DNA from: an uncultured Nitrosopumilales archaeon
GTDB lineage: Archaea > Thermoproteota > Nitrososphaeria > Nitrososphaerales > Gagatemarchaeaceae
DNA length: 59,120 bases
Direction of reading: 5' to 3'
Assembly (NCBI GenBank): GCA_964533695.1
Contig: CAZHNH010000112.1
Span: 1-59,120, forward strand
A program made the position numbers and the translations under genes. The notes below the pieces were generated by a model. That model ran no database searches and was not told where the DNA came from. It saw only the letters and a list, made by a program, of their open reading frames with translations. This document shows, one piece after another, positions 1 to 59,120 of the stretch. The stretch's first letter is position 1. The number at the start of each line of letters is the position of its first letter.

Positions 1-594
1 CTCGCTACGGGAATCAGGATTGGGACATCCGTCAGGACAAAGACCATGGAGCCTTTCACAACCAGGCCGAGGCCCGACGGTCTTCACATGATCGACTATT
101 CCAAGACACTTCAGCGAATCGACGTGGCCGGCAAATTCATCGCAACGACCGGAGCGCAAAACACGGTCGTATACACAAGCAGAGAACACGGAACCATAGC
201 AGTGGAGAAATTCTGCGAGCTGACTGGTGCCGTCCCACTGATTGGGAGGTTCATGCCGGGTACCTTCACGAATCCTCTCTATCCTGGCCATCTTGATGCT
301 GAGCTAGTAATCGTCGCCGACCCGCTATCCGACACGCAGGCCATCGTGGAAGCAGGGAGCTTGGGCGTCCCGGTGATAGCGATTTGCGACACAGACAATG
401 TTACCGATGACATCGATCTGGTGATACCTGGGAACAACAGGGGACGGAAGGCCATCGCTGCAATCTTCTGGCTATTGGCGAGGGCAACACTAGTCCACGC
501 CGGAGCACTAGAGGAAGACAAACCGATGAAATACTCGATCGAAGACTTCGAGACAAAGTTAGAAGAAGAGCCTAAGCCAGAGGCGCTCGAATAG
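1..594 (+). CDS. rps2: 30S ribosomal protein uS2, N-terminus cut by window edge
   Basis: The frame is open from base 1 (LATGIRIGTSVRTK...), ahead of the ATG listed at 46. The central and C-terminal parts (LIVADPLSDTQAIVEAGSLGVPVIAICDTDN) are typical uS2. Confidence 0.9.
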   Translation, partial: LATGIRIGTSVRTKTMEPFTTRPRPDGLHMIDYSKTLQRIDVAGKFIATTGAQNTVVYTSREHGTIAVEKFCELTGAVPLIGRFMPGTFTNPLYPGHLDAELVIVADPLSDTQAIVEAGSLGVPVIAICDTDNVTDDIDLVIPGNNRGRKAIAAIFWLLARATLVHAGALEEDKPMKYSIEDFETKLEEEPKPEALE

Positions 595-611
595 CGTAAA
601 TCAGGCAATTA

Positions 612-1469
612 TTGCTCACCATCCCCGTGAAACTACGTAGACCGGCGGTTGCAGGCTCATTCTATCCCGCTAATAGGGAGGACCTTCTCTTCATGCTGAA
701 TAAATGCTATGTTCATCCACTTGGACCTGGCCGAGCTCCCCCAGCTCCACCTGGGAATCAGGAGATAATCGCCGTAGTTGCACCACATGCGGCATACGAG
801 TACTCAGGCCCCATCGCGGCTCATAGTTATCTGCACGTGTCCACGCTAAGAGACCCGGATCTGATTGTGGTGCTTGCCCCAAACCACTACGGTCTTGGAA
901 GCGGCATCTCGACCTTCAAGGAGGGGGAGTGGGAGACCCCTCTCGGAAGGATGAGGGTCGATGAGGCCGCTGCCTTCGAACTGGTCCGCGATTCAGGAAT
1001 CGTGACCTACGACGCCGAGGCTAACCGAATGGAGCACTCTCTCGAGGTCCAACTCCCTTTTCTCCAACAGATTTATGGTGACTCCGTCCCATTCTTGCCT
1101 GTTTCTCTTATTTTCCAAGACGTCGAGACGGCTAAGACTCTTGGCAGTTCTTTGTCAGCCATCGTGAAGGGGAAGAAGGCTGTACTGATCGCCTCGTCTG
1201 ACCTCACTCATTATGAGCCAAGACTTCGGGCAATGGTGAAGGATTCGGCGCTCTTGGAGGCCGTTAGGAGACTCAGCTTGGAAGGTTTCTACTCCACGCT
1301 CGACAGGTTGCAGGTGACAGCCTGCGGCTATGGCGCGATTGCTACAGTAATGGAAGCATCACGGTCTCTGGGGCTCAAGTGCGGGGAACTCCTGAAGTAC
1401 GCTACGAGTGGAGATACCACAGGGGATAATAACCAAGTGGTGGGCTACGGTGCACTGAGATTCGTGTAG
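612..1469 (+). CDS. MEMO1 family protein (AmmeMemoRadiSam system protein B)
   Basis: 285 aa with a TTG start. Motifs GSFYPAN, VAPHAAYEYSG and SSDLTHY match the MEMO/extradiol-dioxygenase-like fold. Confidence 0.85.
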   Translation: MLTIPVKLRRPAVAGSFYPANREDLLFMLNKCYVHPLGPGRAPPAPPGNQEIIAVVAPHAAYEYSGPIAAHSYLHVSTLRDPDLIVVLAPNHYGLGSGISTFKEGEWETPLGRMRVDEAAAFELVRDSGIVTYDAEANRMEHSLEVQLPFLQQIYGDSVPFLPVSLIFQDVETAKTLGSSLSAIVKGKKAVLIASSDLTHYEPRLRAMVKDSALLEAVRRLSLEGFYSTLDRLQVTACGYGAIATVMEASRSLGLKCGELLKYATSGDTTGDNNQVVGYGALRFV

Positions 1470-1472
1470 CAG

Positions 1473-2402
1473 ATGAAGGCCATTGCAGAAGCGCCGTCGA
1501 AGGCGATAGTCACTGGCGAGCACTTCGTCGTTCATGGCGCTTGGGCTCTGGCAGCAGCGCTGCCGCGAAGGGTGAAAGTCGAGGTCGCCGAGTCCACGCA
1601 TCAAAGGGTAATCTCAAACGGCGTCTTGGTCTCAGACAGGCAAAGGCTTCGCCCGATTGGACGGATCCTAGAAGCCATGGCCAAAGAGTATTCTCTCGAT
1701 TCCGACATGACTGTATCCATAACCTCAGAGATTCCAGAGGGCGCTGGACTCGGATCCTCTGCCTCAACCATGGTCGCCGTGACCTCAGCGGTGGCCCGCC
1801 TCAGAGGCCTCTCCGTCGGGGTGGCAGAGATCTCCAAGTTCGCGATGGTGGGAGAAACCGAAATTCATGGGAGACCATCGGGGGTTGACGTAGCCATCTG
1901 TTCTATCGGAGGTGTGGTGCTCTTCAAGCGCGGCAGCAGTCCCAGGAGGATCACACTTAATGGTACCAAGTCATTGATCGTCGCCTTCTCCGGCTGCAAG
2001 AGGAGCACGAGGCGCCAGATTCGCAGGGTGTCCGGGACGAAGGAATTGTTTCCGAGTTTATTCGAAGGGCTGACGGAGGGTGCGAGCGAGGTGAGCTTGA
2101 TGGCGGCGGAACGACTTTCGGCAGGAGACTTGGAGGGACTTGGCAGAATGCTGAGTCTCAACCACGCAGTTCTCTCGGCTATCGGCGTTTCGAGCCCACA
2201 GCTTGATAGACTGGTCGACCTTGCGTTATCTCTTGGAGCGTATGGCGCGAAGTTAACTGGTGCTGGAGGCGGGGGGAGCATTGTTGCGGTCGCGCCGGGA
2301 GGAAAGGAGAAAAGTATCGTTTCAGGGCTCAGGGACCGGGGGTTCGAGGCTTTCCTTGCCAAAATCCCCGCTGGAGGAGTGAGAAGTTGGCTAGAGAAGT
2401 GA
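1473..2402 (+). CDS. mvk: mevalonate kinase
   Basis: GHMP kinase motifs GEHFVVHG, PEGAGLGSSAS and KLTGAGGGGS. It sits next to IP kinase and GGPP synthase. Confidence 0.9.
   Translation: MKAIAEAPSKAIVTGEHFVVHGAWALAAALPRRVKVEVAESTHQRVISNGVLVSDRQRLRPIGRILEAMAKEYSLDSDMTVSITSEIPEGAGLGSSASTMVAVTSAVARLRGLSVGVAEISKFAMVGETEIHGRPSGVDVAICSIGGVVLFKRGSSPRRITLNGTKSLIVAFSGCKRSTRRQIRRVSGTKELFPSLFEGLTEGASEVSLMAAERLSAGDLEGLGRMLSLNHAVLSAIGVSSPQLDRLVDLALSLGAYGAKLTGAGGGGSIVAVAPGGKEKSIVSGLRDRGFEAFLAKIPAGGVRSWLEK
2373..2377 (+). promoter_or_regulatory. Shine-Dalgarno-like GGAGG upstream of the ipk TTG start
   Basis: GGAGG lies 9 nt upstream of the TTG at 2387, inside the 3' end of mvk. This fits translational coupling. 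Confidence 0.4.
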
Positions 2403-3133
2403 TAGTGAAGTTTGGAGGATCGGTCATTACCGATAAGTCGAAGCCGTTCTCATACAGGTCGGACGTCGTCTCGGCCCTGGCCGAGGAGATCGCTTCTTCG
2501 GACGAAAGGGCAGTGATAGTGCACGGCGGCGGGTCTTTTGGCCATACAGTTGCGAGACAACAAGGATTGTCTTCCGAGCAGGCGGCTCAATACGCTGGCG
2601 CAGTTTCGAAGACTAGGGCGGCCATGTATGAACTCAACGGGCTCGTTTGCAGAACTCTACTGGAGAGTAAGCTCTACCCATATTCATTCTCACCATTTGA
2701 CGCGTTGTCGAAGGCAGGGAAGACAGCAGTATCTCTTTGGCTGAGAGGGCTCATGAAGAACGGGCTTACCCCTGTGACCTTTGGAGATGTCTCCTTAACG
2801 TCGTCGGGGCTCAAAGTGATGTCGGGCGACACGATGGTGCTGGAACTGACGAGGATTTTGGGGCCAGAGAGATGCGTCTTCGCACTTGACGTTGATGGCG
2901 TCTATGAAGGTGGAACACGGGTTATCCTCCCAGAACTGTCACCATCCAAGATCAAGAGGATGCAGGTTCCTCTTGGAGAGGACGTCACAGGGGGAATGAA
3001 GTTCAAACTGGACATGGCGGCTAAGATTGCAAGTCTGGGAACCAAGGTGAGCTTCGTCTCAGGCTACAGGCGCAATGAATTCTCGAAGGCGCTGAAGGGG
3101 CTCGAGTTCTACGGTACTGTCGTGAGGGCGTGA
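2387..3133 (+). CDS. ipk: isopentenyl phosphate kinase (amino-acid kinase fold)
   Basis: VKFGGSVITDK and HGGGSFGH motifs. The TTG start overlaps the mvk stop by 16 nt. The gene sits in the archaeal mevalonate pathway cluster. Confidence 0.85.
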   Translation: MAREVIVKFGGSVITDKSKPFSYRSDVVSALAEEIASSDERAVIVHGGGSFGHTVARQQGLSSEQAAQYAGAVSKTRAAMYELNGLVCRTLLESKLYPYSFSPFDALSKAGKTAVSLWLRGLMKNGLTPVTFGDVSLTSSGLKVMSGDTMVLELTRILGPERCVFALDVDGVYEGGTRVILPELSPSKIKRMQVPLGEDVTGGMKFKLDMAAKIASLGTKVSFVSGYRRNEFSKALKGLEFYGTVVRA

Positions 3134-3151
3134 TCTGCCGGGTTCGGTGGG

Positions 3152-4189
3152 ATGACTTTGGTGGATTTGCGAACGGAAATGAAGAGCATAAAGTCAACGA
3201 TAGACGAGCTGATTTTGGACCAACTACTCCCAACATCAGACTCTATTGCTGAAGTCGACCTTCTTTACAAGATGATGAGGGACTACCCGTCCCGACAGGC
3301 GAAGGGGATGAGGCCCTTCCTCTGCGTCACAACGTGCAGGGCTGGAGGAGGGGAGAGGAGTGATGCCCTGCTCACGGCTGCGTGCATCGAGCTCTTCCAG
3401 CACTGGATTCTAATCCATGACGACATCGAGGACGGCTCCGAACTGCGAAGGGGTGAACCCGCGCTTCACGTCAAGTACGGTGTGCCACTCGCCCTAAACG
3501 CTGGTGACGCTTTGCATGCACGGATGTGGGGGGCGCTTGCACTCAATAACGCGAGTCTCGGACCTCAAAGGACTATTAGGATCATAGAGGAGTTTTCCCA
3601 CATGGTCAATGAGACCACCGAAGGTCAGCACATGGAGTTGGGCTGGATTGCCCGCAAGAAATGGGACTTGCAGGAGTCGGACTACTACGCGATGTGTGCG
3701 AGGAAGACCTCCTGGTATACAATTGCGGGCCCTTGCAGGTTAGGCGCCATTGCGGCTGGAGCGGACGAAAACGTGATGCGGAAGTTAAAAGAATTCGGCC
3801 TCCGTCTCGGCGTGGCCTTCCAGATTCAGGACGACTCCTTAAACCTCTTCGGGGATCAAGAGAAGTATGGAAAGGCGAAGTCCGACGACATCCTCGAGGG
3901 AAAGAGAACGCTCATACTCCTGCATCTTCTAGGCACTGTGGAAGGCCGCGAGAGAGAAAAATTGGTCTCGATTATGAACAAAGACCGTGCCGCGAAGACA
4001 TCTGAAGACGTGGCCAACGTTCTGTCGATGGTTGAGAAACATGATGCGGTGGGCTACGCAAGGAAACGGGCTATCGAAATGATGAAAGAAGCCGTTGGCA
4101 TCCTTGAGGACATAAAATGGAGAGGAGACGATGATGCAGTCGCCCTGTTGGGGCAATTTGCGAGGTTCGCAGTCGAGCGGGAATGGTAA
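3152..4189 (+). CDS. idsA: polyprenyl (geranylgeranyl) diphosphate synthase
   Basis: First Asp-rich motif LIHDDIEDG and second Asp-rich motif FQIQDDSLN; 345 aa. Confidence 0.85.
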   Translation: MTLVDLRTEMKSIKSTIDELILDQLLPTSDSIAEVDLLYKMMRDYPSRQAKGMRPFLCVTTCRAGGGERSDALLTAACIELFQHWILIHDDIEDGSELRRGEPALHVKYGVPLALNAGDALHARMWGALALNNASLGPQRTIRIIEEFSHMVNETTEGQHMELGWIARKKWDLQESDYYAMCARKTSWYTIAGPCRLGAIAAGADENVMRKLKEFGLRLGVAFQIQDDSLNLFGDQEKYGKAKSDDILEGKRTLILLHLLGTVEGREREKLVSIMNKDRAAKTSEDVANVLSMVEKHDAVGYARKRAIEMMKEAVGILEDIKWRGDDDAVALLGQFARFAVEREW

Positions 4190-5913
4190 AGGAGAAATCA
4201 GGGCTGCCCGCTGAGGTCCAGGCAGACATAGAGCTGGCATCGTTGATCAACGCGAGCCGGCATGGAGGAAAAGCAGACGTCGGCGCTGTCATAGGGCGTG
4301 TGCTTGCCGAGCACCCAGAGCTTCGACACTCGCCTAGCGAGGTGGGAAAGGCAGTCGGGTCCACGGTTGCCCGAGTGAACAGACTGAGTCCCTCTGAACA
4401 GCAGGGGCTGCTGAAAGAAAAACAGCCGGATGTGGAAAGACACCCGAAGAAGGAGGGCCGTGCCGGACTGCCGCCACTTCCGGGTGCGATCGAAGGCCAG
4501 ACGGGTTTCAGGTTCCCTCCAGAGCCATCGGGTTTCATGACTGTGGGCCACGCAATGGCGTGCACGATAAACTCCATTTACGCTGAAACATATCACGGTG
4601 AGTTTTGGCTCAGATTCGAGGACACCAACCCGAGGAAGGTAGCCAAGAGGTACTACGATAGCTTCAGGGAGGGGATTGGCTGGCTAGGAATAAAGTGGGA
4701 CCACGAAAAAAACGTCTCAGACGACATCGAACTAATTTACGGCTACGGGAAGAAGCTGATTGAAGATGAGAAAGCTTACGCCTGTTCCTGCACCCTGGAC
4801 AGGGTGAAGGCACTCAGGTTTGAAGGGAGGGCGTGCGAGCACAGGGAGTCCCCAGTCGAGAAAAGCCTTGCCGTCTGGGAGAGGATGCTCGCGAAGCAGG
4901 TGCGAGAAGGAGAATCGGTAGTCAGATTCAAAGGAGACATGAGCAGTGTCAATTACTCTCTTCGCGATCCCAATCTATTCCGAGTGATAGAGAAAGCCCA
5001 TCCACTGACAGGGGAGCGTTACACAGTCTGGCCAACATACCATCTCGCTAATACCATTGAAGACGAAATCTGCAGAATCACCCACATCCTCCGTAGCTCG
5101 GAGTTCAACGCCGAGATTCAGAGACAGATCCGGGGAGCACTCGGCTTCCGCGCACTGAGTGTCATTCAGTTCTCTAGGTTCAACTTCAAGGGGACTCCCG
5201 TCGGAAAGAGACTCCTACGACCTCTTGTAGAGGGGAAGCTTGTCTCTGGATGGGACGATCCAAGAATGCCGACAGTCGAGGGGCTCAAGAGACGGGGTGT
5301 CATTCCTGAAGCCATCCGAGAGTTCACACTCCATGTTGGCTACACGAAGGCCGAACATCAATACGACTGGAGCATGCTTCTCTCGATCAACAAGAAGCTC
5401 CTTGACCCCCGTTCGAAACGAGTCTTCTTCGTCCCTGACCCTATTGAGCTTATCGTCGACGGAGCTCCTCCTAAGAGCGTGTCAATTCCGTTCCACCCGG
5501 ACGCGGACCTAGGAGAGAGGATGGTCAAAACAGAAGGCAGGTTTTTCGTCCCCAAGTCCGACGTGGATTCCCTCAAGAAGGGAGCCAGTCTGAGACTGAT
5601 GGAACTCTATAACATAGAAATTACTTCTCCAGACGGAGCAGCACCGAGGGCGAAGTACACAGGCGAGGAGTTGGTAAAGGAGACGAAGAAGGTACAGTGG
5701 GTCGTCCCTACGGGAAGGGTAGAGGTGATTGTCCTCGAGCCAAGAGTTCTCTTCGACGATGAAGGGAAGTTCAACGCTGAAAGTATGGGGAAGACCAGTG
5801 GAGTCGCGGAGGCGGCCTTCGATTCCTTGGTCCCAGGAACGATAGTGCAATTCCCAAGGTTTGGGTTCTGCAGGATCGACTCTCCTACGACATGCATACT
5901 GGCCCAGCGCTAG
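4183..5913 (+). CDS. gltX: glutamyl-tRNA synthetase, archaeal/eukaryal type
   Basis: 576 aa. Class I HIGH-like region PEPSGFMTVGHAMA and typical catalytic core (WPTYHLANTIEDE, ILRSSEF). The start overlaps the idsA stop. Confidence 0.9.
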   Translation: MVKEKSGLPAEVQADIELASLINASRHGGKADVGAVIGRVLAEHPELRHSPSEVGKAVGSTVARVNRLSPSEQQGLLKEKQPDVERHPKKEGRAGLPPLPGAIEGQTGFRFPPEPSGFMTVGHAMACTINSIYAETYHGEFWLRFEDTNPRKVAKRYYDSFREGIGWLGIKWDHEKNVSDDIELIYGYGKKLIEDEKAYACSCTLDRVKALRFEGRACEHRESPVEKSLAVWERMLAKQVREGESVVRFKGDMSSVNYSLRDPNLFRVIEKAHPLTGERYTVWPTYHLANTIEDEICRITHILRSSEFNAEIQRQIRGALGFRALSVIQFSRFNFKGTPVGKRLLRPLVEGKLVSGWDDPRMPTVEGLKRRGVIPEAIREFTLHVGYTKAEHQYDWSMLLSINKKLLDPRSKRVFFVPDPIELIVDGAPPKSVSIPFHPDADLGERMVKTEGRFFVPKSDVDSLKKGASLRLMELYNIEITSPDGAAPRAKYTGEELVKETKKVQWVVPTGRVEVIVLEPRVLFDDEGKFNAESMGKTSGVAEAAFDSLVPGTIVQFPRFGFCRIDSPTTCILAQR

Positions 5914-5976
5914 CTCCTCCGCACGGGCAACGCCTTCTGTTGCAAAAAATACTGGTTGTCAAGAGACATCTAACCA

Positions 5977-5983
5977 TTTATAA
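5977..5983 (+). promoter_or_regulatory. TATA-box candidate (TTTATAA) for the rpl7ae-rps28e unit
   Basis: AT-rich heptamer ending 38 nt upstream of the ATG at 6021, in the only sizeable gap after gltX. Confidence 0.4.
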
Positions 5984-6020
5984 CCGGGTGACAGAGGGCG
6001 CTTCTGGGAGATACTTACAG

Positions 6021-6401
6021 ATGACCCCAAGGCCTTACTACGTGAAGGTGGAGACGCCGAAGGAAGTCTCCGAGGCCGCATATGAAGTTCTTCGGCAAGC
6101 TTCCAGAAGCGGCAAAGTGAGAAAAGGTACTAATGAATCGACAAAGGCGATAGAAAGGGGAACCGCGAAGCTTATCGTTATCGCAGAGGACGTCACACCA
6201 CCTGAAGTCGTGGCCCACCTGCCCATCCTCTGTGAGGAAAGGAAGATACCCTACGTTTTCGTACCCTCTAAGGATCAGATCGGACCCGCTATCGGCATCG
6301 ACGTGCCTACAGCTTCCGCGGCCGTCCTCGACGCTGGTGAGGGGGGCCAAATACTAGAGCAGGTCACTCAGGAGCTGGCGAGGCTGAAGAAGGCCGCATG
6401 A
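6021..6401 (+). CDS. rpl7ae: 50S ribosomal protein L7Ae (kink-turn binding)
   Basis: [25 protein letters not shown] motif. I use the internal ATG at 6021. The 43 codons upstream in the ORF track overlap the gltX end and show no L7Ae similarity. Confidence 0.9.
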
Positions 6402-6613
6402 GCAAGCGAGAAGTCGAGACTCTCACGCCCGCCGAGGTGGTCCAGATTGTTGGGAGAACTGGCGTAGCGGGTGAGATTACCCAGGTAAGAGTGAAGATCT
6501 TGGAGGGAAAGGAGAAAGGCCGAATTCTTACAAGGAATGTGAAGGGCCCGATAAGGTTAGCAGACGTGTTGGTCCTCAGGGAGACCGAACGCGAAGCCAG
6601 GAAGTTGAAATAA
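6398..6613 (+). CDS. rps28e: 30S ribosomal protein S28e
   Basis: 71 aa with [26 protein letters not shown], and an ATGA overlap with rpl7ae. Confidence 0.9.
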
Positions 6614-6726
6614 GAAGCCGAACCATTCGACACCACTGCCTTTCCCTGCATCCTAGATTCACTCCGCCCCAACTTTAGCGGGAAAATTGAGTCAAGCACT
6701 TCTTTCACTCTCAATCTGTCGAGTCC

Positions 6727-6733
6727 TTTATAT
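6727..6733 (+). promoter_or_regulatory. TATA-box candidate (TTTATAT) upstream of rpl24e
   Basis: AT-rich box ending 47 nt upstream of the ATG at 6780, in a 166-nt spacer. Confidence 0.35.
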
Positions 6734-6779
6734 TGCCAGAAAGGAAGGGCCACAAAAGCCTGAGGAGTGGTAGTTTGGT

Positions 6780-6962
6780 ATGTATGTTCCCAAGAGATGT
6801 GCCTTCTGTGGTAAAGAGGTTCACCTTGGTTCAGGTGTTCTTCTAGCCAAAAATGACGGTTCAACGAAGTCTTACTGTTCCTTCAAGTGCAAGGTCAACG
6901 ACCTGAAGCTAGGAAGGGACCCGAGGAAACTGAAGTGGGCCAGAGGAAGCAGAGGGGCATGA
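6780..6962 (+). CDS. rpl24e: 50S ribosomal protein L24e
   Basis: 60 aa with Zn-ribbon-like CAFCGKEV...CSFKC. It follows the conserved L7Ae-S28e-L24e order. Confidence 0.9.
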   Translation: MYVPKRCAFCGKEVHLGSGVLLAKNDGSTKSYCSFKCKVNDLKLGRDPRKLKWARGSRGA

Positions 6963-7378
6963 GCGACCGGGAAAGTACGCTTGTCGTCGTGAAGCCTGAC
7001 GCGGTGCGACGTGGTTTAGTGGGCGACATCTTGAGGAGGTTCGAGACAAAGGGCTTCGTCATAGAGAGGCTCCAATTAATCACAATGTCGAAAGCTCAGG
7101 CACAGGACTTTTACTCCGTGCATAGGAGCAAACCCTTCTTTTCCGAACTCGTGAATTTCATCAGTTCCGGGCCAGTGGTAGGCGCAGTAATCTCGGGCAA
7201 AGACGCAATTGCCACTGTTCGGAGAATGGTAGGAGCGACCAAGAGTTGGGAAGCAGCAGCAGGCACCATTAGAGGGGACTTCGGTCTCGGCTTGACGGAC
7301 AATACTATTCACGCGTCCGACTCCCTCGAGAGCTTCGAAAAGGAGCAATCAGTGTTTTTCCGCAAAGCGGCCGGGTGA
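6959..7378 (+). CDS. ndk: nucleoside diphosphate kinase
   Basis: LVVVKPDAVRRGLVGDIL, GPVVGAV and NTIHASDS motifs. The ATG at 6959 forms an ATGA overlap with the rpl24e stop. The longer ORF from 6887 overlaps rpl24e. Confidence 0.9.
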   Translation: MSDRESTLVVVKPDAVRRGLVGDILRRFETKGFVIERLQLITMSKAQAQDFYSVHRSKPFFSELVNFISSGPVVGAVISGKDAIATVRRMVGATKSWEAAAGTIRGDFGLGLTDNTIHASDSLESFEKEQSVFFRKAAG

Positions 7379-7390
7379 ATGCGCAATAAG

Positions 7391-7396
7391 AGGAGG
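7391..7396 (+). promoter_or_regulatory. Shine-Dalgarno-like AGGAGG upstream of the aIF5B TTG start
   Basis: AGGAGG lies 11 nt before the TTG at 7408. Confidence 0.4.
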
Positions 7397-7407
7397 ACTG
7401 GTTCAAA

Positions 7408-9201
7408 TTGCCGGAAGCGAACGAGCGACTCCGACAACCTGTAGTTGTCGTGCTCGGACACGTCGATAGCGGGAAGACGTCACTTCTCGATGCCCTCAGA
7501 GGGACGGCGGTCCAGGCGAGAGAAGAGGGGGGGATCACCCAAGAGATTGGAGCGAGTTTCTTCCCGCTTGAGACTCTCGAGCAAATCTGCGGGCCCCTCT
7601 TGGATCGCGCAGGGTGGGCGCTAAAGATCCCCGGCCTCCTCATGATCGACACCCCTGGCCACGCCGTTTTCTCGAATCTGAGACTCAGAGGAGGCTCGGC
7701 AGCGGATATCGCGATAGTAGTCATAGACGTACTCAAAGGTCTGGAGAATCAGACCTTGGAGAGTATCGACATACTCAAGCAGAGAAAGGTCCCTTTCCTA
7801 ATAGCCCTTAACAAGGTTGATATGATCCGTGGGTGGATAAAGGGGAGCCAAGGGCCACTGCAATCAGTCCTAAAGGCTCAGTCTCCCGAGTGGGGGGATG
7901 AGCTCGAAGAGAGACTTTACAATGTGGTTGGGGGGCTCGCCAGGCTTGGGTTCCAATCTGACGCCTACTACAGAATCAAGGAGTTTCGCCAACAGGTTAC
8001 AATCGTCCCCGTGTCTGCCAGAGCAAGAACGGGCATCCCCGAGCTGCTCGCCGTTCTAATCGGCCTTTCGCAGCAGTTCCTTAGGGGGAAGCTCAGCGTC
8101 GCGGACGAAGGCAAGGGGGGAAGAGGCATAATACTTGAAATGCAGGAGGAGACAGGAATTGGAGAGACGGCCAATGTAATCCTTACGGAAGGTATGCTCC
8201 ACGTTGGAGATTCGATTGCACTTGTAAGGAGGGACGGGGTGTTCAAATCGAAAGTGAAGGCCCTTTTCATGCCGAAGCCACTCGACGAGATGCGCGACCC
8301 GCGAGACAGGTTCACGCCCGTGGACTCCGTGTACGCCGCCGCCGGGGTGAAGCTCGTCTCGGCGGACCTCGCAGGAGTAGTTGCTGGAACTTCCGTTGCC
8401 TCCTTCGTTGATGACGCACAGTTTGACTCGCTCAAAGGCGACCTGGAGAAGGAACTCACAGATGTACTTGTAAAGACTGAGAACATGGGAGTTATTGTGA
8501 AGGCAACAAGCGTGGGAGGTCTAGAGGCGTTGTTGAGGATGCTCGAAGAAAGAGGGATTCCAGTTCGACGAGCGGACATCGGTGACATAACGAAGAACGA
8601 CATTGTCGATGCTGGGGTAGTAGGCGAGCACGATCCATACTTGGCCGCAATACTGGGCTTTGACTCTAAAATACTCCCGGAGGCTAAAGAGCTTGTCGGC
8701 GCTACACAGGTATTCGTATCGGGCGTCATCTACGAAGTAATTGACAATTACACCAACTGGGCGACGGCCAAACGGGAATCGGACCAAAAAGGTGCGCTCG
8801 CTAGCGTCACGAGACCCTGCAAGTTGAGGGTCATCCCGGGTGCATTTTTCAGGAGGAATGATCCTGCAGTATTCGGGGTCGAAGTCCTCGCAGGCTTTCT
8901 AAAGCCTAAGGTCAAACTGATGACTATCGACGGCCGAGAACTTGGTATGGTGGAGCAAGTTCAGGACAACGGAAAGGCTGTCCAAGAAGCAAAACAGGGA
9001 GACAAGGTGGCCATCTCCGTCGACGGACCTACGCTTGGGAGGCAGGTAAAGGAGGATGACACCATCTACAGCTTGCCCAAGAGTCACGAGGCGCGCCTGT
9101 TACGCACGAAGTTCATTGACTCCCTTACAGAGGACGAGGCGAAAGCCTTGCAAGAGATAATCGACATCAAGACTCCCACTGACCCTCTCTTCGGCTTCTG
9201 A
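7408..9201 (+). CDS. infB: translation initiation factor aIF5B (IF-2 family GTPase)
   Basis: G motifs GHVDSGKTSLLD, DTPGH and NKVD; 597 aa; TTG start. Confidence 0.9.
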   Translation: MPEANERLRQPVVVVLGHVDSGKTSLLDALRGTAVQAREEGGITQEIGASFFPLETLEQICGPLLDRAGWALKIPGLLMIDTPGHAVFSNLRLRGGSAADIAIVVIDVLKGLENQTLESIDILKQRKVPFLIALNKVDMIRGWIKGSQGPLQSVLKAQSPEWGDELEERLYNVVGGLARLGFQSDAYYRIKEFRQQVTIVPVSARARTGIPELLAVLIGLSQQFLRGKLSVADEGKGGRGIILEMQEETGIGETANVILTEGMLHVGDSIALVRRDGVFKSKVKALFMPKPLDEMRDPRDRFTPVDSVYAAAGVKLVSADLAGVVAGTSVASFVDDAQFDSLKGDLEKELTDVLVKTENMGVIVKATSVGGLEALLRMLEERGIPVRRADIGDITKNDIVDAGVVGEHDPYLAAILGFDSKILPEAKELVGATQVFVSGVIYEVIDNYTNWATAKRESDQKGALASVTRPCKLRVIPGAFFRRNDPAVFGVEVLAGFLKPKVKLMTIDGRELGMVEQVQDNGKAVQEAKQGDKVAISVDGPTLGRQVKEDDTIYSLPKSHEARLLRTKFIDSLTEDEAKALQEIIDIKTPTDPLFGF

Positions 9202-9204
9202 TTG

Positions 9205-9211
9205 TTTATAT
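9205..9211 (+). promoter_or_regulatory. TATA-box candidate (TTTATAT) upstream of rps6e
   Basis: Ends 26 nt upstream of the TTG start at 9237. This implies a leaderless or near-leaderless transcript. Confidence 0.35.
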
Positions 9212-9236
9212 CTACGCTTCTGGCCGAGCCCCCTGA

Positions 9237-9605
9237 TTGGCCCAGTTCAAGCTGATTCTCTCTGACCCGAAGACAGGTAGGTCCGAAGTTCACGAGCTGA
9301 AAGAGAACAACGCACAGCTGCTCGTGGGGATGAAAGTGGGGGAGACGATGGACGGAGCCAAGATTGGGCTTCAAGGGAGTTTCGTGATAACAGGGGGGAG
9401 CGATAGAGCAGGCTTTCCAATGCGCGGCGACGTTCAAGGGAGTGGTAAGAAGTACGTATTGCTGACGAAAGGGGTCGGAATGAAGACGGAGCCCGAGGGC
9501 GGGAAGAAAAGGAAGCTTGTGAGGGGTAACACTCTAACAGAAGAAATCTTTCAGGTCAACGCCAAAAGAGTGGACAGCATTTCTTCAGCCCCTAAGCATC
9601 AGTGA
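9237..9605 (+). CDS. rps6e: 30S ribosomal protein S6e
   Basis: N-terminus (M)AQFKLILSDPKTGRS and GFPMRGDV are typical S6e. The start codon is TTG. Confidence 0.9.
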   Translation: MAQFKLILSDPKTGRSEVHELKENNAQLLVGMKVGETMDGAKIGLQGSFVITGGSDRAGFPMRGDVQGSGKKYVLLTKGVGMKTEPEGGKKRKLVRGNTLTEEIFQVNAKRVDSISSAPKHQ

Positions 9606-9741
9606 AAAAGAAAACAAATCTCTAGAACCTGCCTCGACGGCTTGGTTCGGGCGCAGCCGCGGTCTTCCTTCCTCCAGGTATCAGACAAGCATATTCAATC
9701 AGAAATGAAGGCTGTCGCAATAAGTTGAAATATTCCCAAAA

Positions 9742-10227
9742 GTGCTATATTCGAAGAAGGTCATCAAGACGTCAAAACTTGACGAAGTCGACATGAAGAT
9801 TCTGTCGGCTCTACATTCCGATGCATCGATATCCGTTCCAGAGCTTAGCAAGCAACTCGACATCAACCTGTCGGTGGCCTACAGCAGGATCAAGAGGCTC
9901 CAGAAGAGAGGTATCATCGAACGGTTCACAATCACTGTTAACGAGGGGAGTCTAGGGTTGAAAGCCGGCGCACTGGCCGGGTTGAAGATTGACCCTAAAC
10001 AACGAGAATCTGTCCTCAAGGAAATCGAAAACGTCGACGGGGTCAGGCTTATTCGTGAGGTAACTGGCCGTTATGACATCTTCGCCAGCCTGAGGGGGGA
10101 GTCGCTTGACGACCTTCATCGCGCAGTCCATGACGTAATTGGAAAGATTCCAGGCGTCGTTAGCACAGAAATCTTTATGGAAGTCTCCACTCGCCGACCT
10201 CCGATAAGATTTCGCCTGGCCAACTGA
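9742..10227 (+). CDS. Lrp/AsnC family transcriptional regulator
   Basis: N-terminal HTH (LDEVDMKILSALHSDASISVPELSKQLDINLSVAYSRIKRLQKRGII) plus a C-terminal RAM/ACT-like domain. GTG start; an alternative ATG lies at 9793. Confidence 0.85.
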   Translation: MLYSKKVIKTSKLDEVDMKILSALHSDASISVPELSKQLDINLSVAYSRIKRLQKRGIIERFTITVNEGSLGLKAGALAGLKIDPKQRESVLKEIENVDGVRLIREVTGRYDIFASLRGESLDDLHRAVHDVIGKIPGVVSTEIFMEVSTRRPPIRFRLAN

Positions 10228-10275
10228 CCCAGAGGCGGCTAAGATTCTTAAGGGCGAAGCAGCGGCATCGTCCTC

Positions 10276-10962
10276 GTGGACCCACTTGTACTCCTAGACC
10301 AGGCAGTGGCCCAAGGGAAGGTCCCTCAGACGCTTGCAAAGAAGGTGAGGGTCCGCATGTTCCTGGTCCAACAAGCCGTGGACCGCTGCGAGCGGGCAAG
10401 CGGACTGAAGTATCCGGAATACTACGTAGAGCCTACCCTGCCCGTCTCGAAAGGAGGAGGTGATTACGGTGCTATCGGCGTTTTTTTCGCGAGGGTCATT
10501 CCGACGACTGCTGTCGGCACACTGACCATCCTTGTCCAGTTTACAGCGTCACTCATCGCATTCGGGACGAAGGCGACGCTGGAGGCTGTTGCTGCGCATG
10601 AGTTCACCCACTATGTCGTGTTGGTAAGGAAGCTCGCAACAAAGAGTGTTCTGAGCGAAGAGGTTGCTACGTCGCTTTACGAGGCATCTTACGCCGACAG
10701 CGAAAGAACGGTTCCCCCTAAACTCCTATACTCAGATCGCGCACTTGTCTCATTGCTGGCAAGGAAGTTCAAGCCTGAACTAGTCGATTCTGCTCTCAAC
10801 AAGAAAGTTTCCGAGTCTTGGATTTCGAAGGGCCTTCCCATTCGCTGGGTTGGACCGGAGGTCAATCGCGTCGGGCTTGAAATGAGGGTAGTAGCACGTG
10901 CAGTCTTCGACCCGAAGGTCGTGAAGAAGGCAGCGGAAATAGAAGAGAAGATGAAGGGTTGA
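10276..10962 (+). CDS. hypothetical protein with HExxH (zinc-metallopeptidase-like) motif
   Basis: 228 aa with a GTG start. A single AAHEFTHYV motif and no obvious TM segments. The stop overlaps the next gene's start (TTGA). Confidence 0.6.
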   Translation: MDPLVLLDQAVAQGKVPQTLAKKVRVRMFLVQQAVDRCERASGLKYPEYYVEPTLPVSKGGGDYGAIGVFFARVIPTTAVGTLTILVQFTASLIAFGTKATLEAVAAHEFTHYVVLVRKLATKSVLSEEVATSLYEASYADSERTVPPKLLYSDRALVSLLARKFKPELVDSALNKKVSESWISKGLPIRWVGPEVNRVGLEMRVVARAVFDPKVVKKAAEIEEKMKG

Positions 10963-12584
10963 GACTCACTGCTGAAGAGCGCTTAAGCCTCGAGCGAGTC
11001 GCCGCTTCGATGGTGGATCCAACTACGATTGCCGGAGTGGCGGCCTACGGATCTAAGGTAGCAGGCTACGCAAGGCCGGATTCCGATTACGACATGATCG
11101 TCGTGTCCAAGCGTTTCAGGGGAGGAATAAGGTACAGGTACGTGGAAAAACCTATGGCAACATCTGCCCTCATAGTGGACGAGGATCTTCTCACGCAAGA
11201 TGCACAGACGTCTTATCTCGGAGAGTTCGTAGTTGGACGGTTGCTTAACGTATACGAACCAGTGTCGAACGTCGGGTTATTTGCTCGCATTGAGATAGAG
11301 TACAAAAGACGGGTCTTGGCGGAGGCGCTTCTGGAACTGTCTGCCGACTACGGCGAGTTCTGCAAGCACATCGTCGTCCCCTTCGACTACTTCCTGTTCG
11401 AGAAACTTTCGAAGAGGGCGTCCGTGTACCCGCCAGCTCTCTACAGCTATGTCCAGACCTACTCATGTCCTTCGGGCGCCGAGAACAGGAAAATATCGAT
11501 GGCCGGGTTTGCAACCGCGGCGGAAGCCCTGGCCTCGCGCGGCTTTCTCTCGGTTTCCCAGGCTGGTGTCAGAATGGAACCTGAAATGATGAAGGGGGAT
11601 GCCTTCACCAAAGTCCAGTCCATCTTCTCGCTTACTGCAAGGGGGCTCACCCAGTACGCGGTCCACGGCTATGCCGGCCGTGTCGGGCTTTCCGTCTATA
11701 GGAAGGAGGCAGAGTCAAAGCTGAAGCGGATGCGAGAGGTACCCCACAGACTTCCCGAGCTCGAGAGGCCCCGATTACTTCTGAAGTTAGAGGAGGGAAT
11801 AATGATTCCCGACGCGTCTCTTCTTGAGAAGGAGCTCGCCGAGCTTTTGGCCTTCACCGATCACTCCACCAAAGAGCGGGACATTGGCGAGCCCTATTCG
11901 ACCGCGCGCGTGCTTACACTTGCTCACGGTTCTCGCGAGATCGCTGTGGTGGTCAAGAGCTACTCAGACGTCCGTTCATTGAAGTGGGCTCTACTCGGCA
12001 TCTGGGCGGCTGCTGCGAATAGGTTCAGCATGACGCCTATGGCCAGACTCGACAGGGAATATTCAATGACAGGATATCTGAGGAAAGCTGGGATTCTGGT
12101 TCCCGCCATCTTGGCGGTAGCACCTGGCGAAAGGGTTCTGGTAAAGGAGTTCGTTACAGGGCCTACTCTTTCCTCGTTAATTGACGGTCTGATGAAAGGC
12201 GGTCATGACGGTATTGAACAGGTATCGGCATACGCCATCCTTATGGCGAAGGTGCACGGTGCCGGGGTGGCCTTGGGAGACGCCAAAGCAAGCAATGTAG
12301 TCGTCTCGCCTCGAGGTCTCTACTTGACTGACTTGGAACAGTCGGTCATAGGGGGTGATCGGGCATGGGACCTGGCAGAGTTCCTCTACTATACTGCCAA
12401 GCTCTCTATCCGCGACGAAGCGATGAACCACGTTGCGAGGGCCTTCTTAAAGTCGTACGTGTCCTTCGCCGACCGGGCCACGGTGGCACGAGCGAAAAGC
12501 CCCAAGTATTACCGCCCGTTCCAACCGTTCGTAACCCCTGGCATGGCGCGCATGCTTCAGGGAGTGATGGACGGGTTCTGCTAG
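10959..12584 (+). CDS. fusion protein: N-terminal nucleotidyltransferase-fold domain and C-terminal RIO/Bud32-like atypical kinase domain
   Basis: 541 aa. The N-terminus has an NTase-like signature (AAYGSKVAGYARPDSDYDMIVV). The C-terminus has kinase-like elements: VVVKSY (N-lobe Lys), LGDAKASNVVV (catalytic loop Asp/Asn) and YLTDLEQSV (RIO-like metal-binding Asp). Confidence 0.6.
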   Translation: MRLTAEERLSLERVAASMVDPTTIAGVAAYGSKVAGYARPDSDYDMIVVSKRFRGGIRYRYVEKPMATSALIVDEDLLTQDAQTSYLGEFVVGRLLNVYEPVSNVGLFARIEIEYKRRVLAEALLELSADYGEFCKHIVVPFDYFLFEKLSKRASVYPPALYSYVQTYSCPSGAENRKISMAGFATAAEALASRGFLSVSQAGVRMEPEMMKGDAFTKVQSIFSLTARGLTQYAVHGYAGRVGLSVYRKEAESKLKRMREVPHRLPELERPRLLLKLEEGIMIPDASLLEKELAELLAFTDHSTKERDIGEPYSTARVLTLAHGSREIAVVVKSYSDVRSLKWALLGIWAAAANRFSMTPMARLDREYSMTGYLRKAGILVPAILAVAPGERVLVKEFVTGPTLSSLIDGLMKGGHDGIEQVSAYAILMAKVHGAGVALGDAKASNVVVSPRGLYLTDLEQSVIGGDRAWDLAEFLYYTAKLSIRDEAMNHVARAFLKSYVSFADRATVARAKSPKYYRPFQPFVTPGMARMLQGVMDGFC

Positions 12585-12792
12585 CTCGTGTGCTCATTGA
12601 ACATCGTATAACCGTTGATATGCAGCCATTTTAGATGGGAGAGCGGTTTCTTTCGTGGGACATCTGTCGTTTTCTGGCTTCAGTTCGACCTAAGCTATCC
12701 GTGCCGGTCAGGTCCCTTGTCCATACAGATGCTCCTAAATCAGAGCCCAATTCAATAACACTCGGTGTCCGGGCTCTGGATTAATGCTGAAA

Positions 12793-12801
12793 ATAGTATA
12801 T
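12793..12801 (+). promoter_or_regulatory. TATA-box candidate (ATAGTATAT)
   Basis: Ends 27 nt upstream of the ATG at 12828. Confidence 0.3.
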
Positions 12802-12827
12802 CGTTTTAGTGCAAATGCTCACCTTGG

Positions 12828-13880
12828 ATGAGAAACAGACGCGCCACGCTAATAGTTGTTCTTGTCGTCGCCTTATACTTCCTGAACGTACTTCGGATTG
12901 ATGACTTCATCTTTCCTACGTCAACTTCTCTATTCTTCCTCTTTCCTACGTCAACTTCTCTATTCTTCCTTCTCTTCCTAGCCGCTCTTGGTGTAGGAGG
13001 AGCTGTGCCGATCGTCCTTGGAATTGAGGGTCTGTTTAGGCGGTGGGGCGCGAGCGAAATTCCATCCGAGGAATCTGGGCCCTACGCGGAAGCTCGAACA
13101 ATTCCCGACCAACGCGATGGCGAAAATGGTCAGAAAGCGAAGGCATTGAACATGACCGCATCCCCGTCACCAAACGGACACTTGCTCTCGATTGATAATC
13201 CCCGACTTGAAGATGAGGGGACTAATAAGACAGTTCCAGCATCAGATTCCATGCCCGAGATGACAATTTACCGAGAAACGAGCCCGGTGAACCTGTCGCA
13301 GCCGTTGAATAAGCAAACAACATCGATTTACGGGGACGTGTCGAGAGAGAGCACAGTGACACAAGGCGAGCTTGTTGGTAGCAAGAATTTTGTGGCAGCG
13401 AAGACTACTCCCGCCAGAATGACAACCAGCGGTTCAGAAGGAAATAAGCTGACAAACAATTCCACGCAGTCTATGAGCAATGATCGTGAAAACGCGAGTC
13501 AGGAAGACGACACGCTAACCTCGATCTATGCGAAGCAAAAAGAGTATGGTCGGCGGGTATCGGAATTGCTCAAGGATCTTCAGTTCATGGCTAACACGAT
13601 TGTGCAAATACCTCCCGATGCGCTGCGATCGACATGCATGGCAGCGTATCTGACTTCCGATGCAGTAGTTCTTATGTTCGATCGAGACAGGAGCATGGCC
13701 ACTAAACCACTCCGGGACTTCCCGACCGAAGTAATAGTTGCGGTGGTAGCTGCATGCACCTCCAAACTCAAGAAGTCTGTGCTGGAAAAGAAACAACTTG
13801 AAATGGGCAAAGTCCATTCACTCGAGGGTGCAATGAAAGAGTTGGAGGAAGCGAAGGCAGAAGTTGACAGGGAGACGTAG
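12828..13880 (+). CDS. hypothetical membrane-anchored protein with long Ser/Thr/Asn-rich disordered region
   Basis: 350 aa. Hydrophobic N-terminus that contains a duplicated decapeptide, a low-complexity middle, and a helical, charged C-terminus. Confidence 0.55.
   Translation: MRNRRATLIVVLVVALYFLNVLRIDDFIFPTSTSLFFLFPTSTSLFFLLFLAALGVGGAVPIVLGIEGLFRRWGASEIPSEESGPYAEARTIPDQRDGENGQKAKALNMTASPSPNGHLLSIDNPRLEDEGTNKTVPASDSMPEMTIYRETSPVNLSQPLNKQTTSIYGDVSRESTVTQGELVGSKNFVAAKTTPARMTTSGSEGNKLTNNSTQSMSNDRENASQEDDTLTSIYAKQKEYGRRVSELLKDLQFMANTIVQIPPDALRSTCMAAYLTSDAVVLMFDRDRSMATKPLRDFPTEVIVAVVAACTSKLKKSVLEKKQLEMGKVHSLEGAMKELEEAKAEVDRET
12911..12970. repeat. perfect 2 x 30 bp tandem duplication inside a CDS
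   Basis: ctttcctacgtcaacttctctattcttcct occurs at 12911-12940 and again at 12941-12970. It is in frame and encodes FPTSTSLFFL twice. Confidence 0.95.
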
Positions 13881-14428
13881 CCTAGGAGGGCACAATGACT
13901 GGTCGGAGGACTACGGAGTGAATCCCCGTTTCGTCAATTCGGCAAAGGGTGTTTCTGTACAGAAGACGATTGTCTTGTGGCCCGATGCCTTTGCCGTAAA
14001 CTGATTGCTGGGCGCCAGATTGTCGCATCCTAATCTGCCCAGTAATATAACTGTCCCGAACTCTTGCACGGTTTGCCATCAGGCTGGCCACACAGGTCAA
14101 GTTTGGTTATCGACACGAAGTGCATCAGTCGGTGCGTTGGCTTAACGCGGCGAAGCAGTAACTATCTTATCGTATGCGAAAGAGGACGTAGCGAAGTAGT
14201 ATGGGCGGCGGTCACACGAGTTCCTGAAAGCCATCATGGCCCACATTCGTTTTGAGCGGTTTGGTGGCGCTTGCGGTCCTAATGCCGTCCAGAATCGACT
14301 TCACATCTGTAAGACTTCCGGCTAGCTAGGGTGCCCCGGAACCCCTCATCCGAAGGGTGAAGGGCCGAGCAAATGAATTGCATTCGCTAGTCCTTGTCAG
14401 CATAGTCGTGTCTTCCTATGACGTACGC
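13881..14428. ncRNA. candidate structured-RNA locus (identity unresolved)
   Basis: A 548-nt gap between two convergent gene ends with no convincing ORF. It contains several strong hairpins: 13941-13948 pairs with 13988-13995 (8 bp); 14008-14042 forms 11 bp with one bulge; 14342-14364 is a hairpin; 14320-14326 pairs with 14386-14392. Confidence 0.3.
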
Positions 14429-14713
14429 CTAGGGTTTGACGCGATTGAAAACGGTAAAACCGCAGTTTCCGCACGTTAGGCGGCCTTGGTGCTGTGCCAT
14501 GAAGTAGCCTTTACCGCATCTCTGGCATTCCTTTCTCAGCCTGGTTGCAGTCTCTCCCTCAATCTTGTAAAGCTTGTAAACTTGTATTCTCCTCTTGGGA
14601 GCTTTCGGCTTCTCCTTCTTCTCTGGTTTCTTCTCCTCCGTAGGAGGACTCTCGGTCGGAGCCGGAGTGGGGGGCGGAGAAGGCGCTACTGCAGGTTGTT
14701 TCGACATGATCAC
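14429..14713 (-). CDS. rps27ae: 30S ribosomal protein S27ae with N-terminal Pro/Lys/Glu-rich extension
   Basis: C-terminal Zn ribbon CQRCGKGYFMAQHQGRLTCGNCG, preceded by about 40 aa of low complexity. GTG start overlaps the rps24e stop; an alternative ATG lies two codons in. Confidence 0.85.
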   Translation of the reverse strand: MIMSKQPAVAPSPPPTPAPTESPPTEEKKPEKKEKPKAPKRRIQVYKLYKIEGETATRLRKECQRCGKGYFMAQHQGRLTCGNCGFTVFNRVKP

Positions 14714-15051
14714 TTCTTCGCCTCAGGTGCTGGGGCTGCGGTGGCAGTCTTCTTTCTTTCCTGTTTCAGCTTCTCCCTCTCATCTTTTGTCAAGACCCTT
14801 TCTTCGAGGTATTTCGGGTGCACCTTCTTCTTGACTTCTTCGGAACCGTATACATAGAAGGTACCGACAACATCCGTCGTGCCGGCTTGGCCCTTCAGGC
14901 TCACGACCCCAATTTTCTCTGCTGCCAACCCAAGTTCTGCGGCGACGGCAGCGATTGCCTCCTTTCTGGTAAGCTTCCCTGCCTTCCCATCTATCTGCGC
15001 GACCACCGTAGACCTTGCTAGGATCTTTGAGTCCGACTTCGCTATCTGCAA
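14710..15051 (-). CDS. rps24e: 30S ribosomal protein S24e
   Basis: 113 aa with FYVYGSEEVKKKVHPKYLEER. It follows the conserved S24e-S27ae pairing. Confidence 0.9.
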   Translation of the reverse strand: MQIAKSDSKILARSTVVAQIDGKAGKLTRKEAIAAVAAELGLAAEKIGVVSLKGQAGTTDVVGTFYVYGSEEVKKKVHPKYLEERVLTKDEREKLKQERKKTATAAPAPEAKK

Positions 15052-15096
15052 CCTAGGTCACCCCGCTTCATGTGGAATATAAAGCAGTCCGCACCC

Positions 15097-15618
15097 TCAA
15101 CGCAGCTCAGAGATTCCAAGTTCAGCGAGTACGGCCCGATTCCTCGACTTCGACTCTGCGTCAGCCCTAACAGTAACCACCCCTTCGCCAGGCTGTCCGT
15201 AAATGACAAGAGCCGAGATTGGTGCTAGAGCTATGACTGGGATTGCGAGGAGATCCTCTTCCCCGTCGACTGCCACCCTGGCAGGTTTTCGCCCTCTGAA
15301 AGCCTCACGTATGCCACCTATAGCCTCCTCCGTTATTGTTCCGGGGGGATTCTTCACCATGATCTTCCTGGAGTATGCCACGTCGGGAGGGAGTCTCTCC
15401 TTGCGGTTCTCTTTCCCGTCGACAACCTGCACGTCCGGCACTCGCCCCAATCTGCCAACCGTCTCAGTCACACGGTCCCCCACTGTGACCACCATAGGTG
15501 CTCCCATCACGGCGTTGGCGAACTCCTTTTCTCCTATCTCTGAACTGAGAAAGAGCCTCCCCATCGGTTTGGATAACTTAGCTCTGAGCGCTTCTGGAAG
15601 TTTGTAGACCCTCGACAT
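15097..15618 (-). CDS. DUF359 family protein (GTP-dependent dephospho-CoA kinase type)
   Basis: 173 aa with VVTVGDRVTE...VQVVDGKENRK. It sits in the conserved archaeal neighbourhood next to Spt4/Rpo7. Confidence 0.8.
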   Translation of the reverse strand: MSRVYKLPEALRAKLSKPMGRLFLSSEIGEKEFANAVMGAPMVVTVGDRVTETVGRLGRVPDVQVVDGKENRKERLPPDVAYSRKIMVKNPPGTITEEAIGGIREAFRGRKPARVAVDGEEDLLAIPVIALAPISALVIYGQPGEGVVTVRADAESKSRNRAVLAELGISELR

Positions 15619-15622
15619 CCTG

Positions 15623-15808
15623 CTAGCTTACCTTCAGTGCGTATCTCCCAGGCTTAATGATTCCAAGAGTTCTAGCGACCTGAGATTTCTCTGGGTTGAT
15701 GATGATGATTAGGCCAGACCATTCGTTGCTGAGTTCGGTGGATCCATCGTTCGGGCACACCTTCTCCGTTGTCAACGTTTTGCATTTCCTACATGCGAGT
15801 TCCTTCAA
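15623..15808 (-). CDS. spt4: transcription elongation factor Spt4 (RpoE'')
   Basis: 61 aa with Zn ribbon CRKCKTLTTEKVCPNDG, immediately downstream of rpo7. Confidence 0.85.
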   Translation of the reverse strand: MKELACRKCKTLTTEKVCPNDGSTELSNEWSGLIIIINPEKSQVARTLGIIKPGRYALKVS

Positions 15809-15836
15809 GCGTCTTCCCTACTTGTTCCTTGCCTGT

Positions 15837-16421
15837 TTACTTCTCCGCCCTTTCTTCGACCTTTCGCTGTTTCTGCGCTTTTCCCACCTCATCGTCAATC
15901 CACTCTAGCGCTCCCAGAAAGGGTTGTCTGCAGGTGACACCAATCTTTCCCATGGATATCCCATGACCGAGGCTTACGGCGGTGATTCTCACTCTAACTT
16001 TGCTCCCCACCTTCAGAGACCTCTTGCTCTGGGATGCCGTGATTATGCCAGACTTAACGTCACTCGTGAGGTAGTCGTCCATTATTTGGCTCAGGTGGAG
16101 GAGTGCATCTGCCGGCCCGATCCTCACGAATGCGCCGAAATCAGTCACCTCTACGACCTCCCCTTCGACAAGCTCCTGCTTCAATGGAAAGAAAGAGAGG
16201 ACCTCGAAGTTCACTCTGTGGTAAGTAGCACCGTCGCCTGCAATGATCTTCCCAACTTTGTCCACTTCCACCTTTGTTACAAGTATGAGGTACCCATATT
16301 CAGGGTTGATCGTGCTCTCGTACTTCAATTTCAAGAGCTCGAGCGCGACTTTCTCGAGGGGAGAACCGAACTTGTCGGGTGGAACGCGTACTACGTCCTC
16401 TAGGTTGACTAGTTCAAACAT
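15837..16421 (-). CDS. rpo7: DNA-directed RNA polymerase subunit Rpo7 (RpoE')
   Basis: 194 aa. N-terminal Rpo7 fold plus an S1 domain (GEVVEVTDFGAFVRIGP). Confidence 0.9.
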   Translation of the reverse strand: MFELVNLEDVVRVPPDKFGSPLEKVALELLKLKYESTINPEYGYLILVTKVEVDKVGKIIAGDGATYHRVNFEVLSFFPLKQELVEGEVVEVTDFGAFVRIGPADALLHLSQIMDDYLTSDVKSGIITASQSKRSLKVGSKVRVRITAVSLGHGISMGKIGVTCRQPFLGALEWIDDEVGKAQKQRKVEERAEK

Positions 16422-16484
16422 GAATGCTCAGGAACGGCGCCCTCGCTCTGGAAAGACGATATTAATCTTTGGCCCAGGGTATGC

Positions 16485-17282
16485 TCATTTCTTGCCACTT
16501 CGAGGGCGTAGCGCCGGGGGCTGAGCTCTCTTGTGGGCTGACATACTGTACATATTCATCACTCGCTCGACTATGGACGCTTCCACTCTTGCGCTTTCTG
16601 AGGCGACGCGGGTAGAGGCCCGCTCATCGAAGATCCAGTGCAGGACCGCGTCTAGTTTCTCATATCCTGCAGGGAGTTCCTCTTCCGCCGTATGCCCAGG
16701 CCAGAGCTGCGGAGAGGCAGGTTTCCTCGCAACCGAGGTCGGGAGTCCCAAGTGCTCAGCCATAGCGCGGACTTGGGTCTTGAAAAGGTGTGCGATGGGC
16801 AGAAAGTCTGCGCCTCCGTCCCCAAACTTGGTGAAGAAACCTAACAGCTCTTCCGACCTGTCGCCTGTCCCTGCCACGAGAAGGTTGCGGGAGTTCGCCA
16901 GATAATATAGAATCGTCATCCTTACCCTTGCTTGGACGTTCGCACCTGGAAGTCTCCGCCTAGCCTGACCAACAGCGGAGATCAGGTCGTCCACGACCTG
17001 TGAAATCCTAATCGTGACACTCCTTGCTCCCCAATCGGCCACCATCCTTACAGCGTCATCAATGTCCGCCTGTGGCGTATGCCGCGACGGGAGGAGTGCG
17101 CATAGCACCCTCTCACTCCCTAGAGCCCTTACGCAAAGTGCGCCGACCACACCACTGTCGACACCCCCGCTGACGCCCACTACGACGCCTGCTGCTCGTG
17201 AAGACGCCACGATTCTTTGGATGAAAGATGTGATTCTACTCTCCTCAATCTTAGCGTCAATGGAGATAGCTGGCTTCGTCAC
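16485..17282 (-). CDS. nadE: NH3-dependent NAD+ synthetase
   Basis: PP-loop GVSGGVDSGV and typical NadE C-terminus; 265 aa. Confidence 0.9.
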   Translation of the reverse strand: MTKPAISIDAKIEESRITSFIQRIVASSRAAGVVVGVSGGVDSGVVGALCVRALGSERVLCALLPSRHTPQADIDDAVRMVADWGARSVTIRISQVVDDLISAVGQARRRLPGANVQARVRMTILYYLANSRNLLVAGTGDRSEELLGFFTKFGDGGADFLPIAHLFKTQVRAMAEHLGLPTSVARKPASPQLWPGHTAEEELPAGYEKLDAVLHWIFDERASTRVASESARVEASIVERVMNMYSMSAHKRAQPPALRPRSGKK

Positions 17283-17327
17283 GCCATCGACCTTGCATAG
17301 ACGGTGCCTTAACTTCTCCCGAAGCAG

Positions 17328-17696
17328 TCAAAGGCGGACGGCCCTGCCTGAGCGCAGCCCGAAGACAGGAACACGTCTCGCCTTCAGGGACTCAGCCAGC
17401 TCTTGATCTATGGTCGCCACTGATGCTCTGGCAGAAATTGCGATCGACATTATTTCCTCATCTGGAGGTGCTGCACCAGATTCGAGACGCTTGAATCCTT
17501 TCGCTATGTTTGCTGCAACGCTCGCGGTCTTGCTCTTTTTTCCTCGTCCAGCCGACAGACGTGTGAGCTCACTTATTACGCAGTCCAGAGCCACTGGTTC
17601 CACTCTCCCCACTTCTTGCGAGATATCGTCAAGCCAGTTGGTGGGGTGATCAGCCACCGCCATTAGGAAACTGGTGTCGAAGATAACTTTGGTCAT
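17328..17696 (-). CDS. PIN-domain protein (Fcf1/VapC-like nuclease)
   Basis: 122 aa with VIFDTSFLMA at the N-terminus. Its position directly downstream of aIF2gamma is conserved in archaea. Confidence 0.8.
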   Translation of the reverse strand: MTKVIFDTSFLMAVADHPTNWLDDISQEVGRVEPVALDCVISELTRLSAGRGKKSKTASVAANIAKGFKRLESGAAPPDEEIMSIAISARASVATIDQELAESLKARRVPVFGLRSGRAVRL

Positions 17697-17699
17697 TCC

Positions 17700-19034
17700 T
17701 TACCTGAGGACGCCGGATCCTATGAGGCGCCATCTCTCGGCAATTCTTCGGCTCAGCGCAGCTCTCATACCTGACTCGACTGCGACGGGTTTCTTGAGGT
17801 CAACTTCAACTACGCTCCCTCGCGCTGATGTTACTACAGCCTGTGTGGACGCCGTTCCTATGTTGAGCCTCAAGTTTTCTCCCGGTTTCACCTTTTCCAC
17901 CGTCACAAGTTCGGCAGACCCGACTGCAGTTTCTAGCAGGTTCACTTCGATTGTAACATGGTCGAGGCTGGGAGGCAATGTTCCAGGCTTGCCGAGTACA
18001 CTGCCGACCATCTGGTCGCCCTTGATGAAAGTGGGGTCAAGTTGCGTGCCTACAGCAACTAGGCCACCAGGGCCTACACTCTCCGTCTCCCCAGCGCTGG
18101 TCTGGAGGCTAGAGATCTCTGTAACTATAGGTACGTATTTGCCGCTTCTTTCATCAGCCATGCCTGGACTCAGTTCAATCTCCTCGCCAAGCATCAACTT
18201 CCCCCTGGTCAGACTTCCTCCGAAGACGCCTCCTGACAGTCCCTGGATTCCTGCGCCTGGCCTGTTCACGTCAAAACTGCGAACCACGTACATGAGGGGG
18301 TCGGCCCCCGCGTTTCTTGAAGGCGTAGGAATCACTTCCTCGAGCGACTCGATTAGCGCGTCTATGTTGGTCCTCTGTTGCGCAGAGATTGGAATGATAG
18401 GAGCCTCTGCTGCGACAGTATTCTCGACGAATTTTTTAATGCCCGTGTAGTTCTTCTTTGCCTCCCCATCCGTGACCAGGTCGATCTTGTTCTGCGCAAT
18501 GACGATCCGCTTCATTCCAAGCATCTGTAGGGCCTGGAGGTGTTCTCTCGTCTGAGGTTTAGGGACTGGCTCGTTCGCGGCTATGACCAAGAGTGCGCCG
18601 TCCATTAGGAATGCTCCTGCCAGCATGTTCGTCATAAGACTCTCGTGGCCTGGGCAGTCGACGAAGCTGACCGCCCGTAGAAGGTGGGTCTCCGTGCCGC
18701 AAACAGGGCACTTGGGGCTCGTGGAGTAGGCCGCGGGTGGGGGTGTCTGCGGACACTCGTAGAATGCCGCATCGGCGTATCCAACTTTGATTGTGATGCC
18801 TCGCTTTAGTTCCTCGCTATGAGCACTCGCCCAGACTCCGGTGATTGCCTGAGTGACTGTCGTTTTTCCATGATCTACGTGGCCGCTTGTCCCTATGTTC
18901 ACCTCAGGCTGCCTCGGAAGGAGGTTCGGCGTCGGAGTTTGTTGAGCAAGCTGGCCTGACAATATTGAACCGCTCGGCCGTTCCCCCTTTTTAAGAGTAG
19001 GGAGATGGGCTTCTGTCACGTGACAAGTCTGCAC
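17700..19034 (-). CDS. eif2g: translation initiation factor aIF2 gamma subunit
   Basis: NIGTSGHVDHGKTT, DCPGH, NKIDL and the Zn knuckle CPKCPVCG region. About 35 extra N-terminal residues may be over-extension; an in-frame TTG lies at 18962. Confidence 0.9.
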   Translation of the reverse strand: MQTCHVTEAHLPTLKKGERPSGSILSGQLAQQTPTPNLLPRQPEVNIGTSGHVDHGKTTVTQAITGVWASAHSEELKRGITIKVGYADAAFYECPQTPPPAAYSTSPKCPVCGTETHLLRAVSFVDCPGHESLMTNMLAGAFLMDGALLVIAANEPVPKPQTREHLQALQMLGMKRIVIAQNKIDLVTDGEAKKNYTGIKKFVENTVAAEAPIIPISAQQRTNIDALIESLEEVIPTPSRNAGADPLMYVVRSFDVNRPGAGIQGLSGGVFGGSLTRGKLMLGEEIELSPGMADERSGKYVPIVTEISSLQTSAGETESVGPGGLVAVGTQLDPTFIKGDQMVGSVLGKPGTLPPSLDHVTIEVNLLETAVGSAELVTVEKVKPGENLRLNIGTASTQAVVTSARGSVVEVDLKKPVAVESGMRAALSRRIAERWRLIGSGVLR

Positions 19035-19332
19035 TTTTCCACGGATTCTTACCTTAACTCCGCAATTGGTCGGGCACTCGATCTCCTTTTCGGGGGCGCA
19101 GCACTACATTGTATAGCCAGGCCAGTTGCAAGCACGCGCTCGCTAAAAACGTGTGCATTAGAGAGGAGCCCCTCTTCAGCTACACGCGCCATCGGGACCC
19201 ACAGATCCGCCGATGCCAGGTAAGACTGTCACAGCCTTTGCAGAAAGCATGCTCTCAACGTTATCTAGTGCTAAAATGAAGGCTGGGCGTAGGTGGGAGC
19301 AAGATAAGGGAGAGAATAGAAGGGGTGTCTCA

Positions 19333-20034
19333 TTGAAGGCGGTTATTCTTAGTGGGGGGCAGGCGCTGCGACTGCGTCCCCTCACTGAGGACAAGCCCAA
19401 AGCCCTCATAGAGGTGAAGGGAAGGCCGATTTCGGAGTACCAGATCGACTGGCTGGTGAAGGAGGGTGGAGTCGACTCGGTGACCTTTGCCTGTGGCTAC
19501 AAGTGGCAGAAGCTCAAAGAGCACTTTGGTTCCAGCTACAAGGGGATAGCCCTCGAATACTCGCCAGAGGAGGAACCCCTCGGTACCGGGGGTGCCATTC
19601 GGCAGGCGCTGTCCGGCAAGGAGACAAAGGAGGGCGAGCTGTTCGTAGTTGCTAATGGTGACATTATGACTGACCTTCCAATCGCACGCATGATCGAAGC
19701 GCATAGGCAGGCTGGCGAGATCACTGCGTCTATGTTGGTCGTCCCCTATAGATCCCGATTCGGCGTGGTTAAGATTGACAAACTACGAATGGTCAGAGGC
19801 TTCGAGGAAAAGCCAGCCTTTCCCGACGTGTGGATCAATGGTGGCGTGTATGTGATGAACCCAAGGAAGTCCTTGAAGTACCTCCCTGAGAAGGGAGACA
19901 TCGAGCGAGAGACTTTCCCCAAACTTGTGAGCCACGGGGAGCTACTTTCATATCCCCATTACGGCGAATGGTGGTTCGTCGACTCTCTGAAGGATCTCAA
20001 AGAACTCGAGGACTCGATGCAAACACCCGGCTAG
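19333..20034 (+). CDS. sugar-1-phosphate nucleotidyltransferase (GlmU/RmlA/HddC-like)
   Basis: (M)KAVILSGGQALRLRPLTEDKPKALIEV is the canonical start of this family. I use the in-frame TTG at 19333; the ORF track begins at 19213. Confidence 0.8.
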   Translation: MKAVILSGGQALRLRPLTEDKPKALIEVKGRPISEYQIDWLVKEGGVDSVTFACGYKWQKLKEHFGSSYKGIALEYSPEEEPLGTGGAIRQALSGKETKEGELFVVANGDIMTDLPIARMIEAHRQAGEITASMLVVPYRSRFGVVKIDKLRMVRGFEEKPAFPDVWINGGVYVMNPRKSLKYLPEKGDIERETFPKLVSHGELLSYPHYGEWWFVDSLKDLKELEDSMQTPG

Positions 20035-20074
20035 TCAGAACGGTTTAATCCGAACTCAGACACGAAGCCAGTCG

Positions 20075-20277
20075 TGGGCGGGTGACAACTACTTTGCGAT
20101 GGCTGTCATTTGCAAGCACGAACATTGGATCTCTTGGAGGGAAGTCTAGAAGGCACGAAGGTAATATGCGCAGGCCACGGCGCAGTCTGGAATCTGAAGT
20201 TGGGTAAGGCGGTATTCGAAGAACCCCTGGAGGACGAAACGCGTTACGAAGTCAGAGTTGAGGAAGGTAACGTCTAA
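20075..20277 (+). pseudogene. frameshifted, N-terminally truncated Rieske [2Fe-2S] domain remnant
   Basis: One frame reads ...GDNYFAMAVICKHEHW (CxH box) and stops at 20147-20149. The -1 frame from 20128 reads DLLEGSLEGTKVICAGHGAVWNLKLGKAVFEEPLEDETRYEVRVEEGNV* (CxxH box). The two frames share the g at 20128. Confidence 0.55.
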
Positions 20278-20540
20278 GTGAGTATTCCCTGACGAGCTCA
20301 AATGTCCTTTGTCTGAGCTGGGCGCCACTCCTATGGGCTTGGCCGATGCGAGGGGGAATGATAATTCCGCCTAGCGAAAGCTACTAAATGCATCTTGGTT
20401 CCGTGGGGAAGCCAGCTCGATTCGTTCCAAGCGGGCGATGTCACCAAAAGCCAGTTCACGGTCTGCCGATATTCATACTCAGGCGGCGAAATATGGCGCG
20501 ACCCTAGGCTTTTTACGGAAGGGCCACCAATTCCTATGCC

Positions 20541-21035
20541 GTGTCTTCGAGCGGCGACGAGGTGAGTCGGGAGGTGCTCGAGGAGGGTTGTTATTTCCTG
20601 TCGCAGCTCGGACTCACTGATGAACAGATCGCATCACATTTCGAGACCGAAGTCAAACAGGTTGTCGAGCTAGTCGAGTCCTTCGCATCGAAGATTCAGT
20701 CGGGGAAAATCGCTGTAGATGAGTTCGACAGGGCGTTTTGGAGAGATGTGGTGAAGGAAGCCGAGGGTGACCTGAAGTTGACCGTCGTTTCTCACAAGGG
20801 GATCCACCACGCGTGGAAGTCTGATCTCCAGAAACTCGACGGGAACTCCTTGATGACCCTTTACGAGGGGAGCAGGGACTACCTCGAAACAGATCCAAAC
20901 CATAGGTTCTTGGATTATCCTCCTCCAAAGGGTTACGATCCGCTCGCAATGGACAGAGAAGTCAGGAGGGCAGTGGAAGTGATTAGGGATCTCCTAGAGG
21001 CGAGATGGAAGGAAGCCCTTGATAGGAAGACCTGA
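20541..21035 (+). CDS. hypothetical protein with N-terminal HTH-like segment
   Basis: 164 aa with a GTG start. LSQLGLTDEQIASHFETEVKQVVELV resembles a sigma-r4/LuxR-type HTH. I recognise no other family. Confidence 0.5.
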   Translation: MSSSGDEVSREVLEEGCYFLSQLGLTDEQIASHFETEVKQVVELVESFASKIQSGKIAVDEFDRAFWRDVVKEAEGDLKLTVVSHKGIHHAWKSDLQKLDGNSLMTLYEGSRDYLETDPNHRFLDYPPPKGYDPLAMDREVRRAVEVIRDLLEARWKEALDRKT

Positions 21036-21088
21036 CTTTCCCGCCCACACTTAAGTAGGGCTCGGTAGAGTGAGAGTCCGAAAAAAGA

Positions 21089-22129
21089 GTGCCTCTAGAA
21101 ACGGTCGAAAGGGACAATCTCGCCAAACTTTTGCGCCAGTTCCAAGGTAGGAATGTTCTTGTCATCGGTGACTTAATTGTAAGCAGGTTTGTTGAAGTCG
21201 CTGCGAGAAAACTTGCCCGCGAAGCGCCTGTGCCAGCAGGAGACTACGTTGGTGAAACGTTTCTCCCTGGTGGGGCGGCAAACCTCTCTCGCGAGCTCGT
21301 GTCACTCGGCGCGTTAGTCACAGCCGTAGGTCTGACAGGATCAGACGAGTATGGAGCCTGGCTAAACGCGGAATTCTCAAGGAGTGGCGTATCGCACGCC
21401 CATGTCATTGCAGATCCGAACCGTCCTACATCACTACGCACTTGGATAATGGTCAACAAGTTCCACTCTCTGCGTATCGACAGAGAAGACAGACGGGACG
21501 TTCCCCCAACGATGTCAAAGAAGCTCTTGGCTGAGACTGAGCCTTTGATTGAAGATGTTGACTGCATCGTTCTATCTGACTACGACCGCGGGGCGATTAC
21601 GAGTTATCTGATAGGAGGTGTGGTAAATGCCGCCAAAGCTTCTGGGAAAATCGTCGTCGCCCAGCCGAAGATGCACCACTACCTTGACTTTTCAGGAGTG
21701 ACATACGTCAAGTCAAACATGGAAGAGGCTTCGCATGCGACGGGCATGGCAATAGTCAACGAGACCAGCCTCAGAAACATGGGGGTTAACCTTCTCAGCC
21801 GCCTTGAGTGCAAAGCAATCCTGCTTACCCGGGGAGAGCAGGGGGTGACGCTTTTCGACACTGAGAATGTGACACTTTTCCCCCCAATAACTGGGAAGAA
21901 GAACCTGTTCAACAAGGTCGGTGTTAGGGATGCGATGACGGGAGTCTTTGCGATGGCTGTCGCATCTGGTGGAGACGCCTACCAGGCAGCCGTACTGAGC
22001 GATGTGGCCGGGGAGGTTCGGAGCGAGCTGCAGAGAAATGTTCCTATCTCGCTCCATGACCTCGAGGCCAAGGCGGAGGAGACAGACGCATTCGTGCACA
22101 GAATAGTGCAGGCCCCGGTGAAAAGGTAG
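21089..22129 (+). CDS. PfkB-family carbohydrate kinase (RfaE/HldE domain-I-like)
   Basis: 346 aa with VLVIGDLIVSRF, GGAANL, and a C-terminal DAMTG-type motif (VRDAMTGVFAMAVASG). Confidence 0.8.
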   Translation: MPLETVERDNLAKLLRQFQGRNVLVIGDLIVSRFVEVAARKLAREAPVPAGDYVGETFLPGGAANLSRELVSLGALVTAVGLTGSDEYGAWLNAEFSRSGVSHAHVIADPNRPTSLRTWIMVNKFHSLRIDREDRRDVPPTMSKKLLAETEPLIEDVDCIVLSDYDRGAITSYLIGGVVNAAKASGKIVVAQPKMHHYLDFSGVTYVKSNMEEASHATGMAIVNETSLRNMGVNLLSRLECKAILLTRGEQGVTLFDTENVTLFPPITGKKNLFNKVGVRDAMTGVFAMAVASGGDAYQAAVLSDVAGEVRSELQRNVPISLHDLEAKAEETDAFVHRIVQAPVKR

Positions 22130-22947
22130 TGGAAATGGCGCAGGAGGTAGGGAGGCTCAAGGAGACAGCACGGAACACTAGGAAGCTAATCCTGGAGAGC
22201 TTAGCTGAAGCGGGCTCAGGACATCCTGGCGGTTCTCTTTCCGCTGTAGAACTCCTCGTGACGCTGTTTTTTCACACGATGAAGTATGACCCAAGGAACC
22301 CCTCCTGGCCAGACAGAGACAGGTTCTTCCTCAGCAAGGGGCACGCCGCACCCCTTCTGTATTCCATCTTGGCGCAGGCTGGCTACTTCCCCGTCGAGGA
22401 ACTGATGACTCTTCGTAAGATCGGTTCCCGACTCCAAGGGCATCCGTCGCTCGGGATTCCAGGTGTGGAGGCTCCTGCTGGCTCGGAAGGGATAGGGCTC
22501 TCCCTTGGGGTCGGTGCATCGCTTGCAGCTAGGATGGACAGAAAACCAAGCCGGACTTATGTCTTGATGGGGGACGGCGAACAACAAGAGGGTGAAGTTT
22601 GGGAGGCCGCGATGGCCGCGTCAAAATACAGGCTAGACAACCTAACAGCCATCATTGACAGAAACGGCATTCAGCAGGATGGCCTGACAGAACAAATCAT
22701 GCCACTCGAGCCGCTGGCCTCGAAATGGAGGGCGTTCAACTGGAACGTAATCGAGGTGGATGGATATGACTTTTTGCAGCTGATCGACGGTTTTGACCTT
22801 GCAGCGTCAACGAGAAACAGGCCGACTGTGGTAATTGCTCATACAGTCAAAGGAAAAGGGATCTCATTCATGGAGTGGTCTCCTCACTATCACGGGACCG
22901 CGCCGGCCAAGGACAAGCTTTCGGATGTCCTAAGTGAGCTTGGGTGA
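22129..22947 (+). CDS. tktA: transketolase, N-terminal (thiamine-PP binding) subunit
   Basis: 272 aa with GSGHPGGSLS and LMGDGEQQEGEVWEA. GTG start abuts the previous stop. Confidence 0.9.
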   Translation: MEMAQEVGRLKETARNTRKLILESLAEAGSGHPGGSLSAVELLVTLFFHTMKYDPRNPSWPDRDRFFLSKGHAAPLLYSILAQAGYFPVEELMTLRKIGSRLQGHPSLGIPGVEAPAGSEGIGLSLGVGASLAARMDRKPSRTYVLMGDGEQQEGEVWEAAMAASKYRLDNLTAIIDRNGIQQDGLTEQIMPLEPLASKWRAFNWNVIEVDGYDFLQLIDGFDLAASTRNRPTVVIAHTVKGKGISFMEWSPHYHGTAPAKDKLSDVLSELG

Positions 22948-23642
22948 TTAGCCATATGAAGAGTATACGAATTGCCCCATCTATATTGGCGTGGGACCTC
23001 GGCTACCTTAACCAAGCCGTCGACATATCGGTCCAGGGTGGGGCGGATCAGATCCATCTCGACATTATCGACGGTCACTTCGCGCCTAACATTACATTTG
23101 GACCGGGGACGGTGAAGGCGCTGAGGGGCAGGTGCCAACTGAAGTTCGATACGCACCTGATGGTCGATAGGCCAGACGAGTACGTGCAGAAATTCCTTGA
23201 CGCAGGATCGGACATATTGACGTTCCACGCCGAGGTATTGGACGCCATGACGTTCGACCGGCTTTGCACGACCGTAAAGCGAAGCGGCAAAGAAGTGGGC
23301 CTTGCGATCAAACCGTCCACCGAACTTCCATCCTGGGCCGTGCAACGCCTCGACAAGTTGAGTGCGATAGTCGTCATGACCGTTAACCCGGGCTTCAGCG
23401 GCCAGCCAATGGATATGTCCACAATGCCGAAGCTTGAGAGGATACGCGACCTCGTAGAAAGGAACGGCACAGGCACAGACATCGAGATTGACGGAGGGGT
23501 CGAACCCGAGAACGTTAGGGAAGTTGTGAAGAGGGGCGGGAACGTCCTAGTCGTAGGCGCAGGGGTGTACGCCAAGCGGGACCCTGTAGGAGCGATACAG
23601 GCCCTAAGAAGTCGCGCCGAAAAAGCGACGGAGGAGAAATGA
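22944..23642 (+). CDS. rpe: ribulose-phosphate 3-epimerase
   Basis: IAPSILAWD, HLDIIDGHFAPN and VMTVNPGFSGQ motifs. Lies between the two transketolase halves. An alternative ATG lies at 22956. Confidence 0.9.
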   Translation: MISHMKSIRIAPSILAWDLGYLNQAVDISVQGGADQIHLDIIDGHFAPNITFGPGTVKALRGRCQLKFDTHLMVDRPDEYVQKFLDAGSDILTFHAEVLDAMTFDRLCTTVKRSGKEVGLAIKPSTELPSWAVQRLDKLSAIVVMTVNPGFSGQPMDMSTMPKLERIRDLVERNGTGTDIEIDGGVEPENVREVVKRGGNVLVVGAGVYAKRDPVGAIQALRSRAEKATEEK

Positions 23643-24589
23643 TCACGTCGACCAAGCAGGGAGGAATGCGAGATGCTTACGGAGAGGCGCTTCTAGAGCT
23701 AGGAGCAACGAACCCGCGAGTTGTCGTCTTGGGTGCGGATACGACTGGTTCGCTCAAGTCGGGGGTTTTTGCCACGAAATACCCGGGGAGGTTCTTCAAC
23801 GTGGGAATTGCGGAGCAGAATCTCGTAGGAATCGCCGCAGGTTTTGCACTTACAGGAAAAATTCCCTTCGCCGGAACTTACGCCATATTCGTGCCAGGGA
23901 AGTGTGTCGACCAAATTCGCAACAACATCGCGTACCCTGGGCTAAATGTGAAGATCGTCTGTTCCCACGGCGGCATCTCTGTTGGGCCCGATGGCGCTTC
24001 CCATCAGCAGGTTGAGGACATTGCTATAATGAGGGCGATACCCAAAATGAGTGTGATCGTCCCCTGTGACGCAGTCTCTACAAAATCTATCGTCAAATCG
24101 ATTGCCGACATTGAGGGCCCGTTCTATGTGCGCCTGACCAGACCATCGACACCGATAGTGTACGGAGATGGTTTCGAATATAGGTACGGGAATGCGAACC
24201 TACTCACGGACGGGTCGGACGTTCTAATCATTGGATGCGGGATTATGGTGCCAGAGGCAGTAAAGGCATCTACTTCACTCAAGATGAAGGGTATATCAGC
24301 CGCGGTGGTAGACCTCCATACAGTAAAGCCGATAGACCCTGAAACCATACTCAAGTTGGCGCAGAAGTGCGGGCGTGTAGTGACCGCCGAAGAACACAAC
24401 GTGATCGGGGGAATGGGATCGGCGGTAGCTGAAGTCCTGAGCGAAACCAGGCCAACTCTGATGAAAAGGGTCGGAGTTATGGACACGTTCGGGGAAAGCG
24501 GGGATGCCGCAGATCTCATGAAGAAGTACGGCCTTACCTATTCAAACATCGAGGCTGCCGCAGAGTCACTCGTGCGTCGGAGCCGCTAG
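23639..24589 (+). CDS. tktB: transketolase, C-terminal (pyrimidine-binding) subunit
   Basis: 316 aa with FNVGIAEQNLVGIAAG and HGGISVGPDGASHQ. ATGA overlap with rpe. Confidence 0.9.
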   Translation: MITSTKQGGMRDAYGEALLELGATNPRVVVLGADTTGSLKSGVFATKYPGRFFNVGIAEQNLVGIAAGFALTGKIPFAGTYAIFVPGKCVDQIRNNIAYPGLNVKIVCSHGGISVGPDGASHQQVEDIAIMRAIPKMSVIVPCDAVSTKSIVKSIADIEGPFYVRLTRPSTPIVYGDGFEYRYGNANLLTDGSDVLIIGCGIMVPEAVKASTSLKMKGISAAVVDLHTVKPIDPETILKLAQKCGRVVTAEEHNVIGGMGSAVAEVLSETRPTLMKRVGVMDTFGESGDAADLMKKYGLTYSNIEAAAESLVRRSR

Positions 24590-24629
24590 CCTTTAATAGC
24601 GAAAAGCCCTCAACTGGCGAAGAGCCTCA

Positions 24630-25295
24630 TTGAAGCTATTCCTCGACACTGCAAATCTCGAGTGGATAAAGAAGCTCAACCAAATGGGCATTGTCGATGG
24701 TGTCACAACCAATCCCTCGCTTATCGCGAGGGAGAACGGTGAATTCGAGGAGACAATCGTAAAGATTTGCAAAGAGGTTAAAGGGGACGTTAGCGCAGAG
24801 GTTATCGGCGTTACACACGATAAGATGGTCGCCGAGGCCGACCACCTATCCTCACTCGCCAAGAATGTCGTAGTGAAAATCCCCATCACGACAGAGGGCC
24901 TAAGGGCCACCAAGATGGTCAGTTCGAAGGGGACAAGGGTCAACATGACGCTGGTGTTTTCTGCCAACCAAGGACTCCTTGCCACGAAGGCAGGCGCCTC
25001 ATTCATCAGCCCCTTCATTGGCAGGCTCGACGACATAGGTCATCGCGGGATGGAGGTAGTCGAGGATCTTGTTCGCATTCGCGACAACTACAGGATGGAC
25101 TGTGAGGTCCTCGTCGGAAGCATCAGGCACCCACAACACGTGCTCGAGGCTGCGAGGCTAGGCGCAGACATAGCAACCATGCCTCCTGAAGTAATGATGA
25201 AAATGATAGAGCATCCGTTAACTGACGCGGGCCTAAAACGCTTCCTTGATGACTGGCAGAAGACGAAGCACGCAAGCGCGCCGATTTCCAAATAA
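24630..25295 (+). CDS. tal: transaldolase / fructose-6-phosphate aldolase family
   Basis: 221 aa with a TTG start. Motifs FLDTANLEWIKK, GVTTNPSL, VVKIPIT and ISPFIGRLDD. Confidence 0.9.
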   Translation: MKLFLDTANLEWIKKLNQMGIVDGVTTNPSLIARENGEFEETIVKICKEVKGDVSAEVIGVTHDKMVAEADHLSSLAKNVVVKIPITTEGLRATKMVSSKGTRVNMTLVFSANQGLLATKAGASFISPFIGRLDDIGHRGMEVVEDLVRIRDNYRMDCEVLVGSIRHPQHVLEAARLGADIATMPPEVMMKMIEHPLTDAGLKRFLDDWQKTKHASAPISK

Positions 25296-25315
25296 TCTAG
25301 GGCAAGTCTTTTACG

Positions 25316-25945
25316 GTGGCCCAGAAAGGCCCGTCCGTGACTAAAACATACTCGCTTCCGTCACTTCCATACAAGTACTCGGACCTACAGCCTCACATCT
25401 CCGAAAAGACAATGACTCTCCATCACACTAAGAATCACCAGGCGTATGTTAACGGCGCAAACGCCGCGCTTGAGAAGCTCGAAAAGGCTCGCAAGGGCGA
25501 GCTTCAGATAGACACTAGGGCGGTGCTCAGAGACTTCAGCTTCAATGTCGACGGGCACATCTTGCACTCCTTCTTCTGGCCTAACATGGCCCCGCCTGGT
25601 AAGGGAGGAGGCAAGCCAGGAGGGAAGCTCTCAGACAAAATCGACAAGGACTTCGGCGGCTTCGACAAGCTGAGAACCCAGTTCACCGACGCCGCGAAAA
25701 CAGTCGAGGGTGCCGGTTGGGCACTGATGCTGTATGATGCAGAGACAGACCAGCTCGTCCTAACGCAGGTCGAAAAGCAGAACAACATGCACCTTGCTCA
25801 GATGCCAGTGATCCTGGGAATTGATCTTTGGGAACATGCATGGGTGCATGACTATCTAACAGACAGGCCGAAGTACATCGAGGCTTGGTGGAACGTAGTG
25901 AATTGGTCTGACGCAGACTCGAGACTTGCGAAGGTCGTACACTGA
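25316..25945 (+). CDS. sod: Fe/Mn superoxide dismutase
   Basis: LPSLPYKYSDLQPHIS, HHTKNHQAYV and DLWEHAW motifs. GTG start. Confidence 0.9.
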   Translation: MAQKGPSVTKTYSLPSLPYKYSDLQPHISEKTMTLHHTKNHQAYVNGANAALEKLEKARKGELQIDTRAVLRDFSFNVDGHILHSFFWPNMAPPGKGGGKPGGKLSDKIDKDFGGFDKLRTQFTDAAKTVEGAGWALMLYDAETDQLVLTQVEKQNNMHLAQMPVILGIDLWEHAWVHDYLTDRPKYIEAWWNVVNWSDADSRLAKVVH

Positions 25946-25958
25946 CCTTCGCGCGCCC

Positions 25959-27269
25959 TTATTTTGCGATCTTCTTGATGGAAAGCATCGCGAACTCTCC
26001 GCTCTTCTTGATAAGGTCCCCGATGTCGATTTCGGTGTGACATTCCGATATGCCACTAGCGTGTGAAGGGAGAGTGAAGATCCCATTCTTCATGAGGAAG
26101 AGCGCGTACCGCCTGATGAAATCCTTCCGCTCCCTCTCCGCGTCTTCGGCGCACTTTGGGGCAGGGCCGAAATGAGTTAAGAACAGCGAGCCAAGACCTG
26201 TAGTATGGGTCACGACTCCGTGCTCCGCGAAGGCCGAGTCGACGCCGCTCCTAAGTGACCTGCCGAGCTTCTCGAGTCTTGGATAAATTATTCCTGAGCT
26301 TTTCCTGAGGTGCCTTATCGTCGCGAGCCCAGCCGTCATGGTGAGTGGGTTCTCTGAGAACGTACCGCCCCCAATTGAGACAAAGTCGTTCTTCCTAGCG
26401 GGGTCGGCGAGCGATATGATTTCCCTCCTCCCGCACACAAGTCCGATCGGGAGGCCTCCTCCGACAATCTTGCCAAATGAGGCGAGGTCTGGGATTACTC
26501 CGTATCGCTGCTGTGCCCCGCCCAGGGCGACCCTGAACCCCGTGATTATTTCATCGAATGCAAGCAGGGCGCCGTTCCTGTCTGCAAGTTCGCGAAGTCC
26601 CCTTAGGTAGTCCCTCTGCGCGGGGATACACCCCCCGGCTCCGAGGACTGGCTCAAGGAATATTGCTGCGACGTCTCCCTTTGACGAGTTTACCGCGTTG
26701 TTCGCGGCCTCCAAATCGTTGAACCGTACAATTTTCACATGAGCCTGCTCAGCCGCCAATATTCCCCCGCCCTCCGGCTGTTCGAAGGGGGTGTGAACGC
26801 CCTTATTGAGTTCAGTATTATAACCGTGCCATCCTCCTGCCATTTTTATCACGGTCTTCCGCTTGCTGAAGCCTCTTGCTAGTCTTACGAGGTACATGGT
26901 TGCCTCAGCACCCGTGTTGCAGAACCGAATCATCTCTGAGCACGGTACAGTGCGGCAGATCTCTTCACCGAGTTCAACCGAGAGCTCATTTCCCATCCCA
27001 TAGAGCGTCCCCTTTCGTATCTGCTTCCCAAGTGGGATTGTTACCTCTGGAGGTGAATGTCCTAATATGAGTGCCATGTGACCCATCCAATAGTCTGTGT
27101 ATCTATTGCCGTCGAGGTCCCAGACATGGCTGCCCTTGGCCTTTGAAATGAGAATTGGATATGGTTCGTAGAACCTAGCATTGTGGTTCACACCGCCGGC
27201 GAAGACTTTCTCGGCCCTCTCGAACATTCGGCCCGACTTTGGGGTAATTGCTTCGTATCGCCGGTCCAT
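25959..27269 (-). CDS. class-III aminotransferase (glutamate-1-semialdehyde aminomutase family, HemL-like)
   Basis: 436 aa with GGVNHN, LAFDEIITGFR and the PLP-Lys context SFGKIVGGGLP. Confidence 0.85.
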   Translation of the reverse strand: MDRRYEAITPKSGRMFERAEKVFAGGVNHNARFYEPYPILISKAKGSHVWDLDGNRYTDYWMGHMALILGHSPPEVTIPLGKQIRKGTLYGMGNELSVELGEEICRTVPCSEMIRFCNTGAEATMYLVRLARGFSKRKTVIKMAGGWHGYNTELNKGVHTPFEQPEGGGILAAEQAHVKIVRFNDLEAANNAVNSSKGDVAAIFLEPVLGAGGCIPAQRDYLRGLRELADRNGALLAFDEIITGFRVALGGAQQRYGVIPDLASFGKIVGGGLPIGLVCGRREIISLADPARKNDFVSIGGGTFSENPLTMTAGLATIRHLRKSSGIIYPRLEKLGRSLRSGVDSAFAEHGVVTHTTGLGSLFLTHFGPAPKCAEDAERERKDFIRRYALFLMKNGIFTLPSHASGISECHTEIDIGDLIKKSGEFAMLSIKKIAK

Positions 27270-27356
27270 AAGCCCTGTGATTGCAATGTGCCTATTTCAA
27301 ACCTACTCTGGAGCGAAGGGTCAATTAACAGGCGAGAACGAGATCAGATCCCGAGG

Positions 27357-35081: not shown

Positions 35082-36233
35082 ATGAACGTGACCACGAAAG
35101 GTGTCGTCCTAGCCGCGGGGGAGGGGAAGCGGATGAAGCCCGTCAGCGAAATCGTCCCTAAAGAGATGATACCAATCCTGGGCAAGCCTTTCCTCTACTA
35201 CGTCCTTAGGAAGCTCGCTCAAGCAAAAATAAGGAGCGTTGTAATAGTAACTTCAGACTGGAAGCTTCCTCAAATCCAGAGCCTCGATGCATCACGTCTT
35301 GGGCTCAGAGTCGAATACGTCGTTCAGAAGGAGCCGTTAGGCCCTGCACAGGCGCTATTTGAAGCCTCAGCCTGCGTCGACACCGAGCACATGATTGTCT
35401 ACTATGGTGACAACTTGGCTGAAGGCAACGTTCCTCTTGAACTCCTTCACGCGGTGCGCCGCAATCGTCGAGCTGATGCGGTGGTTTCACTTCGAGAGGT
35501 TCAAGACACACCAAGATACGGTATCGCAAGACTTGATGGGAGCAGAGTTGTGGAAATCGTTGAGAAGCCGGCAGAGGGAAGAGAACCAAGCAGATTTGCC
35601 GCCATGGGCATCTACGTCATGAAGACGGAGAGTTTCTTTCAATCCCTCAAGGGTGTCGCATTCGAATACGGAAAGGAGCAGTTTCCGCCGCAGTATATAA
35701 TCCGGGCCGGTGGTCGTGTAACCAGCTGGGTCTTTGCCGGGAGTTGGGTGGATATGGGAAAGCCCGTGGACATGCTGCGGGCTTCGACACTCATTTCCAG
35801 TGCTCCTATCAGGGGCGTAGTCTTGAGAGCAGACAGCATACTCTACGGCGTCGCGAATACCCCAGGCGATGCCGACAAAAACACTTGCGGACGGCGTGAG
35901 TTGTTGGATGAGGTTGGCAGACTCGTCAGAGCTATTGGTGTGAAGGATGGTTTCGTGATGTCGTCTAACAGGAAGGAATTGGTTAGAAGGGATCTCAGAC
36001 CCTATGGGTTGGAACACTTTAGGTTCATACGATGCGACGATGAGGGCGCTCTATCATCGCTTCGTACGTATGAAGCGCCCCTCCGAGCCTTTAACCCAAA
36101 TCAGCTACTTGTCATCGGGGCCGATTACGGGCACGACCTAATGGGTCCAGCAAGGCAAGGGATGCACGTACTTTTAGCGAGAGGAAAGGAGGACTTGGCT
36201 GCACTAAAGGACCTGTCCTCACGAAGCACCTGA
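35082..36233 (+). CDS. sugar-1-phosphate nucleotidyltransferase fused to a degenerate HAD-like domain
   Basis: The N-terminus GVVLAAGEGKRMKPVSEIVPKEMIPI is RmlA/GlmU-like. The C-terminal roughly 140 aa show HAD-like motifs II-IV (VMSSN, VIGADYGHDL). Motif I reads VVLRADSIL, with Arg where the nucleophilic Asp would be. Confidence 0.75.
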   Translation: MNVTTKGVVLAAGEGKRMKPVSEIVPKEMIPILGKPFLYYVLRKLAQAKIRSVVIVTSDWKLPQIQSLDASRLGLRVEYVVQKEPLGPAQALFEASACVDTEHMIVYYGDNLAEGNVPLELLHAVRRNRRADAVVSLREVQDTPRYGIARLDGSRVVEIVEKPAEGREPSRFAAMGIYVMKTESFFQSLKGVAFEYGKEQFPPQYIIRAGGRVTSWVFAGSWVDMGKPVDMLRASTLISSAPIRGVVLRADSILYGVANTPGDADKNTCGRRELLDEVGRLVRAIGVKDGFVMSSNRKELVRRDLRPYGLEHFRFIRCDDEGALSSLRTYEAPLRAFNPNQLLVIGADYGHDLMGPARQGMHVLLARGKEDLAALKDLSSRST

Positions 36234-36342
36234 TTCCAAGGTCTCATAGGCTCTGCTTTAATTGGACGATTCCGCGTCCTTCGAACTCTTCATTAGCCAA
36301 GTGTTCTTTGCTCAGACTGACTGTTACACCGCCTAACGCATC

Positions 36343-37680
36343 ATGCTTTTAGAAGCGCGATGTCCTACCATGCCCATGAGCCCCGACGGGTACGAGATGT
36401 CAACAGCTGCGGATGTCCTCTCGGGATCTTCGGGGCGCTTTGTTGAGCTGACTGGGTGGATCGCCCGCAAGCACACTGTTGGCGGGCTCGTCTTCGCTCT
36501 GCTCAGGGACGGGTCAGGCTACCTCCAGGTGTCGTTCAGGAAAGGGAACCAGGATTCTGGTGTCTTCGCGTCGGCTCGTGCGATGACGATCGAATCCGCC
36601 ATACTTGTCAAGGGGGAGGTGAGAGACGACCCTAGGGCCCCCGGTGGAAAAGAGGTGTCGGCAAGATCCTTGGAGGTCGTTTCACGGGCTGAGAGCTGGC
36701 CTATTACCAAGACCGCTGCCAAATCTGCCTCCTACCTCTTCGATAAGAGGCACCTCAGCATTCGTGGCCCCAAAGCGATTGCGACCATGCGCATCCGCGC
36801 AGAAGTCGTCGGCGCCGCCTTTGACTACTTTAGAGGCAACGGGTTCCAGCTGATAAGCGCCCCGACCTTTGTTCAAGCAGCCGTCGAAGGAGGTTCTACG
36901 CTTTTCTCTGTGGATTACTTCGGAAAGAAAGTCAGCCTAAGTCAGAGTGCTCAGTTCTATGAGGAGGCCGCACTTCCGGCTCTGAAGAAAGTTTGGATTT
37001 TCCAACCGGCTTTCCGAGCGGAGAAGTCTAAGACACCCAAACATTTGACAGAATTCTGGATGATAGAATCGGAACAGGCGTTCGCAGACCAATCAGACAA
37101 CCTCAGGGTGCAGGAAGAGTTGCTCTCAACAATGGTAAGTCGTGTCATAGAGAACAGGTCGGCGGAGCTCAAGACGCTCGGGCGTGAGCTCAAACAGCTC
37201 AACATACCCTTTCCGAGGATGACGTACGACGAAGCTCGTGAAACGGCTGCGAAGAAAGGGTTCCCGTTCGTTTGGGGGGACGATCTGCCTGTAGAGGCAG
37301 AAAGGGCTGTCAGCCTGACGCAGGAGTCACCCTTCTTCATAACAGACTACCCGTTGTCAGCGAGGAGCTTTTATCACATGACATTTCCAAACAGGCCAGA
37401 CGTGACAAAATCAGCGGACTTGATTGCTCCAGAAGGATACGGTGAACTCGCCACTGGGGGTCAAAGAATACATGACCACAGGGAACTGGTGGCGCGGATA
37501 GAAAAGCAGGACTTGCCTGCCGAATCATTTCAATGGTACCTTGAGCTTAGAAGGTTTGGGATGCCTCCGCACTCAGGTTTTGGCATAGGGGTAGAAAGAA
37601 CGACAAGGTGGGTCGCGGGACTTAGGCATATCCGCTCGGCAAGCCTCTTTCCAAGGACACTTTCAAGGATCTCTCCCTAG
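36343..37680 (+). CDS. asnS: asparaginyl-tRNA synthetase (class IIb; AsnRS rather than AspRS)
   Basis: FRAEKSKTPKHLTEFWMIESE (motif 2), GGQRIHD, and PPHSGFGIGVER...FPR (motif 3, HSG variant typical of AsnRS). The start may be the ATG at 36397. Confidence 0.8.
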   Translation: MLLEARCPTMPMSPDGYEMSTAADVLSGSSGRFVELTGWIARKHTVGGLVFALLRDGSGYLQVSFRKGNQDSGVFASARAMTIESAILVKGEVRDDPRAPGGKEVSARSLEVVSRAESWPITKTAAKSASYLFDKRHLSIRGPKAIATMRIRAEVVGAAFDYFRGNGFQLISAPTFVQAAVEGGSTLFSVDYFGKKVSLSQSAQFYEEAALPALKKVWIFQPAFRAEKSKTPKHLTEFWMIESEQAFADQSDNLRVQEELLSTMVSRVIENRSAELKTLGRELKQLNIPFPRMTYDEARETAAKKGFPFVWGDDLPVEAERAVSLTQESPFFITDYPLSARSFYHMTFPNRPDVTKSADLIAPEGYGELATGGQRIHDHRELVARIEKQDLPAESFQWYLELRRFGMPPHSGFGIGVERTTRWVAGLRHIRSASLFPRTLSRISP

Positions 37681-37706
37681 GTCATGCTTATCTAGAGGAC
37701 GGGGAC

Positions 37707-38711
37707 TTGGCGTCTCCATTGTCTCAAACTGACGAAGAACTGGAGCTAGATACCCTCCCTGGAGTAGGACCTGCGACCAAGCAGAAGCTCAATGACGCAG
37801 GCATTCTAACCATTCTCGACTTAGCAACCTCTGGACCAGCAGACATCGCCGAGGCCGTAGATATTGACATCTCGAAGGCCGTGGAGCTAAACAACAAGGC
37901 AAGGAAGAAGCTAGTCGAAATGAAGCGGCTTGAGCCCGACTTCATCAATGCCGCCGACCTGTTGGCAAAGAGGAAAGCAATTGACAGGATCAGCACTGGT
38001 TCCAAGAACCTCGACGAGCTTCTTGGCGGCGGAGTGGAGACCTGGGCCATGACCGAGTTTTATGGTGAGTTTGGGTCGGGAAAGAGCCAGATTTGTCACA
38101 CACTCTGCGTAATGGTGCAAGGGCTGCACGGTCAGGGTGGTCTTGAAGGGGGCGCAGTCTACATCGACACCGAGGGGACGTTCAGGCCAGAGAGAATTGC
38201 GGAAATATCGGAAGCGAGGGGGCTCGACTCTGAGAAGATACTCTCTGGGATAACCGTGGCAAGGGCGTACAACAGCGCTCACCAGGAGTTGATCGTGAAG
38301 GACCTCGGCCCCATCTTAGAGCAAAAGAAGGTGAAACTCATTATATTAGACAGCGCGGTAGCTCATTATAGGGCTGAGTTTCTCGGGAGAGGGACACTGG
38401 CCGAACGGCAGCAGCGACTCAATAAGTTCATGCATCAGCTGCTCCGAATAGCGGAAATATACAATGTCGCAGTGGTCGTGACCAATCAGGTCCAGGCGGC
38501 TCCGGACAGCTTCTTCGGAGACCCTACGAGACCGACTGGGGGCCATGTTGTTGCTCATACCAGCACCTACAGAATTTATCTTCGAAAGGCGGCCAAGAAT
38601 CGGATAGCTCGCATGGTGGACAGCCCGTACCACCCTGAAAGGGACGCCGTGTTCATGCTGGACGAACGTGGCGTTGACGACCCTTCGGAAGAGACAGTCC
38701 GAAGGAGGTAG
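37707..38711 (+). CDS. radA: DNA repair and recombination protein RadA
   Basis: 334 aa. N-terminal HhH (LPGVGPATKQKL), Walker A GEFGSGKSQ and Walker B LIILDS. TTG start. Confidence 0.95.
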   Translation: MASPLSQTDEELELDTLPGVGPATKQKLNDAGILTILDLATSGPADIAEAVDIDISKAVELNNKARKKLVEMKRLEPDFINAADLLAKRKAIDRISTGSKNLDELLGGGVETWAMTEFYGEFGSGKSQICHTLCVMVQGLHGQGGLEGGAVYIDTEGTFRPERIAEISEARGLDSEKILSGITVARAYNSAHQELIVKDLGPILEQKKVKLIILDSAVAHYRAEFLGRGTLAERQQRLNKFMHQLLRIAEIYNVAVVVTNQVQAAPDSFFGDPTRPTGGHVVAHTSTYRIYLRKAAKNRIARMVDSPYHPERDAVFMLDERGVDDPSEETVRRR

Positions 38712-38819
38712 CCACTCTTAATGGGAGGACACTGTGTGTTATCTCGTCTGTGGTCACGAGTAGGACGTACCGAGACGAGGTGCGAATGAGGCAGCCAACT
38801 AGATGCTTGAGTCAACGGC

Positions 38820-38825
38820 TTTATA
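38820..38825 (+). promoter_or_regulatory. TATA-box candidate (TTTATA) upstream of the surface glycoprotein gene
   Basis: Ends 31 nt upstream of the TTG at 38856. Confidence 0.35.
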
Positions 38826-38855
38826 GGTCAAAATCGTCGGCCTTCGGAGTCTTAC

Positions 38856-41594
38856 TTGAAGCGCTCTCAAGTTCTGGCGGTCTCGGTCTTAATGTTAATG
38901 CTTCTTGCCGCGTTGCCGCTCTTGCAGGGGTCCACTGCGACAACAAGCTACTCTGAGAGCCTCAACGTGTACATCGCCGGCTCGAATGCGTACTGGTATT
39001 TCACCTTCAGCGGAGTGAATGGTTCCAGCAAGCTGTCCGCTTTCGAAAGCTCGCCAGGTCTGAGCTGGTACAACGTGACGGCGATCATGACTACGGGTTG
39101 GAAGTCTGACTTTCAGGTCTTCGGGCCGTTAGGATACAACTTGCTTCCAGTTCCCTTCATCCCATCTCAAGGGCTTTTTCTCACCTTGGGATCGGATTCC
39201 TATCCTGACGCCCTCGCAGCGGCGGGACGATTAAACTCGTACTTGCTTTCCACATTTGTCTCCTATTCGAACGATTCGGGCTACTACGAGTTCTATAGCC
39301 CTCTTACCTTCACCGAAGTCATTCCGGTGACCCTGTTGAAGTTGATTCCTTCCACGATGGGAGGTTTCGCGGCCGCTGTCACGTCGAGCGGGCTGGACCA
39401 GACATCGTCGCCACTAGTAATGCTCGAAGGGACAAAAGGGGCGTCGGGATTCTCGCACAGCTTAGTCGTCGGATCAATCTCAAGTGAGGCACTCAACTCC
39501 AATAGCAAACCGAACATTCTCTCGTACTTCGGGTCGACTGTCACCTCACTAAAGGCGGCTAACGACAGTGTCTCTTCGACTGTCAAAATCCACGCCCTCG
39601 ACGGCATAATGAGTTTGACCTCAAAGGACAACGCCACCCTGGTCAACGTAACATCGCATTACTCCAGCGTCTATTCGCTGTCGCTGGCGCCGCAGGCGAA
39701 ACTGTTTCAAGTGAACGCGACGGTGCTTCAGCAACCGCAACAACTTCTCGCGGAACGGCAAGTCGATGTCGGCGTTCTTCAACCTGGCGAGAACATGACG
39801 GTGACGATTACCCTCACTGACGTCTCGAGCGTGACCTCACTCGAGAGCATCGCATACTCAGACAACTGGTGGAATCCTGCTCTCTTCAAGCTTGTCGGTG
39901 GGACAGGTTCAGTATTCTCTCAGGCACTATTGAACGCCAGCGGAACGGCGACGCCCTACTACAAACTAGAATACATTGGGAATATCACAAGCAGGATAAC
40001 CATCCCTCCAGTAGCGGTTAGCTTCGCGTACCTCGTAGGAGGTTCCACCTTCAAAGGCCAGGCGTGGCTAAACCCAATCACGATTTCGCTCGGCGAGGAC
40101 AACCCGGTAGTGCTCGCGTATGCTGCACCGGCGGTGAACTTTTCTCAACCTCTTGGCGCGACCCAGACCCTGCACTTGTTCGTGAAGAACGTCGGGACTC
40201 GAACAGCAACTGATGTGGTGGTAGACGGCGCAACCATCCCTGGAGGAGCGCTCACTGCCGACGGGGGTTCTTACACGGCCACGATCCCGATTGTCGCAAC
40301 TGGACTCCTCAACACAAACGTGACCAGCTCGTACTTCGTGACGTACGAAAATCCGCAAGGGGAAACCTTCAACGCGACGACGAATCGCCTGTCACTCATT
40401 TTTGCCCATTCAGGGATGCTGTTGGGATACCCAGAGGTCGTCGTCGGTGCGATCATCAAACCTCTAAGACAAGGCAGCACCGCGACCAACCTAACCTTAA
40501 CATTTACTGTCACGAATGCAGGCAACTCGAGCCTCCTGGACTTCGTCTCAAAAGGTCAGATTCCATCCGGCCTTGGGTGTGGCGTCACAAATGGCACTGG
40601 CATCTCTTGTCCCTCTGGAACAGATCTCCTCAAGCTGAATTACACGGTGTTGGCGTCAAGAAGTACGCATGAGACAACGATGAAATTCAATGTGACAAGT
40701 CCTGAGAATTTCTTCATATCACCATTGACATTTGGCGGGGTGTCAGCCGGAATCAGTCTCATGGGAAGCTCAAATGCGATTGCCGTCCCCACGGGTCTGG
40801 TCTTGACCAAGGCCTTCAGTCCTTCGCTGCTCTTCGCAGGGGTTACGTCTTCGGTCAAGCTGTTGGCCGATAACGCGGGGCCATTCACAATCTATAACGT
40901 CACGGTGAGCTCCACCGTGGACTCGTTCGACAAACTCTCTCCTCTCGCGATACCTACAATTTCGAACAGTTCAATCATAGCGAAGGGGAATCTCACCAGG
41001 TCATATCCCGTGAATGCGACGACGAGCTACGGCAATCACACGTCCTCCGAGGTGTCATCCACATTGTACTTCGGAGGGACTCAGTATTCGATCGAAAGTC
41101 TCGGCCCATACGTTGCTGTGTATGAGCCTCTAAACGCAACCGTCACTACCACGCCTTTGACCCCAACCGAGGGCAAAGATTTCAAGTTTTACCTCACGAT
41201 CAGCAACCCAGCAAGTGTCAACGTCACTAGCGTTGTCCTCACACTCCCGATCCCGTCAGGTCTCACCCTTTCCCAGATGAACAACAATGCATCCGTGTCG
41301 CACGGGGTTCTTATGGTAAACATACGGTCGCTTCTCTCCCACTCTTCCTTCAAAGTGACAGCGGAAGGCATTGCCAGCAACGGGGCAACCTACTCTTGGA
41401 AAGGCGCCAGCCTGACTTTCGTCTACGGAGACACCACTATCAAGGGATTCGTCCCGGGGAAGGGAATAGTGGTCAATGAAGACGTGACAACCAGGTACCT
41501 GATTCCTTTGGCGGTAGCTGTAATTGTCCTGCTGGCCGCAGCGTTTTACGTGAGGCGACTTGCGGCTCCTAGCGTTCCAGCTTCCCCGAAGTGA
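38856..41594 (+). CDS. large secreted/cell-surface glycoprotein candidate (S-layer-like) with C-terminal TM anchor
   Basis: 912 aa. N-terminal signal-like segment (VLAVSVLMLMLLAALPLLQG), more than 20 N-x-S/T sequons by eye, Ser/Thr/Val-rich and apparently beta-rich composition, and a C-terminal helix (LIPLAVAVIVLLAAAFYV) followed by a basic tail. Confidence 0.65.
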   Translation: MKRSQVLAVSVLMLMLLAALPLLQGSTATTSYSESLNVYIAGSNAYWYFTFSGVNGSSKLSAFESSPGLSWYNVTAIMTTGWKSDFQVFGPLGYNLLPVPFIPSQGLFLTLGSDSYPDALAAAGRLNSYLLSTFVSYSNDSGYYEFYSPLTFTEVIPVTLLKLIPSTMGGFAAAVTSSGLDQTSSPLVMLEGTKGASGFSHSLVVGSISSEALNSNSKPNILSYFGSTVTSLKAANDSVSSTVKIHALDGIMSLTSKDNATLVNVTSHYSSVYSLSLAPQAKLFQVNATVLQQPQQLLAERQVDVGVLQPGENMTVTITLTDVSSVTSLESIAYSDNWWNPALFKLVGGTGSVFSQALLNASGTATPYYKLEYIGNITSRITIPPVAVSFAYLVGGSTFKGQAWLNPITISLGEDNPVVLAYAAPAVNFSQPLGATQTLHLFVKNVGTRTATDVVVDGATIPGGALTADGGSYTATIPIVATGLLNTNVTSSYFVTYENPQGETFNATTNRLSLIFAHSGMLLGYPEVVVGAIIKPLRQGSTATNLTLTFTVTNAGNSSLLDFVSKGQIPSGLGCGVTNGTGISCPSGTDLLKLNYTVLASRSTHETTMKFNVTSPENFFISPLTFGGVSAGISLMGSSNAIAVPTGLVLTKAFSPSLLFAGVTSSVKLLADNAGPFTIYNVTVSSTVDSFDKLSPLAIPTISNSSIIAKGNLTRSYPVNATTSYGNHTSSEVSSTLYFGGTQYSIESLGPYVAVYEPLNATVTTTPLTPTEGKDFKFYLTISNPASVNVTSVVLTLPIPSGLTLSQMNNNASVSHGVLMVNIRSLLSHSSFKVTAEGIASNGATYSWKGASLTFVYGDTTIKGFVPGKGIVVNEDVTTRYLIPLAVAVIVLLAAAFYVRRLAAPSVPASPK

Positions 41595-42630
41595 AATCCT
41601 CGAAGGCGACCTTAGCAGCGGGATAGGGCATCTGAACCGGAGGGTGCTTAAAGCAGTAGGCGGATAAGCTTGTCAACTGTCCTCCGACTCCTCTATCAAG
41701 TGCGACTTTTGACCCCCGGATCGCATCCACCATCACCCCGGCGCTATCGTACGCGTCCACAACGTGCAGCTTCACGTCCATCATTACGGGAGTGCCGCCG
41801 AAGTACTTCCCTTTCAACCAGATGTAGCAGACCTTATCGTTCCTCAGGAACGGGACATAGTCGCTCGGTCCGATTCTCGTGGGGACTTCATAGGGAGACA
41901 TTGCCCTTACTGCACTTGTTTTGCTTTCCCTCTTGTCCTTCAGTCGTTTCTCTTCGAGCATGTTCAAGAAGTCAGTATCGCCTCCGATATTCAGTTGGTA
42001 AGTCTCTTCCACTTTCACGCCCCTGTCTACGGCCAGCCTGACTAGGGTCTTGTGTAGGACCGTTGCACCCACCTGACTCATCACATCGTCTCCCGCCACG
42101 GGAGTCTTCGCCTGTGCGAATCTATCGGCCCATTTCTCATCGGATGCGATGAAGACTGGGATTGCGTTCACGAACGCAACTCTTGCCGCCAGTGCAGCTT
42201 CGGCATACATCTGAGAAGCTGCAGTACTGCCTACGGGGAGATAATTTATCAGAACATCGGCGCCAGATTTTTCAATTTCCTCAGCAACATCCACTTCCTT
42301 CTTGTCGGACAACGGAACCACGTCCTTGAGGTACTTGCCGATGCCGTCCGACAAGGGTCCCTTCGTCACCTTCACCCCGAGCCTGGGGACGCTCGTAATC
42401 TTGAGCGTGTTGTTAGGTTCTTTGAAAATTGCCTCTGAAAGATCCGCACCCACCTTCTTCGCCGAGACATCGAATGCTGCCACGAACTCGATATCGGCTG
42501 GTGTGTATCCACCCACATCCCAGTATCCGAGACCCTCATCGGCCCCGTTGGCGGTGTAATACTGTACACCCTGGACGATTGCCGACGCGCAGTTACCTAC
42601 GCCCGCAATAGCAACTTTGATTTTCGGCAA
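41569..42630 (-). CDS. ino1: myo-inositol-1-phosphate synthase
   Basis: 353 aa with a TTG start. KVAIAGVGNCASAIVQGVQYY Rossmann N-terminus and a typical archaeal MIPS core (NIGGDTDFLN). Confidence 0.9.
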   Translation of the reverse strand: MPKIKVAIAGVGNCASAIVQGVQYYTANGADEGLGYWDVGGYTPADIEFVAAFDVSAKKVGADLSEAIFKEPNNTLKITSVPRLGVKVTKGPLSDGIGKYLKDVVPLSDKKEVDVAEEIEKSGADVLINYLPVGSTAASQMYAEAALAARVAFVNAIPVFIASDEKWADRFAQAKTPVAGDDVMSQVGATVLHKTLVRLAVDRGVKVEETYQLNIGGDTDFLNMLEEKRLKDKRESKTSAVRAMSPYEVPTRIGPSDYVPFLRNDKVCYIWLKGKYFGGTPVMMDVKLHVVDAYDSAGVMVDAIRGSKVALDRGVGGQLTSLSAYCFKHPPVQMPYPAAKVAFEDFTSGKLER

Positions 42631-42670
42631 ACTTGATTTGAACGGCTAAATTAGGTTCGCCTTAAAGCGT

Positions 42671-43060
42671 TTGGGGACGAGTGAACGCCCTACTGGCCCG
42701 TCCTGGAACTTGTCCTGAGACATCATATCCTCGGAGCGACTTGAACAGAGTGCGATTGGGCTCTATCCCTCAACCGTCCGAACGCCCAACTCCCTGCCCA
42801 AACGATCCGCTCTCATTTCAAAGTCTTCGTGCAGCGAGCTCGGCTCAACTCTCTCTCGATAGGGACTACCCTGGAAGTACATGCCCATCGAGACTTTGGT
42901 AGAAGTTCACACTCGCGCGCCTTATCATGTTCGTCTACTTGGTGCCGGTTTCTACCAGGCACGCGCGTGGGCCGATGAGGGCACGAACCCTGTCTTTCCT
43001 AGATTTGGATTTAACACGAAAAAGCTTTCTTTACATGTTGATGTCGAATGCCGAGGCGCT
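42671..43060. ncRNA. candidate structured-RNA locus (identity and strand unresolved; minus strand favoured)
   Basis: About 390 nt remain unexplained between the ino1 promoter region and the NUDIX promoter. There is no credible ORF. Helices seen: a 12-position helix with one mismatch (42958-42969 with 42910-42921), a 10-bp hairpin (42853-42893), and a 4-bp hairpin with a UCAG loop (42711-42722). The minus strand is G/U-rich and carries the G-U pair. Confidence 0.3.
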
Positions 43061-43063
43061 CTG

Positions 43064-43073
43064 TAAATAATAA
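43064..43073 (+). promoter_or_regulatory. TATA-box candidate (TAAATAATAA) upstream of the NUDIX gene
   Basis: Ends 22 nt upstream of the ATG at 43095. Confidence 0.35.
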
Positions 43074-43094
43074 TGGTACGGGATTGGAGCGGGT

Positions 43095-43565
43095 ATGGAA
43101 GAGAAGTCGGCAGGTGCCGTCGTATACAGGACGGCCAACACCGGCAACAGAGTCTACCTTCTCCTCCTCAACCTAGGGAGATGGGACTTCCCAAAAGGCA
43201 ATATGGAGACTAGCGAGACTGAGCTGCAGACGGCCATCCGAGAGGTAGGGGAGGAGACGGGACTTCACGAACTTGTAATCAGACCGGGATTCAGGAGGGT
43301 GATCGAGTACTTCTATCGGAGGGGGGGCAAAAATATCCACAAGCATGTAATCTATCTTCTCGCTGAAACGAAAACGGGGGATGTAAAAATCTCCTCCGAG
43401 CATCAAGCTTATGGCTGGTTCCCATACAACGAGGCAATCGCCCGCGCTTCTTATGACAACTCAAAGAAGCTCCTCCACGAGGCGGAGGGCTTCCTTGCGA
43501 GATATGCGGGGGGAGACCGCCCCATGATCAGAACTGAACGAGCGGGTGCCTCTCGCCCAGTCTGA
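43095..43565 (+). CDS. NUDIX hydrolase
   Basis: Nudix box GNMETSETELQTAIREVGEETG; 156 aa. Confidence 0.85.
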   Translation: MEEKSAGAVVYRTANTGNRVYLLLLNLGRWDFPKGNMETSETELQTAIREVGEETGLHELVIRPGFRRVIEYFYRRGGKNIHKHVIYLLAETKTGDVKISSEHQAYGWFPYNEAIARASYDNSKKLLHEAEGFLARYAGGDRPMIRTERAGASRPV

Positions 43566-44304
43566 CAACTTTGATGTAGTGATAACCCGGCTCGTCGGTT
43601 CGCTTTACGAAGGCAGATTCGACGATCTTGTCGTAAGAGTACTTCACGAACCCGGTAGGTGACTCATTGGTGCGAGTGTAGAAGAAAATAGATGCCTCCT
43701 CGTAGTCATCAATCCTGGCGAAAGCTCCGACTACCCAGGCCGATCCATCTTCGAAGGAGAAGAGAGGCAGCGGCGGCTCTTCGAAGAGAGTCTTATACGC
43801 TCCGACCTTTACTATGCTGGGGATATTCTCGACCTCGACTGACATGAATTTGTCGGGGAACTCTTTCTTTCCTTCCAGCGGTTCTGGCATTTTCTGGACC
43901 CTGATCACAGGAGCATAAAGATAGGAAGCATTGCTTGCGGTAGGGACGAGTTGGACCTCCTCGACCTCACCGGCAATTCTGTATGCGAGGAACTCATCGA
44001 CAGTAGAAGAATCGAAGTAATAGAAGACTGGAGTCCCCATGAAGAGGTCTGCCTGTGCCGCAATCCTAGTTCCACGCCCTTGTTTGAAGGCGAATAGAGG
44101 GAAAGGAGCCCTCTCGAGGAAGCACGAAAGTCTTCCCAGTTCCATGAGCGAGTGCAACCTGACGTAGCATGCGCCGCCGATTCTCTGCTCTTCCTTCTTT
44201 GGCAACGCGAGCGTGTCCGCGCTGTGCCCGTTATAAGGTTGAGCGGCTTCAGGGCAAGGCCCTACCACAAATACCAGTTCCTCCCTCGGCTTGGATGTGA
44301 GCAT
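43528..44304 (-). CDS. hypothetical protein with internal duplication
   Basis: Two related roughly 60-aa segments: PFPLFAFKQGRGTRIAAQADLFMGTPVFYYF and PLPLFSFEDGSAWVVGAFARIDDYEEASIFFYT. I use the ATG at 44304; the ORF track extends to 44367. Confidence 0.5.
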   Translation of the reverse strand: MLTSKPREELVFVVGPCPEAAQPYNGHSADTLALPKKEEQRIGGACYVRLHSLMELGRLSCFLERAPFPLFAFKQGRGTRIAAQADLFMGTPVFYYFDSSTVDEFLAYRIAGEVEEVQLVPTASNASYLYAPVIRVQKMPEPLEGKKEFPDKFMSVEVENIPSIVKVGAYKTLFEEPPLPLFSFEDGSAWVVGAFARIDDYEEASIFFYTRTNESPTGFVKYSYDKIVESAFVKRTDEPGYHYIKVVRLGERHPLVQF

Positions 44305-44701
44305 CTGGCGTGACGAAACGTACACGGACCTGGTCGACGCTGAGAAAAGGATTGACCGGCTGATCAAGGAGATCTCAGGAGAGCCAACGTCTGACCAGCT
44401 CCGGTCGGTTTGGCGGGCTTATCTTGAAGTTGAAAAGAGCATCCTCTTCATTAAGGTCGAAATCGACGAGGAGAATCCAGGCAGATTTGTCAAGTGGCGG
44501 GCATACTTAGTACCGGATGAAAGGCAGGCGCTTCAGTTCGCAATCAAGGGTCTGACCAAAGGGAGAGAGAATTTCGTGGCGGGGGATTACAAGGGGTCGC
44601 TTCATGACCTCCGCGAAGCTAGAAATTATCTAAGAGTCCTACTTAGGGCCAAACGCGTCGCAAGAAACAAGGCGGCAAGGAATCTCAGTGTGCCCGGCTA
44701 A
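44291..44701 (+). CDS. hypothetical all-helical protein
   Basis: 136 aa with a TTG start (the start is uncertain and overlaps the divergent gene start by 14 nt). The sequence is charged and helical. I recognise no family. Confidence 0.4.
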   Translation: MDVSIWRDETYTDLVDAEKRIDRLIKEISGEPTSDQLRSVWRAYLEVEKSILFIKVEIDEENPGRFVKWRAYLVPDERQALQFAIKGLTKGRENFVAGDYKGSLHDLREARNYLRVLLRAKRVARNKAARNLSVPG

Positions 44702-44722
44702 CAGGTTGGACGCCTGGGTGTC

Positions 44723-45160
44723 TTAGGTTGCCTTCTTGGCACGCTGCTTCTTCGCGGTTTTCTTGGCTGGTTTTTGTTCCTCCTGTTCTTGTTTGGCCGC
44801 CGGCTCTTCGGCTCCCTGCGCTGCGCCTTCCTCCTTGGTCGCGGAGGTCTTCTCTTCAGTCTTCGCTTTCTTCTCAGCTTCCTTCTTCTTTTCTTCCTCT
44901 TCTTTCTCGCTTGGTTCGATCTCTTGGATAGTGAGTTCACTTCCCGCAACGAAAACGCGGTATCTCTGCTTCACGCCTTTCATGTGCATGAACCGCTTGA
45001 TGTATGTCTTTACGTGCCTCGGTCGTACTCCCTGTTTTATTGATTCGTCCTCGACCTCTATCACGTCGCCTGATAATGAGGGCTTTGCCCCGACTCTGGG
45101 CTCCAAGAAAGACGCCAGATCTTCCTTCTGGTCCTTGAGTGTCCCGACGTTAATCTTCAA
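44723..45160 (-). CDS. small basic protein with eL22-like core and Lys/Glu-rich C-terminal tail
   Basis: 145 aa. LASFLEPRVGAKPSLSGDVIEV...RPRHVKTYIKRFMHMKGVKQRYRVFVAGSELTIQEI aligns by eye with the eukaryotic eL22 core ([25 protein letters not shown]...[34 protein letters not shown]). It is followed by an acidic and then basic low-complexity tail. Confidence 0.6.
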   Translation of the reverse strand: MKINVGTLKDQKEDLASFLEPRVGAKPSLSGDVIEVEDESIKQGVRPRHVKTYIKRFMHMKGVKQRYRVFVAGSELTIQEIEPSEKEEEEKKKEAEKKAKTEEKTSATKEEGAAQGAEEPAAKQEQEEQKPAKKTAKKQRAKKAT

Positions 45161-45201
45161 CTTGGAACACCCATTCCTTTTAGCAGTTATAACGGTTGTT
45201 G

Positions 45202-45984
45202 CTACTTCCCGTGCCGCCTGGTCCGTCTTTGATACGTCCTTATCGCCCTCATCAGGTCAATCTTGCGGAAGGCAGGCCAAAAAACGTCCATGAAGACGAG
45301 TTCAGAATAGGCGCCCTGCCACAGTAGGAACCCGCTCATCCTCTCCTCGCCCGATGTGCGGATGATTAGCTCTGGCTCTTGGTTTGGGAGATATGATGTG
45401 TAAAGTCTCCCGCCAATCGTATCTTCTGTGATTTCCTCGGGTGAGAGCCGACCGGCCTTGACATCTTGGGCTACCGCCTTCACCATGTCCGTTATCTCTG
45501 CTCTGCCTCCATAAGCCACTGCTATGTTCAGATAGTGATCCTCGTAGGCCGACGTCTTTACTTCTATGGCCGAAAGAAGGTCGCGGACTGATTGCGGAAG
45601 AAGGTCAAGCTTGCCGATGGCTCTTACCTTGACTTTGTATTTAACAATCCTCTGGTCGGAAAGCAGGCTCGCTAGCCGATGCTCGATCAGAGCAAAGAGT
45701 TCCAGGAGTTCTTCGACGTTTCTCTCGAGATTCTCCGTGGAGAGTACATAAAGTGTTACGGTTCTTATCCCAAGCTCGTGGCACCAGTCTAACAGTTCCT
45801 CGGCCCGGTTCGCGCCCTCTTCATGTCCTATGCCGTTGGCGAGGCCTTGGCTGGCTGCCCACCTTCTGTTTCCATCTAGGATGATGCCTACATGAGATGG
45901 GACCGGTTCGGCCTGGACTTGTGCGCTTAGCCTCCCTTCGTAGAGTCTGTAGGCTCCTACGACTCGCAGGATTGAGTCTAGCAT
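45202..45984 (-). CDS. uppS: cis-prenyltransferase (undecaprenyl/di-trans,poly-cis-polyprenyl diphosphate synthase)
   Basis: HVGIILDGNRRWA, LYVLSTENLER and RTSGEERMSGFLLWQ motifs. Confidence 0.9.
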   Translation of the reverse strand: MLDSILRVVGAYRLYEGRLSAQVQAEPVPSHVGIILDGNRRWAASQGLANGIGHEEGANRAEELLDWCHELGIRTVTLYVLSTENLERNVEELLELFALIEHRLASLLSDQRIVKYKVKVRAIGKLDLLPQSVRDLLSAIEVKTSAYEDHYLNIAVAYGGRAEITDMVKAVAQDVKAGRLSPEEITEDTIGGRLYTSYLPNQEPELIIRTSGEERMSGFLLWQGAYSELVFMDVFWPAFRKIDLMRAIRTYQRRTRRHGK

Positions 45985-45987
45985 GGG

Positions 45988-47112
45988 TTATTCCCTTTCG
46001 GGGGAGCCCTTTGATCTCACCCTCGGGTAAATTGCCATGGTCAAGGCGAAGATCGCGGCCATGCCGATCAGAACGTACGATATGAGGAGGAAGGTTGTCT
46101 CGGCGGTACCATTGATTAGGAACGACGAGAATGTCTCCACGGGAAGATAGAGTAGCGCAAGCATGACTAGTACGTAGCCGTCCCGCCTCCACCTCACGCT
46201 GTCCCTTGCTACGTGGGAGAGCAAGGCACCGATCGCGTATATTGCGATTCCGGACCAAACAAGGTTGAGGCTTCCACTAATCCAGTATCCAGCGAGCTTG
46301 CCACCGTAGACAAATATCTGTGAAGTGTCATTGTATACTCTTGCGGCGTCTCCCGGATCGCTGCGCAGCATGTTGCCATAACCAGTTGATATGCCCGCCA
46401 TTACGACAAGCACACTCGTCACCATTGAGAAGAGCCTCATATAGCCAGTCGGCCCTCTGTGCAGGAGGCCAGCGACTGTTCTATCCACGCCGAAGCCCCT
46501 TACAAAGAATGCACCCCCAAGTATTAATAGCGTAATTAGCTCGGCATCGAAGAACTGTCCGAGCGCTATCAGGATTCCTGCGAGAATCAGGATCAGTCCA
46601 GGGACTCCCAGGCTCCATCTCGAGTAGTGTGGATCGAAGACGAGCATCCGGAGGTAACGCCCTAAAATCTGGTAGGATTCTTCCACAGACTGGCTTTGCT
46701 TGACAGTCACCCTCTCTACGGAAACTATCGGCTTGAAACTCTGGATCAGAGGAATGACCTGCTCGTCTTCTCTTCCGTCAGACACGAACACGACCCCCGT
46801 ATAATCTGAGCTTCTGAGTACCCCCAGTATCTCTCTGCTGATTCTTCTGTCGGCTTCGAACCCTCTGTCTGCCTCTCCTGACACTATTGCAATTTCGCAC
46901 GACACTCCCTTCGACGTCAACTCGTCACACTTCTTTACTGCCGCAAAGATGGCGTTGGCATCCGCCTCCTCAGGGTCGGCAAGCGCAAGCTTCGTAGCTG
47001 CGGCCAGTGCGGCGTCTCTGCCGATTATTGGGCTTTGGATTCTTGTCTTGAGCCCGAGGTCGTCGTCCCTGTCTACGTTCAAAATCAAGAGGCGTTCAAG
47101 ATTATCCGACAT
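45988..47112 (-). CDS. DUF373-family archaeal membrane protein
   Basis: 374 aa. Soluble N-terminal domain (LILNVDRDDDLGLKTRIQSPIIGR...LADPEEADANAIF) followed by multiple TM helices. Confidence 0.7.
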   Translation of the reverse strand: MSDNLERLLILNVDRDDDLGLKTRIQSPIIGRDAALAAATKLALADPEEADANAIFAAVKKCDELTSKGVSCEIAIVSGEADRGFEADRRISREILGVLRSSDYTGVVFVSDGREDEQVIPLIQSFKPIVSVERVTVKQSQSVEESYQILGRYLRMLVFDPHYSRWSLGVPGLILILAGILIALGQFFDAELITLLILGGAFFVRGFGVDRTVAGLLHRGPTGYMRLFSMVTSVLVVMAGISTGYGNMLRSDPGDAARVYNDTSQIFVYGGKLAGYWISGSLNLVWSGIAIYAIGALLSHVARDSVRWRRDGYVLVMLALLYLPVETFSSFLINGTAETTFLLISYVLIGMAAIFALTMAIYPRVRSKGSPERE

Positions 47113-47238
47113 CCCAGTCTTGCTCTTGACAAGCCACGACTCTTAAGTCTAGGCCCGAAATTCAGACATACTTGCGCTGCGGAGTGCCCTCTTACCACAG
47201 CCGATCTCCACACTCTCAGTAGAATAAATGGGCAAGAC

Positions 47239-48426
47239 CTATTGTCCACGGCGCCGAACAATCATTGTCACAGCGTTTCCTCCGCCGAGGCACGCGGTTG
47301 CCAAGCCAGTCCGCTTCCCCGTCCTTGCCAAGCCGTAAAGAAGAGTAGTCAGGATTCTTGCGCCGCTGCACCCGAGAGGGTGTCCGAGAGCAATCGCTCC
47401 TCCGCTTATGTTGAACCTCCCTTCTGGGATCGCAAGCTCTCTCCTGACGGCGATTGACGCAGTCGAGTATGCTTCGTTATGTTCGAAGAGATCGATATCG
47501 CCCATGGTCATCCCTGACCTCTTCAACACGGACCTTGTTGTGGGGATTGGTGCCTCCATGACTCTGCCGGGTTCCACTCCACCGGTTCCATATGCAATGA
47601 TTTCCGCAAGGGGGATGACGCCCAATTCGCGTGCAGCCTCCTCCGACGCGACGACTACAGCAGCCGCTCCATCGCTCAGCTGAGATGAGTTCCCGGCCGT
47701 ACAGATGCCACCCTTCTTGAAGGCGGGTCTCAGCTTAGACAACTTTTCAATCGTCGTGTCGGGTCTCACACACTCATCCCTGTCGAAAACGACGGTTGCC
47801 TCGCCTTCTCTCTGGACACTGACTTTGACAATTTCATCCCTAAAGGCACCCGTATCGATCGCCTTCGCTGCCTTCATTTGGCTCTGGCAGGCGAATTCGT
47901 CGGCCTCAGACCTCGTAATTCCGTATCTCTTGGCAATGTTCTCGCCCGTCACACCCATGTGACAATTGTGATATGCGTCCCACAGACCGTCGAGAATCAT
48001 CGCGTCGAGAACTCGCGCATCACCAAGTCTGACTCCCCACCGCTCGCCTCTGAGAATGTGAGGAGAATTGCTCATATTCTCCATCCCGCCGGCGACGACG
48101 ACATCACAATCTCCGGCCTTGACTGCCTGAGCTGCCAGCATTACGGCTTTCAGCCCCGAACCACAGACCTTGTTGACCGTCACCGCCCCCACTCTGAAGG
48201 GGAGCCCGGCTGCGATTGAAGCCTGTCTTGCGGGGTTCTGGCCGAGACCTGCAGAGATGACATTCCCCATTATGACCTCGTCGACTTTCGACGGGGCTAG
48301 ATTCGCCCTCCTCAGTGCTTCTTTGACTACGACGGAACCGAGCTCTGGGGCGCTTACACCCACGAGGCTCCTTCCAAACTTACCTGTAGCTGTTCTGCAG
48401 GCGGAAACGACTACCGGCTTCCCCAT
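47239..48426 (-). CDS. acetyl-CoA C-acetyltransferase (canonical thiolase II)
   Basis: All catalytic signatures are present: VNKVCGSGLKAV (nucleophile Cys), NEAYS, ALGHPLGCSG (His) and ATACLGGGNAV (second Cys). I use the ATG at 48426; the longer ORF would overlap the ilvE start. Confidence 0.9.
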   Translation of the reverse strand: MGKPVVVSACRTATGKFGRSLVGVSAPELGSVVVKEALRRANLAPSKVDEVIMGNVISAGLGQNPARQASIAAGLPFRVGAVTVNKVCGSGLKAVMLAAQAVKAGDCDVVVAGGMENMSNSPHILRGERWGVRLGDARVLDAMILDGLWDAYHNCHMGVTGENIAKRYGITRSEADEFACQSQMKAAKAIDTGAFRDEIVKVSVQREGEATVVFDRDECVRPDTTIEKLSKLRPAFKKGGICTAGNSSQLSDGAAAVVVASEEAARELGVIPLAEIIAYGTGGVEPGRVMEAPIPTTRSVLKRSGMTMGDIDLFEHNEAYSTASIAVRRELAIPEGRFNISGGAIALGHPLGCSGARILTTLLYGLARTGKRTGLATACLGGGNAVTMIVRRRGQ

Positions 48427-48520
48427 ATGCACTGAGGGTCTCTCAAATCGATAATAAACGGAATGTTCGGTAAAAAGCTGTATCCCTAAATAGCTTCGAA
48501 TTAGGGGCCGAACCCAAGGC

Positions 48521-49438
48521 ATGAAGGCTCTCAAGAAAATATGGATGGATGGCAAGTTCGTCGACTGGAACGATGCGAAGATTCACGTCCTAACACACGG
48601 CCTTCACTATGGTTATGCTGTCTTTGAAGGCATGCGGTGTTTCGCTACCCCGGATGGGCCAGCAATCTTCAGGTTGGATGAACATGTCGAACGATTTCTC
48701 AACAGTGCGAAGATTTACCGTATGGACATGGGGTTCTCTGCGAAGGAGCTGAACGAGGCCTGCGTCGATTTGGTCCGCGAGAACCGCATTCCGGAGTCCT
48801 ACATCCGTCCCATCGCCTTCAGCGCGTACGGCGAAATGGGATTGAATCCGATGAACAACGAGATCTCCGTAGCCATCGCATCTTGGGAGTGGGGCCCATA
48901 TCTCGGAAAGGAGGGCGCCGACCAGGGGGTCCGCGCAGTCGTCTCAAGTTGGGCAAGGATCGACTCAAGGGCACTCCCTGTCCAGGCAAAGTGCGCTGCT
49001 AACTACGCCAACTCCGCACTGGCGAAGATGGAGGCCATCTCTTCAGGCTACGATGAGGCTATAATTCTGAACACACACGGCATGGTTGCGGAGGGCCCCG
49101 GTGAAAACATCTTCCGTCTGAAGGATGAGGTGCTCAGTACACCGCCTGCCAGCTCTGGAATCCTCAGAGGAATCACCAGGGACACGGTCATACGGTTCGC
49201 ACGCGACACTCGCGTGAAGTTCTACAGAAACGACTCGACAAGGGAGGAGCTCTATACTTCGGACGAGCTCTTTTTCAGCGGGACCGCCGCCGGCATAGCC
49301 AAGGTCAGGGAGGTCGATGGCAGGAAGATTGGGAATGGCGTTTACCCAATAACGGACAGGCTAAGGAAGCTGTATGACCAGGTTGTCCACGGCAAGGTCA
49401 AGCGCTATTCGAAGTGGCTTACGACGGTGAAGGCCTGA
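48521..49438 (+). CDS. ilvE: branched-chain amino acid aminotransferase
   Basis: 305 aa, fold-type IV. Motifs HGLHYGYAVFEGMR, EGPGENIF and GITR. Confidence 0.9.
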   Translation: MKALKKIWMDGKFVDWNDAKIHVLTHGLHYGYAVFEGMRCFATPDGPAIFRLDEHVERFLNSAKIYRMDMGFSAKELNEACVDLVRENRIPESYIRPIAFSAYGEMGLNPMNNEISVAIASWEWGPYLGKEGADQGVRAVVSSWARIDSRALPVQAKCAANYANSALAKMEAISSGYDEAIILNTHGMVAEGPGENIFRLKDEVLSTPPASSGILRGITRDTVIRFARDTRVKFYRNDSTREELYTSDELFFSGTAAGIAKVREVDGRKIGNGVYPITDRLRKLYDQVVHGKVKRYSKWLTTVKA

Positions 49439-49439
49439 A

Positions 49440-49907
49440 TCACGCCTTCACGAATCCCTCTACATCGAGCAGCGTACCCTTCCGTTTCCCTTGTGGCTTG
49501 AACACTGGGAGCACCTTTGTGCCGATCTTGAGGCCGGGCACGGACGCGGTGTGTATGATGCCACCGGTGACACCCTTGAAGGCGACGAAGAGAAATGTCT
49601 TTGGCTTCGCAAGTCGCTCCCCGCCAAAGCCTACGCTGCTATGCGCGACCGCTGCGACCACTCCTTCCGGGCCTACTTCCCTGTATCTGTTGATTTCGAG
49701 GTAGCAGTCGACGCAGTACACCTTGGGCGGGACATATCTCTTCCCGCACTTTGAACACTCTGCGGCGAGTATCTTCCCTGCCTGAAGGCCTCGCAGGAAG
49801 CGCTCTCCGGCCAGCCCCGCAGTGTATTCGTAGTGGAATGGAATCTGGTCTTTCCATGACCTGAGCCCTTCGATGCTCGTAATCCTTTCCTTTAGTGGCA
49901 AGCTCAT
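49440..49907 (-). CDS. DUF35 OB-fold/Zn-ribbon protein
   Basis: 155 aa with FLRGLQAGKILAAECSKCGKRYVPPKVYCVDC, followed by an OB-fold segment. Confidence 0.85.
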   Translation of the reverse strand: MSLPLKERITSIEGLRSWKDQIPFHYEYTAGLAGERFLRGLQAGKILAAECSKCGKRYVPPKVYCVDCYLEINRYREVGPEGVVAAVAHSSVGFGGERLAKPKTFLFVAFKGVTGGIIHTASVPGLKIGTKVLPVFKPQGKRKGTLLDVEGFVKA

Positions 49908-50419
49908 CTCCTCGGTCTGAAGTACCTTATGTCCGTGATTGCTCCCTCCCGCTTCGCCTTCGGCTTCCAGACCGCTTCTACCTTCATCCCGATTTGAACC
50001 TTCCGTGGTTCGATTTGGTCAAGCAGGTGAAGAATGCCCATCCCCTGTGAGGCGCCGTCGATATCAACGACAGCGACGATTATCGGCCTTTTCCGCCTGC
50101 TTGCGTCATTGTTGACATAGCTGACGGAGAAGGTGTTCACGACACCCGTGTCCTTTACCCTGACCCATTCATCCGTCGGAACGAAGTCCTCCTCGCAGTA
50201 CGCGCGGGGTGGGATAAGAATGCGACGGCACTTCGCGCACTTCAGTCCCCAGATCTCTCCCTCCCTGAGGCCGTCCAGGAATCTGCTTATTGCGACGCCA
50301 GATGTCCACGAGTACCGCAGCACCGTCTCGTATCGCATGACTAGGAAGCGTTCCGCTTCTATGTCGCTCAGGCTCAGCTCGGTCCCCGGATATGCCCGTA
50401 TCTTGGAACTCAATCTCAC
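49904..50419 (-). CDS. DUF35 OB-fold protein with degenerate Zn ribbon
   Basis: FLDGLREGEIWGLKCAKCRRILIPPRAYCEEDF; the second CxxC is reduced to a single Cys. I chose the GTG at 50419 because the longer ORF (to 50527) overlaps the ligase 3' end. An ATG at 50338 is also possible. Confidence 0.75.
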   Translation of the reverse strand: MRLSSKIRAYPGTELSLSDIEAERFLVMRYETVLRYSWTSGVAISRFLDGLREGEIWGLKCAKCRRILIPPRAYCEEDFVPTDEWVRVKDTGVVNTFSVSYVNNDASRRKRPIIVAVVDIDGASQGMGILHLLDQIEPRKVQIGMKVEAVWKPKAKREGAITDIRYFRPRR

Positions 50420-50444
50420 TTCAGCGCTCTGGGAGGACCTGATT

Positions 50445-52424
50445 TCAAACTTTCCTAACGACCCCCATCCGCCTCGCGAGCTCCACGTAGTACTCAAGGG
50501 CCGCAGGATCGGCGAGCGCGCCAGCACTCACAGCCTTCGTCGGGTCGGCACCCATGAATATCTTCTTGACAGGGACTTCAAGCTTCTTTCCGTTAAGGGT
50601 CCGTGGGACTGACGGTACTTCGATTATTTCGTCGGGGACGTACCTTGGCGATATGTCCGCCTTCACTTTCGCCCTTATCTTCGAGACCAGGGCTTGATCA
50701 AGTTCTCGCCCCAGCGAGGGGACTACAAACAGCAGCAGCCTAGGCTGTCCGTCAGGTGTCTCGACGTCTACCGCCACGCAGTCAGATACTTCAGGCATTG
50801 ACTCGACTGCGCGGTAGATCTCGCTGGTTCCGATTCTCACGCCCATCCTCTTTATTGTGGCATCAGACCGGCCGTAGATTATGCAGCTCCCTCTTCCAGT
50901 CAGTTCAATCCAGTCGCCGTGGCGCCACACTCCGGGAAAGACCTCGAAGTAACTCTCGCGATATCGGCTCCCGTCGGAGTCGCCCCACAGATACAAAGGC
51001 ATGCTCGGCATGGGCCTCGTGATAACTAGCTCGCCGACCTCGCCGGTGACAGGCTTCCCCGCTTCGTTGAACGCGTGAACCGCCGCACCTAGGCATCTGC
51101 ACTGAATCTCTCCGGCGTAGACAGGTAAGGTTGGGGATCCACCGACGAATGCCGTGCATACGTCTGTCCCACCGCTTATCGAGGCGAGCCAAAGGTCTTC
51201 CTTTACACCCGCGTAGACCCACCTTGACGCTTCAGGGGAGAGCGGAGACCCCGTGGACCCCACGCCCTTGAGCTTCTCCAGTCTGTGCGTGCTGCGAGGC
51301 TGGATTCCTGACTTCATGCACGCGCCGAGATGGGCAGCGCTCGTGCCCAAGAAGGTCACGCCATTCTTCTCTGCGAGGCTCCACAATGAATTGTGGTCAG
51401 GGTACGTTGGGTTCCCGTCGTAGAGAACGACCGTCGTCCCGAGCATCAGCGCGGAAACGAGGTAGTTCCACATCATCCAGCCGGTAGTAGTGAACCAGAA
51501 GAATCTGTCACCTGACCCGAGATCGTTGTGGAGAGAAAGGACCTTCAGGTGTTCGAGGAGGATTCCTCCATGCCCGTGCACAATCGGCTTGGGGAGCCCG
51601 GTAGTGCCAGAAGAGTACAGAATCCAGAGTGGATGCCCGAACGGAACCCTTACGAACTCCAGCTTCTCCTTTCCCCGTGTGATCTCTTCCCATTCGACTG
51701 TCCTCCCGACGCCCTCTGGCCTAGCGGATCCTGAAGTCAGAACCGTCGCCTCGAGAGATGGCAGGGCGGATACGACGTCCTTCACGGTGTCTCTCTTGTC
51801 GAACTCCTTCCCGCCGTATCTGTAGCCCGTTGAGGCAACCAGAACCTTCGGGCGAATTTGCTTGAACCTGTCTTTAACGCTCGGTGCCCCAAAGTCAGGC
51901 GAGCAGCCCGACCAGATTGCACCGACACTTGCAGCGGCCAGCATCGAGACAACGCTTTCAGGGACGTTAAGGATGTAACCAGCGACCCTGTCTCCCTTAC
52001 TTACGCCCAGACGTTCGAATGCGGCGGCAGCCGAGGCCACTTGTCGCCTCAGCTCCGTCCAGCTGATCTCCCTAGTCTCTCCGGACTCGTCGGCATGGAT
52101 TATGGCGGGACCAGAGGAGCCGTTCGGTCTGAGTGCGTGTTCCGCGTAGTTCAGCGCTGTTCCATCGAACCAAGTTGCCCCGGGCATTCTTGTGTCAGAG
52201 ATCGCACTCGTATAATCTCCACTCGACACCACCTTCCCGTTTTCCCACACGGCCCTCCAGAAAGGGTCAAGGCTGTCAACCGACCATCTCCACACCGCTT
52301 CGTAATCGGCTCGAGCGTGAGGCTTACCCGGGAAATGTGTGTCTATGAACTTCGTTATGTTCGAGTCCTTTATCCGGCGCGCATTAGGCTCCCATAGCGG
52401 TGAAGGATGCCCCAGAGAGGACAT
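50445..52424 (-). CDS. acetoacetyl-CoA synthetase-like acyl-CoA ligase (AMP-forming)
   Basis: 659 aa. The N-terminus PLWEPNARRIKDSNITKFID...YEAVWRWSVDSLDPFW is typical of acetoacetate-CoA ligases. AMP-binding motifs YSSGTTGLPK and GRSDATIK are present. Confidence 0.9.
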   Translation of the reverse strand: MSSLGHPSPLWEPNARRIKDSNITKFIDTHFPGKPHARADYEAVWRWSVDSLDPFWRAVWENGKVVSSGDYTSAISDTRMPGATWFDGTALNYAEHALRPNGSSGPAIIHADESGETREISWTELRRQVASAAAAFERLGVSKGDRVAGYILNVPESVVSMLAAASVGAIWSGCSPDFGAPSVKDRFKQIRPKVLVASTGYRYGGKEFDKRDTVKDVVSALPSLEATVLTSGSARPEGVGRTVEWEEITRGKEKLEFVRVPFGHPLWILYSSGTTGLPKPIVHGHGGILLEHLKVLSLHNDLGSGDRFFWFTTTGWMMWNYLVSALMLGTTVVLYDGNPTYPDHNSLWSLAEKNGVTFLGTSAAHLGACMKSGIQPRSTHRLEKLKGVGSTGSPLSPEASRWVYAGVKEDLWLASISGGTDVCTAFVGGSPTLPVYAGEIQCRCLGAAVHAFNEAGKPVTGEVGELVITRPMPSMPLYLWGDSDGSRYRESYFEVFPGVWRHGDWIELTGRGSCIIYGRSDATIKRMGVRIGTSEIYRAVESMPEVSDCVAVDVETPDGQPRLLLFVVPSLGRELDQALVSKIRAKVKADISPRYVPDEIIEVPSVPRTLNGKKLEVPVKKIFMGADPTKAVSAGALADPAALEYYVELARRMGVVRKV

Positions 52425-52431
52425 GAGCCTT

Positions 52432-53589
52432 CTACCTTCTCATTGTTATTACTGTCCCGACTTGTAGGAGGTCTCCCCATGCCTGCGCAAGTCCCCTGTT
52501 GACGTCCTTCTTCACTTGCCTCTTGCCGGCCTCCCCTCGCAACTGCCAGAACAACTCACAGGCTTTCATCGTACCCGCTGCGGCGATAGGGTTCCCTACG
52601 CCGAGGAGGCCTCCTGACGGGTTGATTGGAAGGTCGCCGTCGCGCTGGGTGACGCCCTCACGGGTTAGCTTGGGGGCCTCCCCCTTGTCCGCGAGGAGGA
52701 CGCCCTCCATATGATGGAGTTCCTTGTAGTCGAATGGGTCGTAGACCTCCGCGAAGTCAATTTGCTTCTTCGGATTGTCTATCTTTGCCATCCGATACGC
52801 CATGCGAGCGGCGGCCTCGACGTACCTAGGATAGTAGAGGTCTCGGTTGGTCCAATACTGTGTATCGACGTTCCAACCCACGCCGTCTATCCAGACCGGG
52901 TCGTCGGTATACTTCTTGACCACGTCTTCAGACACAAGCATCAGTGCGGCCGCTCCGTCCGAAGTGGGTGAAACATCTAGTCGTTTCACGGGAAGGCAAA
53001 TCGGTTCGCTTTTCATCACGTCCTCCACCGTGATCCTGGCAGGCAGCTGCGCGCATGGGTGGTCCATCGCATTTCCCTTGTTCTTGACAGACACAAGAGC
53101 GATGTCCTCCTCTTTCACGTTATGGACCGCCATGTATCGTCTCATCTCAAGGGAGAAGATCCAGAGTAGGGTCACACCTAACGGCCTCTCCAGTGTATGG
53201 TCGAATATGCTCCAGAAAGCGTACTGAGGATGCGGATGAAGCGGGGACATCTTTTCTTCGGCCACTACGAGGCATGTGTCGAAGAGTCCTGAGGCCACGT
53301 GCCACCAGCCCGCAACCGGTACGAACACCCCCGTCCCTCCTCCGACGTACACCCGGCTGTACGGTCTGTTGGTCCCTCCAGCGCCGTCCATGAGGTACTC
53401 CCCCTTCATGTGGATCCCGTCAAAAGCGTCAGGAGCTGTTCCCAAGACCACAGATTCGACGTCCTTGATTTCCATCTTCGCAGAGTCGAGTGCCATTCTA
53501 CTTGCCTCGAAGGCCAGCTCCCTCCCTGTCTCCAGCATCCTGCGTCTGAACTTCGTCATCCCGGCGCCGACTACAGCAACTCTCTTCAT
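52432..53589 (-). CDS. thiolase-fold (SCP2-thiolase-like) protein lacking the canonical Cys and His
   Basis: 385 aa with KRVAVVGAGMTKF at the N-terminus. Gly occupies the nucleophile position (RVYVGGGTGVF where thiolases have A-C-x-S-G). Asn occupies the His position (NPSGGLLGVGNPIAAAG). Confidence 0.85.
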   Translation of the reverse strand: MKRVAVVGAGMTKFRRRMLETGRELAFEASRMALDSAKMEIKDVESVVLGTAPDAFDGIHMKGEYLMDGAGGTNRPYSRVYVGGGTGVFVPVAGWWHVASGLFDTCLVVAEEKMSPLHPHPQYAFWSIFDHTLERPLGVTLLWIFSLEMRRYMAVHNVKEEDIALVSVKNKGNAMDHPCAQLPARITVEDVMKSEPICLPVKRLDVSPTSDGAAALMLVSEDVVKKYTDDPVWIDGVGWNVDTQYWTNRDLYYPRYVEAAARMAYRMAKIDNPKKQIDFAEVYDPFDYKELHHMEGVLLADKGEAPKLTREGVTQRDGDLPINPSGGLLGVGNPIAAAGTMKACELFWQLRGEAGKRQVKKDVNRGLAQAWGDLLQVGTVITMRR

Positions 53590-53593
53590 GATC

Positions 53594-54727
53594 TCAACTC
53601 CCGAAAGACATGGCGATTACAGCTCCCGTCGCTGTCGGGTTTCCTCTCCACGACATCGCTAGGGTCCTGTCCACCTTGTTTACTTGATTGCTCCCCGCCT
53701 CCCCCCTCATCTGGAGAACGCACTCCAACACCTTGTGTGAGCCGTTCGCCTCGATTAGATACCCTGTTCCCAGGGAGCCTCCACTTGGGTTGAGCCTGTG
53801 ATCCTTTCCACTGAGCATCTCTAGCGCGCGCCTCTTATCTACGCCGATTGAAATCAGGTGTTGAAGAAGCTTGAATGAATAGGTATCGTCGATCTCAAGC
53901 ACATCGAATCCTTCCGTGTCCTTGATCTTTCCCTGTTTCATCGCGGATTCGAAGGAGTCTCTCGCGTACCTTGCCTCTAGCACATCCCCTCCCTCATACC
54001 ACGGAGTGGACGAGCGCCACGCCAGCCCGTCTACGAACACCGCCTCCCTACCGTTTCTCTTGATCCAGTGTTCGCTTGCCAGCACGAGGACTACCCCACA
54101 TTCGGCGTAGTCGGGCCTGTCAAACTTTCTCAGCGGGTCGACGATGGGTTCTGCCTCACCGATCTCTGACAGGCTCATTGTACCTCCATAGCTCGCTCTT
54201 GGGTTTCGAATCGCCTTCGTCTTCTCCCTCTTGACCACTAAACTCACATCGTCCCGGCTCAAGCCCGCTCCGTCCATGAACGCGCTCATTTCGAGTCCAG
54301 CCAGAACGTCCGCGTTTGCCCCGGCAACTCTGTGAAACTGGGGGTCGAGCGCGAGGTTTTCTACCTGTGTCTTCTCCAGGACATCGGCAACCTTGCTATG
54401 TGCCTCAACCGAGACCACATCCGCAACCCCAGACTTGATATGCATGATCGCGTGTCCGAGTCCAATTATCCCGTCGGCAGGGACCGTGCAAAGAGGCCTG
54501 CGTGCCCCTCCTACCTGATCGGGAACCATTTCATCCGTTATGCTCCATCCCTCCCAGAGGTCTTCAGTGCAGCAGATGAACGAACCGACGTCCTTCCTTG
54601 GATCCAGATTTGCGTCGGCATACGCCTTAGATGCCGCTTGGTACATCATTTCCCTGGTGCTGAGGTCCGTTACTGCGGGGCGGAATCCTTCGTATCCGAC
54701 CCCAATGATTCCGACGCGATCTGTCAC
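53594..54727 (-). CDS. second thiolase-fold protein lacking the canonical Cys and His
   Basis: 377 aa with RVGIIGVGYEGF at the N-terminus. The nucleophile position reads TVPADGIIG. The His position reads NPSGGSLGTGYLIEANG, with Tyr in place of His. Confidence 0.8.
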   Translation of the reverse strand: MTDRVGIIGVGYEGFRPAVTDLSTREMMYQAASKAYADANLDPRKDVGSFICCTEDLWEGWSITDEMVPDQVGGARRPLCTVPADGIIGLGHAIMHIKSGVADVVSVEAHSKVADVLEKTQVENLALDPQFHRVAGANADVLAGLEMSAFMDGAGLSRDDVSLVVKREKTKAIRNPRASYGGTMSLSEIGEAEPIVDPLRKFDRPDYAECGVVLVLASEHWIKRNGREAVFVDGLAWRSSTPWYEGGDVLEARYARDSFESAMKQGKIKDTEGFDVLEIDDTYSFKLLQHLISIGVDKRRALEMLSGKDHRLNPSGGSLGTGYLIEANGSHKVLECVLQMRGEAGSNQVNKVDRTLAMSWRGNPTATGAVIAMSFGS

Positions 54728-54767
54728 AGCACGCTCCCCTTAGCAGGCGATATTATTCGTTTGCCCG

Positions 54768-55343
54768 CTACCGTATAGGGCGAATTATGAAAATGGCGAC
54801 GTCCCAAAGGAAGTGACTTGTTACGCTGGCCGAGAGGTCCTTGCCATAGTAGCACGTCAGCCCCCACACTGAATCAGCAACGAAGGTTGTCGCTACCCAG
54901 AGTAGGTTCCCGGTTACAAGATGCAAGCCGGCATCCACGAGGGCGACAAGTGGGGCCGACGACGCCCCGAGCCTTGGCTGCAGCCTGCTCTGCAGCGTGC
55001 CCCTGAAGTATGACTCGTATCCAACTGCATCGAATGCGAGGACACTGACCTGCAATGCAAGGGGGTTGGATGGTGCTGAAATCAGTGCGTAAATCGATGC
55101 GCCCGTCGGTCCAGATGCGCCCGGAAAACCGAATCGAACGATCGCCAAGTTCCCACAGTAGAAGATGAGATACAGCACAACGGCCGACAGGACCCCCGCC
55201 ACAAGTGCGCGAGTTCCAGGCTTCGGCCAGGAAGCACCGCCTGTGAGCAGTGCAGCCATGACCATGACTCCTGTGGAGCCGAATGTCGCAGCGACGAAGA
55301 GTCGGGAAGGGACAACGAAGAGGACAACCATTGATAGGGCCAC
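54768..55343 (-). CDS. CPBP-family intramembrane protease (CAAX/Abi-like)
   Basis: 191 aa, polytopic. GYESYFRGTLQSR (an ExxxR-type variant of motif 1) and SHFLWDVAI (His motif). Confidence 0.7.
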   Translation of the reverse strand: MALSMVVLFVVPSRLFVAATFGSTGVMVMAALLTGGASWPKPGTRALVAGVLSAVVLYLIFYCGNLAIVRFGFPGASGPTGASIYALISAPSNPLALQVSVLAFDAVGYESYFRGTLQSRLQPRLGASSAPLVALVDAGLHLVTGNLLWVATTFVADSVWGLTCYYGKDLSASVTSHFLWDVAIFIIRPIR

Positions 55344-55623
55344 AGCGGCAAATCCAGGAATGACCCCGACTCGCCGTCTCAGTTCGTTCTACCAGCCCAA
55401 CATGGTCCGTTGGTAACTGCCGGACTTGCGATGGCTTCTGATGTGCCCACGAGTTCCAGTCTTTGCTTCTTCCTTGAGGCGCTCGGTGCCTTTTCTTGTC
55501 TTTGCCGCGCGAATACCGAGAGCGGATGACGATGCGATCGCAGGCTTCGGCACTCGCCGAGGCAGGCCGCGTGACTGGGAGAAGTGGGTTCTCTTGTTCC
55601 GTGGTCGTTCATGCCAGTTCGCC

Positions 55624-56610
55624 TTACTTGGCTGCCAGCGAATTCATGGCATAGCCCACATTGCCAATCGGCATCAGTATCGGAAGGGTGACTCCTGCCT
55701 TCCTATACTCCTCGACCCTGTCTAAGGCATGATCGGCGCTCCCCGCAAGAGTGAGCGCTTCGATGGCTTCTTCTGGCACCAGGCGCCCTGCCTGAGGAAT
55801 GTCTCCTTTCTTCCAAGCTTCTTTCATCGGGGACAGTTTCTCCTCCGTCACCCCGTATTCTCGGAGCGTTTCAGAGTGTACGACTTCGGCGAGCTGGTAG
55901 AGAAAGAAGTAGAACCCTCTAACAGCCTGTACTGCGTTTTCACGGCTTGGATCCACAGAGGTCATCATGTACGACGCTCTCTCAACTGACCGCCCGCTCC
56001 TTGCCTCTCCTTTCGCCACATTCCTGACCATCCTGGCGGTCACTCCTGCTGTGCTCAACGCAGGCGAGAGGATGATCCCATCAGCCACAGCCGCCGCGTG
56101 TGCCTGTGTCTTCGGCGACAACGAGGCTATAAATATCGGAATCTCGGTCGAGGGCTTGAAACCGAGGGACAGGTTGTGTACCTTGAAGAATTCTCCATCG
56201 AAGTCGACTTTATCGCCCTTCCACAACGACCTCACTATCTTCACATACTCCGCGATTCTTACGAGAGGTCTTGTCCGTTCTACGGGGAAGATTTCATATC
56301 CTATCAATGGGATAGTGGGGAAACTTCCCAGACCCACTCCTAGCACTACCCTCCCTTGAGAAAGTTCGGCCAGAGTCGCGAAGGTGGCAGCGGCAGCGAC
56401 AGGGTGCCTCGTGAAAGTGTTAATCACCCCAGAGCCTATTCTGATTCTGCTCGTTGCCCCGATCATTGTCGCGATGCAGGTGACCACGTCACGCTGGTAG
56501 AGGCTTTCGTGCATCCAAATGGAATCATACCCGAGCTTCTCTGCCTCTGAAGCCACTCTTGTTGACTCCCCTGCGCTCATGACAGGGTTGAAGCCTAGTG
56601 CAAGCTTCAC
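55624..56610 (-). CDS. LLM-class flavin/F420-dependent oxidoreductase
   Basis: 328 aa with luciferase-like TIM-barrel signatures (YDSIWMHESLYQRD, RVVLGVGLG). Confidence 0.85.
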   Translation of the reverse strand: MKLALGFNPVMSAGESTRVASEAEKLGYDSIWMHESLYQRDVVTCIATMIGATSRIRIGSGVINTFTRHPVAAAATFATLAELSQGRVVLGVGLGSFPTIPLIGYEIFPVERTRPLVRIAEYVKIVRSLWKGDKVDFDGEFFKVHNLSLGFKPSTEIPIFIASLSPKTQAHAAAVADGIILSPALSTAGVTARMVRNVAKGEARSGRSVERASYMMTSVDPSRENAVQAVRGFYFFLYQLAEVVHSETLREYGVTEEKLSPMKEAWKKGDIPQAGRLVPEEAIEALTLAGSADHALDRVEEYRKAGVTLPILMPIGNVGYAMNSLAAK

Positions 56611-56653
56611 ACTTTGGCTCCTTTTCAGTTTCGTAATAAGCCTTTGAGATGCA

Positions 56654-58048
56654 TCATCGTACTCTGAGGGAACCGATAAGTCCGGTCAAGTCGTCGGCCT
56701 TCTCCAGCTCCCAGAGACGGAAAAGCACCTCAGCAGCTCTCTTCTTGCCGAGTTTTCTGCTCGTCAGACCAAGGAATTTTGACTCGATCTCTCGTTTGTT
56801 CATCGGGTTTCCCGGATGCCCCTTTGGCAGTATAGACTCGGTGGACACCTTCTCCCCGCCGATGAGCGTGACTGATATCCGATTCGGCATCCCTCTTGAC
56901 GGGTAGAGGGAGGTGAACTTGCCGTCTTCCACAACTCGCACCTTCCTAACGAGTCGGAGAGTAGGGGGGTCGTTAAGACTCTTCGAAGTGTATGATGCGT
57001 TGTCGATTTTCCCCTTCGCCAGGACTGCCCCTACGATATACGGGAGGCTATGATCGGCCGTTTCCTTGGTGGAAGGTCTCCACTTCTCTTTGTCTTTGCC
57101 AAGGATTGAATATCCCGCCTCGTGAGTCTGAACGAGAATCGAACTGATCCTTCCAAAATCTCTTACCCTCTTCCTGAGCTCGATGGCGGCCCAAACGGCA
57201 GTCTGCGCGTGATATTCCACTGGCCAATACTTCATGCAAGTCTCGCTCAACTTGAAGCCTCGCGACCTTCCGCGGCCGCTTCCGTCCTCCTTTTTACCGC
57301 CGAACCCTTCGACGTCCAGTTCGAAGGGACCCGAAACCTGTCTGAAGAATCCCATTTCGCCTTCAAAGATTGGAGAGGGACCTTTCATCCCTTGTCTAGC
57401 GAGGAGGGCTGAGAAGACGGCGTTCCTTGCTGCGTTGGAGAACGAGGCACCTTTCCACATCGTGAGGCTCCCTGCTCTCACCTGCCGCATCGCGATGTGA
57501 CTGTTGAGAGCTATGTTGACCGCTTCGGCCAGCTCACTCCGGCTCAGCCCAAGGAGCTTTCCGGCTGCGAGGGCGCTGGAAACGAGGCCGTAACAGACGT
57601 GATCCCAGCCTCTGTGCCTTATGTCCGCGGCGTCGCAGAGCCTGCACTGAATCTCATATGCGATGACAGTCGATAGTATTAGCTTCCGCCCATTTACGCC
57701 AACGCTCTCCGCGACTGACAGAGTGGCGCCTATGTTGTCACTTGGATGGGCAGGCTCTTTTGAGAGATAGGTGTCATTAAAGTCGAAGTACCTTATCATC
57801 AAGCCGTTTACGAAAGTCGCCAAATCCGGTGTCGTCCTATCTCTCGTGCCGAGGACGGTGGACGGCCCGTCATGAACGGTAGACGTCGCCACTCTACGAG
57901 CTATCCTTACAGGTGCCTCGTCGAATGCGCCTATGGCACAGCCGAGGGCGTCGACGATCCTCTTCTTGGCTTCCGACACGACTTCAGCGCCAATGTCAGA
58001 ATACGAGATACGGTAGGTATAGTCGGCGAGCCGCTCGGCGAGATTCAA
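56654..58048 (-). CDS. MmgE/PrpD family protein (2-methylcitrate dehydratase-like)
   Basis: 464 aa with a TTG start. The N-terminus LAERLADYTYRISYSDIGAEVVSEAKKRIVDALGCAIGA is typical of PrpD. Confidence 0.9.
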   Translation of the reverse strand: MNLAERLADYTYRISYSDIGAEVVSEAKKRIVDALGCAIGAFDEAPVRIARRVATSTVHDGPSTVLGTRDRTTPDLATFVNGLMIRYFDFNDTYLSKEPAHPSDNIGATLSVAESVGVNGRKLILSTVIAYEIQCRLCDAADIRHRGWDHVCYGLVSSALAAGKLLGLSRSELAEAVNIALNSHIAMRQVRAGSLTMWKGASFSNAARNAVFSALLARQGMKGPSPIFEGEMGFFRQVSGPFELDVEGFGGKKEDGSGRGRSRGFKLSETCMKYWPVEYHAQTAVWAAIELRKRVRDFGRISSILVQTHEAGYSILGKDKEKWRPSTKETADHSLPYIVGAVLAKGKIDNASYTSKSLNDPPTLRLVRKVRVVEDGKFTSLYPSRGMPNRISVTLIGGEKVSTESILPKGHPGNPMNKREIESKFLGLTSRKLGKKRAAEVLFRLWELEKADDLTGLIGSLRVR

Positions 58049-58100
58049 GGAGTCGCCGTTCTATCACCGGCGATTTAGGCATACCGTTGCACGAGAACCG

Positions 58101-58106
58101 TTAAAT
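58101..58106 (+). promoter_or_regulatory. TATA-box candidate (TTAAAT) upstream of the acyl-CoA dehydrogenase gene
   Basis: Ends 34 nt upstream of the TTG at 58140. A mirror-image CTAAAT box on the minus strand lies about 30 nt upstream of the prpD-like start. Confidence 0.3.
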
Positions 58107-58139
58107 CGGCCTTGAAGAGGTGCGAGGACGGCTCTCGCT

Positions 58140-59120
58140 TTGCCTCTGTTCAGCGCCGAGCACAAGACCTTACTGAAGACATTCCATCCTGCAGTTCACG
58201 AAGAGTATGCCGAGATACTGAACTCACTGGCTGGGTTCATGGAGAAAGAGCTGATGCCCCTCTCATCGAAGTTCGATGCAGGGCTGGAGCCCATCGGCCC
58301 ATCCAGAAAGAGATTGCTGGAGAACGGTATCTCCCAGATTCCGTTTCCGACGACCTATGGCGGTCTGGGCCTCCCGTTCTCGGTGTACGCGAGCGCCATA
58401 GAGCTGCTTGGAACAGCCGATGCTTCCACCGCACTCAGCGTGGAGATACACAACGCCGTAGCCGAAGGCATCTTCAGATTCGGGAGCGAAGAGCAGAAGT
58501 CCAACCTTATCCCTCATCTGGTTACCGGGAAGAGGCTCGCTTCTTTCGCCCTTACCGAACCCGGGTCTGGTTCAGACGCAAGGACCGTCAGGACGACAGC
58601 CAAGCCCATGAAAGATGGCTATGTACTGAACGGCACTAAGACTTTCATAACGAACGCGGGAGAAGCAGACCTCTACATGGTGTTCGCCCGGAGCGAAAAG
58701 GGTCCCTCTTGCTTCTTGGTGGATTCTCCAAGTCCGGGCCTAAAGTTCGGGACACCGATGTCGAAACTGGGGATGAGGGGTTCTCGCACTTGCGAAGTCA
58801 CGTTCGAGAACTGTCATGTCCCAGGCAGGAACCTCGTCGGCGTCGAAGGGGAGGGAATCGACTATGCGACGCAGATTCTCCACGCGGCGCGCATAATTGT
58901 CGCGGCCCTTAACGTCGGCATATCCAGACTTGCCTACAACAAGGCGCTGGACTATGCTAAGCAGAGAACCGCCTTCGGAAGACCCATATCTGAATTCCAG
59001 CTCACACGAGAGAAAATTGCAGACATGAAGACAGGAATCAACGCTGGCCGACTCCTGTACTACTACGCGTCTCACCTGAAGGAGGAGGGTCTGGACTATT
59101 CATCGGAGGCTGCGCAGGCG
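58140..59120 (+). CDS. acyl-CoA dehydrogenase, 3' end runs off the window
   Basis: Not in the supplied ORF track because it has no stop in the window. Reading from the TTG at 58140 gives PLFSAEHKTLLKTF...FALTEPGSGSDA...GTKTFITNAGEADLYMVFA...GMRGSRTCEVTFENCHVP...QRTAFGRPISEFQ, a classic ACAD pattern. The listed ORF 58112-58639 is a different frame. Confidence 0.9.
   Translation, partial: MPLFSAEHKTLLKTFHPAVHEEYAEILNSLAGFMEKELMPLSSKFDAGLEPIGPSRKRLLENGISQIPFPTTYGGLGLPFSVYASAIELLGTADASTALSVEIHNAVAEGIFRFGSEEQKSNLIPHLVTGKRLASFALTEPGSGSDARTVRTTAKPMKDGYVLNGTKTFITNAGEADLYMVFARSEKGPSCFLVDSPSPGLKFGTPMSKLGMRGSRTCEVTFENCHVPGRNLVGVEGEGIDYATQILHAARIIVAALNVGISRLAYNKALDYAKQRTAFGRPISEFQLTREKIADMKTGINAGRLLYYYASHLKEEGLDYSSEAAQA

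Follow-up and report, generated by a model that had tools for sequence, protein, structure and literature searches.

A conserved two-gene unit of Nitrososphaeria encoding a putative metal hydrolase and a nucleotidyltransferase-atypical kinase fusion protein

The window, a stretch of 59,120 nucleotides from an uncultured archaeon of the Nitrososphaeria, carries two overlapping genes downstream of a transcriptional regulator. The first encodes a protein with a single HExxH motif (HExxH protein) and the second a nucleotidyltransferase-kinase fusion (fusion protein). The following features were located at the level of genes and expression signals:
9742..10227, + strand: Lrp/AsnC-family regulator (Pfam HTH_24, E 3e-12; AsnC_trans_reg, E 5e-11; HTH_AsnC-type)
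10239..10252, + strand: promoter-like box CTAAGATTCTTAAG, from an alignment of the spacer in 16 loci
10245-10252, + strand: TATA-like part TTCTTAAG of this box, with its end 23 nt upstream of the GTG codon at 10276
10276..10962, + strand: HExxH gene, 228 aa, GTG start
10959..12584, + strand: fusion gene, 541 aa, TTG start
10959..10962, + strand: TTGA overlap of the HExxH stop and the fusion start, translational coupling

The TGA stop of the HExxH frame occupies 10960-10962 and the TTG start of the fusion frame 10959-10961. Both frames are as described in an earlier sequence-only reading of this DNA, which had reported a 228-aa HEFTH protein ending in a TTGA overlap with a 541-aa protein. The translational coupling proposed there was borne out by comparison: a 4-nt TTGA or ATGA ([A/T]TGA) overlap was present in 65 of 77 related loci, and the spacing in the remaining 12 lay between a gap of 25 nt and an overlap of 29 nt. 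The HExxH gene lay directly 5' of the fusion gene in every one of the 77 loci in which it was detected, and was found upstream even at 39% identity, Nitrosocaldus included. With motifs invariant down to 39-40% identity, the gene pairing conserved and Lrp/AsnC upstream, sequence comparison confirmed that the pair is well beyond chance.

In the alignment of 16 Lrp-HExxH spacers, an AA..TC core and the GTGGACCC start context were invariant and the remaining spacer drifted. We infer a promoter role for the CTAAGATTCTTAAG box, and the distance of its TATA-like part from the GTG codon suggests that the pair is transcribed as a leaderless, bicistronic mRNA; alternatively, the box could be a binding site for Lrp. 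A peat metatranscriptome contig ran from the 3' end of Lrp across the spacer into the 5' part of the HExxH gene; no metatranscriptome contig was found over the fusion gene.

Gene order around the pair was conserved as aIF5B-S6e-Lrp-HExxH-fusion, followed by convergent S27ae-S24e-DUF359. The pair had previously been placed between an Lrp/AsnC regulator and a membrane protein, at the point where the ribosomal gene block breaks. The regulator was identified as such by its HTH_24 and AsnC_trans_reg matches and lay 5' of the pair in nearly all Nitrososphaeria loci (46-84% identity), but the 350-aa membrane ORF downstream had a counterpart in 0 of 83 related loci and therefore appears to be an insertion peculiar to the source genome; the pair does not mark a break, being itself a fixed member of the conserved arrangement. 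Nitrosocaldus keeps the pair without Lrp, and at one locus (L003) a TnpB insertion separates Lrp from the pair, which is retained. The adjacent Lrp/AsnC protein probably regulates the operon. No second kinase is encoded within the window, and within 3.5 kb on either side of the Nitrososphaeria loci no RNase J-like gene was detected. The fixed chromosomal position across the class, together with divergence to 33-40% identity, indicates vertical inheritance, and the assignment of the pair as a vertically inherited, probably leaderless two-gene operon of Nitrososphaeria is well supported.

The fusion protein was represented by ~600 database clusters, nearly all of 541 aa, and was recovered by motif scan in 167 species-level genomes, where every informative label was Nitrososphaerota/Nitrososphaeria (metagenome-assembled genomes). 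An exhaustive search of 1.84 billion proteins with an N-module profile returned only 212 clusters at 50% identity, mostly 530-600 aa in length, so that the fusion is the rule; its single-chain model had a pLDDT of 83. The alternative that two genes had been joined by an assembly or frameshift artefact was checked and discarded on the cluster and genome counts. Searches of Pfam, NCBIfam, PDB and PADLOC gave no characterised family for the fusion or its partner, in agreement with the earlier reading, whose author knew of no such described family; neither the N-module nor the HExxH protein has a Pfam family, and the literature searched contained no characterised family matching either protein. 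Automatic annotations were inconsistent (Bud32, AarF/UbiB, InaA or "hypothetical"), with many members labelled by JGI as "tRNA A-37 threonylcarbamoyl transferase component Bud32". The HExxH-fusion unit is real, strongly conserved and uncharacterised in Nitrososphaeria archaea.

Domains and motifs of the fusion protein were placed as follows:
10959..11213, + strand: nucleotidyltransferase (NTase) core, aa 1-85, pol-beta-type (Pfam, PDB profiles, model, motifs)
11049-11054, + strand: G31-S32, NTase motif
11085-11093, + strand: D43-x-D45, NTase motif
11214..11738, + strand: helical part of the N-module, aa 86-260 (alignments)
11859..12584, + strand: kinase-fold domain, aa ~301-541, RIO/Bud32-like atypical (profiles, fold)
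11955-11957, + strand: K333, kinase domain
12276-12296, + strand: catalytic loop G440-D-A-K-A-S-N446, kinase domain
12330-12341, + strand: metal-binding D458-L-E-Q461, kinase domain

All motifs quoted in the sequence-only reading were present (Y30-G31-S32, D41-S-D43-Y-D45, G93RLLNVYEPV102, V330VVKSY335, G440DAKASN446 and T457DLEQSV463), and its description of a nucleotidylation/phosphorylation module holds at sequence level, both domains having invariant catalytic residues. At the N-terminus, Y30-G31-S32 is followed after 10 residues by D43-Y-D45-M, in keeping with the pattern hG[GS]-(9-13)-[DE]h[DE]h, and GS and DxD were invariant in 18 homologues and in all 77 partner-bearing loci. The minimal NTase signature noted earlier was corroborated by Pfam NTP_transf_2, whose cut-off of 21 bits was barely reached by the N-terminal 215 aa alone (21.5 bits), was missed by the full 541-aa protein (19.5 bits) and was clearly passed by two stand-alone N-module homologues (P0340 and P0327, 28 bits). 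Scanned alone, the N-terminal part also matched Polbeta and an MTPAP-like palm; a poly(A)-polymerase-type palm was weakly matched by 13 of 22 family N-modules. Profile matches included the minimal NTases 9xbd (E 7.5e-4) and HI0073, and AadA. The modelled core runs helix-strand-helix-strand-strand-strand, an order fitting an NTase; in a fold search with the whole fusion model, all 50 matches listed were kinases.

Conservation beyond the motif was mapped along the N-module. D74, a candidate third carboxylate, was invariant in close homologues and replaced by E, R or S in distant partner-bearing members. D81, a second candidate for this carboxylate that lies in the NTase core before the helical part, was invariant family-wide, as were G88, E112, K116 and R118, including in 82 of 82 Bathyarchaeia homologues despite their loss of GS/DxD. 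A further block, Y..H236..A239-G240...S-K254..R257, was conserved only where the NTase motif is intact: its H..AG and SK..R elements were kept in the fetched GS/DxD-intact members, stand-alone N-modules included, and were degenerate in the L077 paralogue group and Bathyarchaeia and partly so in L070. Modelling confidence was low for aa 213-247. That the ~280-aa N-module is a pol-beta-type nucleotidyltransferase with an intact catalytic motif and its own helical domain is well supported by these sequence comparisons. The gene of one stand-alone N-module overlaps that of a membrane protein, LPG_synthase_TM, beside a Glycos_transf_4 glycosyltransferase; a second stand-alone N-module has no lipid context.

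In the C-module, no substitution of K333, E367, D441, K443, N446, D458 or Q461 was seen in any Nitrososphaeria homologue or in any of the 82 from Bathyarchaeia. NCBIfam Bud32 models matched at E 1e-13, yet far under their cut-offs (NF011463, the best, 51.1 bits vs 188; TIGR03724, 42.5 vs 125), and PDB profile searches returned Bud32 8k20_B (E 3e-7), 8unk_B and MJ1130. Foldseek ranked PRPK/Bud32 first, at target-normalised TM-scores of 0.6-0.78, and Rio2/RioK1 next; solved Bud32/PRPK structures share only ~18-21% identity with the protein. Matches to RIO models were weaker (Pfam RIO1, 14.0 bits vs a cut-off of 22; a haloarchaeal Rio1 model, E 0.002, 17.6 bits vs 480), and D458-L-E-Q461 forms a D-x-x-Q metal-binding loop in place of DFG. 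The D-x-x-Q(-S-V) metal loop is typical of RIO proteins. The RIO/Bud32-like kinase proposed from the motifs alone was thereby upheld, nearest to Bud32/PRPK and then RIO by profile and fold and with its catalytic residues intact. Assignment of the ~240-aa C-module as a RIO/Bud32-like atypical kinase/ATPase is well supported; the fusion is not a KEOPS Bud32 orthologue.

Three sites were marked in the HExxH protein:
10597-10611, + strand: HEFTH motif, aa 108-112
10681-10683, + strand: E136, candidate third metal ligand
10696-10698, + strand: D141

In alignment, H108, E109, F110, H112, Y113, E136 and D141 were invariant down to 37-39% identity. Homologues number ~477, nearly all of 228 aa and without a name, and no family match was obtained in Pfam, NCBIfam, PADLOC or PDB; similarity to Peptidase_M78/ImmA was not detected. 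E136 lies within the 18-72 residues after HExxH in which the glutamate ligand of a gluzincin is sought. The AlphaFold2 model was poor (pLDDT 46), although its predicted strands (69-74, 85-90) and helices (99-121, 128-142) fit the zincin order; fold-search matches with this model were meaningless. The protein is a putative gluzincin-like, cytosolic zinc hydrolase of an undescribed family. The label "hydrolase" is drawn solely from motif conservation, and the protein may act as a protease.

Relatives in which the NTase site has decayed bear on how the two proteins might work together. Four partner-less paralogues (L069, L070, L077 and L078) carry D43G or D45N and have lost the NTase DxD, changes seen in 0 of the 77 partner-bearing loci; presence of the HExxH partner thus appears to be linked with an intact NTase motif. 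A Bathyarchaeia clade has full-length homologues (27% identity over 538 aa, E 3e-53), most of which, among the 82 collected, lack the NTase catalytic residues and keep the kinase. Directly downstream, in 60 of 73 Bathyarchaeia loci, is a gene for an RNase J-family beta-CASP nuclease, on the same strand as the fusion and overlapping it where genes were called (L087 and L090); this coupling hints at a role in RNA processing. For the Bathyarchaeia kinase domains, matches to the small-molecule kinase families Kdo and APH were about as good as those to families of protein kinases.

Bud32 and RIO are RNA- or RNP-associated ATPases. The kinship with them, the poly(A)-polymerase-type palm matches, the position within aIF5B-S6e...S27ae-S24e and the RNase J neighbours all point towards RNA, and we propose, with low to moderate confidence, that the fusion is an RNA- or RNP-directed nucleotidyltransferase and ATPase/kinase acting with a metal hydrolase. 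The substrate would be RNA or a ribonucleoprotein; tRNA, the rRNA of the small ribosomal subunit and that subunit as a whole are examples. Like RIO and Bud32, the kinase-fold domain would serve as an ATP-driven switch or as a kinase on this substrate, to which the N-module would bind by way of D81, E112, K116 and R118, the residues invariant across the family. The N-module of Nitrososphaeria would in addition transfer nucleotides, to a 3' end for instance, and the HExxH partner would contribute a coupled hydrolytic step; in the sister class Bathyarchaeia the same scaffold, its nucleotidyl-transfer residues mostly lost, would be coupled to the RNase J-like beta-CASP nuclease. The RNA link is one of guilt by association, drawn from another class, whose fusion has a mostly inactive NTase site and a different partner enzyme. 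The place of the pair between two convergent conserved clusters may be a historical accident, and the LPG_synthase_TM/glycosyltransferase context of one stand-alone N-module points to envelope or lipid chemistry instead. Taken together, the identity of the proteins and an RNA-directed mechanism form the best explanation, a tentative one. A wider form of it, that the family is the core of an unrecognised RNA-processing or surveillance system of Thermoproteota in which a RIO/Bud32-like ATPase with an NTase-derived substrate-binding module gates or recruits a metal-dependent hydrolase, is unlikely as it stands; there the hydrolase of Bathyarchaeia would be the RNase J-like 5'-3' nuclease, and Nitrososphaeria would combine the scaffold with an active 3'-nucleotidyltransferase and a new HExxH enzyme.

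Other substrates were weighed against RNA. In LicA (choline kinase) with LicC, and in AmgK with MurU, a kinase is paired with a nucleotidyltransferase, and the fusion might by the same logic activate a small molecule in two steps, the kinase phosphorylating a hydroxyl group on a metabolite, on a sugar or on the precursor of a lipid head group, the NTase forming the NDP-activated compound and the HExxH protein acting as an accessory hydrolase. A kinase-NTase fusion would be natural for consecutive steps, homologues' kinase domains match the Kdo/WaaP and APH families, AadA and other aminoglycoside nucleotidyltransferases are similar to the NTase core, and the gene overlapping LPG_synthase_TM beside Glycos_transf_4 lies in a suitable setting. 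The window protein itself, however, is closest to Bud32/PRPK and RIO in both sequence and fold and has the RIO-type D-x-x-Q metal loop; the second stand-alone N-module lacks a lipid context, no metabolic genes are linked to the pair in Nitrososphaeria, and most Bathyarchaeia homologues lack the NTase residues and are still fused, which misfits a two-step pathway. We regard this route as unlikely. Slightly less likely again is a protein-directed signalling or regulated-proteolysis system in which the fusion, on sensing a signal, phosphorylates and/or AMPylates a protein, and the HExxH protein, as a protease, acts on that target, possibly Lrp. Zincins act on regulators in ImmA/ImmR and IrrE/DdrO, and small regulatory zincins such as ImmA and IrrE have a similar HExxH...E spacing; Lrp is a conserved upstream neighbour, K443 is an HRD-type lysine typical of protein kinases, and some pol-beta NTases adenylylate proteins. 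Against this stand the lack of detectable Peptidase_M78/ImmA similarity, the persistence of the pair in Nitrosocaldus without Lrp and behind the TnpB insertion at L003, and the RNase J coupling in Bathyarchaeia, which it leaves unexplained.

Three further readings were judged very improbable. Bud32 occurs as one domain (~200-260 aa) or fused to Kae1, and its partners are Kae1 and Cgi121; the JGI names and the best sequence and fold match would make the fusion the organism's own KEOPS Bud32 (tRNA t6A synthesis) with an extra domain, but scores fall far under every equivalog cut-off (e.g. 51 bits vs 188), the low identity to solved Bud32/PRPK structures argues against it, Kae1 was adjacent in no locus examined, and neither the 541-aa architecture with its NTase module nor the partner resembles KEOPS. 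The by-eye likeness of GRLLNVYEPV to a Tam41 motif, which had suggested a Tam41/Mmp37-type CDP-diacylglycerol (or CDP-archaeol) synthase, did not survive profile searches. A Firmicute Tam41 (7ecd_A, 272 aa, about the size of the N-module) was among the matches and one stand-alone N-module sits in a membrane/lipid context, but 7ecd_A matched at E 0.08 over profile positions 11-70, which cover the generic NTase core and not the GRLL motif, and scored no better than AadA or HI0073; even with the threshold relaxed to E 10, Pfam Mmp37 matched none of the 22 family members scanned, a diverse set. A toxin-antitoxin or anti-phage module built from an MNT-like NTase, a kinase and a protease would draw on minimal NTases being common as antitoxins and on weak sub-threshold matches to MntA and the PADLOC candidates PDC-S09 and PD-T4-6. 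The PADLOC matches were all insignificant (E 0.005 or worse), no mobile-element context of the pair was seen, and the class-wide fixed position among translation genes, with vertical inheritance, is at odds with such a role.

The fusion occurs in 167 species-level Nitrososphaeria genomes, has an abundant homologous clade in Bathyarchaeia and is nameless all the same; among the archaea of soils, peat and sediments, both groups rank with the most abundant. RIO and Bud32, whose kinase fold the fusion shares, are among the few ancient atypical kinases that serve as ATPases of ribosomes and tRNA, and this theme would be extended by a third lineage with its own NTase module and dedicated hydrolase partners. 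The family would offer an entry into RNA maturation and decay in archaea, which are poorly understood in these uncultivated lineages, and the lineage-specific loss of NTase residues, correlated with change or loss of the partner, is a natural experiment for the hypotheses above. Were the RNA-surveillance reading true, archaea would possess in this system an equivalent of RNA decay coupled to tailing, or of the last, RIO-controlled step in the maturation of small-subunit rRNA.

Among known systems, Bud32/PRPK, the kinase/ATPase subunit of the KEOPS tRNA t6A complex, comes closest to aa ~300-541 in both sequence and fold; both have a minimal kinase fold without an activation segment and keep the catalytic Asp, the Asn and the metal-binding Asp. 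The catalytic loop reads H-G-D-L-T-T-S-N in Bud32 and G-D-A-K-A-S-N in the fusion, the metal loop D-F-G and D-L-E-Q, respectively; the fusion differs further in its 300-aa N-terminal NTase module and in having the HExxH protein, not Kae1/Cgi121, as partner. RIO1 and RIO2, atypical kinases that act as ATPases in small-subunit ribosome maturation, are the second-tier fold match (Rio2, RioK1) and have the D-x-x-Q-S-V loop in common with the fusion, whose gene lies among those for the small-subunit ribosomal proteins S6e, S24e and S27ae; no RIO-specific N-terminal elements were identified in the fusion, and its domain architecture is different. The MNT/HI0073 NTases and ANT(3'')(9)/AadA agree with aa 1-85 of the fusion in predicted fold and in the signature hG[GS]-x10-D-x-D, and AadA likewise has a helical domain after the NTase core, but the N-module is joined to a kinase without a HEPN partner and the residues D81, E112, K116, R118, H236 and K254 match no described family. 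LicA/LicC and AmgK/MurU also combine a kinase of protein-kinase-like fold with a nucleotidyltransferase; there the two are separate proteins and the nucleotidyltransferases are not pol-beta. In the HExxH protein, A-A-H-E-F-T-H-Y-V, with Y-E-A-S-Y-A-D 24 residues past H112, and the predicted succession of strands, HExxH helix and Glu helix are gluzincin-like, and by eye the pattern resembles HExxH...NExxSD of thermolysin; it differs in a Glu-to-Asp spacing of +5, not +4, and no peptidase family matched the protein by profile or by fold. The RNase J/aCPSF2-type beta-CASP protein of Bathyarchaeia is, like the HExxH protein of Nitrososphaeria, an adjoining metal-dependent hydrolase, and the two couplings are analogous, although the former is encoded downstream and has a metallo-beta-lactamase fold and the latter is encoded upstream and has a different one.

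Two overlapping plus-strand genes, with products of exactly the lengths claimed in a sequence-only reading of this DNA, follow an Lrp/AsnC regulator gene (Lrp) that this reading had also placed upstream of them:

9742..10227, Lrp/AsnC regulator (Pfam HTH_24 E 3e-12, AsnC_trans_reg E 5e-11)
10276..10962, + strand, HExxH protein, 228 aa, GTG start
10959..12584, + strand, fusion of a nucleotidyltransferase (NTase) module (N-module) and a RIO/Bud32-like kinase domain, 541 aa, TTG start
12828-13880, + strand, ORF of 350 aa containing two hydrophobic segments and a long stretch of low complexity

The TTGA overlap noted there is present, the TGA stop of the HExxH gene (10960-10962) sharing bases with the TTG start of the fusion gene (10959-10961), and every motif quoted in that reading was found: HEFTH in the HExxH protein (aa 108-112) and, in the fusion, Y30-G-S32, D41-S-D-Y-D45 and G93RLLNVYEPV102 on the NTase side and V330VVKSY335, G440DAKASN446 and T457DLEQSV463 on the kinase side. 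Nothing stands out in the base composition of the region, and the rest of the window contains no gene for a paralogous kinase or NTase.

An assembly or frameshift artefact, raised earlier as a possible source of the two-domain protein, is excluded by 596 homologous database clusters (E <= 0.001), 167 loci when one genome per species was scanned, and a single continuous, confident AlphaFold2 model (mean pLDDT 83). The best 120 of the 596 clusters are almost all 541 aa long, at 63-100% identity, and derive from MAGs of Nitrososphaerales, Thaumarchaeota and Gagatemarchaeaceae. Among the 80 of 167 loci listed, with identity down to 39-40%, all informative labels are Nitrososphaerota/Nitrososphaeria, Gagatemarchaeum and Conexivisphaerales included. 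When the N-module (aa 1-300) served as the profile for an exhaustive search of 1.84 billion representative proteins, only 212 clusters came back; because most of these are 530-600 aa long, fusion to the kinase is the rule. Stand-alone N-modules, 245-290 aa long, make up a minority, and some short entries are probably fragments. At two loci (L043 4001-5624 and L072 4001-5600) the first matched residue of the fusion is about aa 127 and about aa 68, respectively, although the partner gene is present; these late starts are probably frameshift or indel assembly errors, or else real pseudogenes, and one of the two MAGs is chromosome-level.

Loci at 64-66% identity share the order L7Ae-S28e-L24e-NDK-aIF5B-S6e-Lrp-HExxH-fusion, followed by convergent S27ae-S24e-DUF359-Spt4-RpoE. 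By tblastn over 83 loci, the HExxH gene immediately precedes the fusion wherever upstream sequence suffices, down to 39% identity, except at L069, L070, L077 and L078; Lrp is found upstream in nearly all, and nearly all that extend far enough have S27ae and S24e downstream in convergent orientation, as a rule no more than a few hundred bases away. In Nitrosocaldus the partner and S27ae/S24e are present and Lrp is absent. Stop and start codons overlap by 4 nt (TTGA or ATGA) at 65 of the 77 loci, which bears out the proposed translational coupling as tight and conserved at the level of sequence, and the pair is evidently inherited vertically, keeping a fixed locus throughout a class. In a related MAG (L003) a TnpB-like gene (Cas12f1-like_TNB; 3920-5185, - strand) separates Lrp from the HExxH gene as an insertion, leaving the pair undisturbed, and aIF5B (1-2677, + strand; 1118 aa) carries an intein (Intein_splicing and LAGLIDADG). 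The 350-aa ORF has a counterpart in none of the 83 loci (tblastn) and is therefore an insertion specific to this genome, placed between the pair and S27ae; a 30-nt tandem repeat within it (2.5 copies, 12905-12980) duplicates the peptide FPTSTSLFFL, and peat metatranscriptome contigs reach the region's highest depth there.

In the Lrp-HExxH spacer a box, CTAAGATTC[T/A]TAAG, is conserved (window 10239-10252, CTAAGATTCTTAAG) while the remainder drifts; it ends 23 nt ahead of the GTG start and holds the short inverted repeat TAAGA-T-TCTTA. Because an archaeal TATA box serving a leaderless transcript would have this geometry, the pair is probably transcribed from a promoter of its own, which could be under Lrp control, and the box may be TATA box and Lrp operator at once. 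A peat metatranscriptome contig (10142-10443) runs from the 3' end of Lrp across the spacer into the beginning of the HExxH gene, which read-through or DNA carry-over could explain; in these contig-level data none covers the fusion gene.

The kinase domain occupies aa ~300-541 of the fusion. The family profile of the fusion matched Bud32 structures first (8k20_B E 3e-7, 8unk_B, MJ1130), then PRPK and Rio2, and Foldseek with the AlphaFold2 model placed PRPK/Bud32 at the top (target-normalised TM-score 0.6-0.78), ahead of Rio2/RioK1 and methylthioribose kinase. Kinase residues K333, E367, D441, K443, N446, D458 and Q461 are invariant in the family alignments, and the metal loop is D-L-E-Q-S-V, which we take to be of the RIO type (D-x-x-Q), not the Bud32 type (D-F-G). 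Together these matches, residues and loop argue for an intact atypical kinase/ATPase between RIO and Bud32, which upholds the kinase assignment made by eye.

All 50 Foldseek matches listed for the whole model fall on the kinase domain and none places the N-module. Scanned alone, the first 215 aa gave Pfam NTP_transf_2 at 21.5 bits, just at the cut-off of 21, beside Polbeta and poly(A)-polymerase-palm matches; stand-alone N-modules (P0340, P0327) clear this cut-off easily, and the broad family profile matches minimal NTases (9xbd E 7.5e-4, then HI0073 and AadA). The signature hG[GS]-x10-D-x-D is intact and invariant in the homologue alignment, GS/DxD being kept in 77 of 77 loci with a partner, so that the NTase signature first noticed by eye stands and the catalytic motifs of both domains are intact. 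Conservation among the Nitrososphaeria fusions is highest in a block at aa 213-260 (Y..H236..A-G240 ... S-K254..R257), a low-confidence part of the model. This block is retained in Nitrosocaldus and in stand-alone N-modules with an intact NTase motif, degenerate among the partner-less paralogues in the L077 group and partly so in L070, and replaced in Bathyarchaeia; overall it tracks predicted NTase activity. One stand-alone N-module of 281 aa with an active NTase motif (L085 5001-6894) overlaps an LPG_synthase_TM membrane-protein gene by 11 nt and adjoins Glycos_transf_4 and DUF354 genes, and this branch may have a cell-envelope role; a second stand-alone gene is found without the LPG_synthase_TM/glycosyltransferase context.

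Homologues of the HExxH protein fall into about 477 clusters, none of them named and almost every one of 228 aa. In an alignment including the most divergent loci (37-54% identity), H108, E109, F110, H112, Y113, E136 and D141 are invariant, as are R37, Y46, P47, P53, G68, R73, P76, W182 and P188. E136 lies 24 residues past H112 on the next predicted helix, and HExxH with an invariant Glu at this distance is, in terms of sequence, a gluzincin pattern; by eye, A-H-E-F-T-H-Y-V ... Y-E-A-S-Y-A-D resembles the thermolysin motifs, and the Nitrosocaldus partner (265 aa) reads AHEFLHY ... FEGVYAD. We infer a zinc hydrolase from this motif conservation; no family was matched in Pfam, NCBIfam, PADLOC or PDB, the structure predicted from 19 homologues reached a pLDDT of 46, and fold matches of that low-confidence model (e.g., ribosome hibernation factors and RelP, E > 0.2) were rejected as noise. 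Profiles from narrow and broad alignments gave nothing credible against PDB, and Pfam scans of 19 members gave scattered single matches (e.g., MiaE_2, SprT-like). Protease, nuclease and pyrophosphatase activities are all possible.

Fusion genes in other settings are as follows:

L069, L070, L077 and L078, about 3460-5650 in each, partner-less fusion paralogues
L087, 3112-4473, L090, 6676-8016, and L091-L170, RNase J-like beta-CASP/fusion pairs of Bathyarchaeia

The partner-less paralogues (553-568 aa, 40-44% identity) are divergent and occupy unrelated loci. Their kinase is intact and the NTase DxD is broken (D43G in L069 and L070, D45N in L077 and L078), so that partner presence co-varies with NTase integrity as read from the motifs; the L078 paralogue coexists with a canonical pair (L007) in one MAG. 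Distant full-length members align end to end with the fusion (e.g., P0371, 27% identity over 538 aa, E 3e-53), and all that bear organism names are Bathyarchaeia. In 82 Bathyarchaeia sequences the kinase residues and N-module D81, G88, E112, K116 and R118 are invariant and the NTase positions are mostly lost (S32 is kept in 6 and D43 in 23 of the 82; position 45 has D in 2 and E in 40). This points to a conserved N-module role that does not require nucleotidyl transfer, with substrate binding as the simplest candidate; catalysis is predicted to persist in the Nitrososphaeria clade. Behind the Bathyarchaeia fusion, on the same strand, comes an RNase J-family beta-CASP gene (446-453 aa; TIGR00649 E 1e-28 to 1e-37, with archaeal and bacterial RNase J structures also matched), directly downstream in 60 of 73 loci with enough sequence and slightly further off in several others, making it a conserved RNase J-like partner of this sister clade by gene order. 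The genes overlap in L087 and L090, the two loci with called genes; two other distant loci are without this neighbour. ORFs of 230-236 aa downstream of the Bathyarchaeia pair were rejected as HExxH homologues, being membrane-anchored or secreted proteins. Public annotation of the Bathyarchaeia proteins is inconsistent (AarF/UbiB, InaA, Bud32, hypothetical).

RIO and Bud32 are RNA/RNP-associated ATPases or kinases. Our preferred reading, held tentatively and at somewhat less than even probability, is that the HExxH protein and the fusion would cooperate, perhaps in a complex, with the kinase fold serving as an ATPase or kinase of that type and the N-module binding, and in Nitrososphaeria also nucleotidylating, a substrate that would be RNA; most of the uncertainty concerns the nature of this substrate. 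Of the main rival readings, activation of a small molecule, by a kinase step and then an NTase step, is unlikely, and a signalling or proteolysis module that acts on proteins and involves Lrp is a little less likely still.

Three further readings are very improbable. The kinase domain matched NCBIfam Bud32 models at E 1e-13, yet with 51 bits against a cut-off of 188, and by curated thresholds is a member of neither RIO nor Bud32, which leaves a canonical Bud32 scarcely credible. The Tam41/Mmp37 resemblance suggested by eye did not hold up: 7ecd_A was matched only at E 0.08 over a generic NTase core, with the GRLL motif outside, and the Pfam Mmp37 model by none of 22 family members, and a Tam41 function has correspondingly little chance of being right. 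A defence or toxin-antitoxin module, given equally slight odds, was rejected on a PADLOC search and synteny. The fusion, the N-module as a family, the HExxH partner and either conserved gene pair are undescribed in Pfam, NCBIfam, PADLOC, PDB and the searchable literature, where searches on the fusion, the JGI COG label and an archaeal kinase-RNase J link returned nothing relevant. Both fusion domains had already been tagged by automatic pipelines, and all three folds lie, or probably lie, in known superfamilies; what is new is a lineage of atypical RIO/Bud32-like kinases that has an NTase module of its own and putative dedicated hydrolase partners.

Follow-up and report, generated by a model that had tools for sequence, protein, structure and literature searches.

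The gene at positions 44723-45160 (minus strand) of the window, by which we mean the whole stretch of 59,120 nucleotides that was analyzed, encodes a protein of 145 amino acids (145 codons plus stop) that we judge, with a probability of roughly 0.95, to be homologous to the eukaryotic ribosomal protein eL22. We place the figure this high because the sequence comparisons and the predicted fold agree. The host is a Nitrososphaerales (‘Thaumarchaeota’) archaeon and not an Asgard archaeon; therefore, eL22 is distributed more widely among archaea than published papers state. Since a few proteins of Bathyarchaeota are already called ‘L22’ in databases, what is new is the divergent, tailed clade that lies below the detection threshold of the current family model, how broadly the family is distributed, and how far this departs from the literature.

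A conserved gene with a TTG start and a lineage-specific tail

The initial annotation described the reading frame as a small protein with a Lys/Glu-rich tail, and the frame proved to be real: it starts with TTG (45160-45158, minus strand) and has conserved counterparts among hundreds of metagenome proteins from Nitrososphaerales. Of 66 related loci, 43 use TTG as the start codon and 23 use ATG. A search with residues 1-85 retrieved 457 homologues at E ≤ 0.01; those with a named source belong to metagenome bins of Nitrososphaerales or Thaumarchaeota. Not one of the 457 carries a precomputed Pfam domain; most are labelled ‘hypothetical’, and some were given the automatic name ‘sRNA-binding protein’ by JGI. 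In an alignment of 34 sequences, 36 of the 145 columns were invariant, marking the N-terminal domain as nearly frozen. These homologues and invariant columns set the frame apart from a chance ORF. The other ORFs that share its bases (44698-44949 on the minus strand; 44728-44931, 44736-45293 and 44774-45043 on the plus strand) most likely arise from the repetition of Lys and Glu codons.

The eL22-like domain comprises residues 1-82 (44915-45160, minus strand), the segment to which the fold and profile matches to eL22 apply. Its motifs are FLEPRVG...GDVIEV and RPRHVKTYIKRFMHMKGVKQRYRV, followed by a beta hairpin and then an acidic run. Residues 83-145 (44726-44914, minus strand) form a low-complexity tail rich in Lys, Glu and Ala, which begins with the acidic run and closes with the basic motif AKKTAKKQRAKKAT; its 63 residues include 17 K, 16 E and 12 A. 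The tails of 65 relatives have a median length of 66 aa and consist of 29% E, 25% K, 15% A and 11% P, and 47 of the 65 end in a KKPRAKKKK-type motif. Across the 34 aligned sequences the composition of the tail is kept and its sequence is not. Relatives of 80-110 aa in other lineages lack the Lys/Glu tail, and we read this Lys/Glu/Ala/Pro-rich segment as a lineage-specific extension.

Profile comparisons connect the window clade to eL22

Neither the whole protein nor the N-domain alone matched PF01776 (Ribosomal_L22e; curated gathering cut-off, 23.6 bits), even at E ≤ 10. Single-sequence searches of Pfam and NCBIfam, and of the PDB with phmmer, returned nothing or low-complexity noise, and a six-frame PF01776 search of the organism’s own genome gave no match. 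When a profile of the whole protein was compared with the PDB, it found three matches only, all of them plant eL22 (E 0.17-0.31). A profile of the 82-aa N-domain, built from window-clade sequences only (A2), had eL22 as 37 of its 38 PDB matches, with a best E of 0.002 and the alignment running over residues 14-80; the eL22 chains that it matched come from animals, plants, fungi and protists.

Searched against 1.84 billion representative proteins, A2 retrieved 95 at E ≤ 0.001, five of which pass the PF01776 cut-off (A2 E of 2.7e-5 to 1.7e-4). P0212, listed by NCBI as ‘60S ribosomal protein L22 [Candidatus Helarchaeota archaeon]’, reaches 35.1 bits with PF01776 and has an A2 E of 1.7e-4, and the cluster represented by P0197 includes a protein named by NCBI ‘60S ribosomal protein L22 [Candidatus Bathyarchaeota archaeon]’. 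The window domain aligned with both by BLASTP (E 7e-8 with 30% identity over 57 aa for P0212; E 1e-13 for P0197). In the extended family, 45 of 79 members matched PF01776 at E ≤ 1 (best, 1.8e-8), and most of the matching members that were examined singly fall below the curated cut-off. An alignment of the Pfam-type group from which window-clade sequences were left out (A4) found eL22 in all 55 of its PDB matches (best E 4.6e-10), and hhalign of A2 against A4 gave a probability of 99.7% (E 1.2e-26, 83 columns). Falling short of the PF01776 cut-off places the window clade beyond the reach of the current Pfam model; it does not make the clade unrelated to eL22. In the profile comparison with PF01776 that had been proposed as a check, the single sequence finds no match, and the window-clade profile, which does better, reaches eL22 in the PDB, PF01776-positive archaeal proteins and, through hhalign, the Pfam-type group; the proposed kinship with eL22 is supported.

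The eL22 motifs that the initial annotation had recognized by eye are present, and they are placed where HMMER aligns eL22. Within the window clade, R48, K51, K55, R56 and F57 do not vary, and R68 and V69 vary little or not at all. The pattern of the basic helix 2, R-x-[VL]-K-x-x-[IV]-K-[RK]-[FY]-[LM], is kept and is followed by an R-V strand; these elements align to the eL22 motif KRYLKYL.KKYLKK...RV, which is the best-conserved part of eukaryotic eL22 as well.

The predicted domain has the eL22 fold

The AF2 model has a pLDDT of about 90 or above over residues 1-80; residues 86-109 are predicted as a low-confidence helix, and the remainder of the tail as disordered. The top 50 PDB matches found by Foldseek are chains of eukaryotic ribosomes, and those whose molecule names were checked are eL22. 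All 50 have a probability of 1.0, with TM-scores relative to the target mostly of 0.53-0.69, and their E values are 1.7e-3 and weaker, so that no match reaches the tool’s 0.001 line. A VIA-align scan of 48,161 representative chains, which is independent of Foldseek, placed eL22 in all of its top 13 positions (Z 11.2-7.9, rmsd 1.9-2.9 Å over 71-88 residues, most of them over 77-79). The best superposition, with a Z of 11.2, has an rmsd of 1.9 Å over 79 of 82 residues. The next folds are unrelated and plait-like, with a Z of 6.2, and eL22 stands 1.7-5 Z units above them. The structure prediction that had been suggested as a check thus favors eL22 over all other folds.

By structural alignment, the domain is 10-22% identical to eukaryotic eL22, which belongs to CATH class 3.30.1360 (PMC11354259). 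Such low identity, along with the blank single-sequence searches, would suit a protein that is unrelated to eL22 and whose likeness to it had arisen by convergence or chance on a common alpha/beta-plait-like fold. We consider this very improbable, because the profiles are specific to eL22 (37 of 38 and 55 of 55 PDB matches), the hhalign probability and the pairwise E of 1e-13 tie the domain to a PF01776-positive protein and its group, and the margin of eL22 over other folds holds while 79 of 82 residues are covered.

Compared with eukaryotic eL22 (RPL22; PF01776), the window protein shares the fold and the order of secondary-structure elements (Z up to 11.2, about 2 Å over 77-79 residues), and it has the same basic helix and R-V strand, with an acidic stretch right after the domain in both. 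Both proteins are small, have a single domain and are encoded outside ribosomal operons. Unlike its eukaryotic counterpart, the window protein has no N-terminal lead-in and no 6-10-residue insertion before helix 2, lies below the Pfam threshold, and bears its own 63-aa Lys/Glu/Ala tail with a basic end.

eL22-family genes are common outside Asgard archaea

Archaeal eL22 has been described as confined to Asgard archaea, where its presence is cited in support of the link between Asgard archaea and eukaryotes (PMC8997704, PMC4571567, bioRxiv 10.1101/2021.04.02.438162, bioRxiv 10.64898/2026.05.20.726491), and it is counted among about a dozen eukaryote-specific ribosomal proteins. In the literature on Thaumarchaeota, Bathyarchaeota and TACK archaea that was covered, which takes in few subscription journals, we found no report of eL22 outside Asgard.

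The initial annotation had offered two possibilities, that the lineage of the host is itself of interest or that eL22 is spread more widely in archaea than assumed. An Asgard host is contradicted by the relatives of the window gene, which carry the NCBI names Nitrososphaerales archaeon or Thaumarchaeota archaeon; the wider distribution is what the genome surveys support. Within the class, A2 matched 3 of 3 genomes of the host’s own family, and 1 of 1 and 4 of 10 genomes in two families of other orders; it matched none of 180 genomes of a large sister family (f2), which are presumably ammonia oxidizers. A wider profile (A3) was run on 401 sampled genomes of the window’s phylum, which, judging from NCBI names, corresponds to GTDB Thermoproteota. 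It matched 93 of the 401, about 73 of them strongly (E < 1e-7) and spread over many families, and many other families, large ones among them, had no match to it in the genomes searched (for example 0 of 16, 0 of 17, 0 of 23 and 0 of 24 genomes). With PF01776 itself, 33 of the 401 genomes score above the curated cut-off, at loci that A3 also marks; 22 of 25 genomes in one family (f26) are among them, and no control genome matched PF01776 at E ≤ 0.001. Homologue searches were narrower in what they returned: with A3, only the same Nitrososphaerales clade, and with the Helarchaeota eL22, only that protein itself. eL22-family genes are common outside the Asgard archaea, and the family is not restricted to Asgard archaea plus eukaryotes.

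If eL22 is common in Bathyarchaeota-type archaea and Nitrososphaerales, it loses its value as a signature shared by Asgard archaea and eukaryotes, and its origin shifts deeper into the archaea. Current family models miss whole clades; every close relative of the window protein is called ‘hypothetical’ or bears an unrelated automatic name, and none carries a Pfam domain. The practical gain is modest and consists of improved annotation.

Subfamilies and positional orthology

We built a tree of 129 domains over 86 columns, in which 62 of 124 forks stay open, and used it for broad clusters only. Cluster III contains Pfam-type proteins, including the Helarchaeota sequence. Cluster II contains the window clade together with short relatives of 82-100 aa, one of them named ‘Nitrososphaerales archaeon’. 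Cluster I proteins bear PY[FL][FY]P or HGW/SWGL motifs at the C-terminus. Clusters II and III join with a support of 82, apart from the second-copy paralogues; where a genome has two or three copies, these belong to clusters III and I, and the window genome and its close kin each carry a single copy.

In a genome of another order of the same class (G003), uppS, purA, an 87-aa cluster III gene and a homologue of orf279, a neighbor of the window gene, follow one another on one strand. The cluster III gene thus occupies the position of the window gene, which points to positional orthology and to the window protein as the diverged local form of the eL22-type gene. Sharing its position with the Pfam-type gene in this way argues against the window gene being a side paralogue.

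The Asgard protein P0212 is a direct sequence relative of the window protein and has a domain of comparable length; it passes PF01776 and has no tail, whereas the window protein is tailed, sub-threshold and from Nitrososphaerales. The Bathyarchaeota-type proteins of the P0197 cluster, whose gene is single-copy like that of the window, are also close (hhalign 99.7%, pairwise E 1e-13). Unlike the window protein, they are 87-100 aa long without a charged tail and reach the PF01776 cut-off, and in some Bathyarchaeota-type genomes a second paralogue is also present, marked by an aromatic motif at its C-terminus.

This third eL22-like subfamily consists of proteins of 100-133 aa with conserved aromatic C-terminal motifs, of the HGW/SWGL type in L100-L104 and L091 and of the PY[FL][FY]P type in L078, L083, P0183, P0187, P0194, P0198, P0202, P0206 and P0209. 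Some f26 and f44 genomes have it as their second or third copy, and in f16 and f56 it is the sole copy.

Family f2 has a conserved protein of about 122 aa in which an acidic N-domain is joined to a C-terminal C2H2 zinc finger (CxHCG...HxxxH). It is encoded on the minus strand at L096:2932-3294, L097:2914-3285 and L099:2923-3291, and is also found in L098 and L118-L130. Its N-domain aligned with A4 at an hhalign probability of 92%, and the top 13 VIA-align matches of its model are all eL22 (Z 11.0-7.2); the residues of the basic helix are lost, and the surroundings of its gene have no synteny in common with those of the window gene. This protein accounts for the weak A3 matches in f2, which were considered as orthologues of the window gene and were ruled out by their architecture, their charge and this lack of shared synteny. 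Because paralogues and an acidic zinc-finger derivative exist, an eL22 fold is no guarantee of a ribosomal role.

A ribosomal or an extra-ribosomal protein

Eukaryotic eL22 is a small, globular, non-essential protein that aids 60S assembly, especially in the cold, and it sits on the outer surface of domain III of 25S rRNA, close to the tunnel exit and between eL31, eL38 and eL19 (bioRxiv 10.64898/2026.05.20.726491). By homology with it, the window protein is probably a genuine constituent of the ribosome, in the large subunit. Like eL22, it would be a large-subunit protein encoded by a single-copy gene outside operons. It might bind the outer surface of 23S rRNA domain III near the tunnel exit, beside eL38, eL31 and eL19, and might aid the folding or stability of that domain, with the tail exposed on the solvent side or running along rRNA as many ribosomal-protein extensions do. 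If this is correct, the archaeal ribosome of these abundant soil and sediment lineages would have one more ‘eukaryotic’ protein than assumed.

In favor of a ribosomal role, the window clade shows no variation in the helix and strand that eL22 conserves best. We also looked for the proteins that would be its neighbors on the ribosome. An eL38 homologue is encoded in the organism’s own genome, outside the window (G000:C116:9-161, plus strand), where it scores 27.3 bits, just over the Pfam cut-off, at the very end of a contig. When family f20 is excluded, eL38 is found in 48 of the 52 sampled genomes with a strong eL22-like match; in f20 itself, the eL22-like gene occurs in 15 of 17 genomes and eL38 in none of the 17. 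The co-occurrence is suggestive, being neither strict nor free of confounding by shared descent. eL31 (PF01198) was not found in the organism’s own genome, the assembly of which is 86% complete. The genome was also searched for amoA (PF12942), which was unmatched there and likewise in the control genomes. Against a ribosomal role, a core ribosomal protein would not usually start with TTG or carry a Lys/Glu tail, and the absence of a translation gene context and the existence of non-canonical forms in the family count against it.

A different reading is that the protein is an eL22 homologue that acts away from the ribosome as a free RNA- or DNA-binding protein, either an RNA chaperone or a nucleoid- or chromatin-associated protein. 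Its charged tail with the basic end would then be the main part that contacts nucleic acid or undergoes phase separation. The tail, rich in K, E, A and P and ending in KKPRAKKKK, resembles the tails of chromatin proteins; its composition is kept and its sequence is not. Paralogues have other C-terminal modules (PY[FL][FY]P, HGW and, in ammonia oxidizers, the C2H2 zinc finger), and no lineage examined has the gene in a ribosomal context. The automatic JGI label on some members, a weak indication, agrees, and eukaryotic eL22 is itself non-essential with known extra-ribosomal roles (bioRxiv 10.64898/2026.05.20.726491). However, the gene is single-copy and apparently the positional orthologue of the Pfam-type gene in the sister order, and the most conserved element of the protein is precisely the basic helix that it has in common with ribosomal eL22, with R48, K51, K55 and R56 invariant. 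The gene context also weighs less than it might seem, since many small ribosomal proteins of eukaryotic type are encoded outside operons in archaea. On balance we regard a free binder as unlikely and prefer the ribosomal role.

Drosophila eL22 has 299 residues, with the eL22 domain at 192-296, and likewise combines the domain with a long low-complexity extension, rich in Lys, Ala and Pro. That extension is histone-H1-like. It is N-terminal and basic, whereas the extension of the window protein is C-terminal, rich in both Glu and Lys, and of independent origin.

Evolutionary origin of the archaeal family

Our tentative reading of the family’s history, which we rate a little short of even odds, is that eL22 was a ribosomal protein in the common ancestor of TACK/Thermoproteota and Asgard archaea, and that a split into subfamilies, losses in thermophiles and remodelling in ammonia oxidizers followed within Thermoproteota. 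On this account eL22 would not be an innovation of Asgard archaea and eukaryotes. Thermoproteota would possess at least three subfamilies, namely the Pfam-type proteins, the Lys/Glu-tailed proteins of Nitrososphaerales and the paralogue with an aromatic C-terminus, and eL22 would have been lost from many thermophilic lineages. The form in ammonia oxidizers, an acidic eL22 fold with a C2H2 zinc finger, would have taken on a new, non-ribosomal role.

The patchy distribution, with many families of the phylum lacking any match (0 of 16, 0 of 17, 0 of 23, 0 of 24), could also arise if the family were not ancestral to the phylum and had been acquired by some Thermoproteota through horizontal transfer from Asgard archaea, with later divergence; the one named Asgard sequence is nested among Thermoproteota in the weakly resolved tree. 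We consider such a transfer unlikely, since the family is broad and deeply diverged in the phylum, with three clusters over many families, and since synteny is kept across orders. It would leave the function of the protein unaffected.

Locus, putative promoter and gene neighborhood

The upstream neighbor of the gene is uppS (45202-45984, minus strand), which encodes a cis-prenyltransferase (PF01255 Prenyltransf, E 3.7e-71) and is separated from it by a gap of 41 nt. It had been stated at the outset that the gene adjoins uppS and lies outside a ribosomal operon, and this was confirmed: no ribosomal gene is adjacent, and no ribosomal or translation gene is near the eL22-like gene in the window or in the other lineages examined. 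On the other side lie orf136 (44291-44701, plus strand; 136 aa), which is convergent, and orf279 (43528-44367, minus strand; up to 279 aa), which is co-directional; both are conserved and belong to no Pfam family, and both are kept in most of 66 related loci. As listed, orf136 and orf279 overlap by 77 nt, and therefore the true start of orf279 is probably further downstream than listed. A homologue of orf279 is found in the same position in L071, from a genome of another order. Other neighbors in the window encode a DUF373 protein, a thiolase, a NUDIX hydrolase and a myo-inositol-1-phosphate synthase. Nearly all of the 66 loci have the same order, namely DUF373, uppS, eL22-like gene, orf136 (convergent), orf279 and NUDIX. 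The 66 loci come from species-representative genomes, all of them metagenome-assembled genomes (MAGs) of uncultured Nitrososphaerales or Thaumarchaeota from peat, soil, groundwater and similar habitats.

The gap after uppS (45161-45201) and its counterparts in L001-L066 contain a strongly conserved aacaaccgTTATAAc-type element. In the window this includes a TATA-box-like TTATAA at 45187-45192 (minus strand), 27-32 nt upstream of the start codon, and in nearly all 66 loci (c)gTTATAAc or ATATA stands about 27-33 nt from the start, often with a GGGG or GAGG run 3’ of it. We infer from position and conservation that this is a compact archaeal promoter placed right after the uppS stop codon; the gene would be expressed from a TATA box of its own, and its leader would be very short. 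A scan for sigma-70 promoters and terminators was set aside as not meaningful for an archaeon.

Short, nearly identical contigs from the peat metatranscriptomes of two studies fall on the eL22-like ORF and on orf136/orf279, where carry-over of DNA may have contributed. They cover small shares of the stretch, come from two peat sets only, and leave uppS and the DUF373 gene uncovered. These contigs weakly hint that the eL22-like ORF is expressed and do not give an expression level.

Across the lineages examined, the neighbors of eL22-like genes are uppS, purA, guaA, hisS and unrelated genes. Three families, f9, f10 and f38, have purA, which encodes adenylosuccinate synthetase, directly upstream of the eL22-like gene; the coordinates given for this link, all on the minus strand, are L071:1740-2744, L072:1871-2890 and L088:1771-2766. 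In f56, the eL22-like gene is 3’ of the gene for the C-terminal subunit of GMP synthase (L083:1933-2919, minus strand). The recurrent link of the family is with purine-nucleotide genes rather than with ribosomal operons.

Follow-up and report, generated by a model that had tools for sequence, protein, structure and literature searches.

What can two thiolase-fold proteins do when the catalytic residues of thiolases are missing from both, and why should they be encoded together with an acetoacetate-CoA ligase and two DUF35 proteins? The locus that raises this question lies near the end of the window, i.e. the whole 59,120-nucleotide stretch of archaeal DNA that was analysed. The first-pass annotation had described five co-directional genes here, and the corresponding open reading frames were found, all on the minus strand:

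53594-54727, minus strand: ThlA (thiolase-like A, hereafter A), an SCP2-thiolase-fold paralogue; GTG start, 377 aa
52432-53589, minus strand: ThlB (thiolase-like B, hereafter B), a Cys-less thiolase-fold subunit; 385 aa
50445-52424, minus strand: AACS, acetoacetate-CoA ligase (AMP-forming); 659 aa
49904-50419, minus strand: DUF35a, Zn-ribbon and OB-fold scaffold protein; GTG start (verified), 171 aa
49440-49907, minus strand: DUF35b, a second, more divergent Zn-ribbon/OB-fold protein; 155 aa

On three other contigs, an independent gene caller arrived at the same gene models. The spacing of 4-7 nt or overlaps reported earlier applies to A/B (4 nt), B/AACS (7 nt) and DUF35a/DUF35b (4-nt overlap) but not to AACS/DUF35a, which are 25 nt apart.

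The loss of the catalytic residues was tested by pairwise HMMER comparison with three solved thiolases, by profile-profile alignment and by multiple alignments with true thiolases. By all of these methods, the nucleophilic Cys, the HDCF motif and the GHP His are missing from A as well as from B, which bears out what had been claimed by eye. B contains the Pfam domains Thiolase_N and Thiolase_C_1 and is by curated cut-off a member of NF004721/PRK06065 (677 bits, cut-off 455), an NCBI curated equivalog model named no more specifically than 'thiolase domain-containing protein'. In the phmmer alignments of B with the archaeal/SCP2 thiolases 7yvy and 6esq and with 4yzo, VGGGTG is found opposite AACASG, YDPF opposite the HDCF/HDAF of SCP2-type thiolases and GNP opposite GHP. 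For A, Pfam reports Thiolase_C_1, and the best NCBIfam match, NF004722/PRK06066, stays below its cut-off (380 bits, cut-off 516). The Cys site of A contains a three-residue deletion (TVP---ADG opposite AACASG, phmmer against 6esq); DDTY lies opposite HDCF/HDAF and GYL opposite GHP, with a Tyr here and a variable residue at the His position. The Cys in the LCTVPADG stretch of A had been named as a possible active-site residue. However, this LCTV Cys aligns with a non-catalytic Cys of 6esq (PCTRV), and its position, Cys80, is C, F, H, Q, Y, N or L among orthologues; therefore, it is not a hidden nucleophile. As positive controls in the same alignment, genuine thiolases adjoining the cassette in L015 and L030 retain all of Cys, HDCF and GHP; the thiolase of the window itself, which is not of the SCP2 type, has Cys and GHP, with NEAY at the HDCF position.

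A and B are 28% identical and are not the equivalent 'decapitated' pair that they had been taken for. B shows 65-96% identity across 80 species of archaea and bacteria with a median of 70% to distant phyla, which ranks it with the most strongly conserved proteins, whereas A is the faster-evolving paralogue with a median identity of 40%. The replacement positions of B, [YF]VGG[GA][TS]G, YDPF (Y283) and GNPI (N333), are invariant in 81 of 81 archaeal and bacterial sequences, and 147 of its 385 residues are at least 95% conserved. This invariance points to a functioning active site and not to a relic. The set conserved at the 95% level includes no Cys, and no conserved Cys lies near the site. We presume B to be the catalytic subunit and A its non-thiolytic partner. 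The AF2 model of A (pLDDT 83, pTM 0.88) matches the archaeal thiolase 6et9_C with a TM-score of 0.87 in Foldseek, and Ltp2 (6ok1), Sal (9myr) and TbSLP are among its structural neighbours. The predicted structure of B is of low confidence (pLDDT 38.6). An acidic loop of A, E55-Q71, is conserved.

We compared the 80 best loci, each from one sampled species. The order A-B-DUF35a-DUF35b is kept in 66 of the 80 species, the remainder being mostly truncated by contig ends, and DUF35b always comes after DUF35a. The hosts comprise Nitrososphaerales, Bathyarchaeia, Asgard, Archaeoglobi, Thermoplasmatota, Chloroflexota, Actinomycetota, WOR-3 and Spirochaetota. Bacteria account for about 29 of the 80 loci, which does not agree with a five-gene archaeal oddity. 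Five genes are present in the window, but the functional unit is A-B-DUF35a-DUF35b, an ancient, horizontally spread four-gene module. Since this order is conserved and a natural B-DUF35a-DUF35b fusion exists (P0379), A, B and the two DUF35 proteins are very likely subunits of one complex, in line with the heteromeric assembly proposed before. Searches of NCBIfam, the PDB and full texts returned no characterisation of the family.

The ligase scores 946 bits against NF002937 (cut-off 639) and 840 bits against TIGR01217 (cut-off 521), with the Pfam architecture ACAS_N/AMP-binding/AMP-binding_C. Besides the window, just five Nitrososphaerales-type loci (L001, L002, L003, L005 and L007) have it between B and DUF35a, and no AACS was found inside the cassette in the other 75 of 80 loci; it is a lineage-specific insertion restricted to this thaumarchaeal subclade. 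Therefore, substrate activation by a ligase dedicated to the complex, as first assumed, cannot be the general logic, nor can acetoacetate as a general product be argued from synteny. More plausibly, acetoacetate is a product that the ligase re-activates in this lineage.

Which reaction could B catalyse? An SCP2-thiolase fold without the nucleophilic Cys is also found in Ltp2-ChsH2(DUF35) (6ok1) and Sal-Shy(DUF35) (9myr), and their obligatory DUF35 Zn-ribbon/OB partner resembles the DUF35 association of the cassette. According to PMC12329534, these thiolase-fold aldolases have a catalytic Tyr instead of the HDCF His (Ltp2 Y294DHF, Sal Y302DCY) and a second site 50 residues downstream (Ltp2 Y344, Sal Q352). 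Likewise, B has a Tyr in YDPF where Ltp2 reads YDHF and Sal YDCY, and Y283 and N333 are 50 residues apart; an amide or Tyr occupies the downstream site in all three. The phmmer alignment of B with the Ltp2 chain 6ok1_A stops at B333/chain 344. As B carries this aldolase-type Tyr, C-C cleavage by a lyase resembling Ltp2 and Sal is, by analogy, the most reasonable chemistry. We assign a probability of roughly 40% to a heteromeric enolate-chemistry C-C lyase in branched short-chain acyl-CoA catabolism. Of the C-C cleaving or forming complex suggested earlier, the cleaving variant is thereby favoured; a ligase-activated acid is not retained as its general substrate.

Against this reading, B does not share the second catalytic residue found in each characterised aldolase: it has Pro285 in place of the essential Cys304 of Sal and His296 of Ltp2, and Asn333 in place of Tyr344 of Ltp2. 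The lack of a hydratase gene in the cassette also counts against it. Other differences concern assembly and host. Ltp2 and Sal are homodimers whose DUF35 is fused to a MaoC hydratase, whereas the cassette encodes two different thiolase-like proteins, and both of its DUF35 proteins are free-standing. The NCBIfam 'lipid-transfer protein' models score 53-170 bits, far from their cut-offs of 419-469. Ltp2 and Sal act in steroid side-chain degradation, whereas the organisms that carry the cassette are for the most part anaerobic or uncultured archaea and bacteria without steroid context.

What we infer for stoichiometry, chemistry and substrate is as follows. The core would be a pseudo-symmetric A/B heterodimer of SCP2-thiolase-fold paralogues. 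As in the thiolase/DUF35 assemblies already known, each paralogue probably carries a DUF35 Zn-ribbon/OB protein of its own as a cap. It would not be a thiolase, the Cys/His(Cys)/His machinery being replaced in B by the invariant Gly-Gly, Tyr283 and Asn333 and degenerated in A. Instead, the reaction would most likely be enolate-based C-C cleavage without a covalent intermediate, i.e. a retro-aldol reaction of the Ltp2/Sal type. Tyr283 of B would serve as the general base, and the oxyanion hole would be formed by Asn333 together with a backbone amide. A candidate substrate is a small 3-hydroxyacyl-CoA refractory to ordinary beta-oxidation, for example with a tertiary 3-hydroxy-3-methyl carbon, which would arise downstream of a neighbouring short-chain acyl-CoA dehydrogenase (ACAD) in branched-chain (amino-)acid catabolism. 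The genes around the cassette in the window are:

47239-48426, minus strand: canonical acetyl-CoA C-acetyltransferase, Cys/His intact; Pfam Thiolase_N 323 bits, Thiolase_C 133 bits
48521-49438, plus strand: class IV (branched-chain) aminotransferase, BCAT; Pfam Aminotran_4 157 bits
54768-55343, minus strand: Rce1/CAAX-like membrane protein (Pfam); co-directional, upstream of the cassette
55624-56610, minus strand: luciferase-like oxidoreductase (Pfam); co-directional, upstream of the cassette
56654-58048, minus strand: PrpD/MmgE (Pfam); co-directional, upstream of the cassette
58140-59120, plus strand: short-chain ACAD, identified from its translation; cut by the window end

ACAD is the commonest neighbour (29 of 80 loci). 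The copy in the window matches only generic short-chain ACAD models of NCBIfam, below their cut-offs; longer contigs show ETF-beta, ETF-alpha and an Fe-S/CCG oxidoreductase after it (gene models on L081). Other recurring neighbours are canonical thiolase (14 loci), ETF/Fe-S oxidoreductase, enoyl-CoA hydratase and HADH. A point against the pathway reading is that, in many bacteria, the non-ACAD neighbours are unrelated housekeeping genes. In the window as in its relatives, BCAT, AACS and the canonical thiolase (455 bits against TIGR01930, cut-off 240) accompany the cassette; BCAT is convergent with DUF35b, its 3' end abutting the DUF35b stop, and holds the same position in L001, L002, L003 and L007. 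The upstream genes at 54768-58048 are present in L003, with PrpD also in L007, and absent from the other loci. In the window, the simplest scheme would be HMG-CoA-lyase-like: 3-hydroxy-3-methylglutaryl-CoA would be cleaved to acetyl-CoA and acetoacetate, AACS would convert acetoacetate to acetoacetyl-CoA and the adjacent canonical thiolase would yield two acetyl-CoA, with leucine carbon supplied by BCAT and ACAD. Against this, the 59-kb window encodes neither a methylcrotonyl-CoA carboxylase nor a methylglutaconyl-CoA hydratase, and further genes of the leucine pathway are likewise absent from it.

Decarboxylating KAS III/CHS enzymes use a His/Asn pair, and KS-Q/CLF-type ketosynthases have decarboxylase activity. 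The Asn at the GHP-His position of B resembles this pair, and the Tyr/Asn oxyanion site might act as a decarboxylase on malonyl-CoA, methylmalonyl-CoA or a related 2-carboxy-acyl-CoA ester, which we consider unlikely. The Cys-less SCP2-thiolase-like protein TbSLP, a structural neighbour of the A model, has been solved with malonyl-CoA bound (5ab7); PMC12329534 calls its function unclear and cites decarboxylation activity. Compared with B, its sequence gives only a weak and incomplete match (5ab4, E 2.2e-06, with no stretch above threshold). TbSLP reads Y297DCF in the same source and shares the YDxF Tyr, a point against the lyase reading. The neighbourhood could be read in favour of a decarboxylase, as B12-dependent acyl-CoA mutase genes and MeaB adjoin the cassette in Bathyarchaeia (L015, L025, L028, L029), and mutase genes surround it in L039, a deltaproteobacterium, and are found close by in L044 (Archaeoglobaceae). 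However, the mutase large subunits beside the cassette have RQF/RMF and AQK instead of the RQY (Tyr89) and VRN (Arg207) of methylmalonyl-CoA mutases, which suggests non-carboxylated branched acyl-CoA substrates, in line with the lyase reading. Their best PDB match is 2-hydroxyisobutyryl-CoA mutase and not methylmalonyl-CoA mutase. Acyl-CoA carboxylase genes do not recur near the cassette in the 80 loci, and a decarboxylase would leave the AACS insertion without a rationale.

About equally improbable is a non-catalytic assembly, in which a pseudo-enzyme scaffold or acyl-CoA-binding/channelling module would organise or regulate ACAD, hydratase, dehydrogenase and a true thiolase. The loss of three canonical catalytic positions from both A and B would fit, and DUF35 is documented as a scaffold that organises the archaeal thiolase/HMGCS complex and the KT/ACR/HCD complex of S. 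acidocaldarius (bioRxiv 10.1101/2024.07.05.601840; PMC12960953). Among solved proteins, those nearest to A and B in sequence and structure belong to these archaeal complexes, which share with the cassette a DUF35 capping a thiolase-fold dimer and acetoacetyl-CoA-centred metabolism. Yet their thiolases keep Cys, HDCF and GHP and form homodimers with one kind of DUF35, and their partner enzyme is HMGCS or a reductase/dehydratase, whereas the cassette has neither HMGCS nor a competent thiolase. In Bathyarchaeia, a genuine thiolase/DUF35 pair does adjoin the cassette divergently. Inactive thiolase-superfamily subunits required for assembly are known from PhlA and the HMGS-like unit of Pseudomonas fluorescens, but the known systems keep at least one competent thiolase-fold subunit in the complex. 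Moreover, the identity of B across archaea and bacteria would be unexpected of a scaffold, as would the invariance of YDPF and GNPI at the replaced positions. An ordinary (acetoacetyl-CoA) thiolase with misaligned or non-canonically placed residues, which the JGI name of homologues ('acetyl-CoA C-acetyltransferase') and the thiolase fold of the A model might suggest, is scarcely credible, as it is already contradicted by the concurring, controlled alignments. The Cys pattern of both proteins and the generic name of the curated model for B also count against it.

The view that the arrangement lacks precedent was too strong. The C-acyltransferases PhlACB and MucABC (5m3k, 9vbo) are encoded in operons with two thiolase-superfamily subunits, one of them silent, and a DUF35; PhlA/MucA are HMGS-like and PhlC/MucB retain the catalytic Cys, whereas A and B are both SCP2-thiolase-type and Cys-less and are accompanied by two DUF35 proteins. 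The nearest precedent for a non-thiolytic thiolase-fold gene pair is Ltp3/Ltp4 of actinobacterial sterol catabolism, likened here by description only. PMC10832528 and PMC10398937, citing Wilbrink et al. 2012, regard these paired Cys-less proteins as aldol-lyases that act on branched side chains of sterols. Their genes are adjacent, as described there, with a retro-aldol role at a branched carbon, and the substrate is a C24-branched sterol side chain.

Regarding the DUF35 proteins, Pfam assigns zf-ChsH2 and OB_ChsH2_C to DUF35a and zf-ChsH2 only to DUF35b. The best PDB match of both is the DUF35 founding structure SSO2064 (3irb), with E 1.8e-16 for DUF35a and 1.9e-19 for DUF35b (residues 15-132), and we count this shared nearest match among the evidence for a complex. 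For SSO2064 acyl-CoA binding has been proposed only, and its entry, like those of PRK06065/PRK06066, carries no function. The degenerate Zn ribbon noted earlier is present in DUF35a here (CxxC...CEED, with Asp in place of the fourth Cys), and DUF35b has the full Cys4. As a general trait it does not hold: the Cys4 ribbon occurs in 73 of 77 DUF35a and 70 of 74 DUF35b orthologues, and the degenerate ribbon is a local peculiarity.

The cassette of the two Cys-less thiolase-like proteins ThlA and ThlB and the two DUF35 proteins DUF35a and DUF35b very probably encodes a non-thiolytic heteromeric complex with ThlB as its functional centre, a reading to which we assign a probability of roughly 0.85. 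The first-pass annotation had placed these genes in a run of five on the minus strand, and ORF calls recovered all of them at the coordinates claimed:

53594-54727, minus strand, ThlA: ORF with GTG start, 377 aa
52432-53589, minus strand, ThlB: ORF, 385 aa
50445-52424, minus strand, AMP-forming ligase (AACS): ORF, 659 aa
49904-50419, minus strand, DUF35a: ORF with confirmed GTG start, 171 aa
49440-49907, minus strand, DUF35b: ORF, 155 aa

The gaps along the five genes measure 4, 7 and 25 nt, DUF35a and DUF35b overlap by 4 nt, and independent gene calling on three other contigs with an identical ThlB led to the same gene models. Pfam and NCBIfam scans also agreed with the earlier family calls, namely thiolase-fold proteins for ThlA and ThlB (Pfam Thiolase_N/Thiolase_C_1), an acetoacetate-CoA ligase and DUF35 proteins. 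ThlB belongs to NCBIfam NF004721 (PRK06065; 677 bits, cut-off 455), which carries no more specific curated name than 'thiolase domain-containing protein', and the best model for ThlA, NF004722 (PRK06066), was matched with 380 bits, under its cut-off of 516. The ligase scored 946 bits against NF002937 (cut-off 639) and 840 bits against TIGR01217 (cut-off 521), both covering residues 7-652, and as judged by these curated models it is a bona fide acetoacetate-CoA ligase. DUF35a matched the Zn-ribbon (PF12172) and OB (PF01796) domains with a CxxC..CxxD ribbon; in the window, and likewise in L001 and L003 as its two closest relatives, the fourth ribbon Cys is replaced by Asp (CEED), while 73 of 77 orthologues have Cys there. 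In DUF35b, which has a Cys4 ribbon, Pfam detected the ribbon only and the OB part was found by alignment to SSO2064 (3irb) over residues 15-132. SSO2064, a structural-genomics target without assigned function, is the closest structure for both DUF35 proteins. Profile-profile comparison with hhalign showed ThlA and ThlB to be full-length paralogues, both of the SCP2-thiolase type (28% identity, probability 100%).

To locate the catalytic residues we used pairwise HMMER alignments to 7yvy (Pyrococcus) and 6esq, the thiolase/HMGCS/DUF35 complex of M. thermolithotrophicus, with both of which ThlB aligned end to end. Loss of the nucleophilic Cys and the catalytic His from both proteins, as first proposed from visual alignment, was borne out. 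The nucleophile of the AACASG motif lies opposite Gly84 of ThlB (VGGGTG) and falls into a three-residue gap in ThlA (TVP---ADG), which the ThlA/ThlB profile-profile alignment puts at the same place. The thiolase GHP motif is opposite GNP in ThlB and GYL in ThlA, and HDCF/HDAF is opposite YDPF and DDTY, respectively. The first-pass annotation had allowed that the Cys of LCTV in ThlA might be the active-site residue. This hidden Cys was rejected, since its counterpart in 6esq (PCTRV) is a Cys without catalytic role and the position varies between C, F, H, Q, Y, N and L across orthologues. As controls, the same alignment included genuine thiolases adjoining the cassette in other genomes, in which Cys, HDCF and GHP were all present, and the thiolase of the window itself, which has Cys and GHP and reads NEAY in place of HDCF.

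An AlphaFold2 model of ThlA (pLDDT 83, pTM 0.88) adopted the SCP2-thiolase fold with a TM-score of 0.87 to 6et9_C; further top structural matches were benzoylsuccinyl-CoA thiolase, the Cys-less SCP2-thiolase-like protein TbSLP, the retro-aldolases Sal and Ltp2, and PhlC. For ThlB the model reached a pLDDT of 38.6 from an alignment of 25 sequences, which was too shallow because the included homologues were all at least 80% identical. Residues 55-71 of ThlA form a conserved acidic loop (E55, D56, E59, G60, S62, I63, D65, E66, P69, D70, Q71), modelled at pLDDT <50, whose motif [ST]xED[LF]xEG[WY]SIxDExxPDQ is shared by bacterial and archaeal members of the family.

When about 186,000 GTDB species representatives, one genome each, were scanned with a ThlB profile, more than 590 ThlB loci were confirmed, of which the best 80 were taken as the sample for the cassette analysis. 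Archaeal hosts in this sample comprised Nitrososphaerales, Bathyarchaeia, Archaeoglobaceae/Geoglobus, Aeropyrum, other Thermoproteota, Thermoplasmatota and the Asgard groups Prometh-, Hod-, Hermod- and Thorarchaeota. About 29 of the best 80 loci were bacterial, from Chloroflexota, Actinomycetota, a deltaproteobacterium, WOR-3, Krumholzibacteriota, Spirochaetota and Bacillota. The order ThlA-ThlB-DUF35a-DUF35b was kept, with all four genes at a coverage of at least 70% in 66 of these 80 loci, and in most of the remaining 14 the cassette was cut by contig ends. The five-gene unit proposed at first thus stands for its four-gene order but not for the ligase: apart from the window, AACS separates ThlB from DUF35a in just five of the best 80 loci (L001, L002, L003, L005 and L007), all of them close thaumarchaeal relatives. 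Therefore, the core consists of four genes, and insertion of the ligase is specific to this lineage.

By homologue searches the window belongs to a MAG of the Nitrososphaerales (Thaumarchaeota). The four proteins are conserved to different degrees. In the same neighbouring genome ThlA was 79% and ThlB 96% identical to the window, and outside the close relatives the median identity was 70% for ThlB, 50% for DUF35a, 40% for ThlA and 34% for DUF35b. Physical association of ThlB with both DUF35 proteins is supported by P0379 (731 aa) of the representative library, a natural fusion of ThlB, DUF35a-like and DUF35b-like parts whose ThlB part is 58% identical and retains FVGGGTG/YDPF/GNPIA. Actinobacterial partner proteins that matched ThlB better than ThlA were still of the ThlA type, sharing its deletion and its acidic loop. 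A tblastn search of ThlB against 72,556 plasmids returned only paralogues with at most 37% identity and no orthologue on an annotated catabolic plasmid.

The commonest neighbour of the cassette was a short-chain acyl-CoA dehydrogenase (ACAD), found in 29 of the best 80 loci either divergently upstream or directly downstream and with generic NCBIfam matches only. Near the cassette there were also AMP-forming ligases in 17 and canonical thiolases in 14 of these loci, and recurrently ETF, an Fe-S/CCG oxidoreductase, enoyl-CoA hydratase and 3-hydroxyacyl-CoA dehydrogenase. In many Bathyarchaeia a thiolase with Cys, HDCF and GHP lies divergently beside the cassette with its own single DUF35 gene (L015:5097-6671, L030:11442-13023), and the same kind of pair occurs downstream of the cassette in some Nitrososphaerales. 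The ACAD gene of the window (58140-59120) runs off its end; longer contigs of the same organism (L081:629-5450) show an ACAD-ETFbeta-ETFalpha-Fe-S/CCG oxidoreductase operon. Next to DUF35b, the window and its relatives encode a class IV aminotransferase. In several bacteria ACAD was the only gene functionally linked to the cassette. In loci of Spirochaetota, Anaerolineae and deltaproteobacteria, Pfam annotated the neighbours on the same strand as permeases, hydrolases, GTPases and DUF763, which gave no pathway clue beyond ACAD.

Several Bathyarchaeia carry genes for a B12-dependent acyl-CoA mutase, MeaB and an adenosyltransferase after the cassette; a deltaproteobacterium (L039) has mutase genes on both sides of it, and Archaeoglobaceae have them in its vicinity. 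The mutase large subunits (L039:4645-6324, L015:10299-11981) read RQF/RMF and AQK where methylmalonyl-CoA mutase (MCM) reads RQY (Tyr89) and VRN (Arg207), in a register confirmed by the Y89F mutant entry 5req. They also lack the Ile/Asp of 2-hydroxyisobutyryl-CoA mutase, which was their best PDB match (605 bits vs 557 for MCM). A literature search on mutase active-site residues turned up nothing, and we take Phe/Gln at these positions to be the isobutyryl-CoA-mutase signature. The mutases are thus, judging from these residues, probably ICM-like enzymes for non-carboxylated acyl-CoAs; the signature points to branched ones. Taken together, the ACAD, mutase and aminotransferase neighbours place the cassette in the context of short or branched acyl-CoA catabolism. 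The mutases had also suggested a methylmalonyl-CoA decarboxylase, an idea weakened by their lack of the MCM Tyr89/Arg207. By analogy with TbSLP, which carries Y297DCF according to PMC12329534, the complex might be a decarboxylase; the same mutase signature weakens this alternative, and we regard it as unlikely.

Elsewhere the window carries housekeeping genes (tRNA synthetases, aIF2, RadA, mevalonate kinase, prenyl synthases, transketolase) but no carboxylase, hydratase or HMG-CoA lyase. Other features located there were:

1473-4189, 29520-30416, 45202-45984: GHMP/mevalonate-kinase-like, polyprenyl synthase, UbiA prenyltransferase and cis-prenyltransferase genes
38856-41594: 912-aa ORF, weak DUF11 match only
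10959-12584: 541-aa ORF, no Pfam match
12828-13880: 350-aa ORF, no Pfam match

The L081 counterpart of the cis-prenyltransferase ORF is PF01255 Prenyltransf, and none of these isoprenoid genes was linked to the cassette in other genomes.

Across 81 ThlB orthologues, with 65-96% identity in Thaumarchaeota, Asgard archaea, Bathyarchaeia and several bacterial phyla, the former Cys site reads [YF]VGG[GA][TS]G and both YDPF and GNPI were present in all 81. Moreover, 147 of the 385 residues were at least 95% conserved. Invariant replacement residues under such constraint are unlike a decaying site. In ThlA the substituted positions drift among orthologues and the three-residue deletion is constant. 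A non-catalytic scaffold is hard to square with the invariant YDPF/GNPI of ThlB and is about as improbable as decarboxylation. An ordinary thiolase, as implied by the name acetyl-CoA C-acetyltransferase that JGI pipelines give to ThlA and ThlB homologues, is contradicted by the residues in every alignment and is extremely unlikely.

As described in the paper on Sal (PMC12329534), the HDCF His is replaced by a catalytic Tyr in thiolase-fold retro-aldolases (Ltp2 Y294DHF, Sal Y302DCY), and 50 residues further on a second site is occupied by Tyr344 in Ltp2 and Gln352 in Sal. ThlB alone has this Tyr (Y283DPF); ThlA has Asp. Tyr283 and Asn333 of ThlB are likewise 50 residues apart, so that a Tyr plus a side-chain amide resembles Sal. 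However, ThlB has neither Tyr344 of Ltp2 nor the essential Cys304 of Sal (YDCY), where it carries Pro285 and Ltp2 His296. The HMMER alignment of ThlB with Ltp2 (chain 6ok1_A) stops at ThlB 333/chain 344, and the resemblance of Tyr283/Asn333 to the Ltp2/Sal sites follows from transitivity through HDCF and the spacing rather than from direct alignment.

The architecture differs as well. Ltp2 and Sal are homodimers with the DUF35 domain of a MaoC-type hydratase, whereas the cassette has two paralogous thiolase-like proteins and two free-standing DUF35 proteins, and neither cassette nor window encodes a MaoC hydratase. SCP2-type and archaeal acetoacetyl-CoA thiolases share the fold of ThlA and ThlB but retain the nucleophilic Cys, HDCF and the GHP His, which both proteins lack. 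PhlACB/MucABC and the thiolase/HMGCS/DUF35 complexes combine an HMGS-like with a Cys-bearing ACAT-like subunit; the cassette has neither, and the Pfam scan gave no HMG_CoA_synt match. To our knowledge, each characterised thiolase-fold/DUF35 complex is built either with a single type of active thiolase-fold subunit or around a homodimeric aldolase. We found no paper on the cassette, and NCBIfam, the PDB and the searchable literature attach no function to it; a recent survey of HMGS/ACAT/DUF35 loci deals with Cys-bearing ACATs (PMC12960953). Thiolase-fold/DUF35 complexes and Cys-less thiolase-fold lyases are known kinds. The combination of two paralogous Cys-less subunits with two DUF35 proteins, the predicted Tyr/Pro/Asn site of ThlB, and the breadth and degree of cassette conservation appear to be undescribed.

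We envisage a pseudo-symmetric ThlA/ThlB heterodimer capped by DUF35a and DUF35b, with ThlB as the presumed catalytic subunit, whose enolate chemistry on an acyl-CoA would involve no acyl-enzyme. The reaction with the best support would be retro-aldol cleavage of a 3-hydroxyacyl-CoA, for which Ltp2/Sal and the aldol-lyase pair Ltp3/Ltp4, as described in the literature, serve as models. Cleavage of this type is called for where a beta-branch renders the 3-hydroxyl tertiary. A retro-aldol-type lyase is a tentative assignment, possible but somewhat short of an even chance. With AACS inserted in the operon and a canonical thiolase downstream, the simplest fit in the window would be an HMG-CoA-lyase-like reaction to acetoacetate and acetyl-CoA, followed by re-activation and thiolysis. 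This step is the weakest, because a carboxylase and hydratase are not nearby and AACS is absent from the cassette in most genomes, and HMG-CoA as the specific substrate is doubtful.

A more speculative scheme, to which we give still less credence, is a self-contained bypass of the beta-branch by cassette and ACAD, with both thiolase folds live and carrying different new chemistries in one heterodimer. ACAD would make a 3-methyl-2-enoyl-CoA, ThlA would hydrate it through the invariant acidic residues of its loop (E55, D56, E59, D65, E66, D70), and ThlB (Tyr283/Asn333) would cleave the tertiary 3-hydroxy-3-methylacyl-CoA to acetyl-CoA and a ketone or keto-acid. In this thaumarchaeon the inserted AACS could recapture a keto-acid product. 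Such a route would allow Bathyarchaeia, Asgard archaea, Chloroflexota and others a carboxylation- and oxygen-independent degradation of leucine/isovalerate-type and isoprenoid-derived acids.

Thiolase-fold/DUF35 complexes are an emerging platform that serves mevalonate entry, archaeal fatty-acid synthesis, toluene and steroid catabolism and Friedel-Crafts acylation. Since pipelines call these genes acetyl-CoA acetyltransferases, reconstructions of uncultured archaea probably over-count thiolases and miss the step of the complex. Once known, the reaction would fill a gap in the short- and branched-chain acyl-CoA catabolism of uncultured, in many cases probably anaerobic, archaea and bacteria, and Tyr/Asn/Pro would add an active-site solution to the thiolase superfamily. 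Cys-less variants are numerous: among the 78 full-length representatives closest to ThlA, almost all lack the Cys, and one Asgard locus (L061:14920-16077) has an extra Cys-less thiolase-like gene with the same three-residue deletion, YDAF, and NP at the GHP position.
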